64,000 nucleotides of DNA from Candidatus Limnocylindrales bacterium (GTDB taxonomy: Bacteria > Patescibacteriota > Microgenomatia > Levybacterales > UBA12049): positions 125,690 through 189,689 of the forward strand of contig DATLDE010000005.1 in the NCBI GenBank assembly GCA_035526025.1. Reading direction: 5' to 3'. Made by a program: the position numbers and the translations under genes. Positions within the stretch are counted from its first letter, which is position 1. The number at the start of each line of letters is the position of its first letter. Under the pieces are notes generated by a model. It searched no databases. It saw only the letters and a program-made list of their open reading frames with translations, and had not been told where the DNA came from. Positions 1 through 64,000 of this stretch are shown piece after piece.

Positions 1-113
1 AGATATATGCAACTATTCTTACTATCCAATCAAGAAAAAAATCCAGGGGATTAGTTATTACATTGTGTCCTTTTTCAAGTCCTCGTTTTAACTTGTGAAC
101 GTGCTTTAGCATG

Positions 114-2279
114 CTAGTTGCTCTTGCTCATGCCAATGAGTGAGTCCTCATGAGGCAAAGATAGTATATCTACCCGCATATGTTCATTTTGTCTGTAAAG
201 AACTATTTCACCTATTTCAAGTTCACCAAGCTGTCTCTTTTCCTCATCAGTCATAGGAAATACATTTTCCATAAGAGGAATTGTCGCGTATGATTGTTTG
301 AGTAGAATTTTAGTTTCTGAATTGGTAATAATTGCTTTGCCCAAATCATTATCTAAAAAGTCTTGGATGTCCTGCGTGATTGAAACTACCCCCATATTCC
401 GCTTCCTGGCCTGCTTAACAAGTTTTCTGTAGAAAACAGCAACATCAGTATCAACCAATAAATTATGCGCCTCATCAATAAAAAGCATTTTTTTTCTTGT
501 TGTAATCTGATTTGAAAGATTCCATATGAGAGATGATAATAAATACATTGCTGGTCCTTTCTCTTCCGTTTCTCCAAGTGAAGAAAGGTTAAAAACAATC
601 AAATCATTGTCGAGTGCTATTTCACGCTCTGAATTAAACACTCCTTGTAAGCTTCCCTTATCAAGTACCGCCAAATCGTCATACATTTTTGTTTTTTTCA
701 ACATTTTCAGAAATTTTTTAAAGTTTGGTTTAACTTTTGGAAATTTGTCATAAATGGAAACAAGCACCTTATCAAGTACCGCTCCATCATAGCGTTGAGG
801 TCTGATAAAGAATTTGAAGAATGTTTTTAAGACACTTATATGGTCAAGAATGTCGTTAGGATCCGAGGATGCAATTGAGAAAGGATTAATTCCATTTTTT
901 CTTGAGAAATCAACCACTTCTCCACCCATTTCTTTTGCAAAGTTTAAGTATTCTCCTTCAGGATCAATGATAATAATTTGGGTATTACGCATATATAGCC
1001 GTGTTGCTAGAAGTTTTGCGGTAACAGACTTACCCATACCGGATTGTCCGAAGATATTTATATTGCTGTTATTAATACTTCTTTCATCAATTGTAAATGG
1101 ATTCACAAATACCAAGCTATTATGATAACGATTTACACCAAGCAGTATGCCTTTTGGGTCATGAATTTGCTTTGCGACAAATGGTGTAAGATATGCAACG
1201 GCAGAAGATTGTAATATCCTGTTTTGCTGTAAACGATCTTCATTAAAAGGGAGTGTTGCCTCAAATGCTTTCTTCTGTCCGTAAATATATTTAGTCAGCG
1301 TTAACTCCAAACCATCTGTAAAATTTTTGAGTTCCTTATGAAGCAGTTTTAGCTCATCTTGATTTTTTGCTTCAAGAGACAAGTAAAAAGAATAAACAAA
1401 CCCTTTTTCATATTCATTGACCAATTCATAAATAAATTGGCTTATTTCCTCAATACTTTTTTCGACCTGTTGATCTTTGAGTTTTCCTTTTTGAACTCTT
1501 TCTGCTTGTTTTAGCTCTAGAACAGATAACCGCTCTTTTGCTTTTTTGATGAGCTCCTGGCTGTTTGAGGGTTCAATAAACATGCTTATTGTAAATGGCA
1601 AGTGGGAAGTTGCGAGTTTAAACAAAATATCATCTGTTAAGAAAGCCGGAACATCTGTTAGATAATATGTTGCAATCAATTTCTCATCTATATTAATATG
1701 AGAACTCTTTGTATTAGTATTTTCAGGTTTGTAATGCTTTGAACCATCAGATGAGATCTTAATTCCATCTTTTTCTTTTCCGATGGTTAAATTCATCTCT
1801 GAGTGTTTAGCTCTATTTATAGCATCTTTGTATTCATTCTTCTCAAACCTGTAGAGCCTGATATTCTTTGCAAATGCTCTTGGTTTTATAGACCAGAGAA
1901 GTTTAGGTTTATTTAATCCGGTAAGTGGATTGTTAATCGATTCATTAACAGCTTGCTCTCTATATTTTTCAAGTAATGCCTCCAAACGCTTAACTTCATT
2001 CTGAAAAATTGCCAGTGCTTTCTTTTCTGCTCCGGCAAGAGATAAGTTTTTCAGATTTTTTAACTCCTCGAGTCCACTATAAATTTCCTGATTATGCTCA
2101 GTTAGTGTTTTGATCTTTTTTAGTTTTCTATTTTCATATCCTACTTCTTCCCGCAACTTTTCAAGTTTTCGGATCTTCTCTTTATTTTTCGTCTTAAGAG
2201 CTGCGTTTATATGAATTGATTCATCAAACTTTATCAAATTCTTTTTTAATTTTACAAACAATGTATCTTTTTTTCTCAT
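114..2279 (-). CDS. virB4: Type IV secretion/conjugation ATPase, VirB4/TrbE/TraE family
   Basis: 721 aa; Walker A 'GQSGMGKS', Walker B 'LFIDEAHNLL', 'VVSITQD' motif typical of VirB4-family ATPases; N-terminal coiled-coil; start overlaps upstream gene by 4 nt. Confidence 0.85.
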   Translation of the reverse strand: MRKKDTLFVKLKKNLIKFDESIHINAALKTKNKEKIRKLEKLREEVGYENRKLKKIKTLTEHNQEIYSGLEELKNLKNLSLAGAEKKALAIFQNEVKRLEALLEKYREQAVNESINNPLTGLNKPKLLWSIKPRAFAKNIRLYRFEKNEYKDAINRAKHSEMNLTIGKEKDGIKISSDGSKHYKPENTNTKSSHINIDEKLIATYYLTDVPAFLTDDILFKLATSHLPFTISMFIEPSNSQELIKKAKERLSVLELKQAERVQKGKLKDQQVEKSIEEISQFIYELVNEYEKGFVYSFYLSLEAKNQDELKLLHKELKNFTDGLELTLTKYIYGQKKAFEATLPFNEDRLQQNRILQSSAVAYLTPFVAKQIHDPKGILLGVNRYHNSLVFVNPFTIDERSINNSNINIFGQSGMGKSVTAKLLATRLYMRNTQIIIIDPEGEYLNFAKEMGGEVVDFSRKNGINPFSIASSDPNDILDHISVLKTFFKFFIRPQRYDGAVLDKVLVSIYDKFPKVKPNFKKFLKMLKKTKMYDDLAVLDKGSLQGVFNSEREIALDNDLIVFNLSSLGETEEKGPAMYLLSSLIWNLSNQITTRKKMLFIDEAHNLLVDTDVAVFYRKLVKQARKRNMGVVSITQDIQDFLDNDLGKAIITNSETKILLKQSYATIPLMENVFPMTDEEKRQLGELEIGEIVLYRQNEHMRVDILSLPHEDSLIGMSKSN

Positions 2280-3094
2280 AAGTTATTCCTAAATTGGTTT
2301 TGAAAATAGGCAACCAGCTGCTTATTATTTAATTGAAGGGTCTGTATCCTTTCAAGTGCCAGTCCGCTACTAAATCTTCTCTCCATATCTTCCAGTTTTT
2401 GGGCAGCTTCTATAAATCCCTTATCACCCTGTCCTAAAAGAGGAGTTGAGAATACTGCGTAATACTTCATGATTTGGAAGTCGTTTGTTTCAATGAGATT
2501 TGATAAGTCTTTAATGTAACTTTCAATCAGCCAGTTTACTTTTTCATTGGCTGTTTCATAAAGCGAGTAAAAATGCTCATGATAATCATCAACTGTTGCT
2601 GTCTCTTTTCTTGAAATCAACTGCACTCTCATTGGAAGTGTATGTAAAACCGTTTTGATATGATTGTAGTACCGTTCGCGCTCATCATTATTTAATAGCG
2701 CGATATCAAATGGTCTAATTTCATAAATTGCGATTAGTTTTTTCTTTCTATAAATATAGTTGCCGGTAATTTTAAAGTCACCTGTAGTCTTCCCCAATTC
2801 GTTAGTTGTAAATTGCTTTTTTGAAAAGCTAAAAGATACTGCACGTGGGACAATCTTATACAAAGGCTGATGATCTATTTTAAGAGTTGCAACCAATGCA
2901 TAAAATAGTTCAAGTAAAAATATAGTTGAGACAATAATCCCGGGCTGGTTGATTTTCAAAACCAATCTATAAAAAAGTAATACAGAAACGGCGATTGTTA
3001 TTCCCAACATCAGAAACACCACAGTGTCTGTAAAAAACATTGTTCTGAAGATGTGTTCTCGTAAATTGTCTTTATATACTCTAACTGTTCTCAT
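2276..3094 (-). CDS. T4SS-associated membrane protein (VirB3-like / VirB4 N-domain-like), translationally coupled to virB4
   Basis: 272 aa; N-terminal TM helices; 4-nt overlaps at both ends (3091..3094 and 2276..2279) place it in one operon with the VirB6-like gene and virB4. Confidence 0.45.
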   Translation of the reverse strand: MRTVRVYKDNLREHIFRTMFFTDTVVFLMLGITIAVSVLLFYRLVLKINQPGIIVSTIFLLELFYALVATLKIDHQPLYKIVPRAVSFSFSKKQFTTNELGKTTGDFKITGNYIYRKKKLIAIYEIRPFDIALLNNDERERYYNHIKTVLHTLPMRVQLISRKETATVDDYHEHFYSLYETANEKVNWLIESYIKDLSNLIETNDFQIMKYYAVFSTPLLGQGDKGFIEAAQKLEDMERRFSSGLALERIQTLQLNNKQLVAYFQNQFRNNL

Positions 3095-4614
3095 AATGTG
3101 TTGTTATCGCTGGATTTATTTTGAACCTTGCTCTCTGGTCGAATAAAAGTTTTAAACTGTGGTCTGAATTCGGTTTTTGCAGCAGGGACATCCTCTTTTG
3201 ATCTTTTACTACGTGTAAAATTTGTGGCATAACTTTTGCGATTTAAGGTATCAAAAGTTGATTCCTTATTTTGTAATTTGTCAGTTTTATATTTCTGAGT
3301 ACTGGAAATAATGGGTTTTGCTGAGTCATTATTCATTTCCTGTTTTCTGCGTTTACTTTTCGCTCGTAGCTCGTCCAGAGTGAATTTTTTTGAATAATAG
3401 GGTGGATTATCATCTAATGTCTTTGCACCTTTCCTAGAGTGGTTTTGTGACTCTTCTGATCCTTTCGTACCATTTGAATAATGATCCTTAGCATCTTTAT
3501 CATTTTGCTTTACTTTTGATTGTGTTAATCCAATTTTTCGCCCAATAAATGAACCTGCATAACTCCTAACTCCTACTGATCGCCCTGTAAATGCGCCTCT
3601 TTTTACTTCATTGGTAGTGCCGGTAATTGCACGATTTCCAATCATGCTTTGCGCATTTGAGCTAACCAGTGACCATCCGTCTCCAAAAATTCTGCCGACA
3701 AAAATATTAACCCCACCTAAGAATATGAGAGAAGCAGAAAACAAAAATAGTGTTCCAATTGATCCACCGTTTGAAGAAAGGATGCTTCCCATGATAGTTG
3801 AAACGATTGCAAATCCAAGCACAAAAGCCGGTTGTTGAATAAGAAAAGTAAACCATGTTTTAAAATATGTATTGGTAATGTTTTCAGTCCGTTCGGATAG
3901 GGCAAAGGGCAAAACAAGAGGAAATATTACACTTAGAAAAAGTAGGGCAATAAAACGTATCATTGCCTGGAATACTACATACAGAAAGCCAATCATGAAA
4001 AACCCTACCGCAATAACCAATACGATAAGTTGCAAAATAGTATTTTGATTAAAGAATGATAAGGGGCTAGCGTTAAATCTTATTAAATTCCGGAAATTAT
4101 CACTGTCTACATAATTTAATACGAACGTTGCTAAGTTGTACGCGTTTTTATCGATAATTTTTTCATTGAGTAGGTTAATAAATTGAATACTATACGTTAG
4201 AATGCCAGGAGTAATAATAAAGAGCACTACTACAAAAACTAATCTTTTTAAAAAGTTTTTTAATTGCAAAGTATTATCATTTGTTATATGAGACAGGGCA
4301 ATATAAGAAATAATGAGCACAAATATAGGTATGGCAATATCAGAAAAGATTGTCCTGTATTGGCCAAGACCAGATAATTCCGTGCCATCTTTTAAATTAA
4401 TAGAGCTGTCAAGAAGGGAGGGCGTATTAAAAATAAGACCACTTGAGATCCAGTCAAAACCTGAAAAGAAATTATTTAAGACACTTGATCCGGCAGCTTG
4501 CTGCTCAGCTGTGATTTCTTGTGGAGGTGTAGGTGAGATTGTTTGAGCGTTGACTTGATTATTTAAAAAAAGAAATAAATAGAGGACTAATAGGAAGCAA
4601 CTTAGTTGTTTCAT
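3091..4614 (-). CDS. Polytopic membrane protein, VirB6/TrbL-like T4SS channel component (candidate)
   Basis: 507 aa; signal peptide 'MKQLSCFLLVLYLFLFLNNQVNAQ', at least 6 TM segments, K/R/S-rich C-terminal tail; position in T4SS operon. Confidence 0.5.
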   Translation of the reverse strand: MKQLSCFLLVLYLFLFLNNQVNAQTISPTPPQEITAEQQAAGSSVLNNFFSGFDWISSGLIFNTPSLLDSSINLKDGTELSGLGQYRTIFSDIAIPIFVLIISYIALSHITNDNTLQLKNFLKRLVFVVVLFIITPGILTYSIQFINLLNEKIIDKNAYNLATFVLNYVDSDNFRNLIRFNASPLSFFNQNTILQLIVLVIAVGFFMIGFLYVVFQAMIRFIALLFLSVIFPLVLPFALSERTENITNTYFKTWFTFLIQQPAFVLGFAIVSTIMGSILSSNGGSIGTLFLFSASLIFLGGVNIFVGRIFGDGWSLVSSNAQSMIGNRAITGTTNEVKRGAFTGRSVGVRSYAGSFIGRKIGLTQSKVKQNDKDAKDHYSNGTKGSEESQNHSRKGAKTLDDNPPYYSKKFTLDELRAKSKRRKQEMNNDSAKPIISSTQKYKTDKLQNKESTFDTLNRKSYATNFTRSKRSKEDVPAAKTEFRPQFKTFIRPESKVQNKSSDNNTL

Positions 4615-4642
4615 TGGATATTATATTTTATAGACGAATCGA

Positions 4643-4900
4643 TCAATTGCCCCCAAGAAAAGTCTTTAGTACATTTGCAATAGTTGTTGATCCAAAAACT
4701 AGTAAACCACCAATTAGGATATTGAATATCCAGTGCTTAAGCCTTGCTTTTCTATCAATATCATCGCCACTTCCAACTAGGGCTATACCAATACCAGCAA
4801 TTGATAAAGCCATAACAGGTAAGGAATAGAATTGGAGTGTGGCAACTAAGCCCCAAAGGAGTAGATCTAAATTCGCAAATTGTATAGGTGTACCTTGCAT
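4643..4900 (-). CDS. Small two-TM protein, VirB2/TrbC pilin-like candidate
   Basis: 85 aa, two hydrophobic segments separated by a short charged loop; directly upstream of VirB6-like gene. Confidence 0.45.
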   Translation of the reverse strand: MQGTPIQFANLDLLLWGLVATLQFYSLPVMALSIAGIGIALVGSGDDIDRKARLKHWIFNILIGGLLVFGSTTIANVLKTFLGGN

Positions 4901-5042
4901 ATACGAAAAAAGCCCATTTATTGCTGTTGCAATAAAGGGCAGTGTCTAAGTTGAGTGAGTATAGTAGTAATTTTTACGAATGTCAATAATTAAAAACAGC
5001 TTATCCGCAATTGTCTAATTAAAATTATGATGGATGAGCGAA

Positions 5043-5678
5043 CTAACGCACGAAGATTTTTTGAATATAGGTGTAAGCTCCATTAACCCAAGTTTTAACT
5101 GATTTGGTAACGTAAGCTTGCTTAAAAGGATAATATTTGTTTATATACTTTGATTTATTTGCCCCGGTTTTGACAGCTAGTGTACTGCTCCATGGACCTG
5201 CCATGCAGCCATTACCCGCTCTTACTTTGAATGTATATCTGGTATTAGGTTTGAGTTTGTAGACATCATATTTGAGAGCGCCTGTTGTTTGGGAAAGCGC
5301 AAATGAAGCGCCATACCCCTCGTCTTTTGTTCCATCACCAAATGAGACATAATAGTTGGTGTAAGGATGTTGGGATGGCGCAAAGTAGAGAATTGCATTG
5401 GTACCGACAGTATTTATTTGAAAAAGATTAGGTGCCGAACCCGGTGCCTGAGCTGAACAACCGGGAGTGCCCGTCGTGCTGCCCTGAGTGCTAGAATTTG
5501 AATTGGAGCTTGATCCTGATGAATTTGAAGGAACGCATTGCCCATTGAAAAGGTATGAACCATATCCGCATGATCCATAAGGTGCCGCAAGAGTAGAATC
5601 TGGAAAACCAAGTGTAAAAAGTACCCCTACTAAAATAAATAATTTCCCCATTGAAAAAAGTCTATTTAAGAGCTGCAT
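5043..5678 (-). CDS. Secreted Ser-rich protein with FN3-like beta domain
   Basis: 211 aa; N-terminal hydrophobic signal; 'SSGSSSNSNSS' low-complexity linker; C-terminal FN3-like region 'YTFKVRAGNGCMAGPWSST'. Confidence 0.4.
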   Translation of the reverse strand: MQLLNRLFSMGKLFILVGVLFTLGFPDSTLAAPYGSCGYGSYLFNGQCVPSNSSGSSSNSNSSTQGSTTGTPGCSAQAPGSAPNLFQINTVGTNAILYFAPSQHPYTNYYVSFGDGTKDEGYGASFALSQTTGALKYDVYKLKPNTRYTFKVRAGNGCMAGPWSSTLAVKTGANKSKYINKYYPFKQAYVTKSVKTWVNGAYTYIQKIFVR

Positions 5679-5738
5679 ATAATTCAGTCTATATATAAAT
5701 TGTTATGAATGTCAATGAAACACAAACAAATTATTTTT

Positions 5739-6620
5739 TTAATTTGGGAAAACATAAAATGGCGTTGTCGGGGTAGGAGTGATGGTATTGCCGTCCTCAT
5801 CTGATGAAGCGGTAGGCTGGGCGCTGGCTCTGACTGCTACATCAAAACTTGCAAATACCTTGGCGGAGGGAAGCGTGGAAAAGGGAAGTGATTGCCCTGG
5901 CTGCATTGGTGTTGCGCCCTCAACCACTTTTGCTTCTTGAACATCAACCACAGAGCGGGTGCTGTCAAAAAAGGTGACAAGAGCCGTCACCCCGTAAGCG
6001 TTGCTTGGTCCTGAGTTAGTGAGCGTTCCCGTCACTTTTCTTTGTGCGCCAATCGTAGCTACCTTTTGCTCTGTTACTTTTATCATACTTTGTACATCCT
6101 GAAGTTTGTTTACTCTGTTCATCACTTCATTTTTGAGTCCAGCTACTTTTTGATCTCCAAGTACTTTATCCCTTTCTAATTGTTGCTGATATGCCAATTC
6201 CTCCACAGGACTTCTCCTTCTTTCTATCGGAAATATCATGCTTGATTCCTTACCGCGGTATGAAGAAAAGAATTTCAAAACGCTTTTGCCGACCGGTACA
6301 TTAACCATTGCCGTAAATTCTCCATTTCCGTTCTGGGCGATTTCTGCTTTGTTGCTAACTCTTAGTTTGGCATCCGAAGGCCACACTTTTCCCCTGACAT
6401 AGACTTGTTGGTCTGTAATAAGGTTTTTCTCAATAGGAGTTGTGATAGTTATGACCGGTGCTTTTACGACTTCACGTTTTCCAAAAAGCAGCAATAGCGT
6501 AGGTATTACAATGAGCGCTATCAATACTGGCTTCATTTGCACAGAAGTCTTTACATGCCAGAAAGCTTTGCGGAATGTTTTAGTGGTTTTTTTGAGTAGT
6601 TTTGTTTTTTGTGATTCCAT
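5739..6620 (-). CDS. Membrane-anchored hypothetical protein (possible T4SS periplasmic component)
   Basis: Start set at 'MESQKT' because an AAGGAGG RBS lies 6 nt upstream; single N-terminal TM; no recognisable motif. Confidence 0.35.
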   Translation of the reverse strand: MESQKTKLLKKTTKTFRKAFWHVKTSVQMKPVLIALIVIPTLLLLFGKREVVKAPVITITTPIEKNLITDQQVYVRGKVWPSDAKLRVSNKAEIAQNGNGEFTAMVNVPVGKSVLKFFSSYRGKESSMIFPIERRRSPVEELAYQQQLERDKVLGDQKVAGLKNEVMNRVNKLQDVQSMIKVTEQKVATIGAQRKVTGTLTNSGPSNAYGVTALVTFFDSTRSVVDVQEAKVVEGATPMQPGQSLPFSTLPSAKVFASFDVAVRASAQPTASSDEDGNTITPTPTTPFYVFPN

Positions 6621-6733
6621 AAAGTCCTCCTTAATACATATAATCACAAACAAGCATTAATTCCAAGTGCCATATTTTAGAAACTATTTAATAATCTTGT
6701 ATTCCGGAATCTAATTAATCTATTTTGTTTTCC

Positions 6734-6762
6734 TTGACTTTGCTTAAATCATTATATGATAA
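6734..6762 (+). promoter_or_regulatory. Sigma70-like promoter of cassette copy A (TTGACT -35, 15-17 nt spacer, TATGAT-like -10)
   Basis: Same -35/-10 arrangement conserved at 9560 and 11105 in the other cassette copies. Confidence 0.45.
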
Positions 6763-6790
6763 TGATATTAACAATGAAATTTATCAGATA

Positions 6791-6802
6791 CTCTCTCTCT
6801 CT
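6791..6802 (+). repeat. (CT)6 dinucleotide tract in 5' leader of cassette copy A
   Basis: ctctctctctct between promoter and RBS; copy B has (CT)4 and copy C has (CT)10. Confidence 0.9.
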
Positions 6803-6851
6803 GAGGAATGCCTCTTCTGTCAATCTCCACTCCGAAAGGAGCACATCCTAA

Positions 6852-9143
6852 ATGCCTAGGCTCCCAATTCCAGGTTCAGATGATGGTACATGGGGTGATA
6901 TCCTCAATGATTTCCTCACTCAGGAACACAATGCAGACGGTACCCAGAAGGCAATTCCACAGTCGAAGGTTACAAATCTTGTTAGTGACCTGGCTGGCAA
7001 GCAGGCGACAATTCCGGCAGGGACATACGTTGACACTACGACGGCGCAGAACGTCGCCGGTAAAAAGACGCTCGCCGACGATTCCATCTTCGCCTCGGGT
7101 CGACCGTGGGTAGACATTGAGGCGAAAGGAGCGGTAGTCGGAGCGGCCGACAATGGTCCAGCAATCAACTCGGCCATCTCTACTATGGCTGCGCTCGGCG
7201 GCGGCGACGTACGAATCTTCAAGTCGTACAACTTCTCAACGCCCATCGTAGGAGCCAGCGGTGTTCGTCTACTGGGCACGACCTTTCCTACCGGTGGAGC
7301 GGGCCTACCTGCCCGGTTGATCTACACGGGCTCCGGGTCAACGACAGCTATCCAGGCCGCAGGCGTCAACGGCTTCCAGTTGGAGAACCTGGCCGTGCTG
7401 TATTCCAGCAACACCTTCACGGGCGTGGTGCTCGACATGAGCCGGGTCGCGGTCGGCTGCGGCGGCAAGAACGTCTACATCGGCGCTGCCGGGCAGGCCA
7501 CGAAAACCGCTTCGGCTTGTCTGCAACTAGACCAGGCAACTACGGCGAAGTTCGAGCGGTGGTCGTTTCAGGATGCCGATCACTGCATTACCGGCAAGGC
7601 GTCCACGACCGTCGCCGCTGGCTCGAACGGGGCTGTCCTCCCGCAGGCGACGATCAATGTCGTGTCTACGGCCCGGTTCTCCTCATCGGGGACGTTTGTC
7701 ATTGGCAACAGCACGATTGCATACACCGGCACAACAGCTACATCGTTTACAGGCTGTACGGGTGGGTCGGGCACCTTGGCGACCGGGAACTTAGTCGTCA
7801 CGTATGCCAACAACATCCAGTTCGATACCTGCCACTTCATCAACGCCAACATCTCCCACGTCCACAACAGCGGCCAGGGCTGGTCCTTCATCAACTCAAC
7901 CGTCGAATACATCGTCGGAGGCGCTGCCGGTTTCTATACACACGACCCAGGCAACCGAGCCCAAGGGTTCTCGGTCCTCGGCGGCTGGTGGGGAGATGTG
8001 ACTAACGGCGGCACCCAAATAGTCTGGTCGGGAGATGGCCTGACAATTGGCGGCGGTCTCTTTCTCGGGATTGGCAACAACGCTACGGCAATACAGATTG
8101 ACGAGAACAGTTGTAACGGCTTCGACGTGTCACCCGGATGCCTAATATACGGTTTGGGCACCTGCAAAGGAATAGATTTCGGGGTCACGTCTGGACATGC
8201 CGATGTCCGCATCGCTCCGGGATGGTTTCAGGTATCAACCAAGATCGCCGGTAATGTCCCGCTCGGAGGAATAGTAGATGTTGGAACGGGACCGCAGCTC
8301 TACGGCGCGAGTTTCCTGATTGGCGGACCGCCGAACCTGATGACGGCGGACCAGGCATCATTCGAAGGCGGCATCGCTGACTGGGTACCGTTTGATGTCA
8401 CCAAGAACACGGTGGCCCGCTCGACTGCGTGGTCCGCCGACGGTGTGGCGTCTCTTTTGAGCACCACTACCGTCGCCGGTCCCCAGGATGTCCGGGTGAA
8501 CACGGCGGTAAAGGGCGTTCCTGTCTTGCCTAACACCACGTACACCGTGGTGGCAACCATGCACTCGGCTAACGCTCGCACCGTAGACCTAATCTTAACG
8601 ACATGTGACGCCTCGGGCAGCCAGGTTGGCAGCGTCCAGGTCGTCGGTAACCCGACGTTCTCAACAACGACGGCGGTTAAGACCGCCACCATCACCACCA
8701 ATGCCATAGCGGCCTATTTGCAGGTACAACCCCGTTGGTACGCTACAACAAGCGCCGATACCGGCAACGCCGTGGACAAGTTAGGTGTGTTCCTGGGGTC
8801 ATCAGTGCCCACATGGGTCCTGCCCGGCTCCAGCACGTCAATCAACGGGGCCGACATTACGACACGCTCCCTCCACGGTCCGGCCACGCTTCCACTGCTG
8901 ATCAACCCGATCGGGTCCGGCACTGGCGGAACGGTGTTTGGGGACGGCGCCGGGAACGTTCAGGCGACCATTCTGAACGGTATCCAGGTGCAGACCGGCT
9001 CTCGTCTCTTTTCCGGTGCGGGAGCGCCGAACGTGCCGGGGTCAGTTGCCGGGGACTTCTACCTGAGAACCGACACGCCGTCGACATCACTCCAACGGAT
9101 CTACGTCGCTACAGCGGCCAACACATGGACTGGCATCCTGTAA
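6852..9143 (+). CDS. Large beta-helix (pectate-lyase/tailspike-like) protein with conserved low-GC N-terminal module and about 65% GC body
   Basis: 763 aa; first 54 aa almost identical to ORF 11229..13307; 'AINSAISTMAALGGGDVRIF...GASGVRLLG' resembles N-terminus of right-handed beta-helix (pectate lyase 3-like) proteins; Gly/Thr/Ala-rich; GC rises sharply after about codon 55 and drops again at the stop codon; numerous antisense ORFs are high-GC artefacts. Confidence 0.7.
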   Translation: MPRLPIPGSDDGTWGDILNDFLTQEHNADGTQKAIPQSKVTNLVSDLAGKQATIPAGTYVDTTTAQNVAGKKTLADDSIFASGRPWVDIEAKGAVVGAADNGPAINSAISTMAALGGGDVRIFKSYNFSTPIVGASGVRLLGTTFPTGGAGLPARLIYTGSGSTTAIQAAGVNGFQLENLAVLYSSNTFTGVVLDMSRVAVGCGGKNVYIGAAGQATKTASACLQLDQATTAKFERWSFQDADHCITGKASTTVAAGSNGAVLPQATINVVSTARFSSSGTFVIGNSTIAYTGTTATSFTGCTGGSGTLATGNLVVTYANNIQFDTCHFINANISHVHNSGQGWSFINSTVEYIVGGAAGFYTHDPGNRAQGFSVLGGWWGDVTNGGTQIVWSGDGLTIGGGLFLGIGNNATAIQIDENSCNGFDVSPGCLIYGLGTCKGIDFGVTSGHADVRIAPGWFQVSTKIAGNVPLGGIVDVGTGPQLYGASFLIGGPPNLMTADQASFEGGIADWVPFDVTKNTVARSTAWSADGVASLLSTTTVAGPQDVRVNTAVKGVPVLPNTTYTVVATMHSANARTVDLILTTCDASGSQVGSVQVVGNPTFSTTTAVKTATITTNAIAAYLQVQPRWYATTSADTGNAVDKLGVFLGSSVPTWVLPGSSTSINGADITTRSLHGPATLPLLINPIGSGTGGTVFGDGAGNVQATILNGIQVQTGSRLFSGAGAPNVPGSVAGDFYLRTDTPSTSLQRIYVATAANTWTGIL

Positions 9144-9559
9144 CTATCGCCCGCCACCTCACCTAGACGGTAAAGTTATTATTTAATAGTAAATTAAACA
9201 AATTTCAGTCTCTAGCTTGACTACCTCATCTAGTTCTGAAAAGGTGATTAAAGTATGAAAGAGCAATATGGTTTCTTGATTGATCTATCTGGTATTCAGT
9301 TTAATGAAGATGCGCCAACGTGGATTCAGGCATTTCCGGTGCATTGCCCGCCACGTTTAGTTCAACGGTTGCAGTTGCCTCCCACGCACATCGTATATTT
9401 ATACGAGCAGCTTGATATATAAATTAAAAGTCTTGCATACAGGCTTTATAGTATGTCTTAATTAACCTATGGCAAAATTACTAGTTTCGGGCTCAGATAA
9501 CTGGACTTTGGGAAAAGTAAATCTTGCTACATCTGTTCGGACGTAAGATGTCTATCCGC

Positions 9560-9723
9560 TTGACTTCCTTTAGATATTTATACAATAATGATATTGACAT
9601 GAATAATTCTCTCTCTTTGAGAATTCCTCTATCTCTACTTCTCATCCCGAAAGGAGCACATCCTAAATGGCAAGACTTCCAGTACTAGGTTCAGACGATG
9701 GCACATGGGGTGATATTTACTAA
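9560..9723 (+). pseudogene. Decayed cassette copy B: promoter, (CT)4, RBS and an 18-codon N-terminal remnant (MARLPVLGSDDGTWGDIY*)
   Basis: Sequence parallels copies A and C through TTGACT, 'caataatgatatt', CT tract, 'gaaaggagcacatcctaaATG' and the PGSDDGTWGD codons, then a stop at 9721..9723; runs directly into tatC. Confidence 0.75.
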
Positions 9724-9777
9724 ATTCTTCACATTGCTTAGTTGCTAATTCGTGGGATATACTTAATAAAGAATACT

Positions 9778-10602
9778 ATGACTGCCCAACACACACCGCT
9801 TGAGGAAAAGACATTTGGTGAACATCTCTCAGAACTCCGGACCCGTTTGATGGTATCAGTTTTTTGTGTTGGGTTAGGGGCCACAGTTGCTTACTTTTTC
9901 AATAAAGAAATTCTCGCGTTTCTCGTGCGTCCTCTTGGCGGACCGCTGTATTACACTACGCCTGCCGGCGGATTTGATCTAGTATTTAAAATATCACTTT
10001 TTTCAGGGATATTTATCGCGTCCCCCATCCTTGTGTATCAATTCCTTGCTTTTCTGGAACCGGTCATTCCGCAAAGAACATCCTCATCCTTACGGCAATT
10101 TCTCCTGGCGTCATGGGCGCTACTTATCGCAGGTGCAGCAGTTGCATACTACCTTAGTCTTCCGGCAGCATTGAAACTGCTTAATGAATTTAGTTCAGAT
10201 CAGGTAAAAGCAATCATCTCAACTAAAGATTATTTCTCGTTTGTGATATCTTACCTTGGTGGATTTGCGTTCGTTTTCCAGCTTCCTGTTGTTATGCTGC
10301 TTCTGAATAAAATCACACCGCTTCACCCCAAGAAACTTTCACATTACATCAGACATGTTGTGTTGTTGAGTTTTATAATCGCAGCAATACTTACCCCAAC
10401 ACCTGATCCTGTCAATCAGGCAATTATGGCAGCACCCCTTATCGTTCTCTATCTTTTATCAATTTTCTTCATATGGCTGGTCAACGTATCTAAAAGGCCA
10501 AAAGTAGTTAAACAAAAATTTCTTTTTGTGGATGCAGATCATCCGGTTATTTACAAAGAGAAAATTAAGAGGCACCAAAGATATCTAAAAAGGGGATACT
10601 GA
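9778..10602 (+). CDS. tatC: Twin-arginine translocase subunit TatC
   Basis: 'MTAQHTPLEEKTFGEHLSELRTRLMVSVF...' matches the TatC N-terminal signature (hLxELRxRL), 6 TM segments; ORF-table start 9742 is TTG, ATG at 9778 is more likely. Confidence 0.85.
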   Translation: MTAQHTPLEEKTFGEHLSELRTRLMVSVFCVGLGATVAYFFNKEILAFLVRPLGGPLYYTTPAGGFDLVFKISLFSGIFIASPILVYQFLAFLEPVIPQRTSSSLRQFLLASWALLIAGAAVAYYLSLPAALKLLNEFSSDQVKAIISTKDYFSFVISYLGGFAFVFQLPVVMLLLNKITPLHPKKLSHYIRHVVLLSFIIAAILTPTPDPVNQAIMAAPLIVLYLLSIFFIWLVNVSKRPKVVKQKFLFVDADHPVIYKEKIKRHQRYLKRGY

Positions 10603-10685
10603 CCAATAGTTGGGAGCTGATTAGGCAATAATATTATGCTATTGACAAGTACAGCAAAAGTAATCTACGATGAGTATATAATCAT

Positions 10686-10865
10686 ATGTTTGGATTAGGA
10701 ATGCAAGAATTAGTCATTATTTTGGTCATCCTGCTTCTTCTTTTTGGAGGAAAGAAGTTGCCTGAATTATCACGAAGCATTGGACAATCTATAAAAGATA
10801 TTCGCAAAGGCTTTTCAGATGAACCACATGAGAGAAAAAAAGATGATAGCGGGAATAATTCTTAG
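10686..10865 (+). CDS. tatA: Twin-arginine translocase subunit TatA/E (59 aa; below ORF-track cutoff)
   Basis: Hand-translated: MFGLGMQELVIILVILLLLFGGKKLPELSRSIGQSIKDIRKGFSDEPHERKKDDSGNNS*; TM helix plus 'FGxKKLPELxRSxGxSIKxxxKGF' amphipathic region is the TatA signature; 80 nt downstream of tatC. Confidence 0.8.
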   Translation: MFGLGMQELVIILVILLLLFGGKKLPELSRSIGQSIKDIRKGFSDEPHERKKDDSGNNS

Positions 10866-10885
10866 AAATTTTATAGAGATACATT

Positions 10886-11077
10886 ATGGTTAAAAAAAAT
10901 CTGCAGCAATTACTAGAAAAAAGAATGACCCGCAAGAAATTTATTGCAACAAGCGGGATGATGGCACTTACAGTACTGGGAGTTACAGGAACCCTTAAGA
11001 AGATCACAGAGCTGCCTCAGGCAGAAAACACCACACCCAAATCAAACGGTTTTGGCTCAAGCCCCTACGGAAAATAG
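10886..11077 (+). CDS. Small protein with Tat-like signal peptide (T-R-K-K-F-I-A ... hydrophobic core)
   Basis: 63 aa; 'MTRKKFIATSGMMALTVLGVTG' resembles S/T-R-R-x-F-L-K Tat motif (RK variant) followed by h-region; immediately after tatA. Confidence 0.35.
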   Translation: MVKKNLQQLLEKRMTRKKFIATSGMMALTVLGVTGTLKKITELPQAENTTPKSNGFGSSPYGK

Positions 11078-11104
11078 TAGTAACATAACCCTATAATTTT
11101 CCAC

Positions 11105-11133
11105 TTGACTTTTTTCTAAATTCTATACAATAA
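11105..11133 (+). promoter_or_regulatory. Sigma70-like promoter of cassette copy C (TTGACT ... TACAAT)
   Basis: Conserved with copies A and B. Confidence 0.45.
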
Positions 11134-11161
11134 TGATATTAACAATGAAATTTATCAATTA

Positions 11162-11181
11162 CTCTCTCTCTCTCTCTCTCT
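11162..11181 (+). repeat. (CT)10 dinucleotide tract in 5' leader of cassette copy C
   Basis: 20-nt perfect CT repeat; length differs from copies A and B. Confidence 0.9.
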
Positions 11182-11228
11182 GAGAAACCCTCTATATTTA
11201 CTTCTCATCCTGAAAGGAGCATCTCCTA

Positions 11229-13307
11229 ATGCCTAGACTGCCAGTACCCGGTTCTGATGACGGCACCTGGGGCGATGTACTTAATGACTTCCTCTCGCAA
11301 GAGCATAATGCAGATGGTACACAAAAGGCACTTGCTCAATCAAAAGTTACCAACCTTGTCAGTGACTTGGCAGGCAAGCAAGCGACTATTGCTCCTGGCA
11401 CTTATGCGGTGGCGGCGTCGGCCCTCGGCGGGGTCAGCGTGGAGGCGCATGGCGTCACAGCAGTTACCTCACCCGCCTTCAACACCACCGCCATCAACGC
11501 CGCCATCACTGCTGCCATCGCCGCCGGCACGAAACTTGTCACGTTCGCCCGCTCCTACCACTTCGACGGCACTCTGCTTATCGGCGCCAGTGGCATCCGG
11601 TTCCTGGGTGCCAGCCCAGACACAGCAGTGGCGCTCGGCTACACGGGCACCGGCGTGGCCATCCAGATCGGCACTGACAACGGCAATGCACACGACGCGA
11701 ATGAGTACAACGGGCCATACGGCTTCACCATGGAGAATCTCACCCTATTCACCGTCAGCCCGGCCACGGCGCTGGACAACGGGATGGGCAACTACAAAGA
11801 CGGGACCTACGGGATCAGAGACTGGCGTGGGGGGCACGTAACGCTCAAGCACGTTCGCATCACCGGATTCGACTTCCCGTTCTGGGGGATCCAGAGCGAT
11901 ATCAACTTTTGGTCGGATGTGACCTTCCAGTTCAACCACTCTGGGGTTTACCTCGGCCCTCGCTCTGACCAGCTCACCGCAGACGCCGTCCTGTTTCTCC
12001 AGAACGACCGGGCGCTGGACATCGATTCGGCTTGGCAGGCCAAACTCAGCGGCTGCGTCTTCGTCGGCAACGGCACGGCGGCGACCAACCCTGTTCGCAT
12101 CCGCTCACAGTTCAGCCGCGGCGCTTCCGATGTCACGTTCAACGACCCTTGGTTCGAGCATATAACAATCGGCCCGACCAACCTGGAGGCGTTCATTGAA
12201 GTAGGAGTCGGGGACAGCACCCGCACCAAGGGTATCTCGGTCAGGAATCCCTTGGTGCTTACCGGCACCACCGCCGAGGCTGTCCACGCCAAGCACCTCA
12301 TCAAGATCGACCAGGCTGATCACATTGAAGTGGACATCGCCACCGGCACCTTCCTGACCAGCCTCGACAACATCGTCAAGGTAGTCACCAACACCGGCAC
12401 CAGCCCGCAGGTGTCCTGCCGAATGCCCCATGACCTCACCCTCGCCGCCCCGGCGAAATACCTCAAGACGGGCAGTGTCACCCCGGCGTTCGTGCTGGTC
12501 GATTGGGGCAGTCAAGGCTGGGGACTGTCGGACGGCACCGGCCGGGAGTCCATGCGGATGAAGCCGGGGACCGCCCCCATCCTTGATATCGTGGACCCAC
12601 TGACCGGCTTCAACACCCACCGGATGACGTGGACGACCCAGGACGCCGGGCAGCTCTTCATCGACCTCAACCAAACGACCTCACAGGTTCACATCCGAGA
12701 CGGCATTGGTAGCGGGAATGACCTCTTTCGTGTCCAGCCCTCGACCGGGGCCTACATCCCGGGCGGCGTGGACCCGAACGCTCTCACGACGGGTGAGTCG
12801 ACAATCCGGCGTCGGGATATCGATACCAACGGCATCTCCCAGGGCAGCACGACCCTCCGTGTTGCCTATTTCACCGCAGGGAAAACCGAGACGATCACTC
12901 AGGTTCGGTTTATTTCGGGCGGCACGGCGGCAGGGGCGACCCCGACCATTTGCCGCATCGGCATCTGGACCGCCGACGCGGCCGGGGCACTCCTGTCCCT
13001 GGTGGCGTCCACGACCAATGACACGACCCTGTGGGCAGCCGCAGCGACCGTCTACACCAAAGCACTCACGGCGTCCTTCACCAAAGTGGTCGGCCAGCGC
13101 TACGCCGTGGGTACTCTCGTCGTCTCCGCAGCCGCCACCCCGACCACCGTGGGGACGAACGGTGTCGGCGGGCTGCCCGCTGCTGAGGCCGGTCTGTCGC
13201 CCCGAATGAGTGGGACGGTTGCAGGGCAATCCAACCTTCCCGCCAGCGTGGTCGCTGGCAGCATCTCCGACAACGCAAGCGCCGTCTACGTCGTGCTCTT
13301 GCCGTGA
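11229..13307 (+). CDS. Second large beta-helix (pectate-lyase/tailspike-like) protein with the same low-GC N-terminal module and a different high-GC body
   Basis: 692 aa; N-term 'MPRLPVPGSDDGTWGDVLNDFLSQEHNADGTQKALAQSKVTNLVSDLAGKQATI' matches copy A; then 'AINAAITAAIAAGTKLVTFARSYHFDGTLLIGASGIRFLG' (pectate-lyase-like beta-helix start); body unrelated in detail to copy A; high GC persists about 40 nt past the stop. Confidence 0.7.
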   Translation: MPRLPVPGSDDGTWGDVLNDFLSQEHNADGTQKALAQSKVTNLVSDLAGKQATIAPGTYAVAASALGGVSVEAHGVTAVTSPAFNTTAINAAITAAIAAGTKLVTFARSYHFDGTLLIGASGIRFLGASPDTAVALGYTGTGVAIQIGTDNGNAHDANEYNGPYGFTMENLTLFTVSPATALDNGMGNYKDGTYGIRDWRGGHVTLKHVRITGFDFPFWGIQSDINFWSDVTFQFNHSGVYLGPRSDQLTADAVLFLQNDRALDIDSAWQAKLSGCVFVGNGTAATNPVRIRSQFSRGASDVTFNDPWFEHITIGPTNLEAFIEVGVGDSTRTKGISVRNPLVLTGTTAEAVHAKHLIKIDQADHIEVDIATGTFLTSLDNIVKVVTNTGTSPQVSCRMPHDLTLAAPAKYLKTGSVTPAFVLVDWGSQGWGLSDGTGRESMRMKPGTAPILDIVDPLTGFNTHRMTWTTQDAGQLFIDLNQTTSQVHIRDGIGSGNDLFRVQPSTGAYIPGGVDPNALTTGESTIRRRDIDTNGISQGSTTLRVAYFTAGKTETITQVRFISGGTAAGATPTICRIGIWTADAAGALLSLVASTTNDTTLWAAAATVYTKALTASFTKVVGQRYAVGTLVVSAAATPTTVGTNGVGGLPAAEAGLSPRMSGTVAGQSNLPASVVAGSISDNASAVYVVLLP

Positions 13308-13381
13308 CCCGCCTCCGCATAATGCCGGCTGGGTGCGGTCAAATTATTGGATATTACCCTAAACCATATTTTAATTAGTCT

Positions 13382-13423
13382 ATGACACAATTACCGGTAC
13401 CCGGTTCAGATAATGGTACATAG
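13382..13423 (+). pseudogene. Cassette remnant D (MTQLPVPGSDNGT*), 13 codons
   Basis: Retains the LPVPGSD(D/N)GT codons of the conserved N-terminal module, then a stop; lies 170 nt upstream of the coupling-protein gene. Confidence 0.6.
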
Positions 13424-13596
13424 AATATGTTTAAAAGACTCAAGTGTTTATTAATAAATTAAGCAGAATATAAACAAACCATGATTCTCCTCTCCCATTC
13501 ATAATGTACAAAAGTTTTCTTTTCTGATATTATCAGCTTCATCTAAAACACTGTCCTCTTTAGAGAAAATCCTGCCTAGAAATATAGATACTGTTT

Positions 13597-16320
13597 ATGC
13601 CAACAAAATACATATCATTTCTTGCAGATCTTCCGGTATATTTAATTTTCCTCTCATGCATAACATTTACTTTGCTCATCGCTTATCTTATAACGCGACA
13701 CATATTGCTAAAAAGGAAACTCAATACCCCACATGTTGTTCTTTCAATTAAACCAATCAAGCAAACACTCCAGAGTTCCTATGCTACAGAGCAGTTATTT
13801 ACCCAACTCCATTCACTCATTAAAGGAAAAACATTCTGGCAAAGATTTATGCATGACAAAACATCAATAAGCGTTGAACTAGTTGCAACCAAAGAAGAGG
13901 GAATCCGCTACCTCATTCGCACAAATAAATCTGATGTTTCAGTTATCCGAAAAGCTATCCTGTCATATTTACCAAGTGTTGAGATAGAGGAGGTAGAAGA
14001 TTACCTGCCGCAATCAATCTCAGCTGTGAACAATTTCCTTAAAACAAATAAAGAAATAAGAGTTGTGATTTTTCGCCTATCAAATCACTTCGCAATTCCA
14101 TTAACAGATCAGAAACAACTTGATGAGCATGATCCGATTGCCTATCTCACAGGAAATATGACAAAACTCGCGCGTGAGGAGCTCGTTTCTTTGCAATTAA
14201 TTATTTCTCCGATGGATAAAGCAAGTAACAGAACTAAAACAAATGAAATAAATAGCTTGCTGTCTCATTTATTTCACAGTAAGGATATTTCCAATGTTAT
14301 TAAACATAACAGATTGCTTTCAATCCTTGTTTTCCCAATCAATGCGATTAGTAAATTAATTTACTTAACTCTTGGATTATTGATTGAAATTGTTGGTTAT
14401 ATAGCTGATATTGCAATGAGTAATAGTAACAACCAACAAAGTCCTCGTGACAATTCACAGGCTAAACTTAAAAAAATCTTTACCCCAACAGTCACTCAGC
14501 AAGTGTTATTCGGTCAAGTACATAACAAGCTACAACAGCCAATGTTTGAAACAAGTATGAGGCTTCTTGTAGCTGGCAATAGCTCAGATGCTGTTAGTGA
14601 GCGTATCAGAGGATTTAGAGCAAGTCTCGCAACATTTGATAATACACAATATCAGGCAATTATTCCAAGGCGATCAATCTCAATTCTACCTAAAAAGATC
14701 AAACAATATATTTTGTTTTTCTCACTATACCAAATTGGCAATAGACTGTTGTCTTTCTCTCACAATATTTTCCTCTCAATAAATGAGCTATCAAGTATCT
14801 ATCATTTGCCTTACACCCAAACAACCAAAACTGAGGATATGGTTAAAAGTAAAAGCAAAGAGCTGCCTGCTCCCCATTCATTTAAAAAAGCAGCAACACA
14901 ATTTGATGTTATAGTTGGTACTAATACATATGGTGGTGAACAGACAAAAGTTGGTTTGCCAGTAAGCAACCGCAAAGAGCATACATACATTGTCGGTAAA
15001 ACAGGAACCGGTAAAACAACGATTATTGAGGGAATGGCTCTACAAGACATAACAAATGGCAAAGGAATAGCTGTCATTGATCCCCATGGAGATTTGATTG
15101 AGCATTTACTAACTCTAATTCCTAAAAACAGACTTAAAGATGTGGTACTTGTTAATCCAGCAGATAAAGATTATCCATTGGGACTGAATATCCTCTCCCC
15201 CGGAACGCATTTTTCTGATGTCGATGAGGAAAACGGATTCATAACAAGAAGTCTTATGGCTGTGTTCATGAAAATTACACCTGATAAACATTGGGGGCAG
15301 AGAATGGAGCATATACTCAGAAACGCAACGCTTACTGCCTTAAAGGCACCTACACCAACACCTGAAACACCATATATTTCCTTGCTTTCTATTCAGAAAC
15401 TTCTAACTGACAGTAATTACCGTAGACGAATTACTCAAACCCTAACTGATCCGGTATTAAAACAGTTCTGGGAAAAAGAATATAGCTCATATGGAAAGTT
15501 TCAGCAGGCTGATGCCGCATCTCCTTTGACAAATAAGCTGGGAGGATTTATGACTGATAAGATGTCAAGAAATATCCTGCTTCAGGAAAAAAGTACAATT
15601 AATGTTTCAGAAATAATGGACCAGGAAAAGATTCTTCTTGTGAATCTATCAAAGGGCAAACTGGGAGAGGAGAGAAGTGCATTCTTTGGCACCTTAATGC
15701 TTTCCCTTATCCAACTGGCTGTATATGCAAGGGCTGAAATACCAGAAAAAGAAAGGCGCGATTTCTTTGTTTACATCGATGAATTCCAGAACTTTGCAAG
15801 CACGCACTTTACCGATCTTTTTTCAGAAGCACGAAAGTATCATGTATATTTCATGCCATCTCACCAAAACATTGCCCAAATTGAAGATCCCAAATTATCA
15901 AAAGTTGTATTAAGTAATAGCGGGAATTTAATAGCTCTTAAGAATGGACCGGATGATGAAAGGATTCTTTTACCTTTTCTTGAGCCTGAAGTAGAAAAAG
16001 GATCAATTGTTAATCTTTCCCCTCACCACTTCTACATGAAAGTAACCAATGAATACTCAGAAGATGCATTCTCGGGTGAAACCATACCGATAACAGAGCA
16101 AGGAAGCAGTAAAACAGCAATGGCAATTGTAGAAAATTCAAGAAGTAATTACGCTACTCCAAAAGCCGTAGCTGAGAAACAATTGGAAAAGTTGTTTTTG
16201 GAAATTAAGAAAGAAGTGAAACCCAAAAAAACGGATGGAGATATACAGCAAACGAAACAAAAACCAGCTGCAAAACAAGCAAAAATTACGAAGAAAAAGA
16301 TCAAAAAACAAGAAATATAA
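13597..16320 (+). CDS. Type IV coupling protein (VirD4/TraG/TraD family)
   Basis: 907 aa; N-terminal TM helices; Walker A 'VGKTGTGKTT'; Walker B-like 'FFVYIDEFQNF'; K-rich C-terminal tail. Confidence 0.8.
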   Translation: MPTKYISFLADLPVYLIFLSCITFTLLIAYLITRHILLKRKLNTPHVVLSIKPIKQTLQSSYATEQLFTQLHSLIKGKTFWQRFMHDKTSISVELVATKEEGIRYLIRTNKSDVSVIRKAILSYLPSVEIEEVEDYLPQSISAVNNFLKTNKEIRVVIFRLSNHFAIPLTDQKQLDEHDPIAYLTGNMTKLAREELVSLQLIISPMDKASNRTKTNEINSLLSHLFHSKDISNVIKHNRLLSILVFPINAISKLIYLTLGLLIEIVGYIADIAMSNSNNQQSPRDNSQAKLKKIFTPTVTQQVLFGQVHNKLQQPMFETSMRLLVAGNSSDAVSERIRGFRASLATFDNTQYQAIIPRRSISILPKKIKQYILFFSLYQIGNRLLSFSHNIFLSINELSSIYHLPYTQTTKTEDMVKSKSKELPAPHSFKKAATQFDVIVGTNTYGGEQTKVGLPVSNRKEHTYIVGKTGTGKTTIIEGMALQDITNGKGIAVIDPHGDLIEHLLTLIPKNRLKDVVLVNPADKDYPLGLNILSPGTHFSDVDEENGFITRSLMAVFMKITPDKHWGQRMEHILRNATLTALKAPTPTPETPYISLLSIQKLLTDSNYRRRITQTLTDPVLKQFWEKEYSSYGKFQQADAASPLTNKLGGFMTDKMSRNILLQEKSTINVSEIMDQEKILLVNLSKGKLGEERSAFFGTLMLSLIQLAVYARAEIPEKERRDFFVYIDEFQNFASTHFTDLFSEARKYHVYFMPSHQNIAQIEDPKLSKVVLSNSGNLIALKNGPDDERILLPFLEPEVEKGSIVNLSPHHFYMKVTNEYSEDAFSGETIPITEQGSSKTAMAIVENSRSNYATPKAVAEKQLEKLFLEIKKEVKPKKTDGDIQQTKQKPAAKQAKITKKKIKKQEI

Positions 16321-16463
16321 TTGCCCTAGGGAGCTAGGGCAAGAAATAGTATATTTTGAAGCTATTTTAAACCGTATCATGTTACCTACCCTTAAAAGAA
16401 TAAGGAGTAGGTTGGGTTAGGTAAAGATAAAATATATAAAATATTACTATAAAATAAATAAAC

Positions 16464-17255
16464 ATGACAATACCCTACATAACTAACAAACAACAAGAAA
16501 TAATAAATATAACCTCCCGATTCAGATTCCTAAATAGATTACAGATTCAAAAACTCCTAAACCATAAAGACTATAAAACAATAAATATGTGGTTAAAAGA
16601 TTTAGTAACAAAAGAATACCTAATAAGAATTTACGACAAAACTACATTTGGACAAAATACCAAACTAGCTATATATTACATAGGAATTAATGGTATCAGA
16701 TTTTTAAAAATACTAGATGATTATTCACCTGAGCTAGTCAGAAGACTATACAGAGACAAAGACAGATCAGAAAATTTTATAAATCAGTGTTTACTCTTAG
16801 CTGATGCATGTCTTACTCTCCGGGATCAAAGCAAAAATGGAATATCCTACAGCTTTACACTTGAGAGCAATTATATAAATCCTGACTCAGAATTCAATTT
16901 CCTTCAGGAACTTCATCCAAATCTAATTTTCACAAAACAAAAAAACAAAAGCATAAAACATTATTTAGTTGAAGCTCTTGAGCCAACACTTCCCCGTTAC
17001 TCAATTAGAAAAAGAATGAGAGACTATATAGATTTTTATTACTGTAACGAGTGGGAAAACAATATGGATAATATAGCTTTTCCAATAATCCTGGTTATTT
17101 GCTCTACCAAAGCTATTATGATTGCTACCAAGCGCTACACTAAAAAACTTCTTGTGGACAATCAACAACCTGAAGATCTATATATCAGGTTTGCAACGAT
17201 TAACGAGGTAAAAGAGCATGGGATAACCGGGGAGATTTGGGAAGAGTCTGAGTAA
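16464..17255 (+). CDS. Replication-relaxation family protein (candidate)
   Basis: 263 aa; N-terminal wHTH-like pattern 'EIINITSRFRFLNRLQIQKLL...WLKDLVTKEYLIRI' typical of Replic_Relax proteins; adjacent to T4CP. Confidence 0.45.
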   Translation: MTIPYITNKQQEIINITSRFRFLNRLQIQKLLNHKDYKTINMWLKDLVTKEYLIRIYDKTTFGQNTKLAIYYIGINGIRFLKILDDYSPELVRRLYRDKDRSENFINQCLLLADACLTLRDQSKNGISYSFTLESNYINPDSEFNFLQELHPNLIFTKQKNKSIKHYLVEALEPTLPRYSIRKRMRDYIDFYYCNEWENNMDNIAFPIILVICSTKAIMIATKRYTKKLLVDNQQPEDLYIRFATINEVKEHGITGEIWEESE

Positions 17256-17272
17256 ATTAACATTCATTAAAT

Positions 17273-17299
17273 AGTGGGGCACTTTTCAGCACCCCACTA
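17273..17299. terminator. Bidirectional hairpin terminator between convergent genes
   Basis: 'agtgggg-cacttttcagca-ccccact' 7-bp GC-rich stem; sits between the + gene ending 17255 and the - gene ending 17311. Confidence 0.4.
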
Positions 17300-17310
17300 T
17301 CGTAACAACC

Positions 17311-17640
17311 CTAAACCTGTGCTTGATGCTGGCTCTTTATCTCTGAAAGCCTGCAAAGCTTAAAATATAAATCACGTTCTATTGGTAAACTTAAAATTCC
17401 ATTTACACCGCTTTTAGCACTCTTCAACTGGCTAAGGGTAAAGTATCCAAGTTCTGAGTCGTGGCCTACAACATAACCAAAGAAAAGAAAATCATCATCC
17501 GCTTCCTCTCCTTCAGTTGCATACCATGTCCATGATCCTGTTGGGTCAAAAAACTTGATATACACCATTGGATCTCTCTCTTTCTCTTGAGCATAAAGAG
17601 CCGGAAGCTTCTCTTTAAGTTCTACTGTTAATAATTCCAT
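17311..17640 (-). CDS. DUF2958-family protein (conjugative-element associated)
   Basis: 'MELLTVELKEKLPALYAQE...VYIKFFDPTGSWTWYATEGEE...FFGYVVGHDSELGYFTLSQL...IERDLYF' matches the DUF2958 pattern; start at MELL preceded by GGAGGTGA RBS. Confidence 0.7.
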   Translation of the reverse strand: MELLTVELKEKLPALYAQEKERDPMVYIKFFDPTGSWTWYATEGEEADDDFLFFGYVVGHDSELGYFTLSQLKSAKSGVNGILSLPIERDLYFKLCRLSEIKSQHQAQV

Positions 17641-17672
17641 ATTCTCACCTCCTTTCTCATAATTGTTTTTGT

Positions 17673-17690
17673 CGGGCATGCCCATGCCCG
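17673..17690. promoter_or_regulatory. Perfect inverted repeat cgggcatg-cc-catgcccg upstream of DUF2958 gene (operator candidate)
   Basis: 8-bp arms with 2-nt centre; GC-rich in an AT-rich intergenic region, 30 nt upstream of the start. Confidence 0.4.
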
Positions 17691-17917
17691 GCTACCTGAC
17701 TGAAAGTCCAAGCGGGAAGTGAATTTGCAAGGGCGAGACAACGATCTCGTGTATTTACCCTTGCAAAGAGAAACCGAAGGGGTTTCTGGAAAAGGGAAAG
17801 ATTAAACTATATTATTCAGAAGAAAATACGGGTGAATAGCATCTAAACATACTGTACCTAAATATTTAATGTGAAAATTATTAAGGAGAATATGTGCCTA
17901 TATTTTTGTGTTCAATT

Positions 17918-20749
17918 TCAAATTTGTCCAAAACCGTATTTGCTTTCTCTTTTTTTAAAGGCTTCTTCTCCACCTTCAAGAATATCTTTAATTTTTATAT
18001 TAATAATCGGATTTTCTATGGAACCACTTATGTATCCTTTATTATCATCTTGATCTAATTGAGAAACAATTACTTGTTCAGCGTCAGCATTTACAACAAG
18101 ATTTGCATTATGTGTTGATAATATAATCTGTCTCACTTTTTTGATTCTTTTAATAAGGGGAACAAGCTGATTCATGATAAAGTGATTATCTAAGTTATCC
18201 TCAGGTTGATCAACGATAAATATTTGCTTAACACTAGCTGTTGCTAGATAGATTTTTAGCAATAATGTCCCTCTTTGTCCTACCGACAGTTTTTCTGTAG
18301 GGATTTCTTTTAATCGTGCAATTGCCTTAACGTGAATAAATTCATGCCATTTTGTAAATATGAAGTCAATAAATCTATTTATTCCACCTTCATTAAAATT
18401 CTCTTCTTTAAGGAAACTATTCAAATTATTATTAATCCACAGAGCCAATGAATCGAGTGTTATGTCTTTTATGATACCTTTGTCTTTTCCAGCTATGATC
18501 TCTTTAATATCTTGAGCTGATCTTACTCTTCTCCTATCAACGCAGCTGTTTAGAATGTAGTTACAAAATATTTCTTGCTTAAAATCAATTGCTCCCTCAA
18601 TACTAATATCACTTATAATATTCTTAAATAATTCCTTCTCATCTGTTGAGGAACTGTCCCGAGAGCTAGTAAACTCTATAAACTTCTCATCTATTATATC
18701 CTTGCTCAGTTTAACTTCTTTTATAATCTCAGAGTATAAATCGTTTCTCTCTTCTATCTTTTTGATAAGAATTTTTCTTTTTTCTTCATATGTTACAAGA
18801 TCCCTTGATGCATTATTAATTTCTTTTTGAATCGCCTCTATAGATTGCACCAGAGCAGTTATATCCTCTTTTATACCCAATGTAGAAAGCTTTATCTTTT
18901 TTTCTTCAATGGATTTATTAAGTTGTGTAATCTCTTCCCATACCTTTTTTTGTAAAATTTTAATAGATTTTTCTTGAGTATCAAGTACTATTTCTGGAAT
19001 TAATTCCAGATTTTCCTTGTACAAATCTTTCTGTGCTCTATTTAAGTCTGCTATTTCTTTATTGAGAGTAATAGATTTAACTCTTACAAGCAGATCCTCT
19101 ATATCGCTTGAGAAATCCCTAAGGCGCATCTTTCTGTCAATTTCTTTACTTATTTCTTCTAACAACTTCTTCGTTTCCTCTGATGAGAGTGTTTTCTTCT
19201 GAATTGATTTTCTATCAATATAGTTCCTTAACCATTGTTCAAAAGAAATTTGTTTTTTAAAATCAGGATATTTTTGATGTATATCAATAATTTCTTCTCT
19301 TATTATGTTGACGTCTGCTATTAAATTCCTTGCTACTTCGATTAATTGAGGCTTCTCAATATCTGAAAAATTTAAACTGATTAGCTCGCATACTTTTAAA
19401 GTAAGCTCTTTATCGTCTGTAGCTATCAAACTGAGTTGTTCTTGTCCAATGTACAAAAATGGTAAACTTAAGCTTTCAGAATCATCTAAAGTTTTCCCAA
19501 ACTCTTCTTGATTATTATCTTTATCAATCAATTTTGCCTTCAATGAAAATCCTGGAGAAGGATTTTTTAATTCAACGTTATCTCTATAAAATTCAATTAA
19601 CTTAGGCTTACCATTTTGGTCAGCTTTAGCATGTTCTTCATTTAAAAATGCAACTAAGTCTAAAAAAGCACTCTTTCCGCTTCCCCGGCCTCCAATGATT
19701 GTTACTAGCTCCCTGTTAAGGTAGAATTCTGCATTTGGGACGATAAAATTAACACTACCCTCTAAACTTATTTCATCAATATAAACTTTTTTTCTATCTT
19801 CAAAAGGGGATAGTTTCTGTATCTTAACTCTTTCTCCTGGTTCGTAAATGATTTGCTTTAAACCATCAAAGGTGGTGTCTGCTTTGATCCAACAAAATCT
19901 CATATCACAAGTGTCTGAACTTAAACTACAAGTGTGCCCTCTTTCTCCTCTCCTTGCGCAGGGTAACCCGATTTGCTCCAAGCTATGTGCATCTGAACCG
20001 TGGATGCAGGATTTTAGATTTCCATGTTTTCTGATAATTTCATCTTTATTATCAACGCCATTTCCTAAAAAATACGTAAAATCGTTTGGATTTCCAGAAA
20101 AAATACAGTGAGAAAACCTATAAATTTCTTGTCTTGTAGCGGATAAGCTAGAATGCTGAATCCCTGAGTTGCCATCCCTACTACTATTGGATACTACAAT
20201 TACAGAGTTATCTCTTAGTTCTTTATCTTTGGAAAAAATTTGCTGTAAGTTTGTAAGGTTTGTTTTAAATTGATTGACGCCCGCTTCATATGAAGCTTGC
20301 TCTGACAATGTTTCATCATTTGAATACTTCCTTCCTAGATTAATTAAATTGTCCTTAATACATTTATATGTTTCTCCTTGATATGTAAACTCAAGGCTGG
20401 AAAAAAATTTACTTTCTAAGGTATCGACGATTGAGGGATTAAAAATAATATGTAAATTTATTGGTGTTGACGTATCCGTTACTGGAACAATCCTTAATTC
20501 TACGTTTGGAAGAATCAAATCAATATTGGTTAAGTTACTATTATCTCTAATATATTTATATCCATCTACAGAAAAATAATCAGTTATCCCTACAACTGCA
20601 GTATCAGTTAATGTAGATAATTTTTCTAAGTACTTTTCCCATTTCTCTTCTATGGAAGACCCTTCAAATTGATTGTTGAGCGCAGAAACAGGAGAATGGA
20701 TATGCAAATCCCATTTTCTCCATTCAGATCCGCGTATGTATTTATCCAT
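17918..20749 (-). CDS. PHP-domain phosphoesterase fused to SMC/Rad50-like ABC ATPase with coiled-coil insert
   Basis: 943 aa; N-term 'WDLHIHSPVS...GITDYF...HGSDAHS' gives PHP motifs; 'IIGGRGSGKS' Walker A; a roughly 250-aa K/E-rich coiled coil; 'LSVGQRG' ABC signature; 'IFIVDQPEDNLD' Walker B/D-loop; 'LSTHNANL' H-loop. Confidence 0.7.
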   Translation of the reverse strand: MDKYIRGSEWRKWDLHIHSPVSALNNQFEGSSIEEKWEKYLEKLSTLTDTAVVGITDYFSVDGYKYIRDNSNLTNIDLILPNVELRIVPVTDTSTPINLHIIFNPSIVDTLESKFFSSLEFTYQGETYKCIKDNLINLGRKYSNDETLSEQASYEAGVNQFKTNLTNLQQIFSKDKELRDNSVIVVSNSSRDGNSGIQHSSLSATRQEIYRFSHCIFSGNPNDFTYFLGNGVDNKDEIIRKHGNLKSCIHGSDAHSLEQIGLPCARRGERGHTCSLSSDTCDMRFCWIKADTTFDGLKQIIYEPGERVKIQKLSPFEDRKKVYIDEISLEGSVNFIVPNAEFYLNRELVTIIGGRGSGKSAFLDLVAFLNEEHAKADQNGKPKLIEFYRDNVELKNPSPGFSLKAKLIDKDNNQEEFGKTLDDSESLSLPFLYIGQEQLSLIATDDKELTLKVCELISLNFSDIEKPQLIEVARNLIADVNIIREEIIDIHQKYPDFKKQISFEQWLRNYIDRKSIQKKTLSSEETKKLLEEISKEIDRKMRLRDFSSDIEDLLVRVKSITLNKEIADLNRAQKDLYKENLELIPEIVLDTQEKSIKILQKKVWEEITQLNKSIEEKKIKLSTLGIKEDITALVQSIEAIQKEINNASRDLVTYEEKRKILIKKIEERNDLYSEIIKEVKLSKDIIDEKFIEFTSSRDSSSTDEKELFKNIISDISIEGAIDFKQEIFCNYILNSCVDRRRVRSAQDIKEIIAGKDKGIIKDITLDSLALWINNNLNSFLKEENFNEGGINRFIDFIFTKWHEFIHVKAIARLKEIPTEKLSVGQRGTLLLKIYLATASVKQIFIVDQPEDNLDNHFIMNQLVPLIKRIKKVRQIILSTHNANLVVNADAEQVIVSQLDQDDNKGYISGSIENPIINIKIKDILEGGEEAFKKRESKYGFGQI

Positions 20750-20839
20750 TGTTTATAATTCTTTCTAAGGAATTGTAACACTTTCTTATTTGATTTGATA
20801 TAATTCATTCTACAACTTAATGAGAAACATATTAAAAAA

Positions 20840-21076
20840 GTGATATACTATCCATATATGATTAGCAAACAGGAAGAAAAAAGCAGAAAAGAGTTAGGTG
20901 ATAAGCTAAGAATAGCTCGCGAAAAACTTGATTTTACTCAAGCCGATGTTGCTGAAAAAACGAATATCACAGTGAATTATTATGCAATGATTGAGCGAGG
21001 GGAGGTAAACCCATCCCTTAGTAAGGTAAGAAAATTACTCATTGTTCTTAAAATAAACCCTTCTAAGATATTCTAA
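20840..21076 (+). CDS. XRE-family HTH transcriptional regulator
   Basis: 'DFTQADVAEKTNITVNYYAMIERGEVNPSLSKVRKL' Cro/C1-type HTH; divergent from the PHP-ATPase gene. Confidence 0.7.
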   Translation: MIYYPYMISKQEEKSRKELGDKLRIAREKLDFTQADVAEKTNITVNYYAMIERGEVNPSLSKVRKLLIVLKINPSKIF

Positions 21077-21091
21077 CTGATTCCAAGTGGA

Positions 21092-21370
21092 TTAATTTAC
21101 TATTTTTGATTTTACTTTGTTCTTTACCTCAAATCGTTTCTTTAACCCCTGAACAAAAAGTTGTAATACTTTTGAAAAAATTATTGCATTTTCTTCAGAT
21201 GCATTTTCATGATCAACTTCTTCTAAGATTTTAAGAACGTCTTCTTTTAAAGAAATATCATACTTCTCTACCAAGGCAATATTATAACCTTGCTTGATTT
21301 TACTAGCATTCTCTTTAATCCAATCTTTTGAAAGTTCGTATTTAGCCATATGCCCCCTATTATATAACAC
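21092..21370 (-). CDS. Hypothetical small protein
   Basis: 92 aa, no motif; first of six co-directional small ORFs. Confidence 0.35.
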   Translation of the reverse strand: MLYNRGHMAKYELSKDWIKENASKIKQGYNIALVEKYDISLKEDVLKILEEVDHENASEENAIIFSKVLQLFVQGLKKRFEVKNKVKSKIVN

Positions 21371-21524
21371 TTTCTTCCTCTTCGGATTCTTGATATACTT
21401 TCCTCAGGTGATCCCAGAAAGCTAAAATTCGTTCGAATAGACTGTATTCAGGGTCACAGTGAGGCTAAATAACATACCCCAAGTTGTTTAGCATAAAATT
21501 ATCGTGGCTGTTTGGTTCCAAAAA

Positions 21525-22043
21525 TTACTGACCAGAAAGTGGTTTTTCTGGAATAGTGATACACACCTCACAATTAGGATCATCACATTTCGATTCTAGC
21601 CATATATTACATTTGGGACAGAAATACCTATCGTATTTCTCATAATAAATCCTTAACGTTTTACAATTCTTACATTTTTGAAAATCAATAAATCCTCGAA
21701 CCTCAATCTTTCCAATTCTAACTATATTATTACTTTCAGAAATATTAAGCTCTTTAAGAGAATTATAGGTAGTTACCACTTCGCCTACATCATCCTTAAT
21801 TCCTTCCATTTCAATCCAATTAAGAAGTAAATTTGGATATTCGTACCCTGCTTGCTCTTTTGCCTCTTTAATTGATTTATACCTGGTATCAGTTACGAAC
21901 TCTCCATCGCGTGTATATCTATCTAAGTAATAAGCACTATCTTTTTCTTCAATTACAAGTATTTCTACTATTTCACTCGCATCGTATGGATTGGATCTTT
22001 CTTCTTTAACTGCAACTATAGCGTATTCTCTAATTCTTTTCAT
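21525..22043 (-). CDS. Hypothetical protein with C-terminal Cys-rich zinc ribbon
   Basis: 172 aa; 'CKNCKTLRIYYEKYDRYFCPKCNIWLESKCDDPNCEVC'. Confidence 0.4.
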   Translation of the reverse strand: MKRIREYAIVAVKEERSNPYDASEIVEILVIEEKDSAYYLDRYTRDGEFVTDTRYKSIKEAKEQAGYEYPNLLLNWIEMEGIKDDVGEVVTTYNSLKELNISESNNIVRIGKIEVRGFIDFQKCKNCKTLRIYYEKYDRYFCPKCNIWLESKCDDPNCEVCITIPEKPLSGQ

Positions 22044-22088
22044 GCAGTAATTATATCAAAACAAAAATAAATCCTTGATATAAATAAC

Positions 22089-22436
22089 TTACGTTTGGGT
22101 TGAGTATTTTTCTACAATAGCTTCGCATGCATCAAGCATATCGGGTTTCATAACTTTAATATATTCTTCTAACTCAGAATCAAGTTTTTTAAGTGCATCT
22201 TTGTTCCATTTTTCTCGCACTTCTTCATCTAGTGGTATGTGATCAGTATCATCAGCTACTAACATAAAAATGTCAAATAATTCATCATCAGAGTAATCAG
22301 TTTGATACCTATATGTTTCAATTTTACGACTTCCAGCTGCAAGATTTATCTTTCCATCTATCATATTCTTCGCTATTTCTATAATCTTGTTAGCAGACTC
22401 TTTTTTGATTTGTTCAGGCAATGATGTCATATGCAA
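22089..22436 (-). CDS. Hypothetical acidic small protein
   Basis: 115 aa; acidic, helical-looking. Confidence 0.35.
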   Translation of the reverse strand: MHMTSLPEQIKKESANKIIEIAKNMIDGKINLAAGSRKIETYRYQTDYSDDELFDIFMLVADDTDHIPLDEEVREKWNKDALKKLDSELEEYIKVMKPDMLDACEAIVEKYSTQT

Positions 22437-22477
22437 TTAATCTTTAATTCATAGATATTTTATTCTTAGTAAGTTTA

Positions 22478-22798
22478 TTATTCAACGTCCTTAATCCAAT
22501 TCGTCAGATAGTCCGGGTCTTTAACCAATTCTCCGGTACTCCGTAGTGTATACTCGCCTGGCTCTGCTCGTTTCCAAGTACTAAAATCAGGTGGAAGCGA
22601 GATTGTCTCATCTGAATTATAAAGCTGTATAATAACACCTTCTTTTTTATTCACTCGCACTACATTACCATATTTTTGTTCTTGCTTGATGACCGTACCA
22701 TCTTTTTTTTCATGAGTATATCCAACAATAACTAGCTTGCCTATTAACGTCGCAGCATAAGACTTGTCATAAAAGCGGTATATATCAGTTGATTTCAT
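22478..22798 (-). CDS. Hypothetical small protein
   Basis: 106 aa; no motif. Confidence 0.35.
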   Translation of the reverse strand: MKSTDIYRFYDKSYAATLIGKLVIVGYTHEKKDGTVIKQEQKYGNVVRVNKKEGVIIQLYNSDETISLPPDFSTWKRAEPGEYTLRSTGELVKDPDYLTNWIKDVE

Positions 22799-22849
22799 AT
22801 AATTAATCTGAATTTATTTCTCCTATCTTAATCTATTTTGATTCACATA

Positions 22850-23314
22850 TCATTGTTTTCCACAAATGATCCTATATGTGTTCCAATGTGAATCCTCTTG
22901 AATTGTGCATTGAAGCTTGTGATGTTTTATTTCATCTCTCAACCTTTCATATATTTTTGCAGCAGATGCATAATTTCCGGTATAGAAAATGAATTCTTTC
23001 ATCCCTTCGCCCATAATAGTTCCTACAAATATAGCAAGGTCGTCATTGGCAAATTCATTTTCTAATATAATTTCCATATTTAATAATTTCTCATTTTCTT
23101 CTTTTGATGGAAAACCCTTATTGTCGCTATAAAGTGATGTTGCTATCCCGATTTGATAAGGATACTTGCCACTCTTGGCATATTTCCATTGATTATCTTT
23201 AACTCGCAATAAATACGTCTTTCCATTTTCCTTCATTTCTGCAATAGAATATGTATCTTCAGATTGGCTGACTTTTCTAGGTTTCTTATTTTTGTTAAAT
23301 GTTTTTGAAAACAT
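22850..23314 (-). CDS. Hypothetical protein
   Basis: 154 aa; stop lies 3 nt from the next gene's start. Confidence 0.35.
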   Translation of the reverse strand: MFSKTFNKNKKPRKVSQSEDTYSIAEMKENGKTYLLRVKDNQWKYAKSGKYPYQIGIATSLYSDNKGFPSKEENEKLLNMEIILENEFANDDLAIFVGTIMGEGMKEFIFYTGNYASAAKIYERLRDEIKHHKLQCTIQEDSHWNTYRIICGKQ

Positions 23315-23316
23315 AA

Positions 23317-23613
23317 TTACTTTTTTTGATTATCATTCCACCATCCTAGTATTTCCTCTGCAACATCTAAATCTGGCTTTGTAGAATGCAGACCATAACC
23401 ATCAGCAATTAATTTACCAATCAATTCTGAAAGATCCTTCTTACTTGGGTTTTGGAATAATGCTTTAAGAATTGGATTGATCAAATCTTCATACTCATTC
23501 TTAACCCCTTCAGGAACCACCTGTAAAAAATCGTATTCGTTCAAAATATCCCGGACTGCAATGTGATATTCTTTATATTTACTCAGTTGTATTTTCTTAT
23601 TCATATTTTTCAT
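23317..23613 (-). CDS. Hypothetical small protein
   Basis: 98 aa. Confidence 0.35.
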   Translation of the reverse strand: MKNMNKKIQLSKYKEYHIAVRDILNEYDFLQVVPEGVKNEYEDLINPILKALFQNPSKKDLSELIGKLIADGYGLHSTKPDLDVAEEILGWWNDNQKK

Positions 23614-23886
23614 AAGTGGATTATAGCAAAGTGGCTAAAAATAACAATTTTAGTAGGTTTTAATAACCTATGGTAGTAAGAGCCGAGGATTGAGTAGCTT
23701 CAGGCTGAATAATACTTTTCCATTGCTGCAATGAACCTAGAATCTGGTTCACCATTCGTCATTATATTCCTCCGGGTAAGAACCCGATGGAGCAGGCAAC
23801 TCTGATTCATTGGGGTCATAGTTAAATAATGAATTCTAAAATAGTATGCAAGCTCTTCTACGTATTTCAGTTATAATTACAATGGA

Positions 23887-24879
23887 ATGATTAAAAATAC
23901 TTATAACAACTCCCGTTGGTTAGAAATTTTAAAGTATGGTAAATATGCTCCAACTCCTCATAACACTCAATGGTATTACCTACATGTAATCAACCAAAAT
24001 AAAGCATTAGTTGGAATAGATAGTTCCATTAGCATACCTTACACTGATCCCGATGATCAGTTTCGATTCACAGGACTTGGTGTTTTTGTAGCTCATCTAG
24101 AATATGCCGCAAAAGCCGCAGGATATTCTGTTCGGTCCACATTTCATGTTAATGATTCCACCTTTCCTGTTGAAGTGCAAATAACTAATACCATAAAACC
24201 TGATCCGTTACTGGCTAAGACTATTTTACAACGACGAACGAGTCGCTTACCCTACCAGAAGAAAAAAATTAGCGACAACGCATTAATAGAGCTCTTAAAG
24301 TTGTCTACAAAGGAGAATTTACTACATATTTCCTCTGACAAATTACTAGTAAGTGCTGTTATCAATCTTAATAACAAAATTCTAATTGATGAATTACGCG
24401 ATAAGGGGCTAGGAGACGAGTTGTCACATTGGATTCGATACACGAACCATGCTCAGGCACAGCATCAAAATGGGTTTACTCCCGACACACTCGCAGTCAG
24501 CGGGTGGAAAATTTGGCTCATCTTGAGATTTAGGTGGGTTGTAAAAATTTCATTTATGCGGCAATGGTTAACAAGACAGTATATTAAACAAAATATCACT
24601 GGCACGGTAGGCTGGATCTACAGTTCTTTCGCTACAAAACAAGATCAATATTACGCAGGCAGATTTATGATGGATCTCTGGATACGTGTGACTGAGTTGG
24701 GATTCTATATGCAGCCTTACGGGTCTATTATTACCAATCTATCCGCTCGAAAACAGTTTTTAAAAGCAGCTGGTCAATCAGAGGCGTATGGTAAAATGGT
24801 TTGGTTAGCTTTTCGTGTTGGAGTTTCTGATGTTCCAGCCGCATCACCACGCAAACCAATTGAGGAGTATTTACGATGA
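23887..24879 (+). CDS. Nitroreductase-family protein (double/extended nitroreductase fold, SagB-like candidate)
   Basis: 330 aa; 'GKYAPTPHNTQWYY' resembles the nitroreductase 'APSxxNxQPW' motif; second 'ILQRRTSRLPY' resembles the nitroreductase 'RRSxRxF' start; stop overlaps the next gene's ATG (ATGA). Confidence 0.45.
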   Translation: MIKNTYNNSRWLEILKYGKYAPTPHNTQWYYLHVINQNKALVGIDSSISIPYTDPDDQFRFTGLGVFVAHLEYAAKAAGYSVRSTFHVNDSTFPVEVQITNTIKPDPLLAKTILQRRTSRLPYQKKKISDNALIELLKLSTKENLLHISSDKLLVSAVINLNNKILIDELRDKGLGDELSHWIRYTNHAQAQHQNGFTPDTLAVSGWKIWLILRFRWVVKISFMRQWLTRQYIKQNITGTVGWIYSSFATKQDQYYAGRFMMDLWIRVTELGFYMQPYGSIITNLSARKQFLKAAGQSEAYGKMVWLAFRVGVSDVPAASPRKPIEEYLR

Positions 24880-26414
24880 AATTATCTGACATTATCTGGT
24901 TACCATTAGTAGTCTTAATTAACATTTTGGAGACATTATTCCTACGGAATGAAAATGTTTACAAGATTATGCTAATAAACCGACTTGAGCCTATTAGCTG
25001 GAATATTTCAAAACAACGAGCGGCAGCTCTTGCCAGAAAAGCATGCCGTCAAGTGCCCGCCTACCGTGACTACTATGAAAAAGCTGGAGTCAAAAACATT
25101 GTTGCTAGCAACTTTAATCAACTGCCCGTAACCGATAAAGAAAGCTTTGTAAAAAAATACGCTATAGCCAATCGTGTATGGAACGGCATAATACCCGACT
25201 ATGGTGTAACAGTTGACGAATCATCTGGCAGTACGGGTAGCCCAACTAACTGGGTTCGTGGCTGGGATGAACGGCAAACAACCAAGGAGCTTCTGCAACT
25301 TTCTTTTCATAGCACCTTTCATAAAGACAAAATTTTTGTTTTTAACGCTTTCGTACTTGGGGCTTGGGCTACTGGTATGATTGTTAGCCAATCTATCGGT
25401 GAAATCTGCATTATGAAATCCACCGGGTCAGACGCCGAGAAAATCTTGAATACCATGAAGTATTTTGGCAAGAATTATCACTACATTATCATGGGGTATC
25501 CACCGTTTCTTAAGAGTCTTATCGATGATAATGAGTTTGACTGGAATGGTTATAATGTTGACTGTATCTATGGCGGTGAAGCTATAACTGAACAGGTTCG
25601 AGACTACTTGGGAAAGACATTTGGTAGAGTTATCGGTAGTTACGGCGCATCAGATCTTGAAATAAATATTGGCTATGAGAATGACTTTACCATTGCCTTA
25701 CGAAGAGCACTCTTAACAGATGAGGCACTGCGCAAGGAATTAGTTAAAGATTTCGGTTCTCTTCCATGCATATTTCAATATAATCCACTAGCATACTATG
25801 TAGAGACTAATGAGAATAACGAGCTTTTATTTACCATAAATCGATCAGTAAATATATCTCCAAAAATCCGATACAACATACACGATATAGGCTATACGCT
25901 TCGCTACAATGCCGTTATTGACGTACTCAAAAAATGCAATCGTATGGATGTCATAGAAACTGCGCGAGCCAATGGTCGTCGACTGGTAAATCTACCAATA
26001 CTGTTTCACTACGGTAGATCGGACATGAGCATTAACTACTTCGGTGCAAAGGTAACACCAGAGGGTATTCGCCAAGCACTGAATGCAATACCTGAGCTGA
26101 GCCCACACCTTGAATCTTTCCAGGCTTTTAATGCCGAAAACGATCGCAAAGATAGTCTCATGGTTGTGTGCGTTGAGCTCACTGCTGGTGTTAAAGTCAA
26201 ATTGATTGACCAGGAAAAAATTGAGAGTAAGTTCCCTGAAGAACTCGGTAAGCTTAACGGTGATTTCTACAAAATGCTGTCAACTGCAAAGAAACATCTA
26301 TACCCAGAGGTGCGTATATATGAACATCAGACTGGACCCTTCGAGGGAGGCCATAAGAAAATCAAACATAGTTATGTGGCAACAGCTATCCAATACGACG
26401 ATATTCCTGTTTAG
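24876..26414 (+). CDS. PaaK/F390-synthetase-like adenylate-forming enzyme (acyl-CoA ligase superfamily)
   Basis: 512 aa; 'QVPAYRDYYEKAGV...QLPVTDKESF' and 'VDESSGSTGSPTNWVRGWDE' match the PaaK N-terminal and AMP-binding 'SSGTTGKP' motifs. Confidence 0.6.
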   Translation: MKLSDIIWLPLVVLINILETLFLRNENVYKIMLINRLEPISWNISKQRAAALARKACRQVPAYRDYYEKAGVKNIVASNFNQLPVTDKESFVKKYAIANRVWNGIIPDYGVTVDESSGSTGSPTNWVRGWDERQTTKELLQLSFHSTFHKDKIFVFNAFVLGAWATGMIVSQSIGEICIMKSTGSDAEKILNTMKYFGKNYHYIIMGYPPFLKSLIDDNEFDWNGYNVDCIYGGEAITEQVRDYLGKTFGRVIGSYGASDLEINIGYENDFTIALRRALLTDEALRKELVKDFGSLPCIFQYNPLAYYVETNENNELLFTINRSVNISPKIRYNIHDIGYTLRYNAVIDVLKKCNRMDVIETARANGRRLVNLPILFHYGRSDMSINYFGAKVTPEGIRQALNAIPELSPHLESFQAFNAENDRKDSLMVVCVELTAGVKVKLIDQEKIESKFPEELGKLNGDFYKMLSTAKKHLYPEVRIYEHQTGPFEGGHKKIKHSYVATAIQYDDIPV

Positions 26415-26703
26415 GTATTCTACTTTTAAAAAAATCTCATATTTATGAAGATTTATTGGGCAAAAAATGTTAAATAAAAATATGCCCCTAGCAAGGTCAA
26501 TAACAGGTTCAGAATAACTGCAAGAAAAATCTTCCATAAAGCTTTAAAAGAATTGCTAAAATTGCGCTTGATATCCAGAGAAATGAAGCTAGTGTAGCAT
26601 TTAGTAAAACATGCTTTTTTGCTATACAAGCTAGAACCTGCTCACGCAGGCAATTCTGAATCATTTGGGGTCACAGCGAAGCTAGATAAACGGATTTCAA
26701 CTA

Positions 26704-27432
26704 TCAATCACTATGCTCACACCGCTGTGGTGGCTCTAATTTAGGAAGCGTTGTCTTGTTATGAACGAGGGCTGCGTTGTTTTTCACATATACGAAATAA
26801 TTATTACTTCCTGAAACCTGAGGATTATATACTGTAATTGGTGTTTCGCTTTGAACTTCCTCGATGCTCTCAATAACTAGTGGGACAATCGCCTCTGCAG
26901 CTACTAATTCATCTCCTGCAGCAAGTTCTTTTGCTTTTTTCCAAATTATGTTTCCAGACTTTCGCACCCCCATAGGATGTTCAGATGTAACTTTTAGTGT
27001 CCGGTTAATAAGATAATACGAATTTACTTTATAACTTCTGCACATCTCTATTTTTCCAGAAACAATTGTATTTGTTTTGATATCAAGACCCATCACCTCA
27101 TCACCTACATCTAGAGCAGAAATTCTCACTTTCCCCTTTGAAGTCCAGACTTGTGTATCACCTGTAAAGCTACTACTCATCCCCATGCCTAAAGCAGAAA
27201 ACACATACTGCAAGCCTACGTATGTTATTGCAGTAATAATGAAAATTACTATTCCTATTTTCATTTTCTTTACCCACATGTTATGAGGAGTATGCCTGAG
27301 TGAAGACAAAATTATACCCAAAATTCCGATAATAATCAGAATTACTGAAACGGTTGTTGAAATAAAAAATAATGAACTAATGATGTTTAGGAAAATACGA
27401 ATTGGTAAATACATATTACTTAGTATAGACAT
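26704..27432 (-). CDS. Membrane-anchored Hint (intein-like/BIL) domain protein
   Basis: 242 aa; 2-3 N-terminal TM helices, then 'SFTGDTQVWTSKG..ISALDVGDEV' (intein block A-like with Ser1), 'TSEHP' (block B T..H) and C-terminal 'NNAALVHN' (block G His-Asn). Confidence 0.55.
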   Translation of the reverse strand: MSILSNMYLPIRIFLNIISSLFFISTTVSVILIIIGILGIILSSLRHTPHNMWVKKMKIGIVIFIITAITYVGLQYVFSALGMGMSSSFTGDTQVWTSKGKVRISALDVGDEVMGLDIKTNTIVSGKIEMCRSYKVNSYYLINRTLKVTSEHPMGVRKSGNIIWKKAKELAAGDELVAAEAIVPLVIESIEEVQSETPITVYNPQVSGSNNYFVYVKNNAALVHNKTTLPKLEPPQRCEHSD

Positions 27433-27661
27433 TTATTGAGAGTTTTGTAAGCGTGTTGGTTTCAAGCTTCCACTGGAAGTAATTGCTGACAACTCTTCTA
27501 CTTTAAACTTTAAAAAGTTTTCTATCATACAAATGAACTATCTGAATTTAATTTCAACTGCCAAAGATCGGGGTCACACATTTTGTAATTTTCCGCCCAG
27601 ACCGATTGGGTCTATTTTCATATACTGCGGCAGTACTGCCGCTAATTATTATGAAATCTGT

Positions 27662-29089
27662 TTACCAGTTATTTTGAGTATCAGGGATGCAGGAAGTTCT
27701 GACATATCCTGAAGAACCAGGAGATGTTAAATTCAAATTTCGAGTTATTGAATTTATATGCATAGCGTTCGTTGTTGCGCATTGTGCGTTGTTTTTGTAT
27801 TCTACTTCAAATACCGCCTTGCCTGCGTTCGTAAATGGCGAGAGTAGTCCGCATTCGTTATATTGATAACACTCCTCATTAACCGCCCAATCATAATAGG
27901 GCTGTAGCGCAACTATCTGGTCCACATCGTTTTTAAGTCCGATTGACAAACCATACGAATGGGCAAGTTGTGCGATCATCTTATTGTAATCTAACTGATT
28001 CTGAGCGGTAAGCGGAAAACCACTAGAGTTGGCATACCCATCCATATTATCTGTATCGACTGAATCAAATCCCTTGGTCTGACACATTTGCATACGACTC
28101 GCCATGAGTGGCTGCAATATATTAATTTGTCGGATATCCAGCCACTTCTCACCTTGCCAGCCGCTCACGATATTACCTTGCACAGAAGTTGGGAAGTTCC
28201 CTGCATCCGGTCGCCAATTTTCCCACGTGCCTGCATCGATATAGCAAATCGCCCTCAATCCTTTGGTATGCAGTGCACTCACGGTTGATGCGCTATTATC
28301 AAACCCGTCTATGTCATACACATGCACATTGGGAATCAAATCCGTTGCAGGATTTAGTGCACTTGCGAGTTGATATTGCCAGTGAAGCGGGGTACTTGCA
28401 CTCGGGCTCCACATTCCCGTAGATACGGGGACAGCTGTTGGTGTCGGTGTAGGAACAAAACTTGTCGGACTTGGCGTGCTAATAATAACAGGTGAGGGTG
28501 TTGGTGTCGGCACTGCAGTACTGCTTGCATCATCTATGACTAGATTATCAAATAGCATATCCCAGCTGAGTGTTGAGGTCACAGTGACAGGTGAACAGTT
28601 CGCAGTCCAGTTGCTTATAAGCGTTCGCGTATTACTAGGTGCGACAGTTATGCTTTTTGTTACCTGCCCTGCACAAGAAATCGTTACCTTTCCTGTGCTT
28701 CCGCCACCGTAGTTGTATGCATCAAGTGAGATAAGCCGTCTAGGCGTTATAAATGTGAATGATGCACTTTTTAAGCGTGTTGCAAATTGAAGATTATTGG
28801 TCTTAAACGTTCCGGACGGGCCATTGGTAATCCAGTTTTGCCCTCCCCAATCAATAAGTCCTAATGGATACTGACTCAAGGTCTGATTTGCACGCTGATC
28901 GTCAAATGTGAGAGTTTGCTGATTTGCTGCAGCGAGCATTCTGAAGTCTTGTTTCTGCTGGACGAGGAATAAAGTGCAGGCGATTCCGAACATAATAAAA
29001 CCCAGCATATATAATTTTGTTCGCGATGAACCTCTGGACGATTTTCGTCCAAGAAACCAAGTTGATTTACTTTTTGATGCCTTCGCCAT
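27662..29089 (-). CDS. Secreted/membrane-anchored glycoside hydrolase family 114-like (endo-alpha-1,4-polygalactosaminidase-like) protein
   Basis: 475 aa; N-terminal TM; PT-rich linker 'PTPTPSPVIISTPSPT'; C-terminal 'VYDIDGFDNSASTVSALHTKGLRAICYIDAGTWENWRPD' resembles GH114 TIM-barrel. Confidence 0.55.
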   Translation of the reverse strand: MAKASKSKSTWFLGRKSSRGSSRTKLYMLGFIMFGIACTLFLVQQKQDFRMLAAANQQTLTFDDQRANQTLSQYPLGLIDWGGQNWITNGPSGTFKTNNLQFATRLKSASFTFITPRRLISLDAYNYGGGSTGKVTISCAGQVTKSITVAPSNTRTLISNWTANCSPVTVTSTLSWDMLFDNLVIDDASSTAVPTPTPSPVIISTPSPTSFVPTPTPTAVPVSTGMWSPSASTPLHWQYQLASALNPATDLIPNVHVYDIDGFDNSASTVSALHTKGLRAICYIDAGTWENWRPDAGNFPTSVQGNIVSGWQGEKWLDIRQINILQPLMASRMQMCQTKGFDSVDTDNMDGYANSSGFPLTAQNQLDYNKMIAQLAHSYGLSIGLKNDVDQIVALQPYYDWAVNEECYQYNECGLLSPFTNAGKAVFEVEYKNNAQCATTNAMHINSITRNLNLTSPGSSGYVRTSCIPDTQNNW

Positions 29090-29219
29090 ATAAATATATA
29101 ATATTTATATATGGGATTAAATGTCAAGAACTAAAACTAGTAACTACATTATCTCAATGCAAATATTAAAATAAACTAAAGGTTTCATCCTTATGTTCTC
29201 AAGTATGTAAGGGTGTTTG

Positions 29220-29522
29220 TTATTCCGATTGGAATGTTTTTATGAAGATTGCGAGTTTTTTACCGTATGGAGAAAGTTTATGTTCCCGAAATTTTCCTCG
29301 ATAATTTTTATCAATTAGTCCTGCGACATGTAGTCTTCGCGTATGTTCACCTATTGTTTTCTCATTGGCTTTAATCTTCTCAACTATACCTTCAAGTGTT
29401 ATTCCTGGTTGGTCATGAATAAGAATAAGTATCTGAATACGATAATGATTGGAGATACCCTTAAAATGCCTTTCCATCTGCTTTGCAGTCTTTACAGAAG
29501 CCATAAAATTATTATTCCACAA
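29220..29522 (-). CDS. ArsR/SmtB-family wHTH transcriptional regulator
   Basis: 100 aa; 'HYRIQILILIHDQPGITLEGIVEKIKANEKTIGEHTRRLHVAGLI' HTH pattern; non-ATG start in ORF table, ATG (MASV) a few codons in. Confidence 0.55.
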   Translation of the reverse strand: MWNNNFMASVKTAKQMERHFKGISNHYRIQILILIHDQPGITLEGIVEKIKANEKTIGEHTRRLHVAGLIDKNYRGKFREHKLSPYGKKLAIFIKTFQSE

Positions 29523-29524
29523 TA

Positions 29525-29870
29525 CCCTTACATTCTCAAGTATTTAAGGGTGATTTAACAGATGAGCTACAACATACACAACATCCTCATATTCTCGGGT
29601 ATTTAAGGGTGTTGAGTGGTGAATAGAGGCATGGTAAATCTAAATAAAATGCTCGCTTGGTTTAAACTAAAATTGAATGATCCGCTGCAACCCCTACCCG
29701 AAGTCTAATTAAAATAATCAAAACATCCTTACATTCTCAAGTATTTAAGGGTATTGTGCGACAATAATTGGAATAATTGGTTTGAAAACAATAAGTATAT
29801 TTTTTACTTAATTTGAACGAAAGTTGAATGACTCGCTGAAAGCCTTTCCAGAAATCTAAAAATGATGTAA
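29525..29870. repeat. Intergenic tandem repeats: three copies of a 27-nt palindromic motif CCTTACATTCTCAAGTATTTAAGGGTG (fourth copy near 29189..29215) plus a duplicated 40-nt motif TTGAATGA.CGCTG.AA.CC....GAA.TCTAA
   Basis: Motif copies at about 29525, 29585, 29727 and 29189; each has CCCTTA...TAAGGG inverted arms; second motif at about 29668..29712 and 29826..29868; coordinates +/-2 nt. Confidence 0.7.
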
Positions 29871-29893
29871 CTAGTCTTATTAAGAATTTAAAT

Positions 29894-31378
29894 TTAGGAC
29901 TGCTTGAGCTTGACTAAGTGCTTATAGATCTCAACCATAGCCAGAGTATCAAGGCCACAATACTTTATCAGATCATCAAGGATTTGTTCTTTTTCTGCAT
30001 TTCGCTCTCCATACAGAATTGCCTCCATCCACAATCTTTGAGCTGAAGCTCCTTCCTGTATGCCAAGCGTTTTGTAGGACAATTCGGGAGCAAGAACAGG
30101 TAGAACTGCTTTTATTGAGGCACTGCCCCCAAATCCCTTATCAACATACCAACTACTTGAAAAGGGAATCATCAGATCAACGATCCGATTATTCACCTCC
30201 TCATAAAATTCCTTGTACTCAGTAAGGATTGTTCCAAGTAGCGTGTTACAACTTTTTTCAAACCCCGCGCTCCAGGCCAGAATCGATCCTGTGGTACCAA
30301 TTTGTGATTTAAGATTTTTACTAATCTCCTCAGCAGGATTGGAATTATCACTATGTAGATATTCAAAATGCCTGATCTCAGAATCAGGCGTCTCCAGAAC
30401 ATCCAGGGAATATTGAAAAGGAAGCTGTTGATACGCGCGGAGGTCATCAAAATATGGGACAATGCCACCCAGGGTCTCATAATCAAGAAAATAAAGAGGG
30501 TAAATAAGACTGGATAGAAAATCTCTGATTTTTTCTTTCTCTATCAGGACTCTATTTTGTTTGACTGATTCTACCTGTTGCTTTTGTTTGCCAGACAGTG
30601 GAAAGTCAGATGGTATTTCGTTAAGTTTCTTCACTTTCAATTCGTCAAATTTGCTAAGCAATTTGGTGTTAAGTACACATAAGTCATAAATGCTTTCAGG
30701 CTCAACACTGACCAACCCACGATAAATTCCAAGCCATTCTTTGAGAGATCCATACGCAGCAAGTGAAGGGGAAATATCAGGCATGACTTCTGAGTTGGCA
30801 ACTTTTAGAGCTGCCTTTATATTATCCTCGGTAAATTTTCTTTTGGCTTTTACGTTTTCTGTTATGTCTACAATAGTTGTAAATTCACCAGGGACTATAT
30901 CACCACGCTTAATATATTCATTATTAACATGAATTACTGAAATATTGCGAACTGTGTTTCCGCATAGCTCAAGTACAATCATTTGAAAAGCCAGATCTAG
31001 CTCGTGCTCTAATTTCACCTTTGTACTTGATTTTATTTCGTATAAATCAACTGTTTTTTCATCAACGATCTGGATTACATCACACACAAAAGTTAACTGA
31101 CTGTGTTCAAATCTTCCCTGGAATATCGTTTTTGCTCCCTCTTTTATAGCTCTTTGCGTACGCTCAGGTAGGCTCAGATATTCATAATAATCATCAAATC
31201 CTAGCCTTACTCCCTCAGGAAATAATTGCTCAGCATATGTTTCAAACAAATGACCCGCATCAAATACAGCTTGAGTGTTGTCATCAATTATAGGAAGCTT
31301 TGCTTTATCGTGTTTCTTAAGCCACAGCCATGCCGGGTGCTTGAGAAACATCATGTATTCTGATTTAGACAAAAGCAT
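29894..31378 (-). CDS. DUF2779-like PD-(D/E)XK (RecB-family) nuclease domain protein
   Basis: 494 aa; N-term 'LSKSEYMMFLKHPAWLWLK'; 'VDLYEIKSS' (D-x-E-x-K); C-terminal 'YFLDYETLGGIVPYFDDLRAYQQLPFQYSL' matches the DUF2779 hallmark. Confidence 0.6.
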   Translation of the reverse strand: MLLSKSEYMMFLKHPAWLWLKKHDKAKLPIIDDNTQAVFDAGHLFETYAEQLFPEGVRLGFDDYYEYLSLPERTQRAIKEGAKTIFQGRFEHSQLTFVCDVIQIVDEKTVDLYEIKSSTKVKLEHELDLAFQMIVLELCGNTVRNISVIHVNNEYIKRGDIVPGEFTTIVDITENVKAKRKFTEDNIKAALKVANSEVMPDISPSLAAYGSLKEWLGIYRGLVSVEPESIYDLCVLNTKLLSKFDELKVKKLNEIPSDFPLSGKQKQQVESVKQNRVLIEKEKIRDFLSSLIYPLYFLDYETLGGIVPYFDDLRAYQQLPFQYSLDVLETPDSEIRHFEYLHSDNSNPAEEISKNLKSQIGTTGSILAWSAGFEKSCNTLLGTILTEYKEFYEEVNNRIVDLMIPFSSSWYVDKGFGGSASIKAVLPVLAPELSYKTLGIQEGASAQRLWMEAILYGERNAEKEQILDDLIKYCGLDTLAMVEIYKHLVKLKQS

Positions 31379-31490
31379 ATTTTGTAATTTATCGCGATAA
31401 ATTATTTTTTATGTTTGGGATAATAATATTGGGCCAATATTGTAGGATTATAACTTGTTATCTGATAGATGTCCATTAGCCTATGAGTGA

Positions 31491-33005
31491 CTATTCATAC
31501 TGCAGATGAGATGCAAAAAGCTCTACTTCCTTCCGATCTATAACAGCATCAAGATTTTTAATACTTTCGTAATCAATATATTTTGCATCGTCAAGCAATT
31601 TCTTTAAGTCCGCAGGCAATTCCCATTTTGAGCTAAAAAGCTCTAAATTTTCACCGGTGGCATTTCTACATAGTTTTTCTTCAAAAAGAAAATAAATACT
31701 GTGTTTTATAGCAATTCTTTGTAACCATATTTCCAAAAGCCCAGAATTTGGTAATAAATTAATTTTTCGGAGTAACTTGTCTAGAACTTCCTTCTTACTC
31801 TCATGTGCCCTTTTATCAATAGCCTTACTAATTAATACAGCAACTATCGGAAAAGATCTTGGATTTTCATATGCAATATTAATAAGAATACTTATGATTT
31901 CAATATAATTATTTCGAAGTAAGGTAACTCTAACAGTATCATTTAGCCTCATTAATCTAATATTTACAGCACCACAATTAGGGTGGCTTGTCCCTATTGA
32001 ATATATAGTTAAAAGTTCATTCCGGAGTGTTTTTTTTGTGATCGTATTTGATAATGGCAACTTAAGCATGGCCAATTTATCTGGTTTAATTGAATCAGTA
32101 ATAATACTATCACTTTTTTTAGTTTTTGCGGTGTTTAGTGCCATACCAAGCTTAGCAAGTACCTCACTTAAGGACTTCATGATTAATTCTCCGTCTTTAG
32201 GATTTCGGACAAAAATTCTATAATCATCACGATAACGAAGAATTCTATATGAATCTTTACTAAGTAACTTTATTTTTTTAGAAAGTTCATGATCAGCGTA
32301 AGATAAAACTATCTCTGCAATAAAATCCATTAACACACTTCCTTGGGGTATTCCATTTGTTTGGCCATTGGACATTGCTTGAAGATGATGGTCAATTTTA
32401 TTGCCTAAAAGTTGATTATAATTTCGCTTCTCTTTTGAAATAGACTTTTCATGTAACGCCCATGCTATAGAGTGAGTATAAACAGAACCATAACAATTAA
32501 CAATGTCAGTTTGAAATAAATATTCAAAATCTAATGCTAAACGTATAGATTCTTTTTCAATCAAATCAAACCATTCATTCACCTGAGTGGCTTGTTGTTT
32601 CTTATTGGTATCGCCAATAACAGGCAAGCTTATACAGCTTATCGAATTATTGAATGAAAGACTTTTAAATCTGCTACAAATTATTTCCCAAGAGTCTCTA
32701 GCAGTGATAAGATTAACAAGCGAAACATATAGTACTGGATTAATTAATTCGTATTTTCTCCATGCATAATTACCATCTTTATTTCCGTAGATAATATGAT
32801 TTATATTCTCAGCGCTTTTAGCAGTCATAAGATTTTTTTCTGGGATGGGCCCTCCTCGCAATTTTTTAGAAAGTACCAACAAAGTCTTTTCAAATTCAAA
32901 GTATGGAGGCAGGTCCATACTAAAATATTTTTCTTGATTAAGGAAGAATTTATTAGCTTTTCTGCAATCTAATTTCAGAATGTTACTCCTCATAGTATCT
33001 ACCAC
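31491..33005 (-). CDS. Stand-alone reverse transcriptase (defence-associated/Abi-like RT candidate)
   Basis: 504 aa; motif A 'TDIVNCYGSV', motif B 'NGIPQGSVLMDFIAEIVL', motif C 'RYRDDYRIF' (YxDD); roughly 200-aa alpha-helical C-terminal extension; no maturase/En domain. Confidence 0.7.
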   Translation of the reverse strand: MVDTMRSNILKLDCRKANKFFLNQEKYFSMDLPPYFEFEKTLLVLSKKLRGGPIPEKNLMTAKSAENINHIIYGNKDGNYAWRKYELINPVLYVSLVNLITARDSWEIICSRFKSLSFNNSISCISLPVIGDTNKKQQATQVNEWFDLIEKESIRLALDFEYLFQTDIVNCYGSVYTHSIAWALHEKSISKEKRNYNQLLGNKIDHHLQAMSNGQTNGIPQGSVLMDFIAEIVLSYADHELSKKIKLLSKDSYRILRYRDDYRIFVRNPKDGELIMKSLSEVLAKLGMALNTAKTKKSDSIITDSIKPDKLAMLKLPLSNTITKKTLRNELLTIYSIGTSHPNCGAVNIRLMRLNDTVRVTLLRNNYIEIISILINIAYENPRSFPIVAVLISKAIDKRAHESKKEVLDKLLRKINLLPNSGLLEIWLQRIAIKHSIYFLFEEKLCRNATGENLELFSSKWELPADLKKLLDDAKYIDYESIKNLDAVIDRKEVELFASHLQYE

Positions 33006-33105
33006 TGATATTGAGGGTAATTATACTGGAAGCTTATAGAGAATGCTACGTGCAAAAAATCTAATTTAAAAAATATTTATTTTCTGAGGCAAGTCATGTT
33101 GCAAC

Positions 33106-34209
33106 CTATATATTACCTTTCCGTCGATTGTCTTCCCTGCATAACATCTGGCAATTCACAGTTAATGTTTTTCCACCCTCTACCCATGGCGTAATGTGAT
33201 CTGCTTCCATTTCTTCTATATCAAATCTATTTTTACAAAAACGGCAAACACCGTTCTGTCTCTCATATGCTTCCCTCCTCATTCTGTCAGTAAATGCACG
33301 TATACTTAGATAATTCTCCTTCCTCGTGAGAACGTAAGGGTAAATCCCAGATTTCTTTGTTACATCTTCATCTTGCATTAATACTTTTATTTCTTCTTCA
33401 AGTTTTACAGTATTTAGCTTTTGCTCATTAAATTGATTGTAGAGATCACCCCAATTTACATTTGCCATTTCTCTTCTGTAATTCGGGAACGCTTTTCGCA
33501 CCCAAGAGATAACGTCTTGAAAGTAATTCCATAACTCATCTGCATTTTTATCATGTTGATGTTTGGCCATGTAATCCGCAATTTCACCATTGTTAATCCA
33601 AGAAAGTGAAGTTTCTAAGTATTCTTGCCTTATCGGTGAACCCGCCAAAAGGGAACCACCATCATTGGCCAATAGATATGCAGCACAATTTGTTTTGCTG
33701 AATTTGAGTTTTGCATCAGACAACCAAGGGCCAGTATAAACAGCATTTTTAAGTTCCTGATCCGTAAGTTTTTCACCTGCAATATTAATAATTCTGAACC
33801 AATCCAAACGCTCTTTGTCTGTGCCTTCACAAAAATAAATCATTAATTGATAATCCAAAATCTGATTCTGTTCGTCAGGAGTTAAGTTGTGGAACATTGC
33901 TAATCTGCCATTAAAATCTACGGAAAAGTCGCCATTTACAAATTGTGCAAGACTAATTGTTCTTTGTTGGCCATCAAGTACTTCATATCCACCATCTTCT
34001 CTCACAACCCAGTACATCACATTAAGTGGGAACCCATTCCTGACAGTATCAATGACTGCATCTCGTTGTGTATCTTTGTAGATAAATTCGCGCTGGTATT
34101 TGGGACGAATATCAAGTTTGCCACAATATCCTACAACACCTTCTTCAGCATTGTCTGTATATTCATCAACTACTTCTCGCACTTTTATTTTTTGTAACTC
34201 AATCTTCAT
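33106..34209 (-). CDS. DUF262 (ParB-like, DGQQR) + C-terminal HNH nuclease protein, GmrSD-like
   Basis: 367 aa; 'VLDGQQRTISLAQF' DUF262 motif; C-term 'CRFCKNRFDIEEMEADHITPWVEGG...NCQMLCREDNRRKGN' HNH. Confidence 0.7.
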   Translation of the reverse strand: MKIELQKIKVREVVDEYTDNAEEGVVGYCGKLDIRPKYQREFIYKDTQRDAVIDTVRNGFPLNVMYWVVREDGGYEVLDGQQRTISLAQFVNGDFSVDFNGRLAMFHNLTPDEQNQILDYQLMIYFCEGTDKERLDWFRIINIAGEKLTDQELKNAVYTGPWLSDAKLKFSKTNCAAYLLANDGGSLLAGSPIRQEYLETSLSWINNGEIADYMAKHQHDKNADELWNYFQDVISWVRKAFPNYRREMANVNWGDLYNQFNEQKLNTVKLEEEIKVLMQDEDVTKKSGIYPYVLTRKENYLSIRAFTDRMRREAYERQNGVCRFCKNRFDIEEMEADHITPWVEGGKTLTVNCQMLCREDNRRKGNI

Positions 34210-34213
34210 ATTA

Positions 34214-35275
34214 CTAGACCTTTTTTCGTATCAAAATACGTCCATATTTAAGTTTGCCACTGATGTAAGGACCATCTTTGCCTGACGCAGAAGTAATTCC
34301 TGCTAAACCTTTGATGTTTCCTGCAATGAGACCAACTATTTCAAATTGTTCAGGGTTGTATTTATCTACAAATGTAATAGGGACACCCATTACACCATCG
34401 TGGTCTACAGGAATATCAGAAACTTTATTGACATTTATTGCGTTGTAATTGTCATACTTGAGAAACTCTTCTGGAGTATATTTCTTATATAATGTTAACT
34501 CTTGATGACGTTTTGTAGTTTCTAAATTTGTGAACCATAAAATTCTCCCCATACTGAAATACTTTACTCCATTCACAATCTTCTTTCTCGATTCTGTTGG
34601 GATATCATAGTCCATCGGAACCTGAAACCACTTTGTGCCACCATTGTCATTACCAAGCCACAATTTATTGTCTTTAATTAGCTTGAAAATCTCTTTGTAG
34701 GTAATGGCATTTTGATCACCAAGAATCAAAAAATTCTTCTTAAATTCAGTAAGCTGGGCTATATATTCACGAAACAAGGAGAAAGGAGGATTGGTGACGA
34801 CAATATCAGCCTCATTGAGTAGTTCAATGCACTCTTTACTTCTAAAATCTCCATTTTCTTTTAAAGGTGTTGACACGTTAGCATCACGTTTCAAAAGCCA
34901 CTCTACGTCTGTTAAATCTATGGCACCATCAGTATTTTTATCTGGCACGTCATTAATTTCAATCTTAAAAGGCTTTTTTCCTTCAGGTTTTAAACCTTGT
35001 ATTTCAAGAAGTGGGAGCTGTCCACCTGCAATAGAAGATTGGTCAAAACTCGTAGTTATAAGTTTCTTTAGTCCTAATGCATTAAAATTTGCAGCAAAAT
35101 ATTTGAAGAAATTGCTCTCAAAAGGATCATCACAATTACAATATACTACCTTGCCACGAAATTGATCCTTGTAATGCTTCAATTCTTTTTCAATGTCAGT
35201 TAACTGCGTATAAAACTCATCCTTCTTGGCTTTACCTGCCTTACCTAAGTTTGTATTTAATGATTTTGAATTCAT
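34214..35275 (-). CDS. N6-adenine DNA methyltransferase-like (gamma-class, NPPF motif)
   Basis: 353 aa; 'IVVTNPPFSLF' motif IV; upstream 'CDDPFESN' degenerate motif I; stop 4 nt from DUF262-HNH start. Confidence 0.5.
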   Translation of the reverse strand: MNSKSLNTNLGKAGKAKKDEFYTQLTDIEKELKHYKDQFRGKVVYCNCDDPFESNFFKYFAANFNALGLKKLITTSFDQSSIAGGQLPLLEIQGLKPEGKKPFKIEINDVPDKNTDGAIDLTDVEWLLKRDANVSTPLKENGDFRSKECIELLNEADIVVTNPPFSLFREYIAQLTEFKKNFLILGDQNAITYKEIFKLIKDNKLWLGNDNGGTKWFQVPMDYDIPTESRKKIVNGVKYFSMGRILWFTNLETTKRHQELTLYKKYTPEEFLKYDNYNAINVNKVSDIPVDHDGVMGVPITFVDKYNPEQFEIVGLIAGNIKGLAGITSASGKDGPYISGKLKYGRILIRKKV

Positions 35276-35388
35276 AACTGTTTAAGCGTTAAGTCATAAT
35301 TTTAATCTTTGTTTAGCAAGCTTTTGTAATTACCAGTTTTACGTATTATACGCCCCGGGGAAGGTTTTGGGAAGCGGGGAGAGGAGTA

Positions 35389-35811
35389 TTAAGTTCTATT
35401 TGGTATCCGGATTTGAAAATACCCTTTTTCTTTCTTATCCAAATATACATTATTCTCCCCAAATTTAACACTTAATTTTCTCATCACCATCTCCTCACTT
35501 TTATCTCGTTTACCTACAAATTTCCCAAAGAAATATATAAAATATTGATCCCTTTCAATATATTTGTACTTAAAAAGCTTATGACTGAATGCTGACTTAT
35601 AACCGATCATATCCAGGACTTCACTAACATCGCGATTTCTATAATGAATAAAGTGATCTTTCCCTATCTCAGAAAATGGAAAATATTTTGAAATTTTAGT
35701 ATAAAACTTGAAAAGGTGAGGAAGTATAAATTCAGCTAATATGATCAAGACAAAACCTTTAAAGCTAATCTCAGATTCAGGCTTTTCAACTGCTTTCTTC
35801 ACTGATTTCAC
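35389..35811 (-). CDS. Hypothetical protein
   Basis: 140 aa, hydrophobic N-terminal half, no motif. Confidence 0.3.
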   Translation of the reverse strand: MKSVKKAVEKPESEISFKGFVLIILAEFILPHLFKFYTKISKYFPFSEIGKDHFIHYRNRDVSEVLDMIGYKSAFSHKLFKYKYIERDQYFIYFFGKFVGKRDKSEEMVMRKLSVKFGENNVYLDKKEKGYFQIRIPNRT

Positions 35812-35947
35812 AAACTTATCAATATTATAGTCCTAAAACTGGGATTATGGAAAGCGGGAACGTGAGGTAGTGAGTATAAAGCAGTAAGGATAAAGTATGA
35901 TAAAACTTCCTGTATTATTTTTTATAAACTGCGTTTTCTCTACCCGC

Positions 35948-36595
35948 CTATGTCTTACTCAGAAATGCATCGCGACCTGATCCGATACGATATGGTGCAT
36001 ATCTTTCAGGATTTTTGTACGCATAATCCTGATGCTCTTCTTCTGCTGGCCAAAAATCTGATGCGGGAATAATCTCTGTCACTATTGGCTTTTCAAATAT
36101 TTTTGCTTTAGTGATTGCATCACTAACATCATTAGCAATCCTTTTTTCATCCTCATTTTCATAATATACAGCTGATGTGTATCCCTCTCCTCTATCAAAA
36201 AATGAACCTCCGGGATCTGTCGGATCAATATGACGGAAATAATACTCAGCGAGTTCACCATACGTGATTATCGTGGGATCATAAACAACTTCTACTGCTT
36301 CTCTATGTCCACCCGCTACGTAGTTTTCATACGTTACATTCTCTGTTCTCCCACCTGTGAATCCTGATCTGACATCAACAATTCCCTTTGGAATTTTTTC
36401 AAAATATGACTCCAGACTCCAGAAACATCCTCCGGCAAAGATTGCTACTTTATCTGCTTCGCGCCTTGGTCTTCTTTCAATAGTCTTTTCTGCTGCAATA
36501 GAATCAGATTTCTGTACTGGTGTGTGTTTAAAGAACACATTGAACCCAAGGTACACAATGACAGCTGCTATTAAAAATATTATATATTTCTTCAT
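35948..36595 (-). CDS. msrA: Peptide methionine sulfoxide reductase MsrA (membrane-anchored/secreted)
   Basis: 'GGCFWSLESYFEKIPKGIVDVRSGFTGGRTENVTYENY...GHREAVEVVYDP' MsrA signature with N-terminal TM. Confidence 0.85.
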   Translation of the reverse strand: MKKYIIFLIAAVIVYLGFNVFFKHTPVQKSDSIAAEKTIERRPRREADKVAIFAGGCFWSLESYFEKIPKGIVDVRSGFTGGRTENVTYENYVAGGHREAVEVVYDPTIITYGELAEYYFRHIDPTDPGGSFFDRGEGYTSAVYYENEDEKRIANDVSDAITKAKIFEKPIVTEIIPASDFWPAEEEHQDYAYKNPERYAPYRIGSGRDAFLSKT

Positions 36596-36774
36596 ACTTC
36601 GATTAAACTCAGTATGACCCTGAGCAATGCCGAAGGATCATATAAATAGTATACCACAAATGTAAAAGTAACTTTACATCTAATTAAGAATAAACTGTGA
36701 CTTTACGCCAAAAACCTCGCTCATTTGATGAACGAGATTTTTTGAAAAAGAAGTGATCAAACTTCTGATAAGCT

Positions 36775-36999
36775 CTAGCGCATGAAATTTTTGTTCTTGT
36801 GGTTAATTGCTAAGATAACTCCACAAACCCCAATAAGTAAATAAACAATCTTTTCTACAGTTGGAACAGATCCTAAGAGCATGCTGACTACATTAAAACC
36901 CAATGCAGTTAAACCCCAATTGATTGCCCCTATGACAACTACCCAAAAAACAATGTCATTTTTATCATTAAAATGTGTAAACTTTCCCATTTTTATCAC
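36775..36999 (-). CDS. DUF378-family small membrane protein
   Basis: 74 aa; 'VIGAINWGLTALGFNVVSMLLG' typical of DUF378. Confidence 0.5.
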   Translation of the reverse strand: MIKMGKFTHFNDKNDIVFWVVVIGAINWGLTALGFNVVSMLLGSVPTVEKIVYLLIGVCGVILAINHKNKNFMR

Positions 37000-37062
37000 C
37001 TCCTTTCACTACTTGAGTCTAATACTCGCTTCTCATACTGTCAATAATCAAACCATGTACTG

Positions 37063-37962
37063 TTAAACTTTAACTTCTTTACGATTATTATATTGATTAA
37101 CATAGGGAATAGCAGCTGCTGCGATAATACACGTCATGCCAAGTGTTACCACAGCTGTGAGATGCTCTTTAAAGAAAATAATGCCCAGGACTACTCCAAA
37201 TACTATTTCAAGAAGTCCAAGAATGCCTGCTGTTCCAGCCTCAATGAGCTTTAACCCGCTTATAAGTAACCACGATGAGATAAATGAAGCTAAAGCGAAT
37301 AATAAAAGATAGATCCAATGGATATCTGAATTTATTTGCGGAAAACTTTCATTAAGAATAAAAATCATAGGAATATTTGCCAAAACCGTTCCTATCCATG
37401 TCAGTATTGCTGTTTGTAATACCGAGTATTTGATTTTTTTATTTACTACCATGTTAAGTCCCGATGCAAGCCCACTTATTAATGCAGCGAGTAGTGCAAG
37501 TAATCCGAAAATCTTTGTGCTGGGTGTAAAAATAAGCCATAATCCCATAATCCCAAGGATTGTCGAGGCAACTTTATCTTTTGTATATACCTCACCATTA
37601 AATATTCTCCCGAAAAAAAATGCCCCCAATACAATTCCTGCATACGCGACTGCAAGACCTAGTCCAACGCCTATGATTTTGATCGAATAGAACAGAGGAA
37701 CTGAAATAAGTGCATTTGAAATAAGCAATCCAATCAGAAGCCAAGCATCACGACGCCAAAAAATTCGTGATAGTTTATTCCTGAATATTGCCACTGGTAA
37801 AAGCAGCAAAATTACTAAAACACCTCGCAAGACAGCTTGTGTAAAATCTCCCAAGAAATTTCCCAGAAGTTTAATCCATACACCATAGCTTGCATAAACC
37901 AAAGAGGATAAAACAACTAACCCGCTTCCCAAATGAGCAGCAGCGTGCTTTCTGTACTCCAT
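37063..37962 (-). CDS. EamA-like (DMT superfamily) transporter
   Basis: 299 aa; about 10 TM helices in two EamA-like halves. Confidence 0.6.
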   Translation of the reverse strand: MEYRKHAAAHLGSGLVVLSSLVYASYGVWIKLLGNFLGDFTQAVLRGVLVILLLLPVAIFRNKLSRIFWRRDAWLLIGLLISNALISVPLFYSIKIIGVGLGLAVAYAGIVLGAFFFGRIFNGEVYTKDKVASTILGIMGLWLIFTPSTKIFGLLALLAALISGLASGLNMVVNKKIKYSVLQTAILTWIGTVLANIPMIFILNESFPQINSDIHWIYLLLFALASFISSWLLISGLKLIEAGTAGILGLLEIVFGVVLGIIFFKEHLTAVVTLGMTCIIAAAAIPYVNQYNNRKEVKV

Positions 37963-38028
37963 ACCACTAAGTATACATTATGGAAATAATTAGATATTGC
38001 TTATGTTTTCAAAACAGATAAGAAGGGA

Positions 38029-38484
38029 TTATTTTTCTGCTATTTCTTTAAGCTTCTGAAGTGCCGGGGGCCACATATCTTCAAACATTTTACTCATTTC
38101 ATCATTTATATCTATATCTACTTCTACTGTTGTTATGCCATCTTTCTCAGTCATTGTATAATTCTCATGTGCTCCGGCCCAAGATTTCACGCTCTCACTA
38201 GTCGTATCCTCTACGCCATCATTTATTACACCGAGATGCTCAATAGACATGAATTCAGGCTTTTTGTTAACTTCAATCCGACTTACCATCCCACCTACTT
38301 TTCCTGTCTTTTCGTCCGGCCCGAGAAATAACATCTTCGATCCCTCACTCCAATCACCCTCAAAATAAGACCCGCCTGGATTAAACACGCTGGTCCACTC
38401 GCGGTATGTAACGTCCCCCAACATCGTATCCCAGACTTTTTCCCTGGGTGCATTAATATCTATATTGAAATGCAATTTCGCCAT
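38029..38484 (-). CDS. SRPBCC / AHSA1-like (START/Bet v1 fold) protein
   Basis: 151 aa; 'NAPREKVWDTMLGDVTYREW'. Confidence 0.5.
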   Translation of the reverse strand: MAKLHFNIDINAPREKVWDTMLGDVTYREWTSVFNPGGSYFEGDWSEGSKMLFLGPDEKTGKVGGMVSRIEVNKKPEFMSIEHLGVINDGVEDTTSESVKSWAGAHENYTMTEKDGITTVEVDIDINDEMSKMFEDMWPPALQKLKEIAEK

Positions 38485-38539
38485 AGCTTTATTCTAAACA
38501 ATATTTATTAGATTCTAGTAAGAATTAATTACGCAAACA

Positions 38540-39484
38540 CTAAATGGATAGATCATCATACCTTGCACTATTTGACTTAAGAAACGCGTTTACTTCTGAT
38601 GGGTGTTCTTTTTTAAATTGCTCAAGCTGTCCCAATGTGGGAATTGATTCAATGCCCACGCCACTCAGTGCTGCAATTTTCACTGCTGAAAAAAAAGCAG
38701 CATATACTCCGGCTTCTATAGCACTCCCGGATTTTATAAACTTTGCAATAAATGCCGCAGCAAATGAGTCCCCGGCCCCTGTAAAATCCTTAATTTCATC
38801 CTCCTTAAGAAAAAATGCATTAATAGTCGTATCCATACCACCCTGATAAACGATAGCACCCATTCTGCCTCTAGTAAGAACCGTGATTGGAGAAGCGCTT
38901 GTAATTCTATCGAGCAAGCTATCATCGATTATCCCCCCTATCGCGATATCCTCCTCACTCAGTATTGTGATTGCCGCAGCGGATAAATCTTCTTCAAATC
39001 CGCTCCATTCTCTCTGAAATACTGTCCCGTCTTCATTTGTATCCCGGAAATACCCCTGTGGAGTTACAACCACTAATCCGTATTTCGCAAGATATGGAAT
39101 AGAACGGGTATCAACCTCACCCATTACAGATGCTACAAGAAAAACAGTGTTCCTAAAATTATCTGCTGGAATATTTTTCAACTCTGTTGCTGTAATATCT
39201 TCCTGTCTATCAAGAAGCACTTGTTTTCTTTCTCCAAATGGTCCATACCTATTTGTAAACGTGGTAATTCCATCGTATTCTGTGGGAAGTGTGAGAACAC
39301 TGATACCCCGCTTTACAAGTGTGTCTGTGAACCTATGCCCTTCCGGTAGTTTTGTAATCACTTGAACCTCCAGTCCTAGGTTCCGAGCCGCAATTCCAGC
39401 ATATGACACTCCCCCTCCAATAACATTTACAGGCTCTGCCGTATCCTCTACTACATGTCCAACTGCAACCAAACGCTCTATCAT
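38540..39484 (-). CDS. PfkB-family carbohydrate kinase (ribokinase-like)
   Basis: 314 aa; 'DFTGAGDSFAAAFIA' GAGD motif of PfkB kinases. Confidence 0.7.
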   Translation of the reverse strand: MIERLVAVGHVVEDTAEPVNVIGGGVSYAGIAARNLGLEVQVITKLPEGHRFTDTLVKRGISVLTLPTEYDGITTFTNRYGPFGERKQVLLDRQEDITATELKNIPADNFRNTVFLVASVMGEVDTRSIPYLAKYGLVVVTPQGYFRDTNEDGTVFQREWSGFEEDLSAAAITILSEEDIAIGGIIDDSLLDRITSASPITVLTRGRMGAIVYQGGMDTTINAFFLKEDEIKDFTGAGDSFAAAFIAKFIKSGSAIEAGVYAAFFSAVKIAALSGVGIESIPTLGQLEQFKKEHPSEVNAFLKSNSARYDDLSI

Positions 39485-39517
39485 ATTTTGGATTATAACA
39501 AATTGAGAAGATGTAAT

Positions 39518-40753
39518 TTACATTTGTCCAGAAAGTGCATTCCAGAACATCTCTTCGGCAGTTTTTAATGAATAGTGTCCGCTGGCCCACCTCAAGGCCT
39601 GCTGCTGCAAAGATCTAAGCAGTTCGCTGTCTTGCATCTGGTGCAATAATCTCCGTGCCAATTCCTCAGGGGAATCTACAATATCCCCAACAGCATATGG
39701 AGGATTTTGAATAATTTCACTGGCTGCCTTATTATCTGTGCGCGTTATTACCGTCATCCCTGCAGACATCGCTTCAACAGCCACTCTCCCAAACCCATCC
39801 GATGGAGATGGGTGAAAAAGAACGTCATATGCATTATATATCTTCTGCAATCCAACTCTATCAAATTTCCCCAGATAACGAAATGTGATCGAATCAGCGT
39901 GGCGAATATCACCTGTACGATCTACGACTGCATTTATCTCTTCCATTACTCTGGCAACATATTCCTCTTGACCATCTATAATCTGTCCGGCTACGGCCAC
40001 TTGTAATTTTCTGTATGGACTTTCAGGAGATATAAACCTGCGCTCTTTCCGTAGGGATTCAATCAGCTTTGGAAGCCAACTAAGCCCACGCTCGCTGCTT
40101 AATCTAGTAACAATTAACACTCCAAGCTCATCATCGTCAAGATACTTACGTCGCTCATGAACTGCTCCCTCTGAGCTGCGTACTGCAGGAGAAAATTCTC
40201 CTCCTATCTGTTCCGGAATAACTCTAATGTTGTTGTGGATTCCGATATTTTCAAGTGATGAAACAAGCGCTTCTGAAACAACCAAATTAGACGAAACGTT
40301 ATTTCCAACGTATCGCTGCATACGCTGCTGAATGCCCTTTACAGCCTTTCTTGCTTGAGCCTTGAGAGGTCTCTCTTCACGAATAGCTGTTGTCCGATCC
40401 ACCTCCGCACGCCAGAGTGCATGGGATCTTCTACGTAAAGACTTAGGAAGTGCCAAAAATAGCGATCCTGTGTAGAAATCCGGATGATTAATAATAAGAT
40501 GCTCGGGATCATATCTTTCAATTTCTAGCGCAACTCGCCTGGCCTCCATCGGTGACGGAAGATATTGATGAGAAAACGGAATTTTTACTGATGGAGTTCG
40601 CCTACTATTAACAACTAATGATGAGGCGTCATGAGGTGTCACTAAAAACCAGTCTGTTCCAAACTCAAACATATTTTTAGTACTTTCCTGAGATCCCCCT
40701 TTAATAGCAAAGTTTATATCTCCAACAAGAGCGGTTCTTCTTTCTGCCAACAT
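39518..40753 (-). CDS. Glycosyltransferase family 4 (GT-B)
   Basis: 411 aa; 'SPSDGFGRVAVEAMSAGMTVI' E-x7-E-type GT4 motif. Confidence 0.7.
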   Translation of the reverse strand: MLAERRTALVGDINFAIKGGSQESTKNMFEFGTDWFLVTPHDASSLVVNSRRTPSVKIPFSHQYLPSPMEARRVALEIERYDPEHLIINHPDFYTGSLFLALPKSLRRRSHALWRAEVDRTTAIREERPLKAQARKAVKGIQQRMQRYVGNNVSSNLVVSEALVSSLENIGIHNNIRVIPEQIGGEFSPAVRSSEGAVHERRKYLDDDELGVLIVTRLSSERGLSWLPKLIESLRKERRFISPESPYRKLQVAVAGQIIDGQEEYVARVMEEINAVVDRTGDIRHADSITFRYLGKFDRVGLQKIYNAYDVLFHPSPSDGFGRVAVEAMSAGMTVITRTDNKAASEIIQNPPYAVGDIVDSPEELARRLLHQMQDSELLRSLQQQALRWASGHYSLKTAEEMFWNALSGQM

Positions 40754-40932
40754 TTGGCAAGAAGTATAGCATATTATAGGTTGTTTCTCAAGATATGCTT
40801 AACTGATTCGGCAAGAATTGGCTTTACAAATTTTTTAATCTTTCAGTTTTTATGAAAAATACATGCAGTTGAAAACATGAAGATTAACAGAGGGAATTAA
40901 CAGATTTATTCTTTATCAAAAAATAGGTGCTC

Positions 40933-41238
40933 TTATTTTACTTCAGATTCAAGCCATAAGAGATAAGGCTTATTGACCTTTGATACATTAATCTGAATAA
41001 CCTCAGGAACTTCATAACCGGAATTTTTCTGTATAAATTCTTCGACATTTCCAAAGTTTTCTTTCTTTGTCTTCATAATCATCATCGTTTCATTTCCCTC
41101 TTCAATCTTTCCCTTCCACCAAAATGCTGATTCTATGGGAAATAAATTGTAACAGACAATTAGTCTGTGCGTTAGCAAACCCTTACCTATCTTTTGAGCA
41201 TCTTCCTTTTTATGAATCGTTGTAACAATTAGTACCAT
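40933..41238 (-). CDS. cutA: Divalent-cation tolerance protein CutA
   Basis: 101 aa; 'LIVCYNLFPIESAFWWKGKIEEGNETMMIMKT...GYEVPEVIQINVSKVNKPYLLWL' CutA1 pattern. Confidence 0.7.
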   Translation of the reverse strand: MVLIVTTIHKKEDAQKIGKGLLTHRLIVCYNLFPIESAFWWKGKIEEGNETMMIMKTKKENFGNVEEFIQKNSGYEVPEVIQINVSKVNKPYLLWLESEVK

Positions 41239-41287
41239 AATATTTATTTTACCATAGAACTAAAATCATGTAGTATTATTTATAGAT

Positions 41288-43231
41288 ATGATTGGTGCTT
41301 TGCTTTTATCTATAATTCCCACTTTTATAGCTTCTGTTCTTGTCAAAAAAACTAATCTCAAACTAAAAAGCAATTATCTCAAGCTTTCACTATATTGGCT
41401 TACCGGACAGTACTTATTTACCATTTCAGTATTTCTTCTCGCCCAATCTTTGAGCTTTCTGACAACAGGCGTACTACTCAAAGCTTCAGTGATTGTCTTA
41501 TTAATGTTGATGCTGTCTCTCCTATTTTTACATAAAAATGTCTTGGAATTAATCAACAAAGCTCTCAAATACTTAAACCATTTTCCCATACTAACGACTG
41601 CGATAATTACCGCTTTTTGCCTGCTTTTTTCTTTTTTCTTTTTTACTCCCCACTTAAATTATGAGAACAGCACAATACTTACAAGCCCGGTTTACTGGGA
41701 TTTTCACTGGCATGCAGCTTTAATTCAAAATTTTACACTTGGAGACAATTTCCCACCACAAAATGAAGCGTTTGCTGGAGTTGTGCATACTTATCATTAT
41801 TTCTGGGCTGTACTTACCGGGATTTATAGTGTACTGGGCCTGAGTCTAGTCGATGCAATAAATTTTTATAGCGTTGTCTCCTTTTTCTTTGTACTTATAA
41901 CCATCGTCGGACTAAGTCAAGAATTCTTTAAAAATAAATTAACTGGCTTAATTGCAATTGCATTAACTCTAACTTCAAGCAGTCTTCACTTCATTGATTA
42001 TTTAATCGAGAACAAAAATGAAAATTTATTCTCTATTATAAAAAATATTTTTCTAGACACTCAACACCCATGGTTTGCATCATTTACAACCGCAAAACAC
42101 GACTTCTATTATAATGGAACATTTTTCAACTTATTTTATTTTATCGAAGAACGGCAAATGATAATCGGGGCTCTATACTTCCTGATATCTGCATGTCTCC
42201 TTTACAAGCGCAAAGAAATACCATATTTCTTACTTTTTCCTATCGGCATATTCATGGGGGGATTTTTCCTATGGCATCTTCACCTGACCATAAGCGTACT
42301 CTTGGCTTTGATTTTTTTACTTATATTTGATGATGAACGAAAAGAAACATTTTTAATTTTATCAGGATTTTTATTAATTTTTTTCGCTCACTTAATATAT
42401 ATAAAAATGGCTACTGCTTCCCCATGGTTCACAGATACCAAAGGTTTTCCACAGCTAAATTTAGGATTCTCAGATCAGGAAAACAAAGCTTTCTCTTTAT
42501 TGCATTCTATGATCTGGTATACCTATTCTTATGGAATTAAAATTATTTTGTTTCCGGTGAGCTTGCTACTTATAAAGTTTAAAAACAAAAAACTATTTCT
42601 TGTTTTTTGCGCTTTTATCATACCCACATTCTTATTATTAAATACTGTTCAACTTTCCCCCGGTTCTATCTATGAAAATCATAAATGGCTAAGACCAATG
42701 AATTTATTCATAGATTTAGTTGTTGCATACGGAGTATACGAGCTTTTCTTCAAACGAAAAAAGTATTTATTATATTTGCCGGGAGCTGCAGTAGTTTTAC
42801 TATTAACTATTTCAGGATTTATAGAGTTGATGCCATTTCTGAATTCCCGTCCGACATATGCTTATTCCAAATTCCCCTCTACAGTCAGCAGTGCGATTAC
42901 TTCGCGCACAAAACCAGATGATGTATTTCTTACCGAAGACGCAAATACAGTTCAGCTTTCAGGAAGAAAAGCGTTTTTAGGAGATGTTCTTGGGGGAGGA
43001 TTGGGCCTTAATATAGAGAAAAGACAAGAAATAACTGATGAAATATATGATTCATCCAACAAAGATAGTTTTTGCACTATAATCTTAAATTATAAAATTG
43101 ACTATGTTATCTATGATAATTCGATTCGATTATTGCCCTCCTACTTGGAAAAAAGTTCATACTTTTCTGAAAATGATGACCATGAGAATAAGATTACTTT
43201 CTTGGATATTAAGAAAAGCTGTAAACCTTAG
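41288..43231 (+). CDS. Large polytopic membrane protein (GT-C-like glycosyl/arabinosyl transferase or polymerase candidate)
   Basis: 647 aa; at least 12 TM segments, soluble C-terminal domain; no sharp motif. Confidence 0.35.
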   Translation: MIGALLLSIIPTFIASVLVKKTNLKLKSNYLKLSLYWLTGQYLFTISVFLLAQSLSFLTTGVLLKASVIVLLMLMLSLLFLHKNVLELINKALKYLNHFPILTTAIITAFCLLFSFFFFTPHLNYENSTILTSPVYWDFHWHAALIQNFTLGDNFPPQNEAFAGVVHTYHYFWAVLTGIYSVLGLSLVDAINFYSVVSFFFVLITIVGLSQEFFKNKLTGLIAIALTLTSSSLHFIDYLIENKNENLFSIIKNIFLDTQHPWFASFTTAKHDFYYNGTFFNLFYFIEERQMIIGALYFLISACLLYKRKEIPYFLLFPIGIFMGGFFLWHLHLTISVLLALIFLLIFDDERKETFLILSGFLLIFFAHLIYIKMATASPWFTDTKGFPQLNLGFSDQENKAFSLLHSMIWYTYSYGIKIILFPVSLLLIKFKNKKLFLVFCAFIIPTFLLLNTVQLSPGSIYENHKWLRPMNLFIDLVVAYGVYELFFKRKKYLLYLPGAAVVLLLTISGFIELMPFLNSRPTYAYSKFPSTVSSAITSRTKPDDVFLTEDANTVQLSGRKAFLGDVLGGGLGLNIEKRQEITDEIYDSSNKDSFCTIILNYKIDYVIYDNSIRLLPSYLEKSSYFSENDDHENKITFLDIKKSCKP

Positions 43232-45600
43232 GATGGCATTGGCGCATGAAGAACTTCACGAGTTGACGTAGGTTCACTATCAGCAGATCTTGCTTTGGGC
43301 AATGGCCTCGTAAGGGCAATTTCCAGAACCTCATCAATCTGTGAAACGAATTTAAAGGTTAAATCGTTTAATACTTCTTTTGGAATATCTTCAAGATCTT
43401 TTTTATTTTCTTTTGGTACTATAATTGTTTTCAGTCCTGCTCTATGGGCTGCTATAACTTTCTCTTTTAATCCCCCAATTTCCAGAACCCGTCCCCTGAG
43501 AGTCGCCTCTCCTGTCATCCCAACTTTTCTATGAACCGGGATTTTAGTGAGGGCCGAAACAATTGCTGTAGTTATGGCAGCACCTGCTGATGGGCCATCT
43601 TTTGGTACTGCTCCTTCTGGGACATGAACATGGATATCTGTTTTTTGAAATGTTTTATCTGATATTCCCATGAGATGTGCACGTGAGCGGATATAGGAAA
43701 GTGCAGCTTGCGCGGATTCTTTCATCACATCCCCCAATTGACCTGTCAAAGTCAGAACGCCTTTCCCAGGCATAAGTGCCACTTCAATGAATAATATATC
43801 TCCCCCTGCTTCAGTCCATGCGAGACCGGTTGACATTCCTATCTCGTCTTTTTTCTCAATCATGGTACTTGTAAATTTAACAGGACCCAAGTATTTTTGC
43901 ATATCGGATGAATTTACTGTAACTTTTGCTTTCTCACCCTCTGCCACTTTCTTGGCAATTTTTCTAAACACTGTTGCCATCTTACGCTCTAGATTTCGAA
44001 CTCCGGCTTCTCTTGTATAATGATGGATCATGAATTTAAGCGCATCATCTTTCAGATCTACTTTCTCAAGAGATAATCCGTGATTCTCAAGTGTTTTCTT
44101 TAACAAAAAGTTCTTTGCAATCTTAAATTTCTCATCATGTGTGTAACCTGCAAAATGTATGATTTCAAGTCTATCCCGAAGAGCCGGGGGTATAGTGTCC
44201 AATACATTTGCAGTAGTGATAAACATCACATTTGAAAGATCAAATGGAACCTCAAGATAATGATCTGAAAATTGTCCATTCTGTTCAGGATCTAGTGCCT
44301 CAAGTAACGCACTGGATGGATCACCTCTGAAATCAGAACCTACTTTATCTATCTCATCAAGCATAAATACAGGATTTTTTGTTCCGGCGTCTTTAATACC
44401 TTGAATTATTCTTCCAGGAAGCGCTCCTACATATGTTCTTCTGTGTCCTCGTATTTCTGCCTCGTCCCTGATTCCGCCAAGTGATACGCGTACAAATTTA
44501 CGTCCCAGTGCTCTTGCAATTGATTTCCCAATTGAAGTCTTACCAACTCCTGGAGGCCCTGAAAAACACAGAATAGGCCCTTTCATTTTTCCTGATAATT
44601 TATAAACAGCCAGATATTCTGTAATTCTCTCTTTTGCTTTTTGAAGTCCAAAATGATCCTCATCCAGAATTTTTTCAGCTGTCTTAATCTCAGCAACGTC
44701 ACGACTTTCATTACTCCAAGGAAGTCCCACCATCAAATCCAGATAATTTCTGATGTACCCTGCTTCTGGATTAAATTGATTCATGTTCTGAAGCTTTCCG
44801 AGCTCTTTCTTGGCTTTCTCCTCAACATCTTCAGGCATTTTCGCGTCTTTTATCTTATTCAGAAGCATTCTGATCTCTGAATTTTCTTCTTTTTCACCCA
44901 GTTCTTCTTCTATTGTTCTAAGGCGTTCTCTAAGCATTGCTTCACGAGCTCCTTTCTCAAATCTTTCCTGAGTCTTTGATGCGATTCGTCTTTCCAGTTC
45001 TAAAATCTTGATTTCTTTTGCTAGAAGTTCAGTGATTTTTACCAATCGTACTTTGACATCTGTGATCTCAAGCAGCTCTTGTTTTTCCTGAGGCTTGAGA
45101 TTTAAGGCACTTGCCACCAAATCTGAAAGCTCAGAGGGGGTATTTTCTGACATTATGTTCATAAATAGCAGAAAATCAGCTGACTTTCCAAAATTCATGG
45201 CTTTTCTGAACTCATTGGTCAGGTGATTACAAAGCGCTTTAATTTCCTCAGATTCTTCATAAATTTCAGGAATTTCCTTAACTTTGGCCATGAAGTATGA
45301 GTCATGTCTTTCGTATGACAGTATTTCAACTCTGGCCAATCCCTTTACCTGCGCGTTGATCTCCCCATCTGTTTTGATCATTCTTTCAATCCTTGAGAGT
45401 GTACCAATCTGGTGTAACTCCTCAGGAGTAGGATCATTTAGCCTGGCGTTCTTCTGCAAAACAAAGCAAACAATTCTCTCTTTTTGAAATGCTGACTCTA
45501 ATGCGGCAAGGCTTTTAGGTCGTCCAAAGGTAAGAACAGAATCAGTGCTGGGGAATATTATGCCATCTCTTATTGGGATTATAGGTACTATTTTTTCCAT
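43228..45600 (-). CDS. lon: ATP-dependent Lon protease
   Basis: 790 aa; 'GPPGVGKTS' Walker A; 'PKDGPSAGAAITTAIVSAL' S16 catalytic Ser. Confidence 0.9.
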   Translation of the reverse strand: MEKIVPIIPIRDGIIFPSTDSVLTFGRPKSLAALESAFQKERIVCFVLQKNARLNDPTPEELHQIGTLSRIERMIKTDGEINAQVKGLARVEILSYERHDSYFMAKVKEIPEIYEESEEIKALCNHLTNEFRKAMNFGKSADFLLFMNIMSENTPSELSDLVASALNLKPQEKQELLEITDVKVRLVKITELLAKEIKILELERRIASKTQERFEKGAREAMLRERLRTIEEELGEKEENSEIRMLLNKIKDAKMPEDVEEKAKKELGKLQNMNQFNPEAGYIRNYLDLMVGLPWSNESRDVAEIKTAEKILDEDHFGLQKAKERITEYLAVYKLSGKMKGPILCFSGPPGVGKTSIGKSIARALGRKFVRVSLGGIRDEAEIRGHRRTYVGALPGRIIQGIKDAGTKNPVFMLDEIDKVGSDFRGDPSSALLEALDPEQNGQFSDHYLEVPFDLSNVMFITTANVLDTIPPALRDRLEIIHFAGYTHDEKFKIAKNFLLKKTLENHGLSLEKVDLKDDALKFMIHHYTREAGVRNLERKMATVFRKIAKKVAEGEKAKVTVNSSDMQKYLGPVKFTSTMIEKKDEIGMSTGLAWTEAGGDILFIEVALMPGKGVLTLTGQLGDVMKESAQAALSYIRSRAHLMGISDKTFQKTDIHVHVPEGAVPKDGPSAGAAITTAIVSALTKIPVHRKVGMTGEATLRGRVLEIGGLKEKVIAAHRAGLKTIIVPKENKKDLEDIPKEVLNDLTFKFVSQIDEVLEIALTRPLPKARSADSEPTSTREVLHAPMPS

Positions 45601-45720
45601 ACTTTTATCTAATTCATATTGAGTTCAATCGAACTATTAGCAATCTATCACAGTATCTGCTAATTGTCAACTATGTCAAAACCAATCACATTAAACCACT
45701 ATATTCAAGATCTGTCAATC

Positions 45721-46341
45721 TCACTTTTCGCGGGCTTCTGCATATACAACAGTTCTTGTTGAGTAAAGTTTTGTCTTGTTATTCCAAGTTCCACTACAGG
45801 TAATTAGATTGAGCAGGGACTTGTCTGATGTGGCAGCATAAATCTCCTGAAGCGGAACTTTATCAAATTCATATTCGACTTTTTTAATTACTGAATATGA
45901 AAATTCATTACCATCAGCATCAGTTACAGATATTTCGTCACCCGCGTCAAGTTTCTTCAGGTCCCAAAATACAGCTGGTGATCCATTTACCTTATCAAAA
46001 TGACCTGAAATAACAGCGCTACCTTTATTCCCGGGTCTTGTTCCCAAGCTATACCAAACTACATTATCCGGGTCATCAGGCAATATAGGCTTTTTTTGCT
46101 CATCAAGCCCTGCAGCCTCAACCGCTGTATCAATTTTTATTTTAGGAATAGCTAATCTTTTAGGCATTCCAGCCTCAATCTTTTTTTCCTGGACAACAGG
46201 TGGAACATCAATTTGATTTTCATCAACATTATTTTCTGCAATCCTATCCTGAACCACAGGCTGGTGGGATACACTTAAACCAGTTTTTATACCAAAGAAT
46301 GAAAAAACTGCGATCAATAATATAAATAATATTTTTTTCAT
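45721..46341 (-). CDS. Sortase-family transpeptidase
   Basis: 206 aa; N-terminal TM; 'VISGHFD'; 'LNLITCSG' (TLxTC) catalytic Cys. Confidence 0.7.
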   Translation of the reverse strand: MKKILFILLIAVFSFFGIKTGLSVSHQPVVQDRIAENNVDENQIDVPPVVQEKKIEAGMPKRLAIPKIKIDTAVEAAGLDEQKKPILPDDPDNVVWYSLGTRPGNKGSAVISGHFDKVNGSPAVFWDLKKLDAGDEISVTDADGNEFSYSVIKKVEYEFDKVPLQEIYAATSDKSLLNLITCSGTWNNKTKLYSTRTVVYAEAREK

Positions 46342-46439
46342 AAAATTACTTAAATTTAATTAAAAATGTTTTTTAAAAGCCTTACAAGATGCAACGACAT
46401 AATATCATTGCATCTTGCTTGCTCTTTCAAATCATTACA

Positions 46440-46616
46440 TTAGTTAGCCCTTCCAGTTGCCGGCGCTGTTGCTGGTACTGTTGTTGATGGACTTGGTGTA
46501 ACGGTTGTATTTGTTGTGTTAGTTGTAGTTGTCGGTGCCTGTGCAAATGTCATAGTAGCTGCTGCTAATGCTGAAATTGCGAATGCACCTGTTGCTAATG
46601 CTGCTTTTTTTATCAT
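46440..46616 (-). CDS. Small secreted Thr/Pro-rich protein
   Basis: Signal peptide 'MIKKAALATGAFAISALAAATMTFAQA' then TTTTNTTNTTVTPSPSTTVPATAPATG; no LPXTG or TM anchor. Confidence 0.35.
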   Translation of the reverse strand: MIKKAALATGAFAISALAAATMTFAQAPTTTTNTTNTTVTPSPSTTVPATAPATGRAN

Positions 46617-46832
46617 GATATCACCTCCTTTCAAAAATAGAATTATACATATAAATTCTTTGAAAAATCTTCCTACCTTGAACCAATTCTTGGTAAGGGG
46701 AAGTTGATTTTAGGTTGTCAAAAACCTGATAAGAGCATTAATTATGCTAACAACTTTTTAACATCTAGTCAACCCACTATAGCTTTTTCTTACAACTGCC
46801 TTACATTTTTCTGTCGCTCCAGTAGAGAGTGG

Positions 46833-48233
46833 TTATATTTCATGGATTCTCTGGAGCAGGAATTCTTTATTATTCTTCTCCAAATCCTCATCTACCTCTT
46901 CAAAGAGTTTTTGAAGGATTTCACCAATCTTGGGTCCGGGTTTTATCTTAAGTTCCTTCATGATATCTTTTCCATCAATTGCTAAGTCATTTATCGAAAA
47001 AGGTGCAGGCGCCATTTGTTCATCAAGTCGCTTTTTAAATAACTTAAGCCTCCATGATTCAGCAGTCTGAGTTCCACCACCCAATCTGTCCCCAACTCTT
47101 AGATCCATCATATCCTTAACATTTTCAACACCAATTCGTCTGATAAAACGCCTGACTGCGCTGTCAGTTATATGCTCATCAACCGTGAACATATGCCACC
47201 TAACAAGCTTTATGATCTTTTCCTGCTCTTTTTTTGAGAATCGAAGCCTTTCTGTAACGTTACGTGCGATTTTTGCGCCTGCGATTTCATGATTGTGAAA
47301 TATTACAAGTCCGTCATTATCACTATTTTTTACTTTTGGTTTGCCGATATCATGAATTAAAGTTGCAAAACGAACAATGGGATCAGTTGAAGTTGTAAAC
47401 TTTAAAGATAACACATTATGCGTGAAAACATCATCTACATGGTGCCTGCCCGGGCGCATCTGAGATATGCCTATTCCCTCCTCAAGCTCAGGCAAGATCA
47501 GGGATAATAGCCCGGTGTTTTTTAGCAGCATAATACCCTCATAAGGAAATTCACTAGCAAGAATCTTCATCAATTCGTCTCTGACTCTCTCAAATGCGAT
47601 ATTTTTCAGCAACCCTGCGTCCTGCGTGATTGCTTCTAGAGTTTCTTCTTCGATTGAAAATCCTAGTTGACTTGCAAACCTAATTGCCCGCATCAATCTC
47701 AGGGCATCTTCCTTAAAACGCAGGTCTGGGTCCCCAACTGCCCTAATTATATTTTTTTTCAAATCCTCTTGCCCGTTATATGGATCAATAATATTATAAT
47801 CAGGCAGTTTACCCTGAGTGAGCGAAGCGAGTCGAAGGGCCATTGCATTTATCGTAAAATCCCGTCTTCCCAAATCCTCCTCCACCGTTTTGCCCCATTC
47901 AACTTTATCCGGATGGCGACTGTCTTTGTATCCTTTTTCTGTTCGAAATGTAGTTACCTCAACAAGTCCTTTATGTTCAGTCTCAGGCAAGTCAGGCGCT
48001 TTGATCCCGACCGTCCCAAAATTATTTTCATATAAGGAATCAGGAAAAAGCACTAGCATTTGCTCAGGAGTTGCGCTGGTTGTTAAATCCCAATCAGTTA
48101 CTTTTCGATTATTTAGTAAATCCCGGACACTTCCACCAACTAAAAAGATTTCATATCCAGCACTTGAAAATTTTTCTACAATTTCATGTATGTGAGGTGG
48201 TATTTTATCAGTCATCTTGTTATAGTATAGCAA
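46833..48233 (-). CDS. cca: CCA-adding tRNA nucleotidyltransferase with HD domain
   Basis: 'FLVGGSVRDLLNNRKVTDWDLTT' Pol-beta NT motif; 'IHDIGKP' HD domain. Confidence 0.85.
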   Translation of the reverse strand: MLYYNKMTDKIPPHIHEIVEKFSSAGYEIFLVGGSVRDLLNNRKVTDWDLTTSATPEQMLVLFPDSLYENNFGTVGIKAPDLPETEHKGLVEVTTFRTEKGYKDSRHPDKVEWGKTVEEDLGRRDFTINAMALRLASLTQGKLPDYNIIDPYNGQEDLKKNIIRAVGDPDLRFKEDALRLMRAIRFASQLGFSIEEETLEAITQDAGLLKNIAFERVRDELMKILASEFPYEGIMLLKNTGLLSLILPELEEGIGISQMRPGRHHVDDVFTHNVLSLKFTTSTDPIVRFATLIHDIGKPKVKNSDNDGLVIFHNHEIAGAKIARNVTERLRFSKKEQEKIIKLVRWHMFTVDEHITDSAVRRFIRRIGVENVKDMMDLRVGDRLGGGTQTAESWRLKLFKKRLDEQMAPAPFSINDLAIDGKDIMKELKIKPGPKIGEILQKLFEEVDEDLEKNNKEFLLQRIHEI

Positions 48234-48242
48234 ACAAAATAT

Positions 48243-49922
48243 ATGAAGACATGGAATATCCTAAAAAATTCAAAAAAAAATGTAGCTGATAATCTCATTG
48301 ATATCTTGCTTGAAAACCGAGGTATTAAAACCAAAATAGAAAAAGAGAATTTTCTAAATCCCCTGCTTGAAGGTGTTACCGTTAAAAGCGTGGGTATTGA
48401 TGAAAAAGAGTTAAAAAAAGCAGTAGCCAGAATTAAAAAGGCACTGAAGAACCAGGAGCAAATGGTCGTATTTGGTGACTATGACGTTGATGGAATAACA
48501 GGCGCTGCGATTATCTGGGAAACTCTTCACGAAATAGGTGGAAAAATCCTTCCCCACATTCCCCATAGAATTGAAGAAGGGTATGGATTATCAATAACCG
48601 GCATCTCCAATATAATAGAAAAACTTCCTGAGATAAAATTAATCATCACAGTAGATAATGGAATTGTCGCCAATGAGGCCGTAGACTATGCAAATTCACA
48701 TGGAATTGACGTGATTATCACAGATCATCATGTCGCATCAGATCACAAACCTAAGGCGCTTGCTATCGTGCATACGACCAAACTTTGCGGAGCAGGAGTT
48801 GGTTATCTCTTATCCAAAGAACTAAAAACAAAGAACCAAGAACCAGAAAACGATGCTCATCTCGAACTTGCAGCTTTAGGAACCGTTGCGGATATGGTGC
48901 CACTAACCAATGAGAACAGAGCAATTGTCAAGCATGGACTCTCAAAAATATGTAATACAAACAGAAAAGGTCTGCAAGAGCTATTCAGACAAGCTGGGCT
49001 TGAAAAAGATACTTTTACACCTTATGAAATTGGGTACATTATTGCACCTCGATTGAATGCTGCAGGCCGCATAGAATCAGGAATGGATAGCCTGCGCCTC
49101 ATTTGCACAAATGATCGAACACGTGCCAAATTGCTAGCAGAAAAACTTGAGCTAATCAACAAAGAACGACAATTAATCTTAAAAGAAATTACAGAACATG
49201 CCATTACATCAGTTCAAAGTACCAAAACAAAAATTAGGAATTTACTATTTATTGCACACGAGACTTACCAACAAGGAGTAATAGGACTGGTTGCGGGGAA
49301 ACTTGTTGAAGAATTTTATAGACCCGCAATTGTTGTTTCAATTGGTAAAAAAATCAGTAAGGCTTCAGCCCGTTCTATAACTGGTTTTAATTTAATTGAG
49401 TTCTTAAGACAACATGCAACAGAATTTATTAACGTAGGGGGCCATCCAATGGCAGCCGGATTTAGCATCGCAACTGAAAAAATTGAATCACTAAAGAAAC
49501 TTCTTGAGAAATCAGCTGATGAAATAATTACTGAAGAAATCCTCAAACGAGCTCTGAAAATTGACTGCATACTGGACTTATCCCTTATTTCAATCGAACT
49601 ATATAAAGAGATACAATCACTTTCTCCTTTTGGCATAGGAAACCCTGAACCTACATTTGCAAGTTACAATGTAACCGTCAAAGATTTCAAACTTCTTGGA
49701 AAAGATAAAACCCATCTCAAGCTACAAATTTACCAAGAACCAAGAACCAAGAACCAAGAACCAAGAACCTTAGAAGCTATTGCTTTTGGAATGGGAGAAC
49801 TGGCTGAGAACCTAAAACAAAATAATAAAATTGATATAGCGTATACTATTGATGAGAACTCCTGGAACGGGAACATTAAATTACAACTTAAGATAAAAGA
49901 CATAAAAATAAATGATAAATAA
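48243..49922 (+). CDS. recJ: Single-stranded-DNA-specific exonuclease RecJ
   Basis: 559 aa; 'GDYDVDGITGAAI' and 'ITDHHV' DHH motifs; DHHA1 'GGHPMAAG'. Confidence 0.85.
   Translation: MKTWNILKNSKKNVADNLIDILLENRGIKTKIEKENFLNPLLEGVTVKSVGIDEKELKKAVARIKKALKNQEQMVVFGDYDVDGITGAAIIWETLHEIGGKILPHIPHRIEEGYGLSITGISNIIEKLPEIKLIITVDNGIVANEAVDYANSHGIDVIITDHHVASDHKPKALAIVHTTKLCGAGVGYLLSKELKTKNQEPENDAHLELAALGTVADMVPLTNENRAIVKHGLSKICNTNRKGLQELFRQAGLEKDTFTPYEIGYIIAPRLNAAGRIESGMDSLRLICTNDRTRAKLLAEKLELINKERQLILKEITEHAITSVQSTKTKIRNLLFIAHETYQQGVIGLVAGKLVEEFYRPAIVVSIGKKISKASARSITGFNLIEFLRQHATEFINVGGHPMAAGFSIATEKIESLKKLLEKSADEIITEEILKRALKIDCILDLSLISIELYKEIQSLSPFGIGNPEPTFASYNVTVKDFKLLGKDKTHLKLQIYQEPRTKNQEPRTLEAIAFGMGELAENLKQNNKIDIAYTIDENSWNGNIKLQLKIKDIKINDK
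49733..49767 (+). repeat. Five tandem copies of heptanucleotide CCAAGAA inside the recJ 3' region
   Basis: ccaagaa x5 followed by cc; encodes 'QEPRTKNQEPRT'; a related 'AAGAACCAAGAACCAGAA' segment occurs at about 48829. Confidence 0.9.
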
Positions 49923-50397
49923 TCCTAAAGCTATAAATAAAATCCGCTTTACAAAAGAAGGCTATTACAAGCTAAAAGAAGAATATGCCGATCTTCTCAG
50001 ACAACGACCGCTTGCCGTTGCGGATTTGAAAAAAGCGCGGGAGATGGGCGATCTTTCTGAGAATGGGTATTACAAAGAATCCAAACTTAAACTTAATTTT
50101 ATTGACGGTAGACTTAGGAGATTTTCGGATTATTTAAAAAGAGCTGACATAGTTGATAACAATGGAACAAAATTGCAAATTGATACAGTGTATATAGGAA
50201 GTACTGTTACATTGGCTGATGAAAAAAAAGAACGCACATACCAAATAGTAGGCGATTTAGAAGCAAATCCAGGGGAGGGTAAGCTTTCGCTTCTCTCACC
50301 TATCGGACGAGCGATTGTAGGGAAAAAACTAAACACTGAAGTTGAGATAGAAACTCCAGCGGGAAAGTTTACCTACAAAATAACCAAAATTTCTTAG
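49912..50397 (+). CDS. greA: Transcription elongation factor GreA
   Basis: 161 aa; 'GDLSENGYYKESKLKLNFIDGRLRRF' GreA N-terminal signature. Confidence 0.85.
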   Translation: MINNPKAINKIRFTKEGYYKLKEEYADLLRQRPLAVADLKKAREMGDLSENGYYKESKLKLNFIDGRLRRFSDYLKRADIVDNNGTKLQIDTVYIGSTVTLADEKKERTYQIVGDLEANPGEGKLSLLSPIGRAIVGKKLNTEVEIETPAGKFTYKITKIS

Positions 50398-50439
50398 CCA
50401 CAGATACAATCATTTGTTGTGGTAGAATATAGTGAATAA

Positions 50440-51564
50440 ATGAAGAAATTTATAGTTGTTATTTTATTGATATTATTGGGAGCAGCTGCATTTAGAGTAT
50501 TTGGGATTGGTAAAACCTCAGTTAGGAAAGTTGCTGAAAATATCGTAGAGCGCGTGGATGAGGAATCGGGCTTAAGTGAGCTAGAAAAAGATATTAATCC
50601 CCTTTCAATAGATGCATTGAAAAATGAAAAATTTATTGGCTCTGAAATAATAATTGAACAAACACTTGAACCGGGAAGCAATCATCAACGATACCTTACC
50701 TCTTATCTTTCAGAAGGGAATAAAATTTTTGCCTTATTAACTGTACCCAATTCTTCGGCAGGTCATTCGACTCTGAGGGACGAGCCCTCAGGCTCAGACT
50801 CGAAGAACTCAGGACAAGTTAAGCCGGAAAAAGGATGGCCAGTAATAGTTTTTAATCATGGATATATCCCACCTGCTGAATACAGAACTACCGAGCGCTA
50901 TCTTGCTTATACCGATGCATTCTCAAGAAATGGATATATTGTCTTTAAATCAGATTACCGGGGCCACGGTAGCTCTGAGGGAGTATCAAGAGGTGGTTAT
51001 GGATCAAATGACTATACGATTGATGTCTTAAATGCGCTTGCTTCAATTAAGAAATATAAAGACGCAGATCCAACAAAGATTGGCATGTGGGGTCATTCAA
51101 TGGGTGGATTTATAGCACTCAGATCTATGGTTGTGAATAAGGATATCAAGGTAGGTGTAATCTGGGCTGGAGTTGTCGCATCATACCCAGATCTTTTAAC
51201 AAGATGGCGAAGAGTAAGCACAACCCCTCCTGCTACCAGTGGGCTATCAATAGGATGGAGAACTCTACTGACTCAAACATATGGTAATCCTGCAAGTAAT
51301 CCTAAATTCTGGAATTCTATATCAGCAAATAACTACCTTTCGGATATTTCAGGACCAATTCAGTTACATCATGGGACAGCAGACACTTCAGTTCCGGTTG
51401 AATTTTCTGAAAAACTTGATAAACAATTAAAAGTAGTTGGTAAGCCAAGTGAGTTGTATATTTATGAAGGTGATGATCATAATCTCTCAATAAATTTGGG
51501 GGTAGCACTTGAACGCTCTGTTGAATATTTTGATAAAGTATTAAAACCCAGTCAGGAATTATGA
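50440..51564 (+). CDS. Secreted alpha/beta hydrolase (S9 peptidase / dienelactone-hydrolase-like)
   Basis: 374 aa; N-terminal TM/signal; 'IGMWGHSMGG' nucleophile elbow; C-terminal 'HHGTADTSVP'. Confidence 0.6.
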   Translation: MKKFIVVILLILLGAAAFRVFGIGKTSVRKVAENIVERVDEESGLSELEKDINPLSIDALKNEKFIGSEIIIEQTLEPGSNHQRYLTSYLSEGNKIFALLTVPNSSAGHSTLRDEPSGSDSKNSGQVKPEKGWPVIVFNHGYIPPAEYRTTERYLAYTDAFSRNGYIVFKSDYRGHGSSEGVSRGGYGSNDYTIDVLNALASIKKYKDADPTKIGMWGHSMGGFIALRSMVVNKDIKVGVIWAGVVASYPDLLTRWRRVSTTPPATSGLSIGWRTLLTQTYGNPASNPKFWNSISANNYLSDISGPIQLHHGTADTSVPVEFSEKLDKQLKVVGKPSELYIYEGDDHNLSINLGVALERSVEYFDKVLKPSQEL

Positions 51565-52535
51565 TTGACTATTCTAAATTTCCGCAAAACCCTCCACGGA
51601 AAAGAAATAACAGTTCAAAGCTATATTTATTTTTTTTCCTTGCCTTAATGATGATAATATACGTATATGTTTTTATCCCTTATAAAAATTCCGAAAAAGC
51701 TTCAAATTTCATAAGCCCTCTTGCAAATGGAATAATCGAAAGAGGTGTTGAATTTTTAAATCCGGAAGAAAATAGCATATCTCTTGAAAAAATAGTTCAG
51801 GATGAATTGAAAAACGCCAAAGGAGACTATGCAGTTGCAATTAAAAATCTAAAAACTGGTGAAAGATATTACTTTAATGAACACGAAGTTTTTGATGCGG
51901 CGAGTCTATATAAGCTTTTTGTTATGGCAACTGTTTTTCAAAAAATTCAGAATGGTGATTTGACAAAAAACCAGATGTTGTCCCAAAAAATTCCTGAACT
52001 AAATACAAAATTCAGAATCGCATCTGAATCAGCAGAGTTAAAAGAAGGTAGCATAACACTCCCTGTCCAAAGCGCACTATCCCGAATGATAACTATTTCA
52101 GATAATTATTCTGCCCTCCTTTTGGCTGAAAATGTCAAGCTTTCAAACGTATCATCTTTTTTGAAAAAAAATAAATTTTTAGAATCAAGGGTGGGAACTA
52201 GAGGCGAAGCACCAGCCACAACAGCTTTTGATATAACATCTTTTTTTGAAAAACTCTATAAAGGAGATCTCGCATCTCCTGAGCTAACTACTGATATGTT
52301 ATCTCTACTGAAAAGCCAAAAATTAAATAATAAAATTCCAAAATATCTCCCCAAAAATGTAGTTACTGCTCACAAGACAGGAGAGCTCGGAAGGCTGTCT
52401 CATGACGCAGGAATAATTTACACGCCGAAAGGGGATTATATTTTAGTTATATTAACGGATACTGAAAAACCCACTGACGCGAATGAAAAAATTGCTCTCA
52501 TCTCCAAAGCAATTTTTGATTACTTTACAAAATAA
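51561..52535 (+). CDS. Class A beta-lactamase-like serine hydrolase
   Basis: 324 aa; 'AASLYKLFV' (SxxK), 'ISDNYSA' (SDN), 'HKTGELG' (KTG); N-terminal TM; 4-nt overlap with upstream hydrolase. Confidence 0.6.
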   Translation: MIDYSKFPQNPPRKRNNSSKLYLFFFLALMMIIYVYVFIPYKNSEKASNFISPLANGIIERGVEFLNPEENSISLEKIVQDELKNAKGDYAVAIKNLKTGERYYFNEHEVFDAASLYKLFVMATVFQKIQNGDLTKNQMLSQKIPELNTKFRIASESAELKEGSITLPVQSALSRMITISDNYSALLLAENVKLSNVSSFLKKNKFLESRVGTRGEAPATTAFDITSFFEKLYKGDLASPELTTDMLSLLKSQKLNNKIPKYLPKNVVTAHKTGELGRLSHDAGIIYTPKGDYILVILTDTEKPTDANEKIALISKAIFDYFTK

Positions 52536-52560
52536 TATTTAATTATTATTTAAGTAAAAT

Positions 52561-53598
52561 CTAATGAAGGGATTTTACTTTTTCCAGCGGCCATTTAATA
52601 CCCATCTTATCAGCAGCAAGCCAAAAGTCTGAACCCCAAAGACTGACTGTACTACAGCCTGACTTGTTGATGTATTTGTGAAAAGTCTTATCCAATGAAT
52701 CATTTGCATATTTTAATACTCTTTCATTTGGATTTTCAGATTCATTGATCAACTGATACCATGATTGCCCACTTCCCCATGGCTGTGCCTCAACTTCAGC
52801 GAAATACATTTCACATTTTCCAAATTTTTTTTGAAAAGACTTAAAGAATTGTCGATATGGTAGCAATAAATACAATAATTTTTGTATAAAATATCTTTTC
52901 CAAATAAATTGTGACGGATAAACATCAAAACCGAGTCTACCCCTATCCCCCAGTACGCCCAGAATTTCTCCAAATGTTTTTGATAGTTTGCTTTTTTCAA
53001 TTGCTTCAATATTTGTATTTAGAAGAATGGGCTTGGCAGTATTCGCTTTCAAATACTTTGCGCACTCGATCATGAAAGCGTGTGAAATACATGTTTTTAT
53101 TTTTTCTTTACCTTTTACTTTTTGCGGATCCGGCCATTCATTTGCAAAGTGAAATCCATGAATTCGCGGGTCTTCTCCATAGATTGCAATCTGTTCTTCA
53201 AGAAAACTCATACCATATTTCCAAAGTTGTGACGTAGTATCAAGACATCTCTTGTTATCAAAAACAAAATTTAGCATTTTCTCTGGAAGATAAATTCCTG
53301 GATAATTTGGATACTGAAATGGCCCTATACACAAATCAACTTCTACTTTATTCTTTTTGGAGAGCTTTAGCATTTTATTTATTGCTTCCCAACGAAATAC
53401 TTTACCGTCTGTTGTTAACTCAGATGGATAGATGACCAAACGAATTCCTGAGATTCCAGCTTTTTTTAATTTCTTAATAGACTCATCAATGAGTGCAGTA
53501 TTTTCCTGCCACTTACTATTTGGTGATTTACCCTTTGTCAGAATATAACTTAATTCCCATGCAACTTTTTGAGGGGTAAAAGTGGTCCAGAGTTTCAT
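52561..53598 (-). CDS. TIM-barrel glycoside-hydrolase-like protein (GH5/GH113-like candidate)
   Basis: 345 aa; 'HGFHFANEWPDP' resembles the NEP acid/base motif. Confidence 0.3.
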   Translation of the reverse strand: MKLWTTFTPQKVAWELSYILTKGKSPNSKWQENTALIDESIKKLKKAGISGIRLVIYPSELTTDGKVFRWEAINKMLKLSKKNKVEVDLCIGPFQYPNYPGIYLPEKMLNFVFDNKRCLDTTSQLWKYGMSFLEEQIAIYGEDPRIHGFHFANEWPDPQKVKGKEKIKTCISHAFMIECAKYLKANTAKPILLNTNIEAIEKSKLSKTFGEILGVLGDRGRLGFDVYPSQFIWKRYFIQKLLYLLLPYRQFFKSFQKKFGKCEMYFAEVEAQPWGSGQSWYQLINESENPNERVLKYANDSLDKTFHKYINKSGCSTVSLWGSDFWLAADKMGIKWPLEKVKSLH

Positions 53599-53625
53599 AC
53601 TAGGAGTATACCAAATTTAATAAAA

Positions 53626-54231
53626 CTATTTTGCCATTTTTAAGATTTCTCTCGTAACATCAGGAAGTGAAGTAATACTATCAGCATTATCTACTGGACC
53701 AGAAAAATGGCCCATGCTGTGTTTGATAATAAGTTCAGCGCCCAATTTTTCCTTAAATATATAACCATATTTTAATGAAACATATGGATCATTATCAGAA
53801 TGAATTGCAATATATTTTTTTGCCTTTGTTTTGAGCTTACTCCATAAAATAGGTGATTCAAAGAAATTCTTAAGCTCATCTTCTATTGGATCAACACTTC
53901 GAAGATCATCTGTGAATCCAGCAACAAGTATAACCCCTCCAACTTTTTCGTTTTCATTCAGTTGCTCTAAATACCTTAATATAGCCATGCACCCTATGCT
54001 ATGTCCTACAAGATATAAATTTTCGTTGGGAATTCCTATAGCTTCCTTTAATGTCGGCAGCCAGAGAGATAATTTAGGTAAATTCGTTTCAGGCATTTCG
54101 GGAACAGTTACCTGAAAATTTTGTTGTTCCAATTCTTGTTTTGTTTTAGGATACCAACAATATTCAGGCGTTCCATTCCAGCAGTGAACAATAACAGCAT
54201 GTTTCATTGGACAATTATAACAAAATACCAA
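53626..54231 (-). CDS. Alpha/beta hydrolase, YdeN/RBBP9-like serine hydrolase
   Basis: 201 aa; 'HAVIVHCWNGTPEYCWYP' and 'LYLVGHSIGC' match this family. Confidence 0.55.
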   Translation of the reverse strand: MVFCYNCPMKHAVIVHCWNGTPEYCWYPKTKQELEQQNFQVTVPEMPETNLPKLSLWLPTLKEAIGIPNENLYLVGHSIGCMAILRYLEQLNENEKVGGVILVAGFTDDLRSVDPIEDELKNFFESPILWSKLKTKAKKYIAIHSDNDPYVSLKYGYIFKEKLGAELIIKHSMGHFSGPVDNADSITSLPDVTREILKMAK

Positions 54232-54317
54232 TATATTTTTCTTTTCTACTTCTTACCTTAATATAATGAGCTTCTTATTGAATAATGATTAAATACATGA
54301 ACTAATTTTGAAAGGAG

Positions 54318-54578
54318 GTGAAATTTATGGCAGAAGACAATAGAGGATTCGCATCCCCCAATTATCCCCAAGAAAAAGCACAAAAAGCTCGCCGAAAAGG
54401 AGGGCAAATTTCCTCAAGAAAACAAGATATGAGTAAATTAGGTCAAAAAGGAGGCCAAGCGGCACAACAAAGCGGAAATGCACATCGATTGACAAATGAA
54501 GATCGCAGAAAAGGCGGTGAGCGTTCTTCCCAAAAACAAAACATGAGTGAACTCGGACGCAAAGGAGGAAGCCAATAA
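54318..54578 (+). CDS. KGG-repeat general stress protein (YciG/Con-6-like)
   Basis: 86 aa; three 'RKGGxxSSxKQxMSxLGxKGG' repeats. Confidence 0.7.
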   Translation: MKFMAEDNRGFASPNYPQEKAQKARRKGGQISSRKQDMSKLGQKGGQAAQQSGNAHRLTNEDRRKGGERSSQKQNMSELGRKGGSQ

Positions 54579-54592
54579 TATTGTTCAGATAT

Positions 54593-54627
54593 AAATAGGT
54601 GAGCAAAACTACTTATTCACCTATTTA
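54593..54627. terminator. Bidirectional hairpin between convergent genes
   Basis: 'aaataggtga-gcaaaactacttat-tcacctattt' 10-bp stem. Confidence 0.4.
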
Positions 54628-54653
54628 TATGTACTTATCTAAAAATATAAACA

Positions 54654-55181
54654 CTATTTTAAATGAAGCGGTAGAGGAACTGGGCTAGGTGCAGGATTAA
54701 TGTGAATATTTTGTTCACTTATCATAATTTCTTCAACGAGCAGCATAGTTTTGCTTAATGAAACTTGTAAAATATCTTCGTCTTTGGTACCTAAGTCAAT
54801 AGTTATATGAAAAACACCTCTTTTATCTTTATTCCAGTTCCATTTTGTAATACCATTATGAATAGGGTTTTTCATGCCTAAACTTCGCTTTATCTCCCCA
54901 ATATATTCAAGTAAAATGTGTTCAAAAAGATGACCGAGCTCTGTATTTATTACTTCTTTTTCAAACGGCAAATTATCTTTATTGAAACATTTTGATCTTA
55001 ATGTACTAGGTAATTTTGCTTTAAGGATAGAGAGAGTATATAAAAGATTTTTAGTTGTAAGCTCATCAGAGAAAAAATTAGCTGCTATTCGCGTCGATCT
55101 TCTATTTGAGTCTACGAGGAGATCAAAATAAGGATTTTTGTAATAATTTTTATTTGTAATACTTGCTGTGATTATTGACAT
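54654..55181 (-). CDS. Hypothetical protein
   Basis: 175 aa, no motif. Confidence 0.35.
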   Translation of the reverse strand: MSIITASITNKNYYKNPYFDLLVDSNRRSTRIAANFFSDELTTKNLLYTLSILKAKLPSTLRSKCFNKDNLPFEKEVINTELGHLFEHILLEYIGEIKRSLGMKNPIHNGITKWNWNKDKRGVFHITIDLGTKDEDILQVSLSKTMLLVEEIMISEQNIHINPAPSPVPLPLHLK

Positions 55182-55358
55182 ATTTCTAACGAATTTCTTA
55201 CCTAATATTTACACTACAATATTGCATTTTCCATGTCAATAAGCCTGGAGCGGGTATTTGTTCTATGGAATTTTTTTGGATTTATTAAACCCACAACAAC
55301 TATGCTTAAAAGAATAAATAACATTGAAATTTTCCCCACCGCGTAGTAAGATGCCTAT

Positions 55359-55886
55359 ATGAATAGACGACTCTATATACTTATTCCATTGGTGATACTG
55401 GTTTCAACTGCATTCGCATTTGGCGGCATATCAATCTATAAAAAATTTACAACTCCGCAACCTGTACATTTCCACGCGGGTTTTCAATTATACATCGACG
55501 GAAAGTTGCAAGACTTTTCAGGAGCAAAATACATGAAAGAGGACCCATGCACAGTAGATGATTCAGAACACGGCATTATGGATGAGCAGCTCGAGAAAGC
55601 CCATCTCCACGATAGGACAGGAATCGTTGTGCATTCGCATAGAAAGAATGTACTTTGGTCCGATTTATTTACCAATATTAAATATAAAATTCCAAATGAT
55701 AAAGAAATAAAAAGTTTTGTAAATGGAAAAGAAGTAAAAGAAATATTAAATAATGAAATTAATCCATATGATAGTGTTGTTATTATTCTTGGTGATGATA
55801 AAAAAGTCCAAGAGCTTCTAAAAAAGGCTGTAACAAAAGATCAAATCATAAAAGAGGAGAAAAAAAGCGAATCCTGCGGCTCATGA
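55359..55886 (+). CDS. Hypothetical secreted/membrane-anchored protein
   Basis: 175 aa; N-terminal TM; K/E-rich C-terminal part. Confidence 0.35.
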   Translation: MNRRLYILIPLVILVSTAFAFGGISIYKKFTTPQPVHFHAGFQLYIDGKLQDFSGAKYMKEDPCTVDDSEHGIMDEQLEKAHLHDRTGIVVHSHRKNVLWSDLFTNIKYKIPNDKEIKSFVNGKEVKEILNNEINPYDSVVIILGDDKKVQELLKKAVTKDQIIKEEKKSESCGS

Positions 55887-55888
55887 AT

Positions 55889-56620
55889 CTAACTTGAATT
55901 TAATTCATGAATTATCCTCAATCCCTCAAGAGTAAGAGATTGATTATATTCATCAACCAAAGGTAATTCATCTATAACATTTAAGATATTTCCTCCCGTA
56001 CCTATTATAAATGCGTCAATATATTCTTTTTTTATTCTCTTAAGAATTTCATTAACCAACCCAATGTATCCATAGTAAATTCCGGACCTCATTGAATCAA
56101 CTGTATTTTTTCCAATTATCTTTTCAGGTTTTTCAATTTCGACCTTGGGCAAAAGAGCTGTACTTTCGCTCAAAGTTTTTGACATTGACTGTAGTCCCCC
56201 TGCGATAACAGCGCCTGTAAATTCTCCTTCTTGTGAGAGCAGACAAAAAGTAGTTGCTGTTCCGCTATCAAGAACTATGACTGGTTTTTTGTATTGATCA
56301 TAAGCTGCAACTATATTTGCAATCAAATCCGCGCCCACCTTATCAGGATTATCAACAGATATTCTTATTGGAAGTTTTAACTTACTATTTACAACTATTG
56401 GTATAGGTAAATTTAACTTTTTAATTAGGCTTTTGATTATAGGCGTAATTTGCGGTACAACACTTGCAATAATTACGCCATCTATTTTACTAAATTTTAA
56501 TATTTTTTTTTCTAGTTCTTCATGCTCATTTTTACTAATTTTCCACATCTCCAAAATTTTAGATCCATCAAAAATCCCCCCTGTTATATTTGTATTTCCG
56601 ATATTAATTGCTATCAGCAT
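55889..56620 (-). CDS. coaX: Type III pantothenate kinase
   Basis: 243 aa; 'MLIAINIGNTNITGG', 'VLDSGTATTF', 'IIGTGGN' ASKHA motifs. Confidence 0.75.
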   Translation of the reverse strand: MLIAINIGNTNITGGIFDGSKILEMWKISKNEHEELEKKILKFSKIDGVIIASVVPQITPIIKSLIKKLNLPIPIVVNSKLKLPIRISVDNPDKVGADLIANIVAAYDQYKKPVIVLDSGTATTFCLLSQEGEFTGAVIAGGLQSMSKTLSESTALLPKVEIEKPEKIIGKNTVDSMRSGIYYGYIGLVNEILKRIKKEYIDAFIIGTGGNILNVIDELPLVDEYNQSLTLEGLRIIHELNSS

Positions 56621-56679
56621 AAGCCCTATTATAGTACAAAACGCTGTGATTTATATTTAAAATGTTAGAATAGACGTCC

Positions 56680-57468
56680 ATGATAAAAATACTAAATATC
56701 TATAAACCAATTGGTCTTAGGCCTTTACAACTTATAAATATTCTAAGAGCCAGACATAAAGAGTATCAGAGTATTAAAATTGGCTTTGCAGGGCGTCTTG
56801 ATCCACTAGCTCATGGGGTAATGCTTCTTATGCTTGGTGACGAAACAAAAAATAGAGACAAGTATTTAAGTCTTACAAAAGAATATGAATTTGAAGTTTT
56901 ATTTGGTATGTCGACAGATACTTATGATTCACTTGGATTGCTAAATAATTTAGCAATAAAGCAATTTAACAATTCGGCTTTTACTAGAGTAGATCTTGAA
57001 AAACAGATTAATCAATTTATCAGAACCAAACTCGGTCGACAACACCAACCCTACCCTCCTTATTCTTCAAAAGAAGTAAACGGCAAACCACTATTTCAAT
57101 GGGCAAGAGAAAAAAAATTATCTGTAATTGAAATACCCTGTCGAGAAACTGAAATTTATGAATTTGAGCAATTAAGTATAGCAAGCAAATCCTCCGATAA
57201 AATAAAAAGAATAATTTTTGAAAATATCGAAAAAGTTAACGGTGATTTTAGACAAGACACTATAATTAAACAATGGCAAGACTTTTTTTACTCAAACAAT
57301 AGCGAGCAATTCACAATTGCTAAATTTAGGGTAAGTTGCTCAAGTGGTACTTATGTTCGCTCCATTGCCAATGAGATAGGACAAATAATTGGAGTGGGAG
57401 CAATTGCACTATCAATTCTAAGAACAAAAGTTGGAGAAAATAAACTCGATGATTCACTAATGCTATGA
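56680..57468 (+). CDS. truB: tRNA pseudouridine(55) synthase TruB
   Basis: 262 aa; 'GFAGRLDPLAHGVMLLMLG' catalytic Asp motif. Confidence 0.8.
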   Translation: MIKILNIYKPIGLRPLQLINILRARHKEYQSIKIGFAGRLDPLAHGVMLLMLGDETKNRDKYLSLTKEYEFEVLFGMSTDTYDSLGLLNNLAIKQFNNSAFTRVDLEKQINQFIRTKLGRQHQPYPPYSSKEVNGKPLFQWAREKKLSVIEIPCRETEIYEFEQLSIASKSSDKIKRIIFENIEKVNGDFRQDTIIKQWQDFFYSNNSEQFTIAKFRVSCSSGTYVRSIANEIGQIIGVGAIALSILRTKVGENKLDDSLML

Positions 57469-57929
57469 GTAAGAAATATTTTTATCTCGGTAAAAAATAT
57501 GAGCTGGGTATACGTCTGGGACAAAAAAATATTATTGAGGTAGATGACAAAATCTACCTGGGAATCTCATCCAATAATTCACAATCTTACTTGCTAAGTT
57601 GGTATCGAGAACAAGCAAGAAAAATTATTCTAGAGCGGGTATATCACTACTCATTACGTCATGGCTTACATTTTAATTCTGTGACGGTAGGAAGCGTTGC
57701 AGCGACTACTAGATGGGGATCATGTAGTAGTCAGAAAAATCTAAATTTTAATTGGAAATTGATTATGGCGCCTATTCAAGTAATTGATTATGTTGTTGTT
57801 CACGAACTTTCACATCTTAGTGAACTAAATCACTCAAGAGCATTTTGGGAAAATGTCAGAAAAATGCTCCCCCTGTACAGGGAATACAGACTATGGCTCA
57901 AACGCAACGGCCACATGTTAACTCTCTAG
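57465..57929 (+). CDS. DUF45/YgjP-family metal-dependent hydrolase (SprT/WLM-like)
   Basis: 154 aa; 'YVVVHELSHLSELNHSRAFW' HExxH...NHS motif; 4-nt overlap with truB. Confidence 0.6.
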   Translation: MSKKYFYLGKKYELGIRLGQKNIIEVDDKIYLGISSNNSQSYLLSWYREQARKIILERVYHYSLRHGLHFNSVTVGSVAATTRWGSCSSQKNLNFNWKLIMAPIQVIDYVVVHELSHLSELNHSRAFWENVRKMLPLYREYRLWLKRNGHMLTL

Positions 57930-58261
57930 AAAAACATCCTAAAATCTAACAATATTATGCCAATTAGAGTAATTATGGCGAAGAAACGGACGGCAGACTT
58001 TGCATATTTTTTAGGCAATATCAATTCAAAAAATGGCGTGTAATCTCCTGCAAGCTTTTGAAGATACCCAAATGGACAATTACCCCGATTGAGGAAAATA
58101 ACCAGTCCCTCAATAAATAAGCTTATTATAAAAACATATAGTAAATAACTTGTCTGCTGAATGTAGGCAGAATAATATATGTAGGCTATGCCAGAAACTA
58201 AATATATAACGATTACAAAATGAATTATCCTGAGAACTGATTTATAATGTGATTTCTTCAT
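57926..58261 (-). CDS. Small membrane protein
   Basis: 111 aa; 3 TM helices. Confidence 0.35.
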   Translation of the reverse strand: MKKSHYKSVLRIIHFVIVIYLVSGIAYIYYSAYIQQTSYLLYVFIISLFIEGLVIFLNRGNCPFGYLQKLAGDYTPFFELILPKKYAKSAVRFFAIITLIGIILLDFRMFF

Positions 58262-58278
58262 TAATAGACTTCATTAAG

Positions 58279-58851
58279 TTATGTATTCAGTGATTCCCAT
58301 TCTTCATCTATATTTTCCCATGGAAATATTCTGATTTCATTAGTTATGCCCATTTTCTCTGCTTCAACGTTGGAAATAAATCTTCCTTCATTACTCAATT
58401 CTCCATAAAATATTTGCTCTATGAAGTCCAGTGATTTTATAGACTGATCAATTAAAGCAGAAGCAAAGTAGAGCTTAGCCATTGGATATAAATCATATAC
58501 ATCTGTTATAACTTTAGCTGCAATTTTTTTATGAACTGTATTGGAATCAACAATTAGGATATTGCGATTAGGTGGCAAAGTGAAATTTAACTTGGGAAAA
58601 TCAAATTTTTTTTCAATCTTAATTTCTTGAGAATAGATATATTTATACTGAGCAGGCAATATATTTATAATCTTTAACTTTGATGCTAGATGTAATCCTG
58701 TAAATCCCCCACTTCGCAGGATAGGAACTACCAAATCAATCTTTAAGTTATTCTTAAGTACATACTCTTCAATTTTTTTTGTTAATGTGTTTAGAAGTTC
58801 TCCAAATTCCTGATATGACATCTCTCTTAAATCCTCTCTCTGAATTTTCAT
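58279..58851 (-). CDS. Phosphoribosyltransferase-domain protein (candidate)
   Basis: 190 aa; 'DLVVPILRSGGFTG' and 'ILIVDSNTVHKKIAAKV' resemble the PRTase type I fold. Confidence 0.4.
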   Translation of the reverse strand: MKIQREDLREMSYQEFGELLNTLTKKIEEYVLKNNLKIDLVVPILRSGGFTGLHLASKLKIINILPAQYKYIYSQEIKIEKKFDFPKLNFTLPPNRNILIVDSNTVHKKIAAKVITDVYDLYPMAKLYFASALIDQSIKSLDFIEQIFYGELSNEGRFISNVEAEKMGITNEIRIFPWENIDEEWESLNT

Positions 58852-58926
58852 GAGATTATTATACCAAAAATTTCGGCTGCAAGCCTTAATTTTTGATTTA
58901 TGAAGAATTGATTAAATTGGAAATTC

Positions 58927-59310
58927 TTATTTTTCTTCGAGAACTGAGATGATGTTTCCTGCCGGGTCCTTGAACCATGCAATAGCAGGACCCAACTCTC
59001 CTCTGGATATTCCTTTTTCATCTGTTTTCAGATGAGAATATTGCTCGAATTTTACACCCTTTAAAGTAAGTTCATCAACTGCCTTATCAACATCTTCTAC
59101 GGAAAAATTGAGTACAGTATAGTTAGCTGGAGAATGTTCATCTCCTTTCGGATATATCATCACGCGGTGTCCTCCGGCCAGACGCAACTCCATGATTCCC
59201 ATATCTTTCATCTCGGATACCTCAATACCCAAAACGGTGCTATAGAATTCTTTTGCTTTCTCAAGATTATCAACTGAATAACTTGAAAATGCTTTTGTGT
59301 CTTTAAACAT
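58927..59310 (-). CDS. VOC-family (glyoxalase/bleomycin-resistance fold) protein
   Basis: Start set at 'MFKDTKAF' (128 aa) to avoid overlap with PBP gene; '[11 protein letters not shown]...[10 protein letters not shown]...[11 protein letters not shown]'. Confidence 0.55.
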
Positions 59311-59326
59311 ATTATTCACCTCCTTT

Positions 59327-61513
59327 CTAATTCTTTTTAAATCTTCCCCTTCTTTCCTCGCGTCTTCTTTGTATCTCCTCGAGCAATCCCTGCTGATCGC
59401 TTTGTATTCTATCAAGAATTTCCTGAATTTTCTTTTCCTGATCATCTTTTTCTTTTGGCGCATCAGTTGGCTTGATCTCTTCTGTACATTCTTTTGAAAG
59501 CTCAGTTCCTGGTATAAAATATTCTGTATAAGTTGCGCTCGTTGAGGCGTTTTTGGCCTTCAGACCGTTGCTTCGGCATATTAAAAGCTGAATAATGCCA
59601 GATGGCTTCTCAAAATCTTTATTTGGCTTGCCTTCACTGAATTTTTCCATCAAATCGCGCCAAATAGGCGCAGCCCCCAGTGATCCTGCAACCTGATCCA
59701 TTGGGGTATTATCATTATTTCCAACCCATACGCCGACCACCAAATCAGGCGTGTAGCCTATTGTCCAGGCATCTTTGTAACTATCAGTAGTTCCTGTTTT
59801 AACAGCAGCGGTGCGGGTTATATTCAATGCATTCCCAAATTCCTCAGCTCTCGCCTGATTATCTGACAGTATGCTTGAGATTAAGAATGCTACATTTTCA
59901 GACCAGACACGCTTTTTTGTGTCTTCTGAAACGAAAATCGTCTCACCCATTTTATCTTTGATTTCTGTATAAAGCTTGTAATTACTTAACTCGCCTTTAT
60001 TTGCAAAAGATGAATAAGCCTGAACCATTTCAACCAGAGGGAATTCACCAGCTCCCAAAACTAGTGATAATCCGTAATCTGTGGGATTTTTACTGAGTGT
60101 ACTAATTCCAAGTTCGTTAGTTTTTGCTAGTGCTTTTGGAATACCAACTTTTTGCATAACCAACACAGCTGGTATATTAAGAGAATTAGCCAGAGCGCGC
60201 CTTACCAGAACGTTGCCATGAAATTCACCATCATAATTACGAGGAACATACTCTGTACAGGATGGACAATTGGGATCTTTGAACGATGTTTTCTCATCTT
60301 TCAGAACAGTTGCCGGAGAGATATACTTTTCCTCAAGTGCAGATGCATATATAAATGGCTTGAATGAAGAACCAGGCTGCCTAGGTGTTATCGCCATATT
60401 AATTTTTCCATTTTTTTCATCTGCCCAATCAGCTGATCCAACAAGGGATTTTATTTCACCACTTTTTGGGTCCATTATAACAGCAGCCCCATTTGTAACT
60501 TTATTAACTCCCAGTTTCTCCACTTGATTCTTGACGCTTACTTCAGCATATTCCTGAAATGCAGTGTCCAGCGTTGTCTTCACTGTAAAACCTGATCTCA
60601 CTATCTTCTCTTCACCATATTTTTTAAATAGCTCATCTCTTACCATTAGCGCAAAATGAGGAGCTATATTGTTTGTGTCTTCATTGTTGTTTTTGAAAAT
60701 TAATTCTTCATCAATCGCATTTGCATATTCTTCCTCAGTAATCACATTTTCATCCTTCATACTGGCAAGAATAATTTTTTGTATTTTATATGCTTGCTGA
60801 CGATTACCGTTATAGGGCGAGAGCCTACTTGGAGATGGAATAACACTAACTAAAAAACTGGCCTGAGCGATAGATAAATCTTTTGCATTTTTCCCAAAAT
60901 AAGTTTGAGACGCATCTTCAATTCCAAATGAGCCCTCGCCAAAATATATTGAATTTAGGTACATTTCCATTATCTCTTCTTTGGAATACCTGGCTTCAAT
61001 TTGTCCAGCCAATACTGCTTCTTGATATTTGCGAACCAGGCTTTTTTCAGGTGTGAGAAGTACATTTTTGACTAACTGCTGAGTGATTGTTGAACCACCA
61101 TATGAAAAAGATTTATCTTTGAAATCCAGTCCCATGGCTCTGATTATTCCCCGTATCGAAACCCCTCCATGACGATAAAAATCCCTGTCTTCAGAAATTA
61201 TCAGAGCTCTTTCTACATGTCTGGAGATTTGACTAAGCGCTACATATTTTTTCCTTTTACTGTTATAAAAAGCAAAAAATGGATCACCTTTATTGTCAAG
61301 AAGGAGAATGCCCGAATTTCTACTATTAATCAATGAATCCCTATCTTTAATCGTCGAATAAAAATACGCATTCGTTACTCCTGCAAGTAATAGAAATACA
61401 AATAAAGTAATTACAATTCCAAAAAAACAGGCATATAGAATCTTTTTAAAAAAGGGTTTAACACTGAATACGTTTTCATGATTTTTCTTTTTTCTTGGCA
61501 TACTCTGCTGCAA
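59327..61513 (-). CDS. Class A penicillin-binding protein (bifunctional transglycosylase/transpeptidase, PBP1A-like)
   Basis: 728 aa; N-terminal TM; GT51 '[19 protein letters not shown]', '[12 protein letters not shown]'; transpeptidase 'PGSSFKPF' (SxxK), 'KTGTT'. Confidence 0.85.
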
Positions 61514-61533
61514 GGCGGGGATTATTTAAATTA

Positions 61534-61950
61534 CTATTTATTTTCTGATTCTGTTTTTCGTAAAGACTCGCATGCTTCTTTATCATTATCTCCATCAAGA
61601 CGATTGGTGTCTTTCGAAGGACCGCCAGCTTTTGTAAAAAATTTCTGAGCTTGTGGCTGTGTCTCAAAATCATCACAATTATATTCATCAGTATATTTGC
61701 CCCCACTCTCAACGACATTTCCATCTTTATCTCTCAATACCTTTGATTCGCTTAGTGACTTACCGGAAATCAATGAACCCATGTCAAAGTCATTATTGGA
61801 GGCTTCGAGTCCAAATGCACCAAGTAGGAGGGCTAACACTGCAATTAATATACCCTTGATTACATTTTTTGATTTTCCACTTGCTTCGTCTAATTGTTTT
61901 ATTTTAGGAATAGCCATAGTTCTACCAAACTGAATATAATAAATAAGCAA
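61534..61950 (-). CDS. Secreted Excalibur (extracellular Ca-binding) domain protein
   Basis: 138 aa; TM/signal; 'NCDDFETQPQAQKFFTKAGGPSKDTNRLDGDNDKEACESL' Excalibur motif. Confidence 0.6.
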   Translation of the reverse strand: MLIYYIQFGRTMAIPKIKQLDEASGKSKNVIKGILIAVLALLLGAFGLEASNNDFDMGSLISGKSLSESKVLRDKDGNVVESGGKYTDEYNCDDFETQPQAQKFFTKAGGPSKDTNRLDGDNDKEACESLRKTESENK

Positions 61951-62145
61951 CTACTACGATCAGTAGTGCAATCACGATAAGTCTAACCTTTTTATTTCTT
62001 CGCGCTTCTCCTATACTTGCCATAAATATATTATAACATGCAAAACAATTATAATTGCAACTAAATTTGTTAAATAGTATTTTTCTTACAAGATTATGAT
62101 AAATCTCATTTTTGTTTTATAATACTATATTAAATCATTGCGATT

Positions 62146-62973
62146 ATGGGCAAATCATCACTTACAATCATAAAATCAAATAAGGAAGACTCAAGCAAAA
62201 GAAAACAGCTAATTTTATCAATCGCGAAGAAAAGGGCTGAATTAAAAAAATTTATTGTCAAAGTCGAAACGCTCCGGGTAAATCTTCAAATTGCACAAAC
62301 GGAATATATGGCAAAAATAGGAAGCCTTTTCCTAAAAGACAATCATCTTGATTTAGAAATAATTAGATTTCAAAACATCCTATCACTTATGATAGAAGGT
62401 CTTTCATATGATCAAGCAGCAGAAAAAGTTGCAAAAACTTATTATTCCCAGCAAATAGAAATTGAAAACGAGAAGCGGAGAATTGAGTTTGAAAAAGAGA
62501 TTTATGAAAAAAGAAAAATACAGAGTCCTGAGTTGAATAAAGATATTAAAAAATTATGGAGAAGGTTAATTTCCCAATTCCATCCTGATCTAGTACAGGA
62601 CTTAAAAGAAAAATTAAGAAGAGATAAAATCATGAAACAAATTAATAGGGCTTATCATGAAGGGGACTACGATCAATTATTTAAAATCGATAATGAAGTA
62701 TTAATAAATCAGGAAAATACTATAGATAACCTTGAAATTATACTTGTTTCAATTACAAATGATATTGATCAACAGACTGAAACATATAAATCTTTAAAGA
62801 ATTCAGAATGGTATTCATGGATGGAAAAAATTAACTATGCCAAGAAAAAATCTTTAAATATATTTGCAGAAACAGAAAAGAAATTATTAAATGATATTTT
62901 ATTAAAAATTAATACACTCAAGTCGCTCAAAGAACAGGTCCGGGAATTTCAGAGAAATTATACTGATATTTAA
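62146..62973 (+). CDS. J-domain-like protein (HPD motif) with coiled-coil regions
   Basis: 275 aa; 'LWRRLISQFHPDLVQD...IMKQINRAYHEGD' J-domain pattern. Confidence 0.4.
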   Translation: MGKSSLTIIKSNKEDSSKRKQLILSIAKKRAELKKFIVKVETLRVNLQIAQTEYMAKIGSLFLKDNHLDLEIIRFQNILSLMIEGLSYDQAAEKVAKTYYSQQIEIENEKRRIEFEKEIYEKRKIQSPELNKDIKKLWRRLISQFHPDLVQDLKEKLRRDKIMKQINRAYHEGDYDQLFKIDNEVLINQENTIDNLEIILVSITNDIDQQTETYKSLKNSEWYSWMEKINYAKKKSLNIFAETEKKLLNDILLKINTLKSLKEQVREFQRNYTDI

Positions 62974-62985
62974 ACCCAACTATTT

Positions 62986-63059
62986 TGGCTACCGAGCAGG
63001 GATTCGAACCCCAATAAACAGATCCAGAATCTGTTGTCCTACCGTTAGACGACTCGGTA
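62986..63059 (-). tRNA. tRNA-Gln: tRNA-Gln (anticodon CUG), 74 nt with encoded CCA
   Basis: Hand-folded reverse complement: acceptor UACCGAG/CUCGGUA (U1:A72), G73, D-stem GUCU/GGAC, anticodon stem ACAGA/UCUGU, loop UUCUGGA (CUG), T-loop UUCGAAU, 3' CCA. Confidence 0.8.
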
Positions 63060-63106
63060 AAGTTAACCTATTTTACTAAAGCTTGAACAAAAAAGCTATT
63101 TTTTTG

Positions 63107-63141
63107 ACTTTAATAATCAAATTATGGTATAATACCTATAG
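63107..63141 (+). promoter_or_regulatory. Sigma70-like promoter TTGACT-N18-TATAAT upstream of the MazG-like gene
   Basis: 'ttgactttaataatcaaattatggtataat'; about 150-nt leader with hairpin 'gcagat-tgaaatacgt-atctgc' before the CDS. Confidence 0.45.
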
Positions 63142-63256
63142 TTAAATTGCAGATTGAAATACGTATCTGCTTATGTAAAAGATCTTAGATCGATAAAGAC
63201 AAAGATAACCACAAATACTTCATAATTGTATCTTTTCTCCGTTTCAGAGCACTTTT

Positions 63257-63637
63257 TTGTATTTAAGCAGTTATTTTATTTCAATTAACAATATGAATAC
63301 AAAAATAATTAATAAAAAACAGGAGTCGCCATTTGGTAAGTATTTCAATATGCTTGGCGAGATAGACAAAGATCTTAAAAATTCCAAAGAGTTCGGATCT
63401 ATACTTATTCTATCGCTCGTTGAGGAGATTGGGGAAATGTCGCGTGCTTATCTTGCCAAACACGGACGAAAAAGAAATAATGTTGCAGCGCAAAATGATG
63501 AAACATATGAGCAAGAACTTGGTGATATTCTGGTCACAATCATAAGATTTGCAAAAATCAAAAATATAAATCTCGATGAGAGGATTATGTATACGCTTGG
63601 AAAAATTAAACGCCGCAAAAACTCTCCAAAGCTCTGA
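63257..63637 (+). CDS. MazG-like nucleotide pyrophosphohydrolase
   Basis: 126 aa; 'SLVEEIGEMSRAY...ELGDILVTIIRFA' EExxE and E..D motifs; ATG at 63293 (MNTK) may be the true start. Confidence 0.6.
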   Translation: MYLSSYFISINNMNTKIINKKQESPFGKYFNMLGEIDKDLKNSKEFGSILILSLVEEIGEMSRAYLAKHGRKRNNVAAQNDETYEQELGDILVTIIRFAKIKNINLDERIMYTLGKIKRRKNSPKL

Positions 63638-64000
63638 TCAGATCAATTTTTTTCTAAATGTGTAGAGTAAAATAAACGCCAGAAAGCTCATTCCGCTACC
63701 ATAAAAAAATGTTGCTGAAGGATTTATCTTACTCCACAATAATCCACCAATTGTCGAAGCAAGAAGGGTTCCCGCAGCTGTAAGCGCATAATATGCCCCG
63801 AAATATGTTCCCGACTCTTTTTTTTCAATAAACTCTGATAAATATGCCTTTGAAACTCCATCTGTAGCTGCAATATAAATTCCGTAAATAGGGAAAAGCA
63901 CCCATAACCAGTTCGAGTTACGTATTAATCCGAAAGCCAAATATACTATTGAAAAAATTATCAGTCCTAAAAGATAAACTTTCTTTGCACCCAGTTTATC
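63638..64000 (-). CDS. MFS transporter, 3' portion (gene continues past window end)
   Basis: TM-rich C-terminal segment; reading frame stays open to the window edge. Confidence 0.5.
   Translation of the reverse strand, partial: DKLGAKKVYLLGLIIFSIVYLAFGLIRNSNWLWVLFPIYGIYIAATDGVSKAYLSEFIEKKESGTYFGAYYALTAAGTLLASTIGGLLWSKINPSATFFYGSGMSFLAFILLYTFRKKLI

Follow-up and report, generated by a model that had tools for sequence, protein, structure and literature searches.

In Bdellovibrio bacteriovorus, which lives on other bacteria, the MAT multigene family encodes phage-like trimeric fibres with an invariant N-domain and swappable tips, some of them tailspike-like (PMC10769870). MAT proteins combine a Sec signal peptide with a conserved beta-rich N-domain of ~130 aa, and this domain is presumed to bind the surface of the producing cell (PMC10769870). 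A second precedent is 'hitchhiker' co-export through Tat in E. coli, described for HybOC and PaoABC (PMC4273604, PMC6708511). Here we analyzed a stretch of 64,000 nucleotides (the window) in which two genes, A and C, share a conserved N-terminal module of ~54 residues (N-module) and continue from it, without a frame break, into bodies that are unrelated to each other and foreign in composition, as a first-pass annotation had claimed. The MAG carries the NCBI label 'Candidatus Limnocylindrales'; judged by synteny and similarity, the genome looks like one of the ultra-small Patescibacteria. A Levyibacteriota MAG that shares the gene order has a TatC, a TatA and an fn3-domain protein with 52%, 71% and 53% identity to those of the window, and the distribution of the N-module family points the same way.

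The A/C array lies between VirB6 (3091-4614) and VirD4 (13597-16320), and a Pfam search found no phage genes in the window flanks. Its features are as follows.

5043..5678, minus strand: fn3-domain protein with a Sec-type signal peptide (Pfam fn3, E 4e-8; hydrophobic N-terminus)
6720..6851, plus strand: upstream unit of copy A (repeat families D2-D5, alignment A5, promoter scan)
6852..7013, plus strand: gene A N-module, codons 1-54 (native-like composition, GC 0.48, GC3 ~0.38)
7014..9143, plus strand: gene A body, high-GC and tailspike-like (GC 0.602, GC3 0.71, P0005 homology)
9555..9723, plus strand: copy B, a complete upstream unit with an 18-codon N-module stump, directly 5' of tatC
9742..10602, plus strand: tatC (Pfam TatC, E 8e-54; TIGR00945, E 9e-49)
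10686..10865, plus strand: tatA (Pfam TatA_B_E, E 4.5e-15; TIGR01411)
10886..11077, plus strand: small Tat-signal-like protein (TSP), 63 aa (NCBIfam NF038009, E 3e-13, under the curated cutoff)
11091..11228, plus strand: upstream unit of copy C (TTGACT, AATAAT, conserved box, (CT)10, RBS)
11229..11390, plus strand: gene C N-module, codons 1-54 (GC 0.49, GC3 0.39)
11391..13307, plus strand: gene C body, a high-GC right-handed beta-helix (predicted) with a C-terminal domain (GC 0.636, GC3 0.81)
13382..13423, plus strand: copy D, a 13-codon N-module stump without a promoter unit (sequence comparison with the other copies)

The two intact open reading frames span 6852-9143 (A, 763 aa) and 11229-13307 (C, 692 aa), A being followed by a stump and tatC, and C by a stump and virD4. 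Together with the stumps of 18 and 13 codons, they make up the four promoter/(CT)n/RBS/N-terminal copies already recognized in the first pass. The upstream unit consists of TTGACT, 18 nt, [GA]ATAAT, a conserved 26-nt box, a (CT)n tract, GAAAGGAG and ATG, and is present at 6720-6851, 9555-9666 and 11091-11228 with 73-87% identity and, in this order, 6, 4 and 10 CT repeats. Copy A has a promoter-like TTGACT at 6734-6739, GATAAT at 6758-6763, (CT)6 at 6791-6802 and the RBS GAAAGGAG, and copy C has TTGACT at 11105-11110, AATAAT and a (CT)10 tract at 11162-11181. The unit gave no Rfam match and no stable fold. Copy B runs from ATG at 9667 to TAA at 9721-9723, encodes the 18 codons MARLPVLGSDDGTWGDIY and retains module residues 1-16. 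Copy D, from ATG at 13382 to TAG at 13421-13423, encodes the 13 codons MTQLPVPGSDNGT, retains residues 1-12 with substitutions and is probably the remnant of the next gene in a tandem array. A comparable stump of 41 aa was found downstream of an intact family gene in another locus (L020).

Genes A and C are compositional chimeras. The GC content of their N-modules is 0.48-0.49, that of the bodies 0.602 (A) and 0.636 (C), and that of the remaining window 0.358; the jump to high GC described earlier is real, although the bodies fall slightly short of the ~65% then given. Whole-gene GC3 reaches 0.69 in A and 0.77 in C, against 0.24-0.44 in the 18 other genes of the window. The maximum-likelihood GC3 change-point lies at codon 45 in A (support 43-65, from 0.38 to 0.71) and at codon 59 in C (support 56-61, from 0.39 to 0.81), in agreement with the junction previously placed right after ...SDLAGKQATI; the join lies at or near ...SDLAGKQATI / xxGTY. 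As also reported before, GC drops at the far end of both genes, ~30-45 nt past the stop codons.

Such a structure is rare within the family of N-module genes, most of which have uniform native GC: only 6 of 151 family genes (~4%) combined a GC3 jump of 0.30 or more with a body GC exceeding that of the flank by at least 0.08. The alternative named in the first pass, an ordinary family of uniform GC, is therefore true of most members and false for A and C. Comparable chimeras were detected in other genomes (L010, L028, L043, L102/L103). The one at L010 fuses the N-module to a 68% GC SGNH hydrolase related to Gordonia phage hydrolases. At L089, from a close low-GC relative with the gene order TatC-TSP-TSP-N-module gene, the junction is identical to that of the window (SDLAGKQATIPSGTY) and leads into a native-GC GDSL body with GC3 0.35.

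The N-module was previously taken for a private 'socket' of this locus; instead, it forms the N-terminus of a large and nearly exclusively patescibacterial family, which numbers at least 3,400 clusters at 50% identity. A profile search for the family, defined by alignments A1 and A6, found the module at residues 1-53 in 6,532 representatives when the cutoff was E<=1e-3 and in 3,401 when it was E<=1e-10; both A (E 5e-29) and C (E 6e-29) belong to the family. At least 527 matches came from GTDB species genomes, of which nearly all bear the label Patescibacteria, Saccharibacteria, Levyibacteriota or Parcubacteria, and at least 518 from JGI metagenomes; no Pfam or PDB entry was found for the family. 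The N-modules of A and C are identical at 49 of 54 residues while 31 of the 54 codons differ, which indicates old, strongly constrained copies rather than recent duplicates. Both keep all family-invariant residues (R3, L4, P5, D10, W14, G15, L18, N19, L22 and G30), and in the AF2 model of C the module has helix and short-strand content. Beyond the module, the family is modular. Its C-termini are of the phage receptor-binding-protein type, comprising, among 106 members, DUF5907 (22), BppL_N (20), pectate-lyase-like (16), Beta_helix (9) and GDSL (8) domains, with PTR, collagen, lectin, YadA head and phage depolymerase C as further types.

The bodies of A and C were compared with known folds and phage proteins, and the tailspike/pectate-lyase likeness suggested in the first pass was supported by structure prediction for C and is suggested indirectly, through a relative, for A. 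In the AF2 model of C, a right-handed parallel beta-helix spans residues ~70-450, and pLDDT exceeds 90 at almost every position between residues ~90 and ~400. Foldseek against the PDB placed the phage tailspike depolymerases 7vz3 (E 9e-8), 6e1r and 8iq9 and the CBA120 TSPs at the top of 41 chains with E from 9e-8 to 1e-3, mostly phage tailspikes or depolymerases, and against BFVD returned pectate-lyase or tailspike proteins with E down to 1e-10; TM-scores were low (0.2-0.37) because whole chains were compared. The modelled fold of C is that of a tailspike-depolymerase beta-helix, and its trimeric state and glycan cleavage are predictions. BLASTP aligned residues 109-692 of C with the tail protein P0121 (E 9e-132), encoded on a phage contig of 67.5% GC, and the minor tail protein gp30 of Gordonia phage LonelyBoi shares 45-47% identity with residues 478-692. 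For A, AF2 gave a poor model (mean pLDDT 48), and the protein itself remained under the Pfam thresholds for a beta-helix. However, residues 72-707 match P0005 from a 69% GC phage contig (E 8e-51), and P0005 matches PF12708 (E 3.5e-15), which indirectly suggests a tailspike/pectate-lyase-like character for A. Its body further contains an inserted domain of ~70 aa (residues 250-320), a weak CBM_4_9 match (residues 502-625), matches to phrog_4406 and phrog_30699, and a phage-type C-terminal tip.

These comparisons relate the bodies of A and C to phage tail proteins, and by sequence similarity they are most like those of Actinobacteria phages. The best full-length relatives, P0121, P0125, P0128 and P0005, lie in phage structural modules on contigs of 65-69% GC, and their genes have GC3 of 0.86-0.91. 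Capsid proteins of actinophage type occur on such contigs. Relatives of the L081 capsid protein come almost exclusively from actinophages, and the best ones for the capsid protein of L084 are from Streptomyces phages, with matches in Bacillus and other phages as well. In Streptomyces phage GiJojo, gp34 carries an N-module followed by the start of a beta-helix, and residues 1-132 of A share 34% identity with it. The presence of this architecture in some Streptomyces phages would provide homology for a crossover. The host, suggested earlier as an example of a high-GC donor, is not supported as the source, as the nearest relatives of the bodies are actinophage-type tail proteins and not host chromosomal genes. 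No candidate donor exceeded 31-47% identity, so that 'actinophage' denotes the nearest sampled lineage rather than a demonstrated source, and the exact donor can be named only provisionally. Two other high-GC bodies, those of L102 and L043, had no match among deposited phages.

The strongest competing explanation, which we consider unlikely though worth serious attention, is that bodies were exchanged inside Patescibacteria only, via the shared module, and that the phage likeness reflects an ancient phage ancestry of the family. The module would be an obvious crossover site, and many family members in genomes of 50-58% GC have body GC3 of 0.6-0.7. Moreover, an N-module gene from Saccharibacteria (L005, 55% GC) has a beta-helix core 43% identical to that of C over 262 aa, and this common core makes exchange within Patescibacteria possible. 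However, the GC3 of the C body (0.81) and of the L010 body (0.87) exceeds that of every other sampled family body. The similarity of C to the phage protein P0121 spans the whole body up to its last residues, whereas that to L005 covers the core only, and the C-terminal domain of C matches Gordonia phage tail proteins.

The conserved neighbours of N-module genes are TatA, TatC, TSP and the fn3 protein. Of 162 loci, 39 have a Tat or TSP gene no more than 6 kb away, as do 25 of the 79 loci of at least 10 kb; in a ~1 Mb genome the expected fraction is ~1-2% (binomial P < 1e-20), although the observed fraction is inflated, as follows from how the loci were picked: similarity to a Tat-adjacent copy was the criterion. 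The Tat/N-module cluster occurs in Parcubacteria, Levyibacteriota and Saccharibacteria, and fn3 homologues adjoin tatA/tatC in 12 of the first 80 loci (53% identity for the one at L020). The placement of A and C within a T4SS locus had been stressed before and is real in the window but not conserved. That they serve as adhesins or effectors of the flanking VirB4/VirB6/VirD4 system is improbable: the array does sit between VirB6 and VirD4, and VirD4 homologues flank the N-module gene of L010 on both sides, yet VirD4 or VirB4 was found within 6 kb in only 2 of 162 loci, namely these two, and the genes recorded in the neighbour census are housekeeping genes.

TSP (63 aa) carries ..MTRKKFIATSGMMALTVLGVTG.. 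and a C-terminal GFGSSPYGK; its motif T-R-K-K-F-I precedes a moderately hydrophobic stretch (KD 1.85). Among 33 TSP homologues in related loci, 30 have the motif [STD]R[KRQS]x[FL][LI], and in 8 loci the TSP stop codon lies no more than 3 nt from the N-module start codon. TSP and its homologues match NF038009 over the full length of the model with E of 1e-13 to 1e-16, at 48-58 bits and thus below the curated cutoff of 100 bits, and two homologues match TIGR01409 weakly (E 0.02-0.07). TSP could also be a component of the translocase rather than an escort. A and C themselves have no signal peptide and no hydrophobic segment in the first ~55 residues by a KD(15) scan, with maxima for scan starts 1-60 of 0.47 in A and of 1.25 in C, the latter at residue 57, beyond the module. 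Neither has a twin-arginine signal; the single Arg is at position 3, and TIGR01409 gave no match. As the N-module is also found in phage proteins, which need no export, it is not itself an export signal. From the lack of a signal peptide and the genomic coupling to tatA/tatC and TSP, in which stop and start codons often overlap, we infer that the spikes are exported folded, probably as trimers, via Tat.

About as improbable as a role in the T4SS is the view that A and C are tail fibres of a phage or prophage remnant of the patescibacterial cell, with the module docking to a baseplate. The domain repertoire, with BppL_N, PTR and phage depolymerase C, is typical of phage receptor-binding proteins, and five Streptomyces phages carry the N-module. 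Nevertheless, 111 genes adjoining family members are housekeeping genes with no phage structural gene among them, and the N-module is found on only 1 of 2.9 million IMG/VR contigs versus more than 500 matches in cellular genomes. Family members are also scattered in several copies per genome, with one copy at the Tat locus across phyla. Finally, an assembly chimera or contaminant is extremely unlikely, even though the bin label Limnocylindrales denotes a high-GC taxon and so high-GC DNA in the sample: the reading frames run uninterrupted across the joins, which fall at homologous codons of the conserved module, both ends of both bodies return to low GC, similar chimeras occur elsewhere, and the Logan assembly of run SRR8554898 by a second assembler contains a 9,657-bp contig with identical gene order and exact matches to both proteins, though it likely drew on the same reads and is not fully independent.

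On balance, we favour the reading that A and C are modular surface fibres or spikes with recombination-swapped, actinophage-like C-terminal parts, probably exported folded via Tat. They belong to a very large, almost wholly patescibacterial family of fibres or spikes resembling phage receptor-binding proteins, with a module in which an N-cap (residues 1-33) precedes a single stalk repeat (residues 34-53). Strong purifying selection acts on this module, whose most likely role is to dock the protein to a conserved partner, and the remainder is interchangeable among beta-helix depolymerases, SGNH/GDSL esterases, lectins and collagen or DUF5907 stalks. New C-terminal parts may enter where the module ends, through recombination in the ...LAGK...GTY region, which phage tail-fibre N-termini also contain; stumps B and D would be leftovers of recombination between tandem copies. 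Both intact genes of this 36% GC genome would have had their bodies replaced by high-GC DNA, the likeliest source being tail-spike genes of Actinomycetota phages or prophages. The folded spikes may cross via Tat by piggy-backing on TSP or through a dedicated recognition step. Once exported, they would attach to the envelope polysaccharide of a high-GC host or neighbour cell and cut or de-esterify it. More speculatively, and as a possibility we hold only tentatively, the locus may represent an undescribed patescibacterial export-and-display system, in which signal-less trimeric spikes of phage origin would be recognized by their N-module and carried in folded form by TatAC and a mini-protein that is hardly more than a Tat signal, and in which episymbionts would capture receptor-binding or depolymerase modules from the phages of their high-GC hosts. 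If so, symbiont and phage would target the same host surface glycans, and the cassette of a genome would predict its host.

To our knowledge, host recognition in Patescibacteria (CPR) is largely unexplained, and the hosts of nearly all lineages are not known. With thousands of members, phage-type receptor-binding and glycan-cutting heads, and a docking module and export neighbourhood that are both conserved, the family is a concrete candidate for a host-contact apparatus. A and C offer clean in-frame chimerism with mapped break-points in a reduced genome, and show that a head can give way to compositionally very different DNA akin to actinophage tail proteins. Phages might thus serve an epibiont as a source of host specificity, and its hosts might be predictable from the sequence. 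If it is functional, the linkage to Tat would put this system to an unusual use, with phage-like spikes exported by means of a signal-only escort protein.

Compared with MAT proteins, the N-module is shorter (~54 aa), presumably unrelated in sequence and without a signal peptide, and its neighbourhood points to Tat; the resemblance is best regarded as functional analogy, not family membership. The locus is like those of Tat hitchhikers in that a signal-less, presumably folded protein is encoded beside a partner with a putative twin-arginine-type signal and beside tatA/tatC, with translational coupling of the partner genes, here in 8 loci. Unlike in hitchhikers, the partner would be a protein of 58-93 aa that is almost a signal alone, its motif is mostly R-K instead of R-R, and the interaction is putative. 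NF038009, the model that TSP and its tatA/tatC-adjacent homologues match, is named 'twin-arginine translocation system-associated protein' (TatB_1), and its entry, going by name alone, makes no connection to the N-module family. Rhs/CDI loci share with the family a conserved N-terminal part, variable C-termini and truncated remnants derived from recombination. However, the Rhs/polymorphic-toxin analogy drawn in the first pass does not hold, since Pfam and NCBIfam searches of A and C gave no RHS/YD repeats, other trafficking domains or toxin domains and no immunity genes were found downstream of them; stumps B and D are remnants of the N-terminus and not orphan C-terminal cassettes. The other analogy drawn there, tail-fibre-style exchange of the C-terminal part, is the right one. 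Mosaic phage tailspikes and fibres, such as the CBA120 TSPs, Klebsiella phage depolymerases and actinophage minor tail proteins, reside in virions, whereas the N-module family is chromosomal in cellular genomes, multicopy and Tat-linked, with no phage structural neighbours. Nevertheless, a conserved N-terminal anchor with an exchangeable body is the logic of both, the domain vocabulary is common to both, the bodies of A and C are directly homologous to phage tail proteins, and C shares the fold in its predicted structure.

The recurrent module that the first-pass annotation had described, with two intact and two decayed copies, is present in the sequence as claimed, and no further copy beyond A-D was found in the 64-kb window. 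The array comprises the following elements.

6720-6851, 9555-9666 and 11091-11228: upstream units, 73-87% identity among copies
6852-9143: gene A, intact ORF of 763 aa
ATG at 9667, stop at 9721-9723: copy B, the whole upstream unit plus 18 codons
11229-13307: gene C, intact ORF of 692 aa
13382-13423: copy D, 13 codons without promoter

The upstream unit reads, in order, TTGACT, 18 nt, [GA]ATAAT, a conserved 26-nt box, (CT)n, GAAAGGAG and ATG. Six (CT) repeats are present in A (6791-6802), 4 in B (9609-9616) and 10 in C (11162-11181), and the tract sits between the -10 box on its upstream side and the RBS on its downstream side, so a change in its length leaves the reading frame intact. An exact search of JGI metagenomes with a conserved leader box of 28 nt gave 0 matches. 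A riboswitch or other structured leader was ruled out, since an Rfam scan of 6500-13700 (E ≤ 1) returned no match and none of the three folded 5' leaders was more stable than shuffled sequence (z-scores +0.7 to +1.2). The 54-residue N-terminal modules (N-modules) of A and C are identical at 49 of 54 residues, yet 31 of the 54 codons differ; the copies are old, and purifying selection on them is strong.

The GC content rises from 0.48-0.49 in the N-modules to 0.602 in the remaining C-terminal part (body) of A and 0.636 in that of C, with 0.358 in the rest of the window, and whole-gene GC3 was 0.69 for A and 0.77 for C compared with 0.24-0.44 in 18 other window genes. Two-segment likelihood placed the GC3 break at codon 45 of A (support 43-65) and codon 59 of C (support 56-61), both within or just past ...SDLAGKQATI-xx-GTY. 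The high-GC bodies described earlier are confirmed. On the 3' side of both genes, low GC is regained 30-45 nt beyond the stop codons. An assembly artefact was rejected, as the Logan assembly of SRR8554898 contains a 9,657-bp contig with the order fn3 gene, A, tatC, 63-aa gene, C and with gene products identical to those of the window. A and C are in-frame compositional chimeras with mapped break-points.

AF2 modelled C as a beta-helix, with nearly all of residues ~90-400 at pLDDT >90. The best structural matches were phage tailspike depolymerases (Depo32, Acinetobacter/Klebsiella tailspikes, CBA120 TSP2/3, Sf6 and phi29 gp12), with further matches to viral pectate-lyase-superfamily proteins; the tailspike fold predicted by this model agrees with the pectate-lyase/tailspike signature that had been read from the sequence. 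PDB sequence searches with A and with C gave no significant match. The best sequence relative of C was P0121 (42% identity over residues 109-692, E 9e-132). The P0121 gene lies on a 50-kb phage contig of 67.5% GC, flanked by those for the major tail protein and a head protein, and the contig also has portal, capsid and adaptor genes. The relatives P0125 and P0128 are likewise on phage contigs, of 65-67% GC. The last 215 residues of C showed 45-47% identity to the minor tail protein gp30 of Gordonia phage LonelyBoi. Relatives of the capsid protein at locus L081 were almost only from Mycobacterium, Gordonia, Microbacterium, Streptomyces and Arthrobacter phages, and the L084 capsid protein had its best matches in Streptomyces phages, the other matches listed including Bacillus phages.

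Residues 72-707 of A are homologous to P0005 (E 8e-51), a protein that contains PF12708, adjoins a Gp77-family gene and lies on a contig of 69% GC; none of the phages deposited in INPHARED matched body A. The AF2 model of A (mean pLDDT 48) was unusable apart from residues 250-320 (7599-7811), a ~70-residue domain (..AAGSNGAVLPQATINVVSTARFSSSGTFVIGNSTIAYTGTTATSFTGCTGGSGTLATGNLV..) with pLDDT ~97 that is missing from P0005. This domain recurs, often in tandem, in >100 large uncharacterised proteins, many of those with it bearing the precomputed PF16190 'E1_FCCH' label, and looks like a mobile insert domain. Overall, the bodies have their relatives among tail proteins encoded by high-GC, actinophage-type phage contigs. 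The main rival for their source is exchange within Patescibacteria, in favour of which the related locus L005 has the beta-helix core of C in common (43% identity); the phage-contig relatives stand on the side of capture from actinophage-like DNA.

The N-module is not a socket private to this locus. Marked by the motif MxRLPxPGxDxGxWGxxLNxxL...H.xDG..K at the N-terminus, it was found at least 527 times in the genomes of GTDB species representatives, the best 80 matches nearly all being labelled Saccharibacteria/Saccharimonadales, Levyibacteriota, Parcubacteria or 'Patescibacteria group', and at least 518 matches were found in JGI metagenomes. Searched with a profile, 1.84 billion cluster representatives yielded 6,532 proteins at E ≤ 1e-3 (3,401 at E ≤ 1e-10); the module occupied residues 1-53 in almost all matches listed, whose lengths ranged from 86 to 2,763 aa. 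It had no match to Pfam, NCBIfam or PDB sequences. Because residues 34-53 are repeated internally in some members, the N-module consists of an N-cap and the first stalk repeat. Short stumps resembling B and D are common in databases and related loci (e.g. L020). When a profile of the 54-aa module was run against 5.8 billion proteins, those returned were all short (31-95 aa), a sign of how common stumps are; the domain census was based on ORFs from the loci instead. Among these 106 full-length members, the C-terminal domains were DUF5907 repeats (22), BppL_N (20), pectate-lyase-like beta-helix (16), Beta_helix (9) and GDSL esterases (8), with further matches to a phage tail repeat, collagen, ConA-type lectin, YadA head and a phage depolymerase C-domain. 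This set is the vocabulary of phage receptor-binding proteins, and the family combines a conserved N-terminal module with exchangeable phage-like bodies.

Despite these phage-type domains, the family genes are cellular. Their reading as prophage tail fibres was rejected, as the 111 genes neighbouring family members included no phage structural proteins and were housekeeping genes such as glycosyltransferases, GTPases, EF-P and EF-G, and only 1 of 2.9 million IMG/VR contigs has the N-module. The module does occur at the N-terminus of proteins in five Streptomyces phages (44-65% identity), and GiJojo gp34, in which it is followed by a beta-helix start, is 34% identical to residues 1-132 of A. 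In the ~113-kb Streptomyces phages BRock (L087, 4791-5738) and GiJojo (L088, 4956-6398), the N-module genes lie among tRNA arrays, outside the tail gene block. In BRock the annotated CDS overlaps a tRNA-Lys gene and reaches the N-module only at residue 71; the true start codon probably lies further downstream. A 65-aa ORF (P0250) of the cultured actinobacterium Mycolicibacterium agri (6.08-Mb genome) has a clear N-module at its start (MARLPIVNGDDGTWGDILNDYLLQAHKSDG...). The ORF, presumably left behind by a prophage or a transfer event, shows the module reaching Actinomycetota genomes.

Recurrent neighbours of the N-module genes are tatA, tatC, a divergently transcribed fn3 protein and a small Tat-signal-like protein (58-93 aa). 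The latter carries the motif [STD]-R-[KRQS]-x-[FL]-[LI], then a moderately hydrophobic stretch and a C-terminal GYGxSxYG, and matched NCBIfam NF038009 'twin-arginine translocation system-associated protein' at E 1e-13 to 1e-16, under the cutoff; its stop overlaps or abuts the N-module start codon at 8 loci. Neither a hydrophobic N-terminal segment nor a twin-arginine signal was found in A or C. With loci ranked by similarity to a Tat-adjacent copy, a choice that inflates the share, Tat or the small protein lay within ≤6 kb at 39 of 162 loci, and at 25 of the 79 loci of ≥10 kb, where ~1-2% would be expected for ~1-Mb genomes with one Tat locus (binomial P < 1e-20). The Tat/N-module cluster occurs in Parcubacteria (L001), Levyibacteriota (L020) and many Saccharibacteria, so that synteny with Tat is conserved. 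The gene order is tatC-tatA in the window versus tatA-tatC in most related loci. In stump B the promoter and leader of the family remain complete, some 20-55 nt in front of tatC (9555-9778), and tatC, tatA and the small protein may therefore now share the promoter type of the spike genes. In the window (36% GC), the Tat/fn3/N-module cluster keeps the gene order seen in a Levyibacteriota MAG and is 52-71% identical to it. NCBI gives the source as 'MAG TPA: Candidatus Limnocylindrales bacterium' (locus tags VM077_01960, VM077_01985), and the 280-kb contig probably comes from Patescibacteria and was binned or labelled wrongly. An N-module locus is also present in another 'Limnocylindria' bin (L074, SMAG).

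The T4SS setting noted in the first-pass annotation holds for the window, where the array lies between VirB4/VirB6 and VirD4, but not for the family: among 162 related loci, T4SS genes were found close by in just two, the window and L010, and a role of A and C as T4SS effectors or accessories was rejected on this count. L010 has VirD4 and a 263-aa protein in common with the window. Three genes lie downstream of VirD4.

16464-17255: weak match to Replic_Relax (relaxase-like), E 1.5e-4
17311-17685: DUF2958 protein
17918-20749: SMC/AAA_21-like ATPase, 943 aa

Their presence there suggests that the T4SS genes are part of an element for conjugation or DNA transfer. The proposed likeness to an Rhs/polymorphic-toxin locus was rejected as a reading of the A/C array.

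Body GC3 exceeded module GC3 by a median of 0.06 across 151 family genes (≥150 aa, 133 loci); an ordinary family of uniform GC is therefore a fair description of most members, but not of A and C. A jump of ≥0.30 together with body GC ≥0.08 above the flanks was found in 6 of the 151 genes (4%; L010, L028, L043, L102/L103 and L122), and the window has two jump genes side by side, with bodies that stand further above their flanks than in any of these (about +0.25). Neither of the high-GC bodies at L102 and L043 was matched by a phage deposited in INPHARED. In L010, from a Saccharibacteria genome of 44% GC, the N-module is joined to a 68% GC SGNH hydrolase with best phage matches to Gordonia phage 'hydrolase' genes (31% identity, 72% of the query), a second case of the type seen in the window. 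The closest low-GC relative found, L089, has the same junction sequence in an N-module gene that follows tatC and two genes for the small Tat-signal-like protein and carries a GDSL body of native composition (GC3 0.35), which is the expected pre-swap state of the locus. The two tandem paralogues occupy 855-1258 between tatC and the N-module gene, with no recognisable tatA between them on the 4.4-kb contig.

We propose that the bodies were swapped by recombination within the ...LAGK...GTY stretch, which is common to phage tail-fibre N-termini (P0124, for example, has ..AIAGKAATNHAHSGTYVP..). Phage genes bearing the N-module could likewise provide crossover homology, and stumps B and D would have arisen by recombination between tandem copies. 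Tat moves folded, oligomeric proteins and co-exports signal-less partners (PMC6708511, PMC4273604); assembled spikes may be exported by this route, with the small Tat-signal-like protein as putative escort or adaptor, and could target envelope glycans of a high-GC host or neighbour. The N-module family has real potential for finding the hosts of Patescibacteria. Literature searches returned no description of the family, its Tat linkage or the actinophage-like captures; tail-fibre-type module swapping and the use of phage-like fibres by predatory or epibiotic bacteria are already known. The nearest functional analogue is the MAT fibres of Bdellovibrio, which resemble this family in having an invariant N-domain and swappable tips, but differ from it in their Sec signal and in an N-domain that seems unrelated to the N-module (PMC10769870).

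Follow-up and report, generated by a model that had tools for sequence, protein, structure and literature searches.

Could perfect CT tracts of differing length, set in the leaders of a repeated gene module, serve an uncultured, ultra-small CPR-type bacterium as a contingency locus, and if so, how would their length be read? We addressed this in a window of 64 kb, the whole stretch of DNA analysed. A preliminary description had reported three such tracts, interpreted them as phase-variation switches and suggested that any effect would run through leader RNA structure or stability, or a CT-binding factor. Reading the sequence across the 64 kb showed their reported coordinates and sizes to be exact: tract A, (CT)6, occupies 6791–6802, at about +21 relative to the predicted transcription start; tract B, (CT)4, occupies 9609–9616 and is followed by TT where copies A and C extend the repeat; and tract C, (CT)10, occupies 11162–11181 (all features given here are on the + strand). 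Tracts A and C were the only dinucleotide repeats of at least 5 units in a census of the whole 64 kb, which also returned no tri- to hexanucleotide repeats. The (CT)6 12-mer occurs only within these two tracts (0.01 expected from dinucleotide-preserving shuffles of the window), and the (CT)4 8-mer has 14 overlapping matches in the window against 1.67 expected. Taking a slip-prone SSR to be a perfect repeat of roughly at least 5 dinucleotide units, the perfect (CT)6 and (CT)10 are long enough, and the 4 units of copy B make it a borderline case. Three unrelated (CT)4/(AG)4 runs lie within coding regions (17573, 55029 and 58834), none of them shorter than tract B, so the length of tract B alone is at chance level; we count it because it fills the homologous alignment columns of a triplicated module.

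That module, ~310 nt long, runs from a TTGACT-18-RATAAT promoter through a pyrimidine-rich leader and a GAAAGGAG ribosome-binding site into the first ~60 codons of a gene. Promoter scanning placed promoter A at 6734–6763 (−35 TTGACT at 6734–6739, 18-nt spacer, −10 GATAAT at 6758–6763) and promoters B and C, each with TTGACT, an 18-nt spacer and AATAAT, at 9560–9589 and 11105–11134, with −10 hexamers ending at 6763, 9589 and 11134, respectively. In the three-copy alignment, which has a mean column identity of 76%, neither the −35 nor the −10 columns vary, the Shine-Dalgarno GAAAGGAG (read at 6834–6841 for gene A and 11212–11219 for gene C) is invariant too, and only four or five blocks in all are unchanged, the CT core among them. 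All three copies bear a promoter, as previously described, but a full-length gene stands only behind A and C. The tracts begin 20–28 nt past the −10 hexamer, end 47–50 nt short of the main ATG and lie 32–33 nt from the GAAAGGAG Shine-Dalgarno in all three copies. Being 3' of the predicted promoter and 5' of the Shine-Dalgarno, they are transcribed-leader elements, which bears out their placement between promoter and ribosome-binding site rather than in the −35/−10 spacer; reading of the sequence revealed no other promoter flanking a tract. They are thus neither promoter-spacer SSRs nor intragenic frameshift SSRs of the Helicobacter pylori CT type, and with both the spacer and the main ORF excluded, no classical mechanism is directly applicable.

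The tracts are perfect, occupy a homologous site and differ in length (4, 6 and 10 units) between flanks that share 68–83% identity across copies, which indicates that slippage has occurred while the CT core was retained. The variation seen is from paralogue to paralogue. The source is a MAG assembled by a third party, and short-read assemblers can get repeat sizes wrong, so we considered whether the lengths could be an artefact of mis-assembled low-complexity sequence. Against this, tracts of 8–20 nt are far below read length, and the flank identity of 68–83% permits unambiguous placement of the copies. Moreover, the only other assembly of this organism (Logan, SRR8554898), made by an independent pipeline although probably from the same reads, runs unbroken across all three tracts with every gene offset by a constant 4078 nt, and the tract lengths are therefore identical in it. 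An artefact is very improbable. No close relative of the lineage was present in the databases searched, the next TatC being 65% identical, and the CT leader was not found elsewhere in 80 GTDB loci, two metagenome scans and one viral-contig scan; its conservation consequently rests on the three paralogous copies.

Gene A (6852–9143, 763 aa) opens with the conserved N-terminal module MPRLPIPGSDDGTWGDILNDFL... and continues into a ~60% GC body with a tailspike-like architecture of beta-helix and CBM-like domain; the body is homologous to PF12708 pectate-lyase-like proteins (31–34% identity across 86–90% of its length), and the top structural matches of a low-confidence model (pLDDT 58) were phage tailspike depolymerases and CBM4/16 modules. 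Gene C (11229–13307, 692 aa) shares the N-terminal module and carries a different ~60% GC body with a weak NosD/beta-helix signal. Both bodies stand out from the 35% GC of the genome. No signal peptide was evident. On sequence and modelling, both are probably surface or host-interaction proteins of a tailspike/depolymerase-like kind, and beta-helix genes of this kind are a class usually under phase variation. Copy B is a relic (9667–9723; tblastn and sequence), in which an 18-codon truncated N-terminus, MARLPVLGSDDGTWGDIY, is followed by a stop. It ends 55 nt before tatC (9778–10602; Pfam TatC match), so promoter B may now drive the tat operon.

We then looked at relatives of the gene family in other CPR genomes, comparing 91 family genes with 265 other genes across 80 loci (433,681 nt) and counting SSRs within 120 nt upstream of each gene. 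A strong SSR preceded 4 of the 91 family genes and none of the 265 others (Fisher P = 0.004); looser thresholds gave 9/91 against 4/265 (P = 0.0009). All four strong SSRs in the 433,681 nt sit 36–53 nt before a family gene (binomial P = 4e-7), and the association of SSRs with the family across genomes is non-random. They are spread over four other CPR genomes, as three poly-G tracts (G9, G10 and G13) and one (GA)7, which lies 36 nt ahead of the ATG in locus L043. The poly-G tracts (L023, L054 and L063) begin exactly 9 nt past a −35 box and abut a TAnnnT −10 box, giving spacers of 18, 19 and 22 nt. A −35/poly-G/−10 arrangement is the textbook promoter-spacer layout, and its presence in these three loci means that the family uses classical SSR control elsewhere. 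Together, the CT tracts of differing length in the window and the control-region microsatellites of the relatives point to slippage of repeats as the probable means by which the tailspike-like gene family is switched or tuned.

From this, it is plausible to count the window locus as a member of the SSR contingency-locus class. Its own tracts may well be slippage-prone contingency-locus repeats in the leader of a triplicated tailspike-like gene module, a reading we favour while holding it somewhat short of even. CT units would be gained or lost at replication, altering the protein output of each gene and yielding a mixed population. Perfect, homologous tracts of differing length, the gene class and the family SSRs all speak for the phase variation originally proposed; the leader-structure route proposed with it is not supported. 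Folding of the leaders is no more stable than that of their shuffles (z +0.63 to +1.03), and folding prediction gave a flat Shine-Dalgarno accessibility over n = 2–16 CT units, a summed tract/Shine-Dalgarno pairing probability of at most 0.32 and no repeat-arm hairpin with a complementary purine-rich arm of the hmw1A type.

The same folding results are compatible with a neutral microsatellite, in which selection would act on the pyrimidine-rich, unstructured composition of the leader, for example as a ribosome standby or S1-type landing site before a strong Shine-Dalgarno; a CT run would have appeared inside such a leader, its length drifting through slippage with no effect on expression. Compared with shuffles the leaders have less structure, and in the predictions n has no bearing on Shine-Dalgarno accessibility. 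The stretch from tract to Shine-Dalgarno is 74–80% pyrimidine in all three copies despite their sequence differences (window mean 52%), and the module's upstream regions rank first and fourth in pyrimidine content among 46 genes. Agreement of tract lengths between the two assemblies fits drift as well. Neutrality leaves unexplained, however, the family-specific poly-G, GA and CT SSRs in unrelated CPR genomes (4/91 versus 0/265), and both a perfect 20-nt repeat and a CT core kept at 25% divergence exceed what a pyrimidine bias needs. We regard a neutral origin as a real possibility, if on the doubtful side.

Could length instead be sensed in trans? The tract might be a length-dependent target of a trans-acting factor or DNA structure that grades expression: at the RNA level, a purine-rich sRNA or an RNA-binding protein could bind (CU)n, or Rho could load there, using it as a YC-rich rut site; at the DNA level, the (CT)n.(GA)n duplex might fold into a triplex (H-DNA) or be recognised by a regulator. 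Rho prefers C-rich, G-poor, unstructured RNA, the kind that these leaders would supply. The (GA)7 leader of L043 is the same duplex read on the opposite strand, hinting at a DNA- or duplex-level property. Between −10 and tract, copies A and C agree at 30/32 positions, whereas their coding part reaches a much lower 75%; this segment contains TGATA...TATCA, a possible operator. There is also precedent for a variable mRNA-leader repeat read by an sRNA (PMC8295292). Yet outside the tracts the 64 kb holds no purine-rich partner except a coding stretch at 17572–17587, the leaders have no Rfam match, and neither a regulator nor a rho gene was identified in the window. This route is hypothetical throughout, and we consider it quite unlikely.

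A third possible readout, and the one we favour although it is itself tentative and rather unlikely, is a short upstream ORF that spans the tract. A Shine-Dalgarno is present in only 4–6 of the 46 window genes, and a −10 hexamer ends 3–9 nt before the ATG in 17 of the 46, compared with 9.4% of all ATGs (P = 4e-7): the genome is largely leaderless. In all three module copies an upstream ATG is kept 9–10 nt past the −10 box, at or just past the 3–9 nt range of leaderless genes here. Frame analysis from these ATGs gave three candidate, putatively translated upstream ORFs. The near-leaderless candidate in copy A (6774–6851, 25 codons) crosses the CT tract and ends in a TAA (6849–6851) that abuts the main ATG; that in copy B (9599–9688, 29 codons) crosses the relic ATG out of frame to a TAG at 9686–9688; and that in copy C (11145–11183, 12 codons) stops at a TGA (11181–11183) overlapping the final T of the tract. 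Since the candidate ORF spans the tract, every CT unit would move its termination point. The same three termination sites are present in every copy, and copies A, B and C are each in a different state, an outcome with a chance probability of 0.22.

Under this upstream-ORF readout, the transcript would begin 0–4 nt ahead of the ATGs at 6774, 9599 and 11145, and each 2-nt CT unit would rotate the upstream ORF among the three fixed sites. In the first state (copy C), termination at the TGA on the last T of the tract would leave a bare leader, and the main gene would rely on its own Shine-Dalgarno, partly masked by a predicted hairpin. In the second (copy A), a TAA abutting or overlapping the main ATG would couple termination to reinitiation, with ribosomes melting the Shine-Dalgarno hairpin, probably giving the highest output of the three. 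In the third (copy B), a TAG 5 nt (A and C) or 19 nt (B) into the main ORF would lead to occlusion of the start site. A locus of this kind would work as a translational switch with three states, or as a volume control, and not in the on/off manner of a promoter-spacer switch. Stop codons are not significantly depleted in the leaders relative to composition-matched shuffles (P = 0.26–0.64), which accords with neutrality, and the open frames are possibly a by-product of pyrimidine richness. The L043 (GA)7 leader lacks an upstream ATG, so a readout of this type does not hold across the family.

Tuning of adhesin or receptor expression by SSRs in the 5' UTR is established in other bacteria (PMC12721329; PMC8295292). 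In Haemophilus influenzae hmw1A/hmw2A, (ATCTTTC)n is transcribed in the 5' UTR, and the repeats, paired with a G-rich arm, make up a long hairpin that RNase III cleaves (PMC12721329). The likeness lies in a pyrimidine-rich transcribed SSR between promoter and start codon of a gene for a large surface or adhesion-type protein, an SSR whose repeat number grades expression with the main frame unshifted, as proposed for the CT tracts. For the CT leaders, unlike hmw, prediction gives no such hairpin and a folding that does not respond to n; their tracts are also far shorter, built from a 2-nt unit where hmw has one of 7 nt. Another variable SSR in an mRNA leader is the G-repeat of H. pylori tlpB, which the sRNA RepG targets and whose length modulates translation gradually (PMC8295292). 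There the tract is homopolymeric G and its C/U-rich sRNA is identified, whereas a partner for CT is only hypothetical.

Other systems share the layout or the unit. In Moraxella catarrhalis, uspA1 carries poly-G and uspA2 (AGAT)n in the 5' UTR, and repeat number alters mRNA and protein levels. As in the window, these SSRs lie past the transcription start and ahead of the ATG, in their case of surface adhesin genes, but the repeat units differ and the mechanism there is attributed to transcript level, with no upstream ORF. The H. pylori outer-membrane protein genes oipA, hopZ and sabA/B have CT repeats in the 5' coding region. They share the unit, and with it a 2-nt frame shift per unit and a three-state cycle; their tract is inside the main ORF, in the signal-peptide region, and frameshifts switch it on and off, whereas the window tracts, outside the main ORF, would have only a short upstream ORF to shift. 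Homopolymer switches in the promoter spacer are known for Neisseria porA/opc, Bordetella fim and Treponema tpr. Their layout is that of the three poly-G relatives (−35, 9 nt, G9–13, −10), in contrast to the CT tracts, which sit 20–28 nt past the −10 box.

CPR bacteria are mostly uncultured episymbionts whose host recognition is poorly understood, and the literature searched contained no paper tying SSR phase variation to CPR/Patescibacteria. The tailspike-like proteins are probably host-attachment or polysaccharide-degrading. We tentatively suggest, as an unlikely but possible wider picture, that CPR/Patescibacteria, including Saccharibacteria, carry contingency loci on tailspike-like proteins in at least three SSR designs (promoter-spacer poly-G, leader (GA)n and leader (CT)n), with a leaderless upstream-ORF readout of CT number at this locus. 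Setting upstream-ORF termination relative to the main start codon by repeat number would be a mechanism new to description and, if the upstream-ORF reading is correct, a new repeat readout suited to organisms that normally translate leaderless mRNAs. If the tailspike-like proteins are microsatellite-controlled, CPR bacteria would bet-hedge host or surface recognition as pathogens do, and the relevant genes could be identified by sequence alone.

The preliminary description reported perfect CT runs of 6, 4 and 10 units in the leaders of three versions (copies A, B and C) of one promoter-leader-N-terminus module, and sequence reading confirmed them at 6791-6802, 9609-9616 and 11162-11181. A microsatellite census of the whole 64-kb window found no further dinucleotide repeat of at least 5 units and no tri- to hexanucleotide repeats. 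Dinucleotide-preserving shuffles predict 0.01 occurrences of the (CT)6 12-mer; for (CT)4, 14 overlapping matches were observed versus 1.67 expected. Tract B is matched in length by three unrelated (CT)4/(AG)4 runs in coding DNA (17573, 55029, 58834) and counts only because it is positionally homologous to tracts A and C, all three sharing alignment columns of the triplicated module. That the lengths are an assembly artefact is very improbable: in a Logan contig, five successive gene starts are all shifted by 4078 nt relative to the window and the tracts are spanned unbroken, so that, by gene coordinates, the three lengths are identical in this assembly, which was probably derived from the same reads as the window assembly.

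In each module copy, which begins ~15 nt 5' of a TTGACT -35 box, 18 nt separate this box from a (G/A)ATAAT -10 box whose last base is at 6763, 9589 or 11134 (promoter scan). The box ATAATGATATTRACA lies between the -10 box and the CT tract, itself at ~+21 from the predicted start; a stretch of 74-80% pyrimidine follows, then the invariant Shine-Dalgarno sequence GAAAGGAG and the start codon. The module ends after the first ~180 nt of coding sequence; at that point A-C identity drops from 75% to 45% and GC climbs to ~60%. Flank identity between copies is just 68-83%, and the few invariant alignment blocks are the CT core, the -35 and -10 boxes and the Shine-Dalgarno sequence. Neither the promoter scan nor sequence reading found an alternative promoter that would put a tract into a spacer. 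A breakpoint of recombination between copies at the tract was likewise rejected, because the contrast is weak: on its 5' side the closer pair is A-C (83%), on its 3' side B-C (78%).

Copy B reaches a stop after 18 codons (9667-9723), 55 nt 5' of tatC, and is therefore a relic; the tat genes may now be driven by its promoter. Degenerate short N-terminal relics (MAKLLVSGSDNWTLGKV..., MTQLPVPGSDNGT*) also lie directly 3' of genes A and C, the full-length genes behind the other two copies, at 9469-9546 and 13382-13423; their distinct short TTAATTA leader resembles that of the closest metagenomic N-terminus (L081:1003-1017). These relics and their leader suggest that the N-terminal module undergoes repeated cassette replacement through recombination. 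The order tatC, tatA (in some loci), small membrane protein and family gene is conserved between the window (9778-11077) and the relatives' loci L093:8001-8900 and L082:447-3264, and the synteny is also seen ahead of family genes in L001, L002/L020, L030, L034, L042, L045, L051 and L095. Two motifs mark the small membrane protein: a Tat-like TRKKF(I/L), with KK for RR, and a G(F/Y)GSxxYG(G/K) at the C-terminus. Its gene leads directly into the family gene in relatives, and in the window the promoter/CT module intervenes.

Genes A (6852-9143, 763 aa) and C (11229-13307, 692 aa) encode proteins sharing the N-terminus MPRLPxPGSDDGTWGD(I/V)LNDFL. This N-terminal module marks a large family of Saccharibacteria and other CPR/Patescibacteria, with at least 541 relatives in GTDB genomes and only one in viral contigs (IMG/VR); the tailspike-like family is therefore cellular, and we rejected a phage origin. 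The best full-length relatives of the gene A body carry Pfam PF12708, a pectate-lyase-like beta-helix; weak domain matches include CBM_4_9 in protein A and a NosD beta-helix in protein C. Confidence in the AlphaFold model of protein A is low, with a mean pLDDT of 58. Phage tailspike depolymerases (CBA120 TSP4 and Klebsiella K2 depolymerases, E ~1e-7) nevertheless head its PDB matches, at TM-scores of only 0.1-0.2, and residues ~555-650 match CBM4/CBM16 modules (TM ~0.46-0.5 relative to the target). Both gene bodies (7001-9143, 11400-13307) have ~60% GC against ~35% for the genome, the shift coinciding with the end of the N-terminal module. Recent horizontal transfer of these bodies from a sequenced donor was rejected, the gene A body having no close homologue and its best full-length relatives sharing 31-34% identity with it across 86-90% of its length. 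A ~55-aa motif of protein A (LPQATINVxST..F..SGT..V....G.QTV.YTG.TATSFTGCTGG.GT..TGN.V; residues ~262-315, window ~7635-7796) recurs, at times as tandem copies, in numerous large proteins that are otherwise unrelated (44-70% identity across 5-15% of the query); many of them have a precomputed PF16190 domain.

The comparison of orthologous loci proposed in the preliminary description had no counterpart to draw on, the window leader being absent from every genome and metagenome scanned. Neither a CT tract nor the leader occurred in any of the 80 best GTDB family loci (from at least 541 relatives), and scanning metagenomes for the promoter box together with the Shine-Dalgarno sequence gave no match. 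Scanning for (CT)4 or longer at 30-60 nt before family start codons returned nothing from viral contigs and a single unrelated organism from metagenomes, in two samples. In that organism (L095:2688-2725 and L096, two JGI samples), the -35 box of the family gene runs into the (CT)4, which overlaps this box and extends into the promoter spacer (TTGACTCTCTCTAG...); the run is equally long in both samples. Exact TatC and protein A were found in an NCBI third-party MAG, 'Candidatus Limnocylindrales bacterium' (280-kb contig), and one Logan contig (run SRR8554898). Look-ups for same-species contigs led to this Logan contig through TatC and gene C, and exact TatA look-ups gave no match. No closely related genome was found, the next-nearest TatC being 65% identical, from loci that lack the module; the relatives are CPR MAGs. 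Four features indicate a CPR/Patescibacteria genome: GC content, TatC relatives, the tailspike-like family and a VirD4/TrwB-like coupling protein (13597-16320). Either the 'Candidatus Limnocylindrales' (Chloroflexota) label or the binning of the contig is likely in error. Elsewhere in the window, a ~47-nt repeat occurs four times inside 600 nt (29172-29756; …CATCCTTA(C/T)(A/G)TTCTCAAGTAT(G/T)TAAGGGTG…).

An effect through leader RNA structure, as initially proposed, found no support. The leaders show less structure than their shuffled counterparts (z = +0.63 to +1.03). With the tract set in silico to 0-16 units, the Shine-Dalgarno sequence kept a flat mean probability of being unpaired from two units upward, at 0.21-0.22 in copy A, 0.18-0.21 in copy C and 0.36-0.39 in copy B. 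On these two grounds we rejected an RNA-structure switch. A local CUCC/GGAG mini-hairpin is predicted to hold the Shine-Dalgarno sequence ~80% paired. No Rfam family matches the leaders. It is improbable that the tract serves as a length-dependent target of an sRNA, a protein, Rho or a DNA triplex; the 64-kb window yielded no convincing candidate for a purine-rich trans-acting partner.

Simple sequence repeats (SSRs) nevertheless accompany the family in other genomes. Across 80 such loci (433,681 nt, 91 family gene starts), strict thresholds (G/C of at least 8, A/T of at least 10, dinucleotides of at least 5 units) retrieved only four SSRs, each of them 36-53 nt ahead of the start codon of a family gene (binomial P = 4e-7). 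Counted by upstream region, 4 of 91 family genes carry one, against 0 of 265 non-family genes of these loci (Fisher P = 0.004); looser thresholds gave 9 of 91 and 4 of 265 (P = 0.0009). Three are poly-G tracts in Saccharibacteria MAGs (GTDB): G9 with an 18-nt spacer (L023:2932-2961, JACOTW010000008.1), G10 with 19 nt (L063:2926-2956, CAZGGJ010000017.1) and G13 with 22 nt (L054:2917-2950, JBBCFY010000008.1). In each, exactly 9 nt separate the tract from a TTGACx/TTGCCA -35 box on its 5' side, and a TAnnnT -10 box adjoins it; on sequence grounds this is the layout of a textbook promoter-spacer phase-variation switch, apparently undescribed for Saccharibacteria. In the literature searched, SSR phase variation was nowhere described for CPR/Patescibacteria. 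The fourth, (GA)7, lies 36 nt before a second family gene (L043:61-74, JBAQWG010000052.1; MSRLPTPGGDNGNWGTILNDYL), and is a purine-pyrimidine duplex like the CT tracts, on the opposite strand relative to transcription. The family is thus recurrently linked to regulatory SSRs of differing designs. In many Saccharibacteria, a motif GCTTATGCTAAAAT (TGn-extended, -10-like) or the complement-like ATAAGCA also recurs 30-60 nt 5' of family ATGs (L010, L013, L016, L021, L033, L047, L048, L050, L053, L055, L058, L098 and others) and may be a common promoter or operator.

In pyrimidine content, the regions upstream of genes A and C rank first and fourth, and the tracts could be neutral microsatellites in a leader selected for pyrimidine richness and absence of structure alone. 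We regard this as a real but doubtful alternative; the family-wide SSR association is hard to square with neutral drift and raises the prior for functional tracts in the window. We put a functional SSR role of whatever kind at or slightly below an even chance.

How such a role would be exercised is uncertain, and an upstream-ORF frame switch is a possible, concrete and testable candidate. The organism's mRNAs appear mostly leaderless, because Shine-Dalgarno sequences are scarce (4-6 of 46 genes; 40-42 without) and -10 hexamers with at least 5/6 consensus matches end 3-9 nt (mode 6-8) before the ATG in 17 of 46 genes versus 9.4% of all ATG trinucleotides (P = 4e-7). These hexamers are TGn-extended or plain (for example 23887, 38540-39484, 53626-54207 and 58279-58851). 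Genes A and C are exceptional, with 82-88-nt leaders and a strong Shine-Dalgarno sequence. In all three module copies an ATG stands 9-10 nt past the -10 hexamer (6774, 9599 and 11145), at or a few nucleotides from where transcripts are predicted to begin. The ORF starting there crosses the CT tract, so every unit shifts its frame. The three frames share three end sites in each copy: a TGA overlapping the tract's last T, a TAA that abuts or overlaps the main start codon, and, 5 nt (A, C) or 19 nt (B) into the main ORF, a TAG. Copy A (six units) is in the TAA-abutting state, which would allow coupled reinitiation; copy C (ten) is in the early-TGA state, in which initiation would rest solely on the Shine-Dalgarno sequence; copy B (four) is in the read-through state, which would occlude the start site. 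Three copies would fall into three different states by chance in 22% of cases. Selection for an open upstream ORF was rejected, stop codons in the leader showing no significant depletion versus composition-matched shuffles (P = 0.26-0.64), and the (GA)7 leader contains no upstream ATG. Readout of the CT tract through the upstream-ORF frame is, in our judgement, conceivable though unlikely.

Closest in operation are SSRs transcribed in 5' UTRs, as in Moraxella catarrhalis uspA1/uspA2, Haemophilus influenzae hmw1A and Helicobacter pylori tlpB. The hmw1A 5' UTR carries a transcribed (ATCTTTC)n repeat (PMC12721329), and the tlpB leader G-repeat is read by the sRNA RepG (PMC8295292). Folding z-scores and the tract series gave no sign in the window of the leader hairpin that defines the hmw type. 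H. pylori outer-membrane protein genes, which carry a CT repeat within the main ORF, have the repeat unit in common with the window and differ in this placement. The promoter-spacer type is absent from the window and present in the three poly-G relatives.

The original interpretation of the tracts as phase-variation switches is therefore upheld in part: SSR enrichment 5' of family genes favours it, and folding that is independent of tract length, a leader confined to this genome among those scanned and the same lengths in Logan weigh against it. We describe the locus as a candidate SSR contingency locus, a class also defined by population-level length polymorphism, the lengths here being read from assemblies. 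The main value of these findings lies in the family-wide link between SSRs and CPR tailspike-like genes, together with a possible upstream-ORF frame switch.

Follow-up and report, generated by a model that had tools for sequence, protein, structure and literature searches.

Two overlapping genes lie on the forward strand of the window, the whole stretch of 64,000 nucleotides that was analysed; all features described below are on the same strand. Gene A (23887–24879) encodes a protein of 330 amino acids, predicted to be a nitroreductase-fold flavoprotein that forms a single-chain pseudo-dimer. Gene B (24876–26414) encodes a protein of 512 amino acids, predicted to be a divergent PaaK-fold adenylate-forming enzyme of the ANL superfamily that is extended at its N-terminus by a helical segment of about 45 residues. 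The two genes share the 4 nt ATGA (24876–24879), in which the stop codon of A (TGA, 24877–24879) overlaps the start codon of B (ATG, 24876–24878). The ribosome-binding site of gene B, a GAGGAG Shine-Dalgarno sequence (24862–24867), is located within the 3' end of gene A, 8 nt ahead of the B start codon, as can be read from the junction (...GAGGAGTATTTACGATGAAA). The arrangement points to translational coupling. An earlier note on this DNA had described the same overlapping genes, and its coordinates and lengths were confirmed. The co-expression that it derived from the overlap also holds up, as the coupling is real and kept across phyla: an NTGA overlap of A and B was found in 55 of 81 related loci, and nearly all remaining spacings fall between −20 and +7 nt.

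Gene A is positioned directly 5' of gene B and in the same orientation in 78 of 80 genome loci. One of the two exceptions (L032) is cut at a contig edge, and the other (L013) contains B alone, without an adjacent A. At locus L014 the C-terminus of A is retained at the contig edge, while A is frameshifted at L041. A immediately precedes B in every related locus that could be checked, except for one. The hosts of the pair belong to at least five phyla: Actinomycetota, Alphaproteobacteria, Patescibacteria, Bacteroidota and one cyanobacterium; B is also present on a Gemmatimonadota contig that ends before the position of A. The hosts are for the most part bacteria of soil or plants. The pairing is kept even where the identity of A is only 30%. 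Pairwise identities of A are correlated with those of B (r = 0.98), and the nearest neighbours across phyla are the same for both proteins. Among the representatives of the best 150 matches to the A family, no natural fusion of A and B was found (none exceeds 570 aa), and the representative of 570 aa is a frameshift read-through. Genes A and B are a translationally coupled and self-contained two-gene module that has been inherited and horizontally transferred as one. Its occurrence in the ultra-small genomes of Patescibacteria, together with apparent transfer to or from Actinomycetota or Alphaproteobacteria, suggests that the pair is useful on its own and needs no surrounding pathway.

Gene-neighbourhood conservation had been proposed as a check, and it returned the A–B unit and nothing else: a comparison of neighbours across the 80 loci gave no third conserved gene, and the Pfam contexts are unrelated. 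In the window, the neighbours are a Ppl-like PHP-ATPase (PADLOC, 1.3e-22), an XRE regulator, a PT-HINT protein and a reverse transcriptase. This position in a variable island of the contig raises the question of an anti-phage defence or conflict module, a reading also favoured by the patchy, horizontally transferred distribution of the pair and by a direct repeat that flanks it. However, neither A nor B matched a PADLOC family at E ≤ 0.01, no homologue was found in 50,697 phage records, and the neighbours in other genomes are ordinary, unrelated housekeeping genes. A defence role is therefore considered very improbable. Carriage by plasmids is likewise unsupported, since the only two matches are each on a 'plasmid' replicon of more than 1 Mb. 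A case for recent transfer based on composition was unconvincing, as the GC content of the pair (39–40%) is near the window mean of 37.5%; the low-GC outliers are the genes upstream of the pair.

The flanking repeat is an imperfect direct repeat of 37 nt. The upstream copy (23779–23815) ends 71 nt before the start codon of A, and the downstream copy (26633–26669) is identical to it at 29 of 37 positions; the two copies thus flank the operon. The upstream copy is probably the element called 'repeat element b' in the earlier note, which correctly placed a repeat upstream of the pair but gave its distance as about 60 nt. For the 20-nt core of the repeat, the chance expectation of two matches with at most three mismatches is 0.02 in the window. 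No stable or significant secondary structure was found for the repeat, and four related loci showed no comparable flanking repeats. The repeat could be a dispersed element or an attachment site; no further copy was found in 89 other loci, and the six matches to the core in metagenomes have unrelated flanks.

The placement of protein A is based on profile searches and on a predicted structure. A matched the NCBIfam Acg model NF047509 over its full length with 115.7 bits (E = 2.9e-33), and seven other homologues scored between 117 and 173 bits. Since all of these values are below the curated cut-off of 199 bits, A and its homologues are assigned to a sister clade rather than to Acg proper, although Acg is the best HMM match. 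The only other NCBIfam models that matched are PRK14851 and the Rv1355c family, the latter more weakly (2e-7) and through its nitroreductase domain, as found in Rv1355c/TrzS-type fusions. The profile of the A family detected the structure of MsAcg from M. smegmatis (PDB 2YMV) with 1.4e-13. The AF2 model of A (pLDDT 90) had the same 2YMV structure as its best PDB match in Foldseek, full-length and with a TM-score of 0.76. Classic dimeric nitroreductases span only about half of A (TMq 0.31–0.41), and the C-terminal domain of FbiB is among the Foldseek matches. The fold is two-lobed, which bears out the earlier description of A as an extended, nitroreductase-like protein. The Pfam model of nitroreductases (PF00881), in contrast, gave 14.4 bits against a gathering score of 23.5. 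The proposed HMM check of A therefore falls short for this model; however, nine of ten Bacteroidota-type homologues pass it (26.1–44.1 bits), the tenth (P0190) is just short with 21.2 bits, and the remaining evidence from HMMs and from the fold is strong, so that the assignment is not refuted.

The two nitroreductase-like signatures that had been noticed in A are both present and near-invariant in the family. The first hallmark motif, APTPHNTQW (residues 21–29; 23947–23973), aligns with APSLHNTQPW of MsAcg, and all 76 homologues keep its H25, N26 and Q28. The second, RRTSRLPY (residues 116–123; 24232–24255), is of the flavin-phosphate-binding type, with invariant R116 and R120; it is here that positions 1–25 of PF00881 align. 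Putative flavin motifs conserved in A are RRTSR, HNTQ, R310-x-G312 and R322. An internal duplication as the origin of the two signatures is undetectable in the sequence (hhalign of the two halves gave a probability of 1%). Judging from the model, each of the two motifs is the hallmark of one half of a pseudo-dimeric fold, and the pseudo-dimer is visible only at the level of the fold. Taken together, A is predicted to be an FMN-type flavoprotein of the Acg/flavin-dependent-oxidase (FDO) subgroup of the nitroreductase superfamily. It resembles Acg, Rv3131 and Rv3127 of the M. tuberculosis DosR regulon, as well as MsAcg, in its length of about 330 aa, its single-chain pseudo-dimeric fold and its hallmark motifs. 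We know of no Acg gene that is paired with an adenylating enzyme, and the clade of A offers a handle on Acg-type proteins, including these dormancy-regulon members of M. tuberculosis.

An analogy of A to SagB-type dehydrogenases had also been suggested, and with it the activation of a peptide. According to this reading, B would activate a peptide carboxylate and a SagB-like A would dehydrogenate the product in the manner of RiPP modification. The two-lobed fold of A is superficially like that of extended SagB/ThcOx enzymes, and adenylating enzymes are present in some peptide pathways. SagB/TOMM-type RiPP systems, however, combine a protein matching the SagB HMM with a YcaO cyclodehydratase and a precursor peptide, and none of the three was found for the A–B pair. 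The HMM matches of A are of the Acg and Rv1355c types, and together with the match to 2YMV they place the protein in the Acg/FDO subgroup, so the analogy is abandoned. No YcaO or other RiPP enzyme accompanies the pair, the neighbours are unrelated housekeeping genes, and a search for a precursor-peptide-like gene, another check that had been suggested, gave no small ORF conserved over the 80 loci at a distance of up to 700 nt from the pair. These findings leave the peptide option unsupported, and a RiPP function is scarcely credible.

Protein B had been described as PaaK/F390-synthetase-like, which was confirmed at the level of the fold and through weak HMM matches. It scored 29.8 and 35.6 bits (4e-9) with the PaaK models TIGR02155 and NF041878, roughly 20-fold under their cut-offs of 646 and 700 bits, and its homologues scored between 22 and 30 bits. 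The profile of B detected the PaaK structure 2Y4O with 9e-9. The AF2 model (pLDDT 81) matched BT_0428, PaaK and 2-hydroxyisobutyryl-CoA ligase (HCL) in Foldseek, with E values between 1e-15 and 4e-20 and the top PaaK-fold matches at about 1e-19 to 1e-20. B has the two-domain ANL fold in common with these proteins and also shares an N-terminal VPAYR-type motif, the P-loop and the GRSD hinge with PaaK. It differs from PaaK and its structural relatives in sequence (15–18% identity) and in length, as B exceeds them by about 70–80 residues and has an additional helical segment at its N-terminus. The P-loop, core motif A3, is DESSGSTGSP (residues 114–123; 25215–25244), which aligns with SSGTTGKPT of PaaK and in which D114, E115, S116, S117, G118 and G121 are invariant. 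SYGASDLE (residues 255–262; 25638–25661), which we take to be motif A5 of the superfamily, is invariant in 76 homologues. Motif A7, with the aspartate that binds the ribose of ATP, corresponds to YNIHD (residues 333–337; 25872–25886; Y333, N334 and D337 invariant), and the hinge motif A8 to GRSD (residues 380–383; 26013–26024; G380, R381 and D383 invariant), aligned with GRSDD of PaaK. The invariant K497 (26364–26366) is named only as a candidate for the catalytic lysine of A10, because the local confidence of the model is low. Based on motifs and model, B is predicted to be an intact, divergent adenylating enzyme of the PaaK-fold branch of the ANL superfamily; its core motifs are all in place and are invariant in the 76 homologues. 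Its identity across phyla is about 40%, which is unusually conserved, and many charged residues are invariant.

The similarity to PaaK suggests a pair for detoxification or catabolism, in which B would be a CoA ligase for aryl or alkyl acids, and A would be a reductase of the nitro, quinone or ene type that draws on NAD(P)H and has the same class of xenobiotics as its substrates. Homologues of B are annotated as phenylacetate-CoA ligase by JGI, the nearest folds are those of PaaK, BT_0428 and HCL, the hosts are mostly soil or plant bacteria, and classic nitroreductases reduce xenobiotics. Against this, the scores of B are far from the PaaK cut-offs, and neither paa nor other downstream catabolic genes were found in the Pfam contexts of any locus. 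A PaaK catabolic operon is rejected on these two grounds, in agreement with the earlier note, which had named a PaaK-type operon with a clear pathway context as the contrary case. In addition, the pair occurs in Patescibacteria, the metabolism of which is minimal, and a strict translational coupling would be unusual between independent detoxification enzymes. A is moreover of the Acg/FDO type, and the characterised members of this subgroup are O2-dependent oxidases (PMC10404671). A detoxification pair is for these reasons judged unlikely.

The reading that remains best is the one already put forward in the earlier note, activation followed by oxidation, and it is held tentatively: the pair may first activate and then oxidise a small molecule that bears a carboxylate and is already present in the cell. 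B would first spend ATP to convert the carboxylate to an acyl-adenylate. A ring closure would then resolve the adenylate, or else a transfer with an amine, a thiol or a hydroxyl as the acceptor. ANL enzymes can close rings themselves after adenylation, as in the case of OleC-type beta-lactone synthetases. Finally, the flavin of A would dehydrogenate the activated product, probably at a position acidified by the activation and probably with O2 as the electron acceptor.

The closest characterised match to this logic is found in the oxazolone synthetases, namely OxzB of Pseudoalteromonas rubra, TyzB with TyzC, and TrzS/Rv1355c of Mycobacterium tuberculosis. As with A and B, an Acg-like monomeric enzyme of the FDO subgroup is fused or adjacent to an ATP-dependent carboxylate-adenylating enzyme (PMC10404671, PMC12856293). 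These systems combine activation or cyclisation with flavin-dependent desaturation of one small molecule, and the FDOs desaturate substrates that were activated or cyclised by the ATP-dependent partner (PMC10404671, PMC12856293). The only characterised members of the subgroup are desaturases that work with ThiF-type cyclases in the synthesis of oxazolone lipids. The ATP-using partner is of the ThiF/E1 type in these systems and a PaaK-fold ANL enzyme in the A–B pair; no ThiF was found in the window operon or in the related loci. The non-homologous B would stand in for ThiF, and no dedicated acyltransferase would supply the substrate. Several observations count against the activate-then-oxidise reading, one being the signal peptide of A in Bacteroidota that is described below. 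Every characterised oxazolone system has a linked N-acyltransferase (OxzA, TyzA or TrzA), unlike the A–B pair, near which none is conserved. The scores of A place it nearer to the Acg/Rv3131 branch, with the ThiF-linked FDO-A branch more distant. The conservation of B and its invariant charged residues may indicate that the substrate is large or polar, for example, a cofactor or a protein. Literature searches yielded no paper describing the pairing of A and B; the pair is uncharacterised, with a clade of A that is almost always tied to an activating enzyme non-homologous to ThiF. Its spread over phyla suggests that adenylation followed by flavin-dependent oxidation is a recurrent biochemical solution that has been assembled independently.

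A cofactor or protein substrate leads to another explanation, in which B would be a tailoring or maturation enzyme of A or of its flavin or deazaflavin, acting in the cytoplasm and, where A is exported by the twin-arginine (Tat) route, before the export. Precedents for a ligase and a nitroreductase fold working on a flavin are known. Coenzyme F390 synthetase of methanogens is an enzyme of the PaaK family that nucleotidylates the deazaflavin F420, and homologues of B are named 'CoF synthetase' by NCBI. FbiB, from the biosynthesis of F420 and a structural match of A, combines a ligase with a domain of the nitroreductase fold, the latter handling FMN and F420; its ligase domain is of the CofE type, whereas B is an ANL enzyme. 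The near-obligate 1:1 coupling of the two genes with no third gene and the invariant charged residues of B are consistent with maturation. So are the homologues from Bacteroidota, in which A has a textbook Tat signal peptide and still adjoins B, as Tat exports folded proteins with their cofactor already loaded. However, the link to F390 synthetase consists of naming at the family level, A has no signal peptide in most lineages, including the window, and one genome contains B without an adjoining A. Maturation of A by B is thus improbable. The specific version, in which B adenylylates A or the flavin bound to it to give a modified-flavin holoenzyme that is exported by Tat in some lineages (Bacteroidota), is more doubtful again. 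The signal peptide of the Bacteroidota A proteins is absent from their B proteins, so the two may differ in compartment there, which complicates a simple model of a cytoplasmic complex. A TatA gene near one Tat-signal homologue (L087) is a coincidence, being absent from L050 and L076. If B were to tailor the flavin of A, this would represent a new flavin cofactor or a new route of flavoprotein maturation, and it would provide the first biochemical handle on the mycobacterial Acg-type dormancy proteins. With two genes only, the pair is compact and could lead to a small molecule or a modification of a cofactor that is new.

Gene A (23887-24879, + strand) is a 330-aa ORF and gene B (24876-26414, + strand) a 512-aa ORF, with the coordinates, lengths and ATGA overlap that had been given in an earlier note. 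At the junction, which reads GAGGAGTATTTACGATGAAA in the window sequence, the TGA stop of A and the ATG of B form a four-base overlap, and the GAGGAG ribosome-binding site of B falls within the final codons of A. The starts of both genes are supported by full-length alignments to homologues of equal length.

The Pfam Nitroreductase model matched A below its threshold (E = 0.044), while the NCBIfam model for Acg family FMN-binding oxidoreductases matched it over the full length (E = 2.9e-33), with a score of 116 bits that lies under the 199-bit cut-off. Seven further homologues of A, three of them of Bacteroidota type, scored 117-173 bits on the Acg model, and 9 of the 10 Bacteroidota-type homologues scanned passed the Pfam threshold. 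Weaker NCBIfam matches were to the nitroreductase part of Rv1355c and of PRK14851 ThiF-nitroreductase fusions. A profile built from 18 homologues matched the crystal structure of Mycobacterium smegmatis Acg (2YMV) at 1.4e-13. The AlphaFold model of A (pLDDT 90) matched the same structure across its entire length with a TM-score of 0.76; ordinary dimeric nitroreductases span just about half of it. The two nitroreductase signatures from which the earlier note had read a SagB-like enzyme are real: APTPHNTQW (residues 21-29) and RRTSRLPY (residues 116-123) are essentially invariant in the family. They are, however, hallmarks of an Acg-type single-chain pseudo-dimer and not of a SagB-type enzyme. 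A comparison of the two halves of A detected no sequence duplication.

No Pfam family matched B above threshold. Its family profile found PaaK2 (2Y4O, 9e-9) and BT_0428 (4R1L, 8e-8) in the PDB, and the best folds for its AlphaFold model (pLDDT 81) were BT_0428, PaaK1/2 and 2-hydroxyisobutyryl-CoA ligase (E = 1e-15 to 4e-20, TM-score ~0.57-0.66). The ANL core motifs are invariant across 76 homologues and intact in the window protein: the P-loop D114-E-S-S-G118...G121, S255-Y-G-A-S-D-L-E262, Y333-N-I-H-D337, G380-R-S-D383 and K497. Many charged residues are also invariant in this set. Based on the fold matches and these motifs, B belongs to the PaaK-fold branch and is apparently functional as an adenylate-forming enzyme, which agrees with the adenylating activity proposed earlier. 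B is ruled out as a PaaK proper, as it reached only 30-36 bits against PaaK equivalog models with cut-offs of 646-700.

A pattern scan for relatives of B, using one genome per GTDB species, yielded 186, and the best 80 of these were examined. They come from Actinomycetota (55 loci; Curtobacterium, Promicromonospora, Arthrobacter, Gaiellaceae and others), Patescibacteria (12; Saccharibacteria, Gottesmanbacteria, Peribacteria), Alphaproteobacteria (8; Mesorhizobium, Devosia, Sphingomonas, Methylocystis), Bacteroidota (2), a cyanobacterium, a member of the Gemmatimonadota and one unclassified genome. The proposed operon proved to be widely conserved: in an HMM search of all locus ORFs, 78 of the 80 loci had A directly ahead of B in the same orientation. 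This count takes in L014, which retains just the C-terminal end of A at a contig edge, and Arthrobacter sp. OVS8 (L041:4936-6014), where A is split by a frameshift. The other two are L032, cut at a contig edge, and an alphaproteobacterial MAG (L013:5920-7503) in which pepN and proB flank a B that lacks any A within 6 kb. An NTGA four-base overlap joins the genes in 55 of 81 non-redundant loci, and nearly all remaining junctions lie between -20 and +7 nt. The pairing is kept down to ~30% identity of A to the window protein; one relative at 27% identity occurs without B.

Pairwise identities of A and B correlate across 76 loci (r = 0.98), although correlations of this kind are inflated by shared phylogeny. 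B is the slower-evolving of the two (mean identity 55% versus 45% for A). In a cross-phylum comparison (L009, L034 and the window against L010-L012, L031 and L008), the patescibacterial L009 pair was closest to alphaproteobacterial pairs (A 57%, B 60%), the Saccharimonadales L034 pair to actinomycetotal pairs, and the window pair to a Gaiellaceae pair. Since the nearest neighbours of A and B agree even across phyla, the two genes are, judging from their sequences, moving together. The similarities fit a transfer of the whole module across phyla, possibly between epibionts and hosts.

The repeat that the earlier note had seen upstream of A is probably a 37-nt element at 23779-23815, which ends 71 nt before the start of A. 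An imperfect second copy (29/37 identical) lies at 26633-26669, 219 nt past the stop of B, so that the two copies bracket exactly A and B. For its 20-nt core, 0.02 chance occurrences are expected at ≤3 mismatches. The repeat may mark a cassette boundary. No further copies were found in 89 loci, no analogous flanking repeat was seen in four related loci, and metagenome matches to the core had unrelated flanks. Neither copy folded convincingly better than shuffled sequence.

All-against-all clustering of neighbouring ORFs returned only A, B, shadow ORFs and genus-level synteny, and thus no conserved neighbour gene. Pfam contexts vary by locus (GH10, EamA, FtsH-like, SspB, arginine deiminase, tRNA-synthetase-like, YchF, M42 peptidase, RelA/SpoT, PhoX). 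That the two genes form a catabolic or detoxification pair is considered unlikely. A small ORF resembling a precursor peptide, for which the earlier note had suggested looking, was sought within 700 nt of the pair, and none is conserved beyond the genus; a RiPP system is the least credible of the readings. A defence module is scarcely more so: PADLOC matched neither A nor B, no homologues of either were found in phage genomes, and a plasmid collection gave just two matches, both on very large replicons.

The only characterised enzymes of the FDO subgroup are OxzB, TyzC and TrzS, which desaturate N-acyl amino acids together with a ThiF-type ATP-dependent enzyme; the latter adenylates the carboxylate and closes an oxazolone ring (PMC10404671, PMC12856293). 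For TrzS, desaturation requires prior cyclisation (PMC10404671, PMC12856293). The A-B module likewise combines ATP-dependent carboxylate activation with an Acg-like flavoenzyme. It differs in that its activating enzyme belongs to the ANL rather than the E1/ThiF superfamily, and in that it has no acyltransferase. By analogy with the same two functions in those systems, a tentative model is that B would adenylate the carboxylate of a metabolite already in the cell and resolve the adenylate, via ring closure or transfer to a nucleophile, after which A would oxidise the activated product using its flavin. Ring closure after adenylation is known for ANL enzymes, namely the beta-lactone synthetases. 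The earlier note is confirmed in its observation and supported in part of its interpretation: the pair is right and activation plus oxidation is plausible as a class of chemistry, but the analogy to SagB and peptide modification is wrong. The searchable literature yielded no account in which an FDO/Acg-type protein is paired with a PaaK-like enzyme. The module joins an FDO to an ATP-dependent activator, as in the known systems, but the activator is non-homologous. It is a compact, well-defined unit that occurs widely and can be tested directly, and it could throw light on the unexplained Acg family.

Many Bacteroidota-type homologues of A begin with textbook twin-arginine signal peptides (NRRNFIK, SRRTFLK or QRRSFLK, then a hydrophobic stretch), including P0173, P0177, P0181, P0188, P0190, P0196, P0198, P0207, P0212, P0218 and P0240, and the proteins at L050:4863-5972 and L087:6001-7128. 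In L050 and L087, the two inspectable loci with a clear motif, B lies directly downstream and has no signal peptide; in a third Bacteroidota locus (L076), where the motif is an RK variant, B is likewise kept. The signal peptide is absent from window A and from the actinobacterial, alphaproteobacterial and Patescibacteria versions. As ATP is lacking outside the cytoplasm, three possibilities arise for these lineages: the product of B passes through the membrane; B is exported along with A, for no evident reason; or B works on A, or on the cofactor of A, ahead of export. The last is the main alternative to the adenylation-oxidation model. It draws support from the strict 1:1 coupling, from the lack of a substrate-supplying gene and from the large number of invariant charged residues in B. 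A precedent is F390 synthetase, which belongs to the PaaK family and nucleotidylates a deazaflavin. This alternative is judged improbable, and slightly more so in its most specific form.

The window pair lies in a variable region whose context is not common to other A-B loci. Upstream are a 907-aa protein carrying type IV secretion coupling-protein domains of the TrwB/TraG/HerA type (13597-16320, +), a 943-aa protein with a PHP-like N-terminal start and an SMC/AAA_21 ATPase C-terminal part (17918-20749, -), and an XRE-family HTH gene (20840-21076). The 943-aa protein matched the PADLOC Ppl defence model at 1.3e-22, and PDC-M49A, HEC-01A and GajA more weakly. Directly downstream, on the opposite strand, is a protein that is anchored in the membrane and has a pretoxin-HINT domain (26704-27432, -), then a 475-aa GH114 protein (endo-alpha-1,4-polygalactosaminidase family) with a Pro/Thr-rich linker (27662-29089, -). 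Four copies of a ~47-nt motif with the core CATCCTTACATTCTCAAGTATTTAAGGGTG (29172-29756) surround or precede a small MarR-like gene (29220-29522) ahead of a DUF2779 gene, and may be operator sites. Next comes a protein of 504 aa that contains a reverse-transcriptase (RVT_1) domain (31491-33005, -). The coupling-protein-like gene and these other features suggest that the region is an integrated mobile or accessory island.

Three neighbouring ORFs (6852-9143, 9742-10602 and 11229-13307) have near-identical upstream regions (6720-6901, 9555-9716 and 11091-11278), with a promoter-like TTGACT...ATAATGATATT, a CT-rich leader and an AGGAG site, and share their first codons (MPRLPIPGSDDGTWGD...). Their bodies have ~50% GC against a background of ~35%, and one has a weak CBM_4_9 match. 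They look like paralogous genes for large proteins, either surface-located or secreted, that have an expression cassette in common. The source MAG is labelled 'Candidatus Limnocylindrales bacterium' by NCBI, yet the window has 37.5% GC, with stretches of 31-32%.
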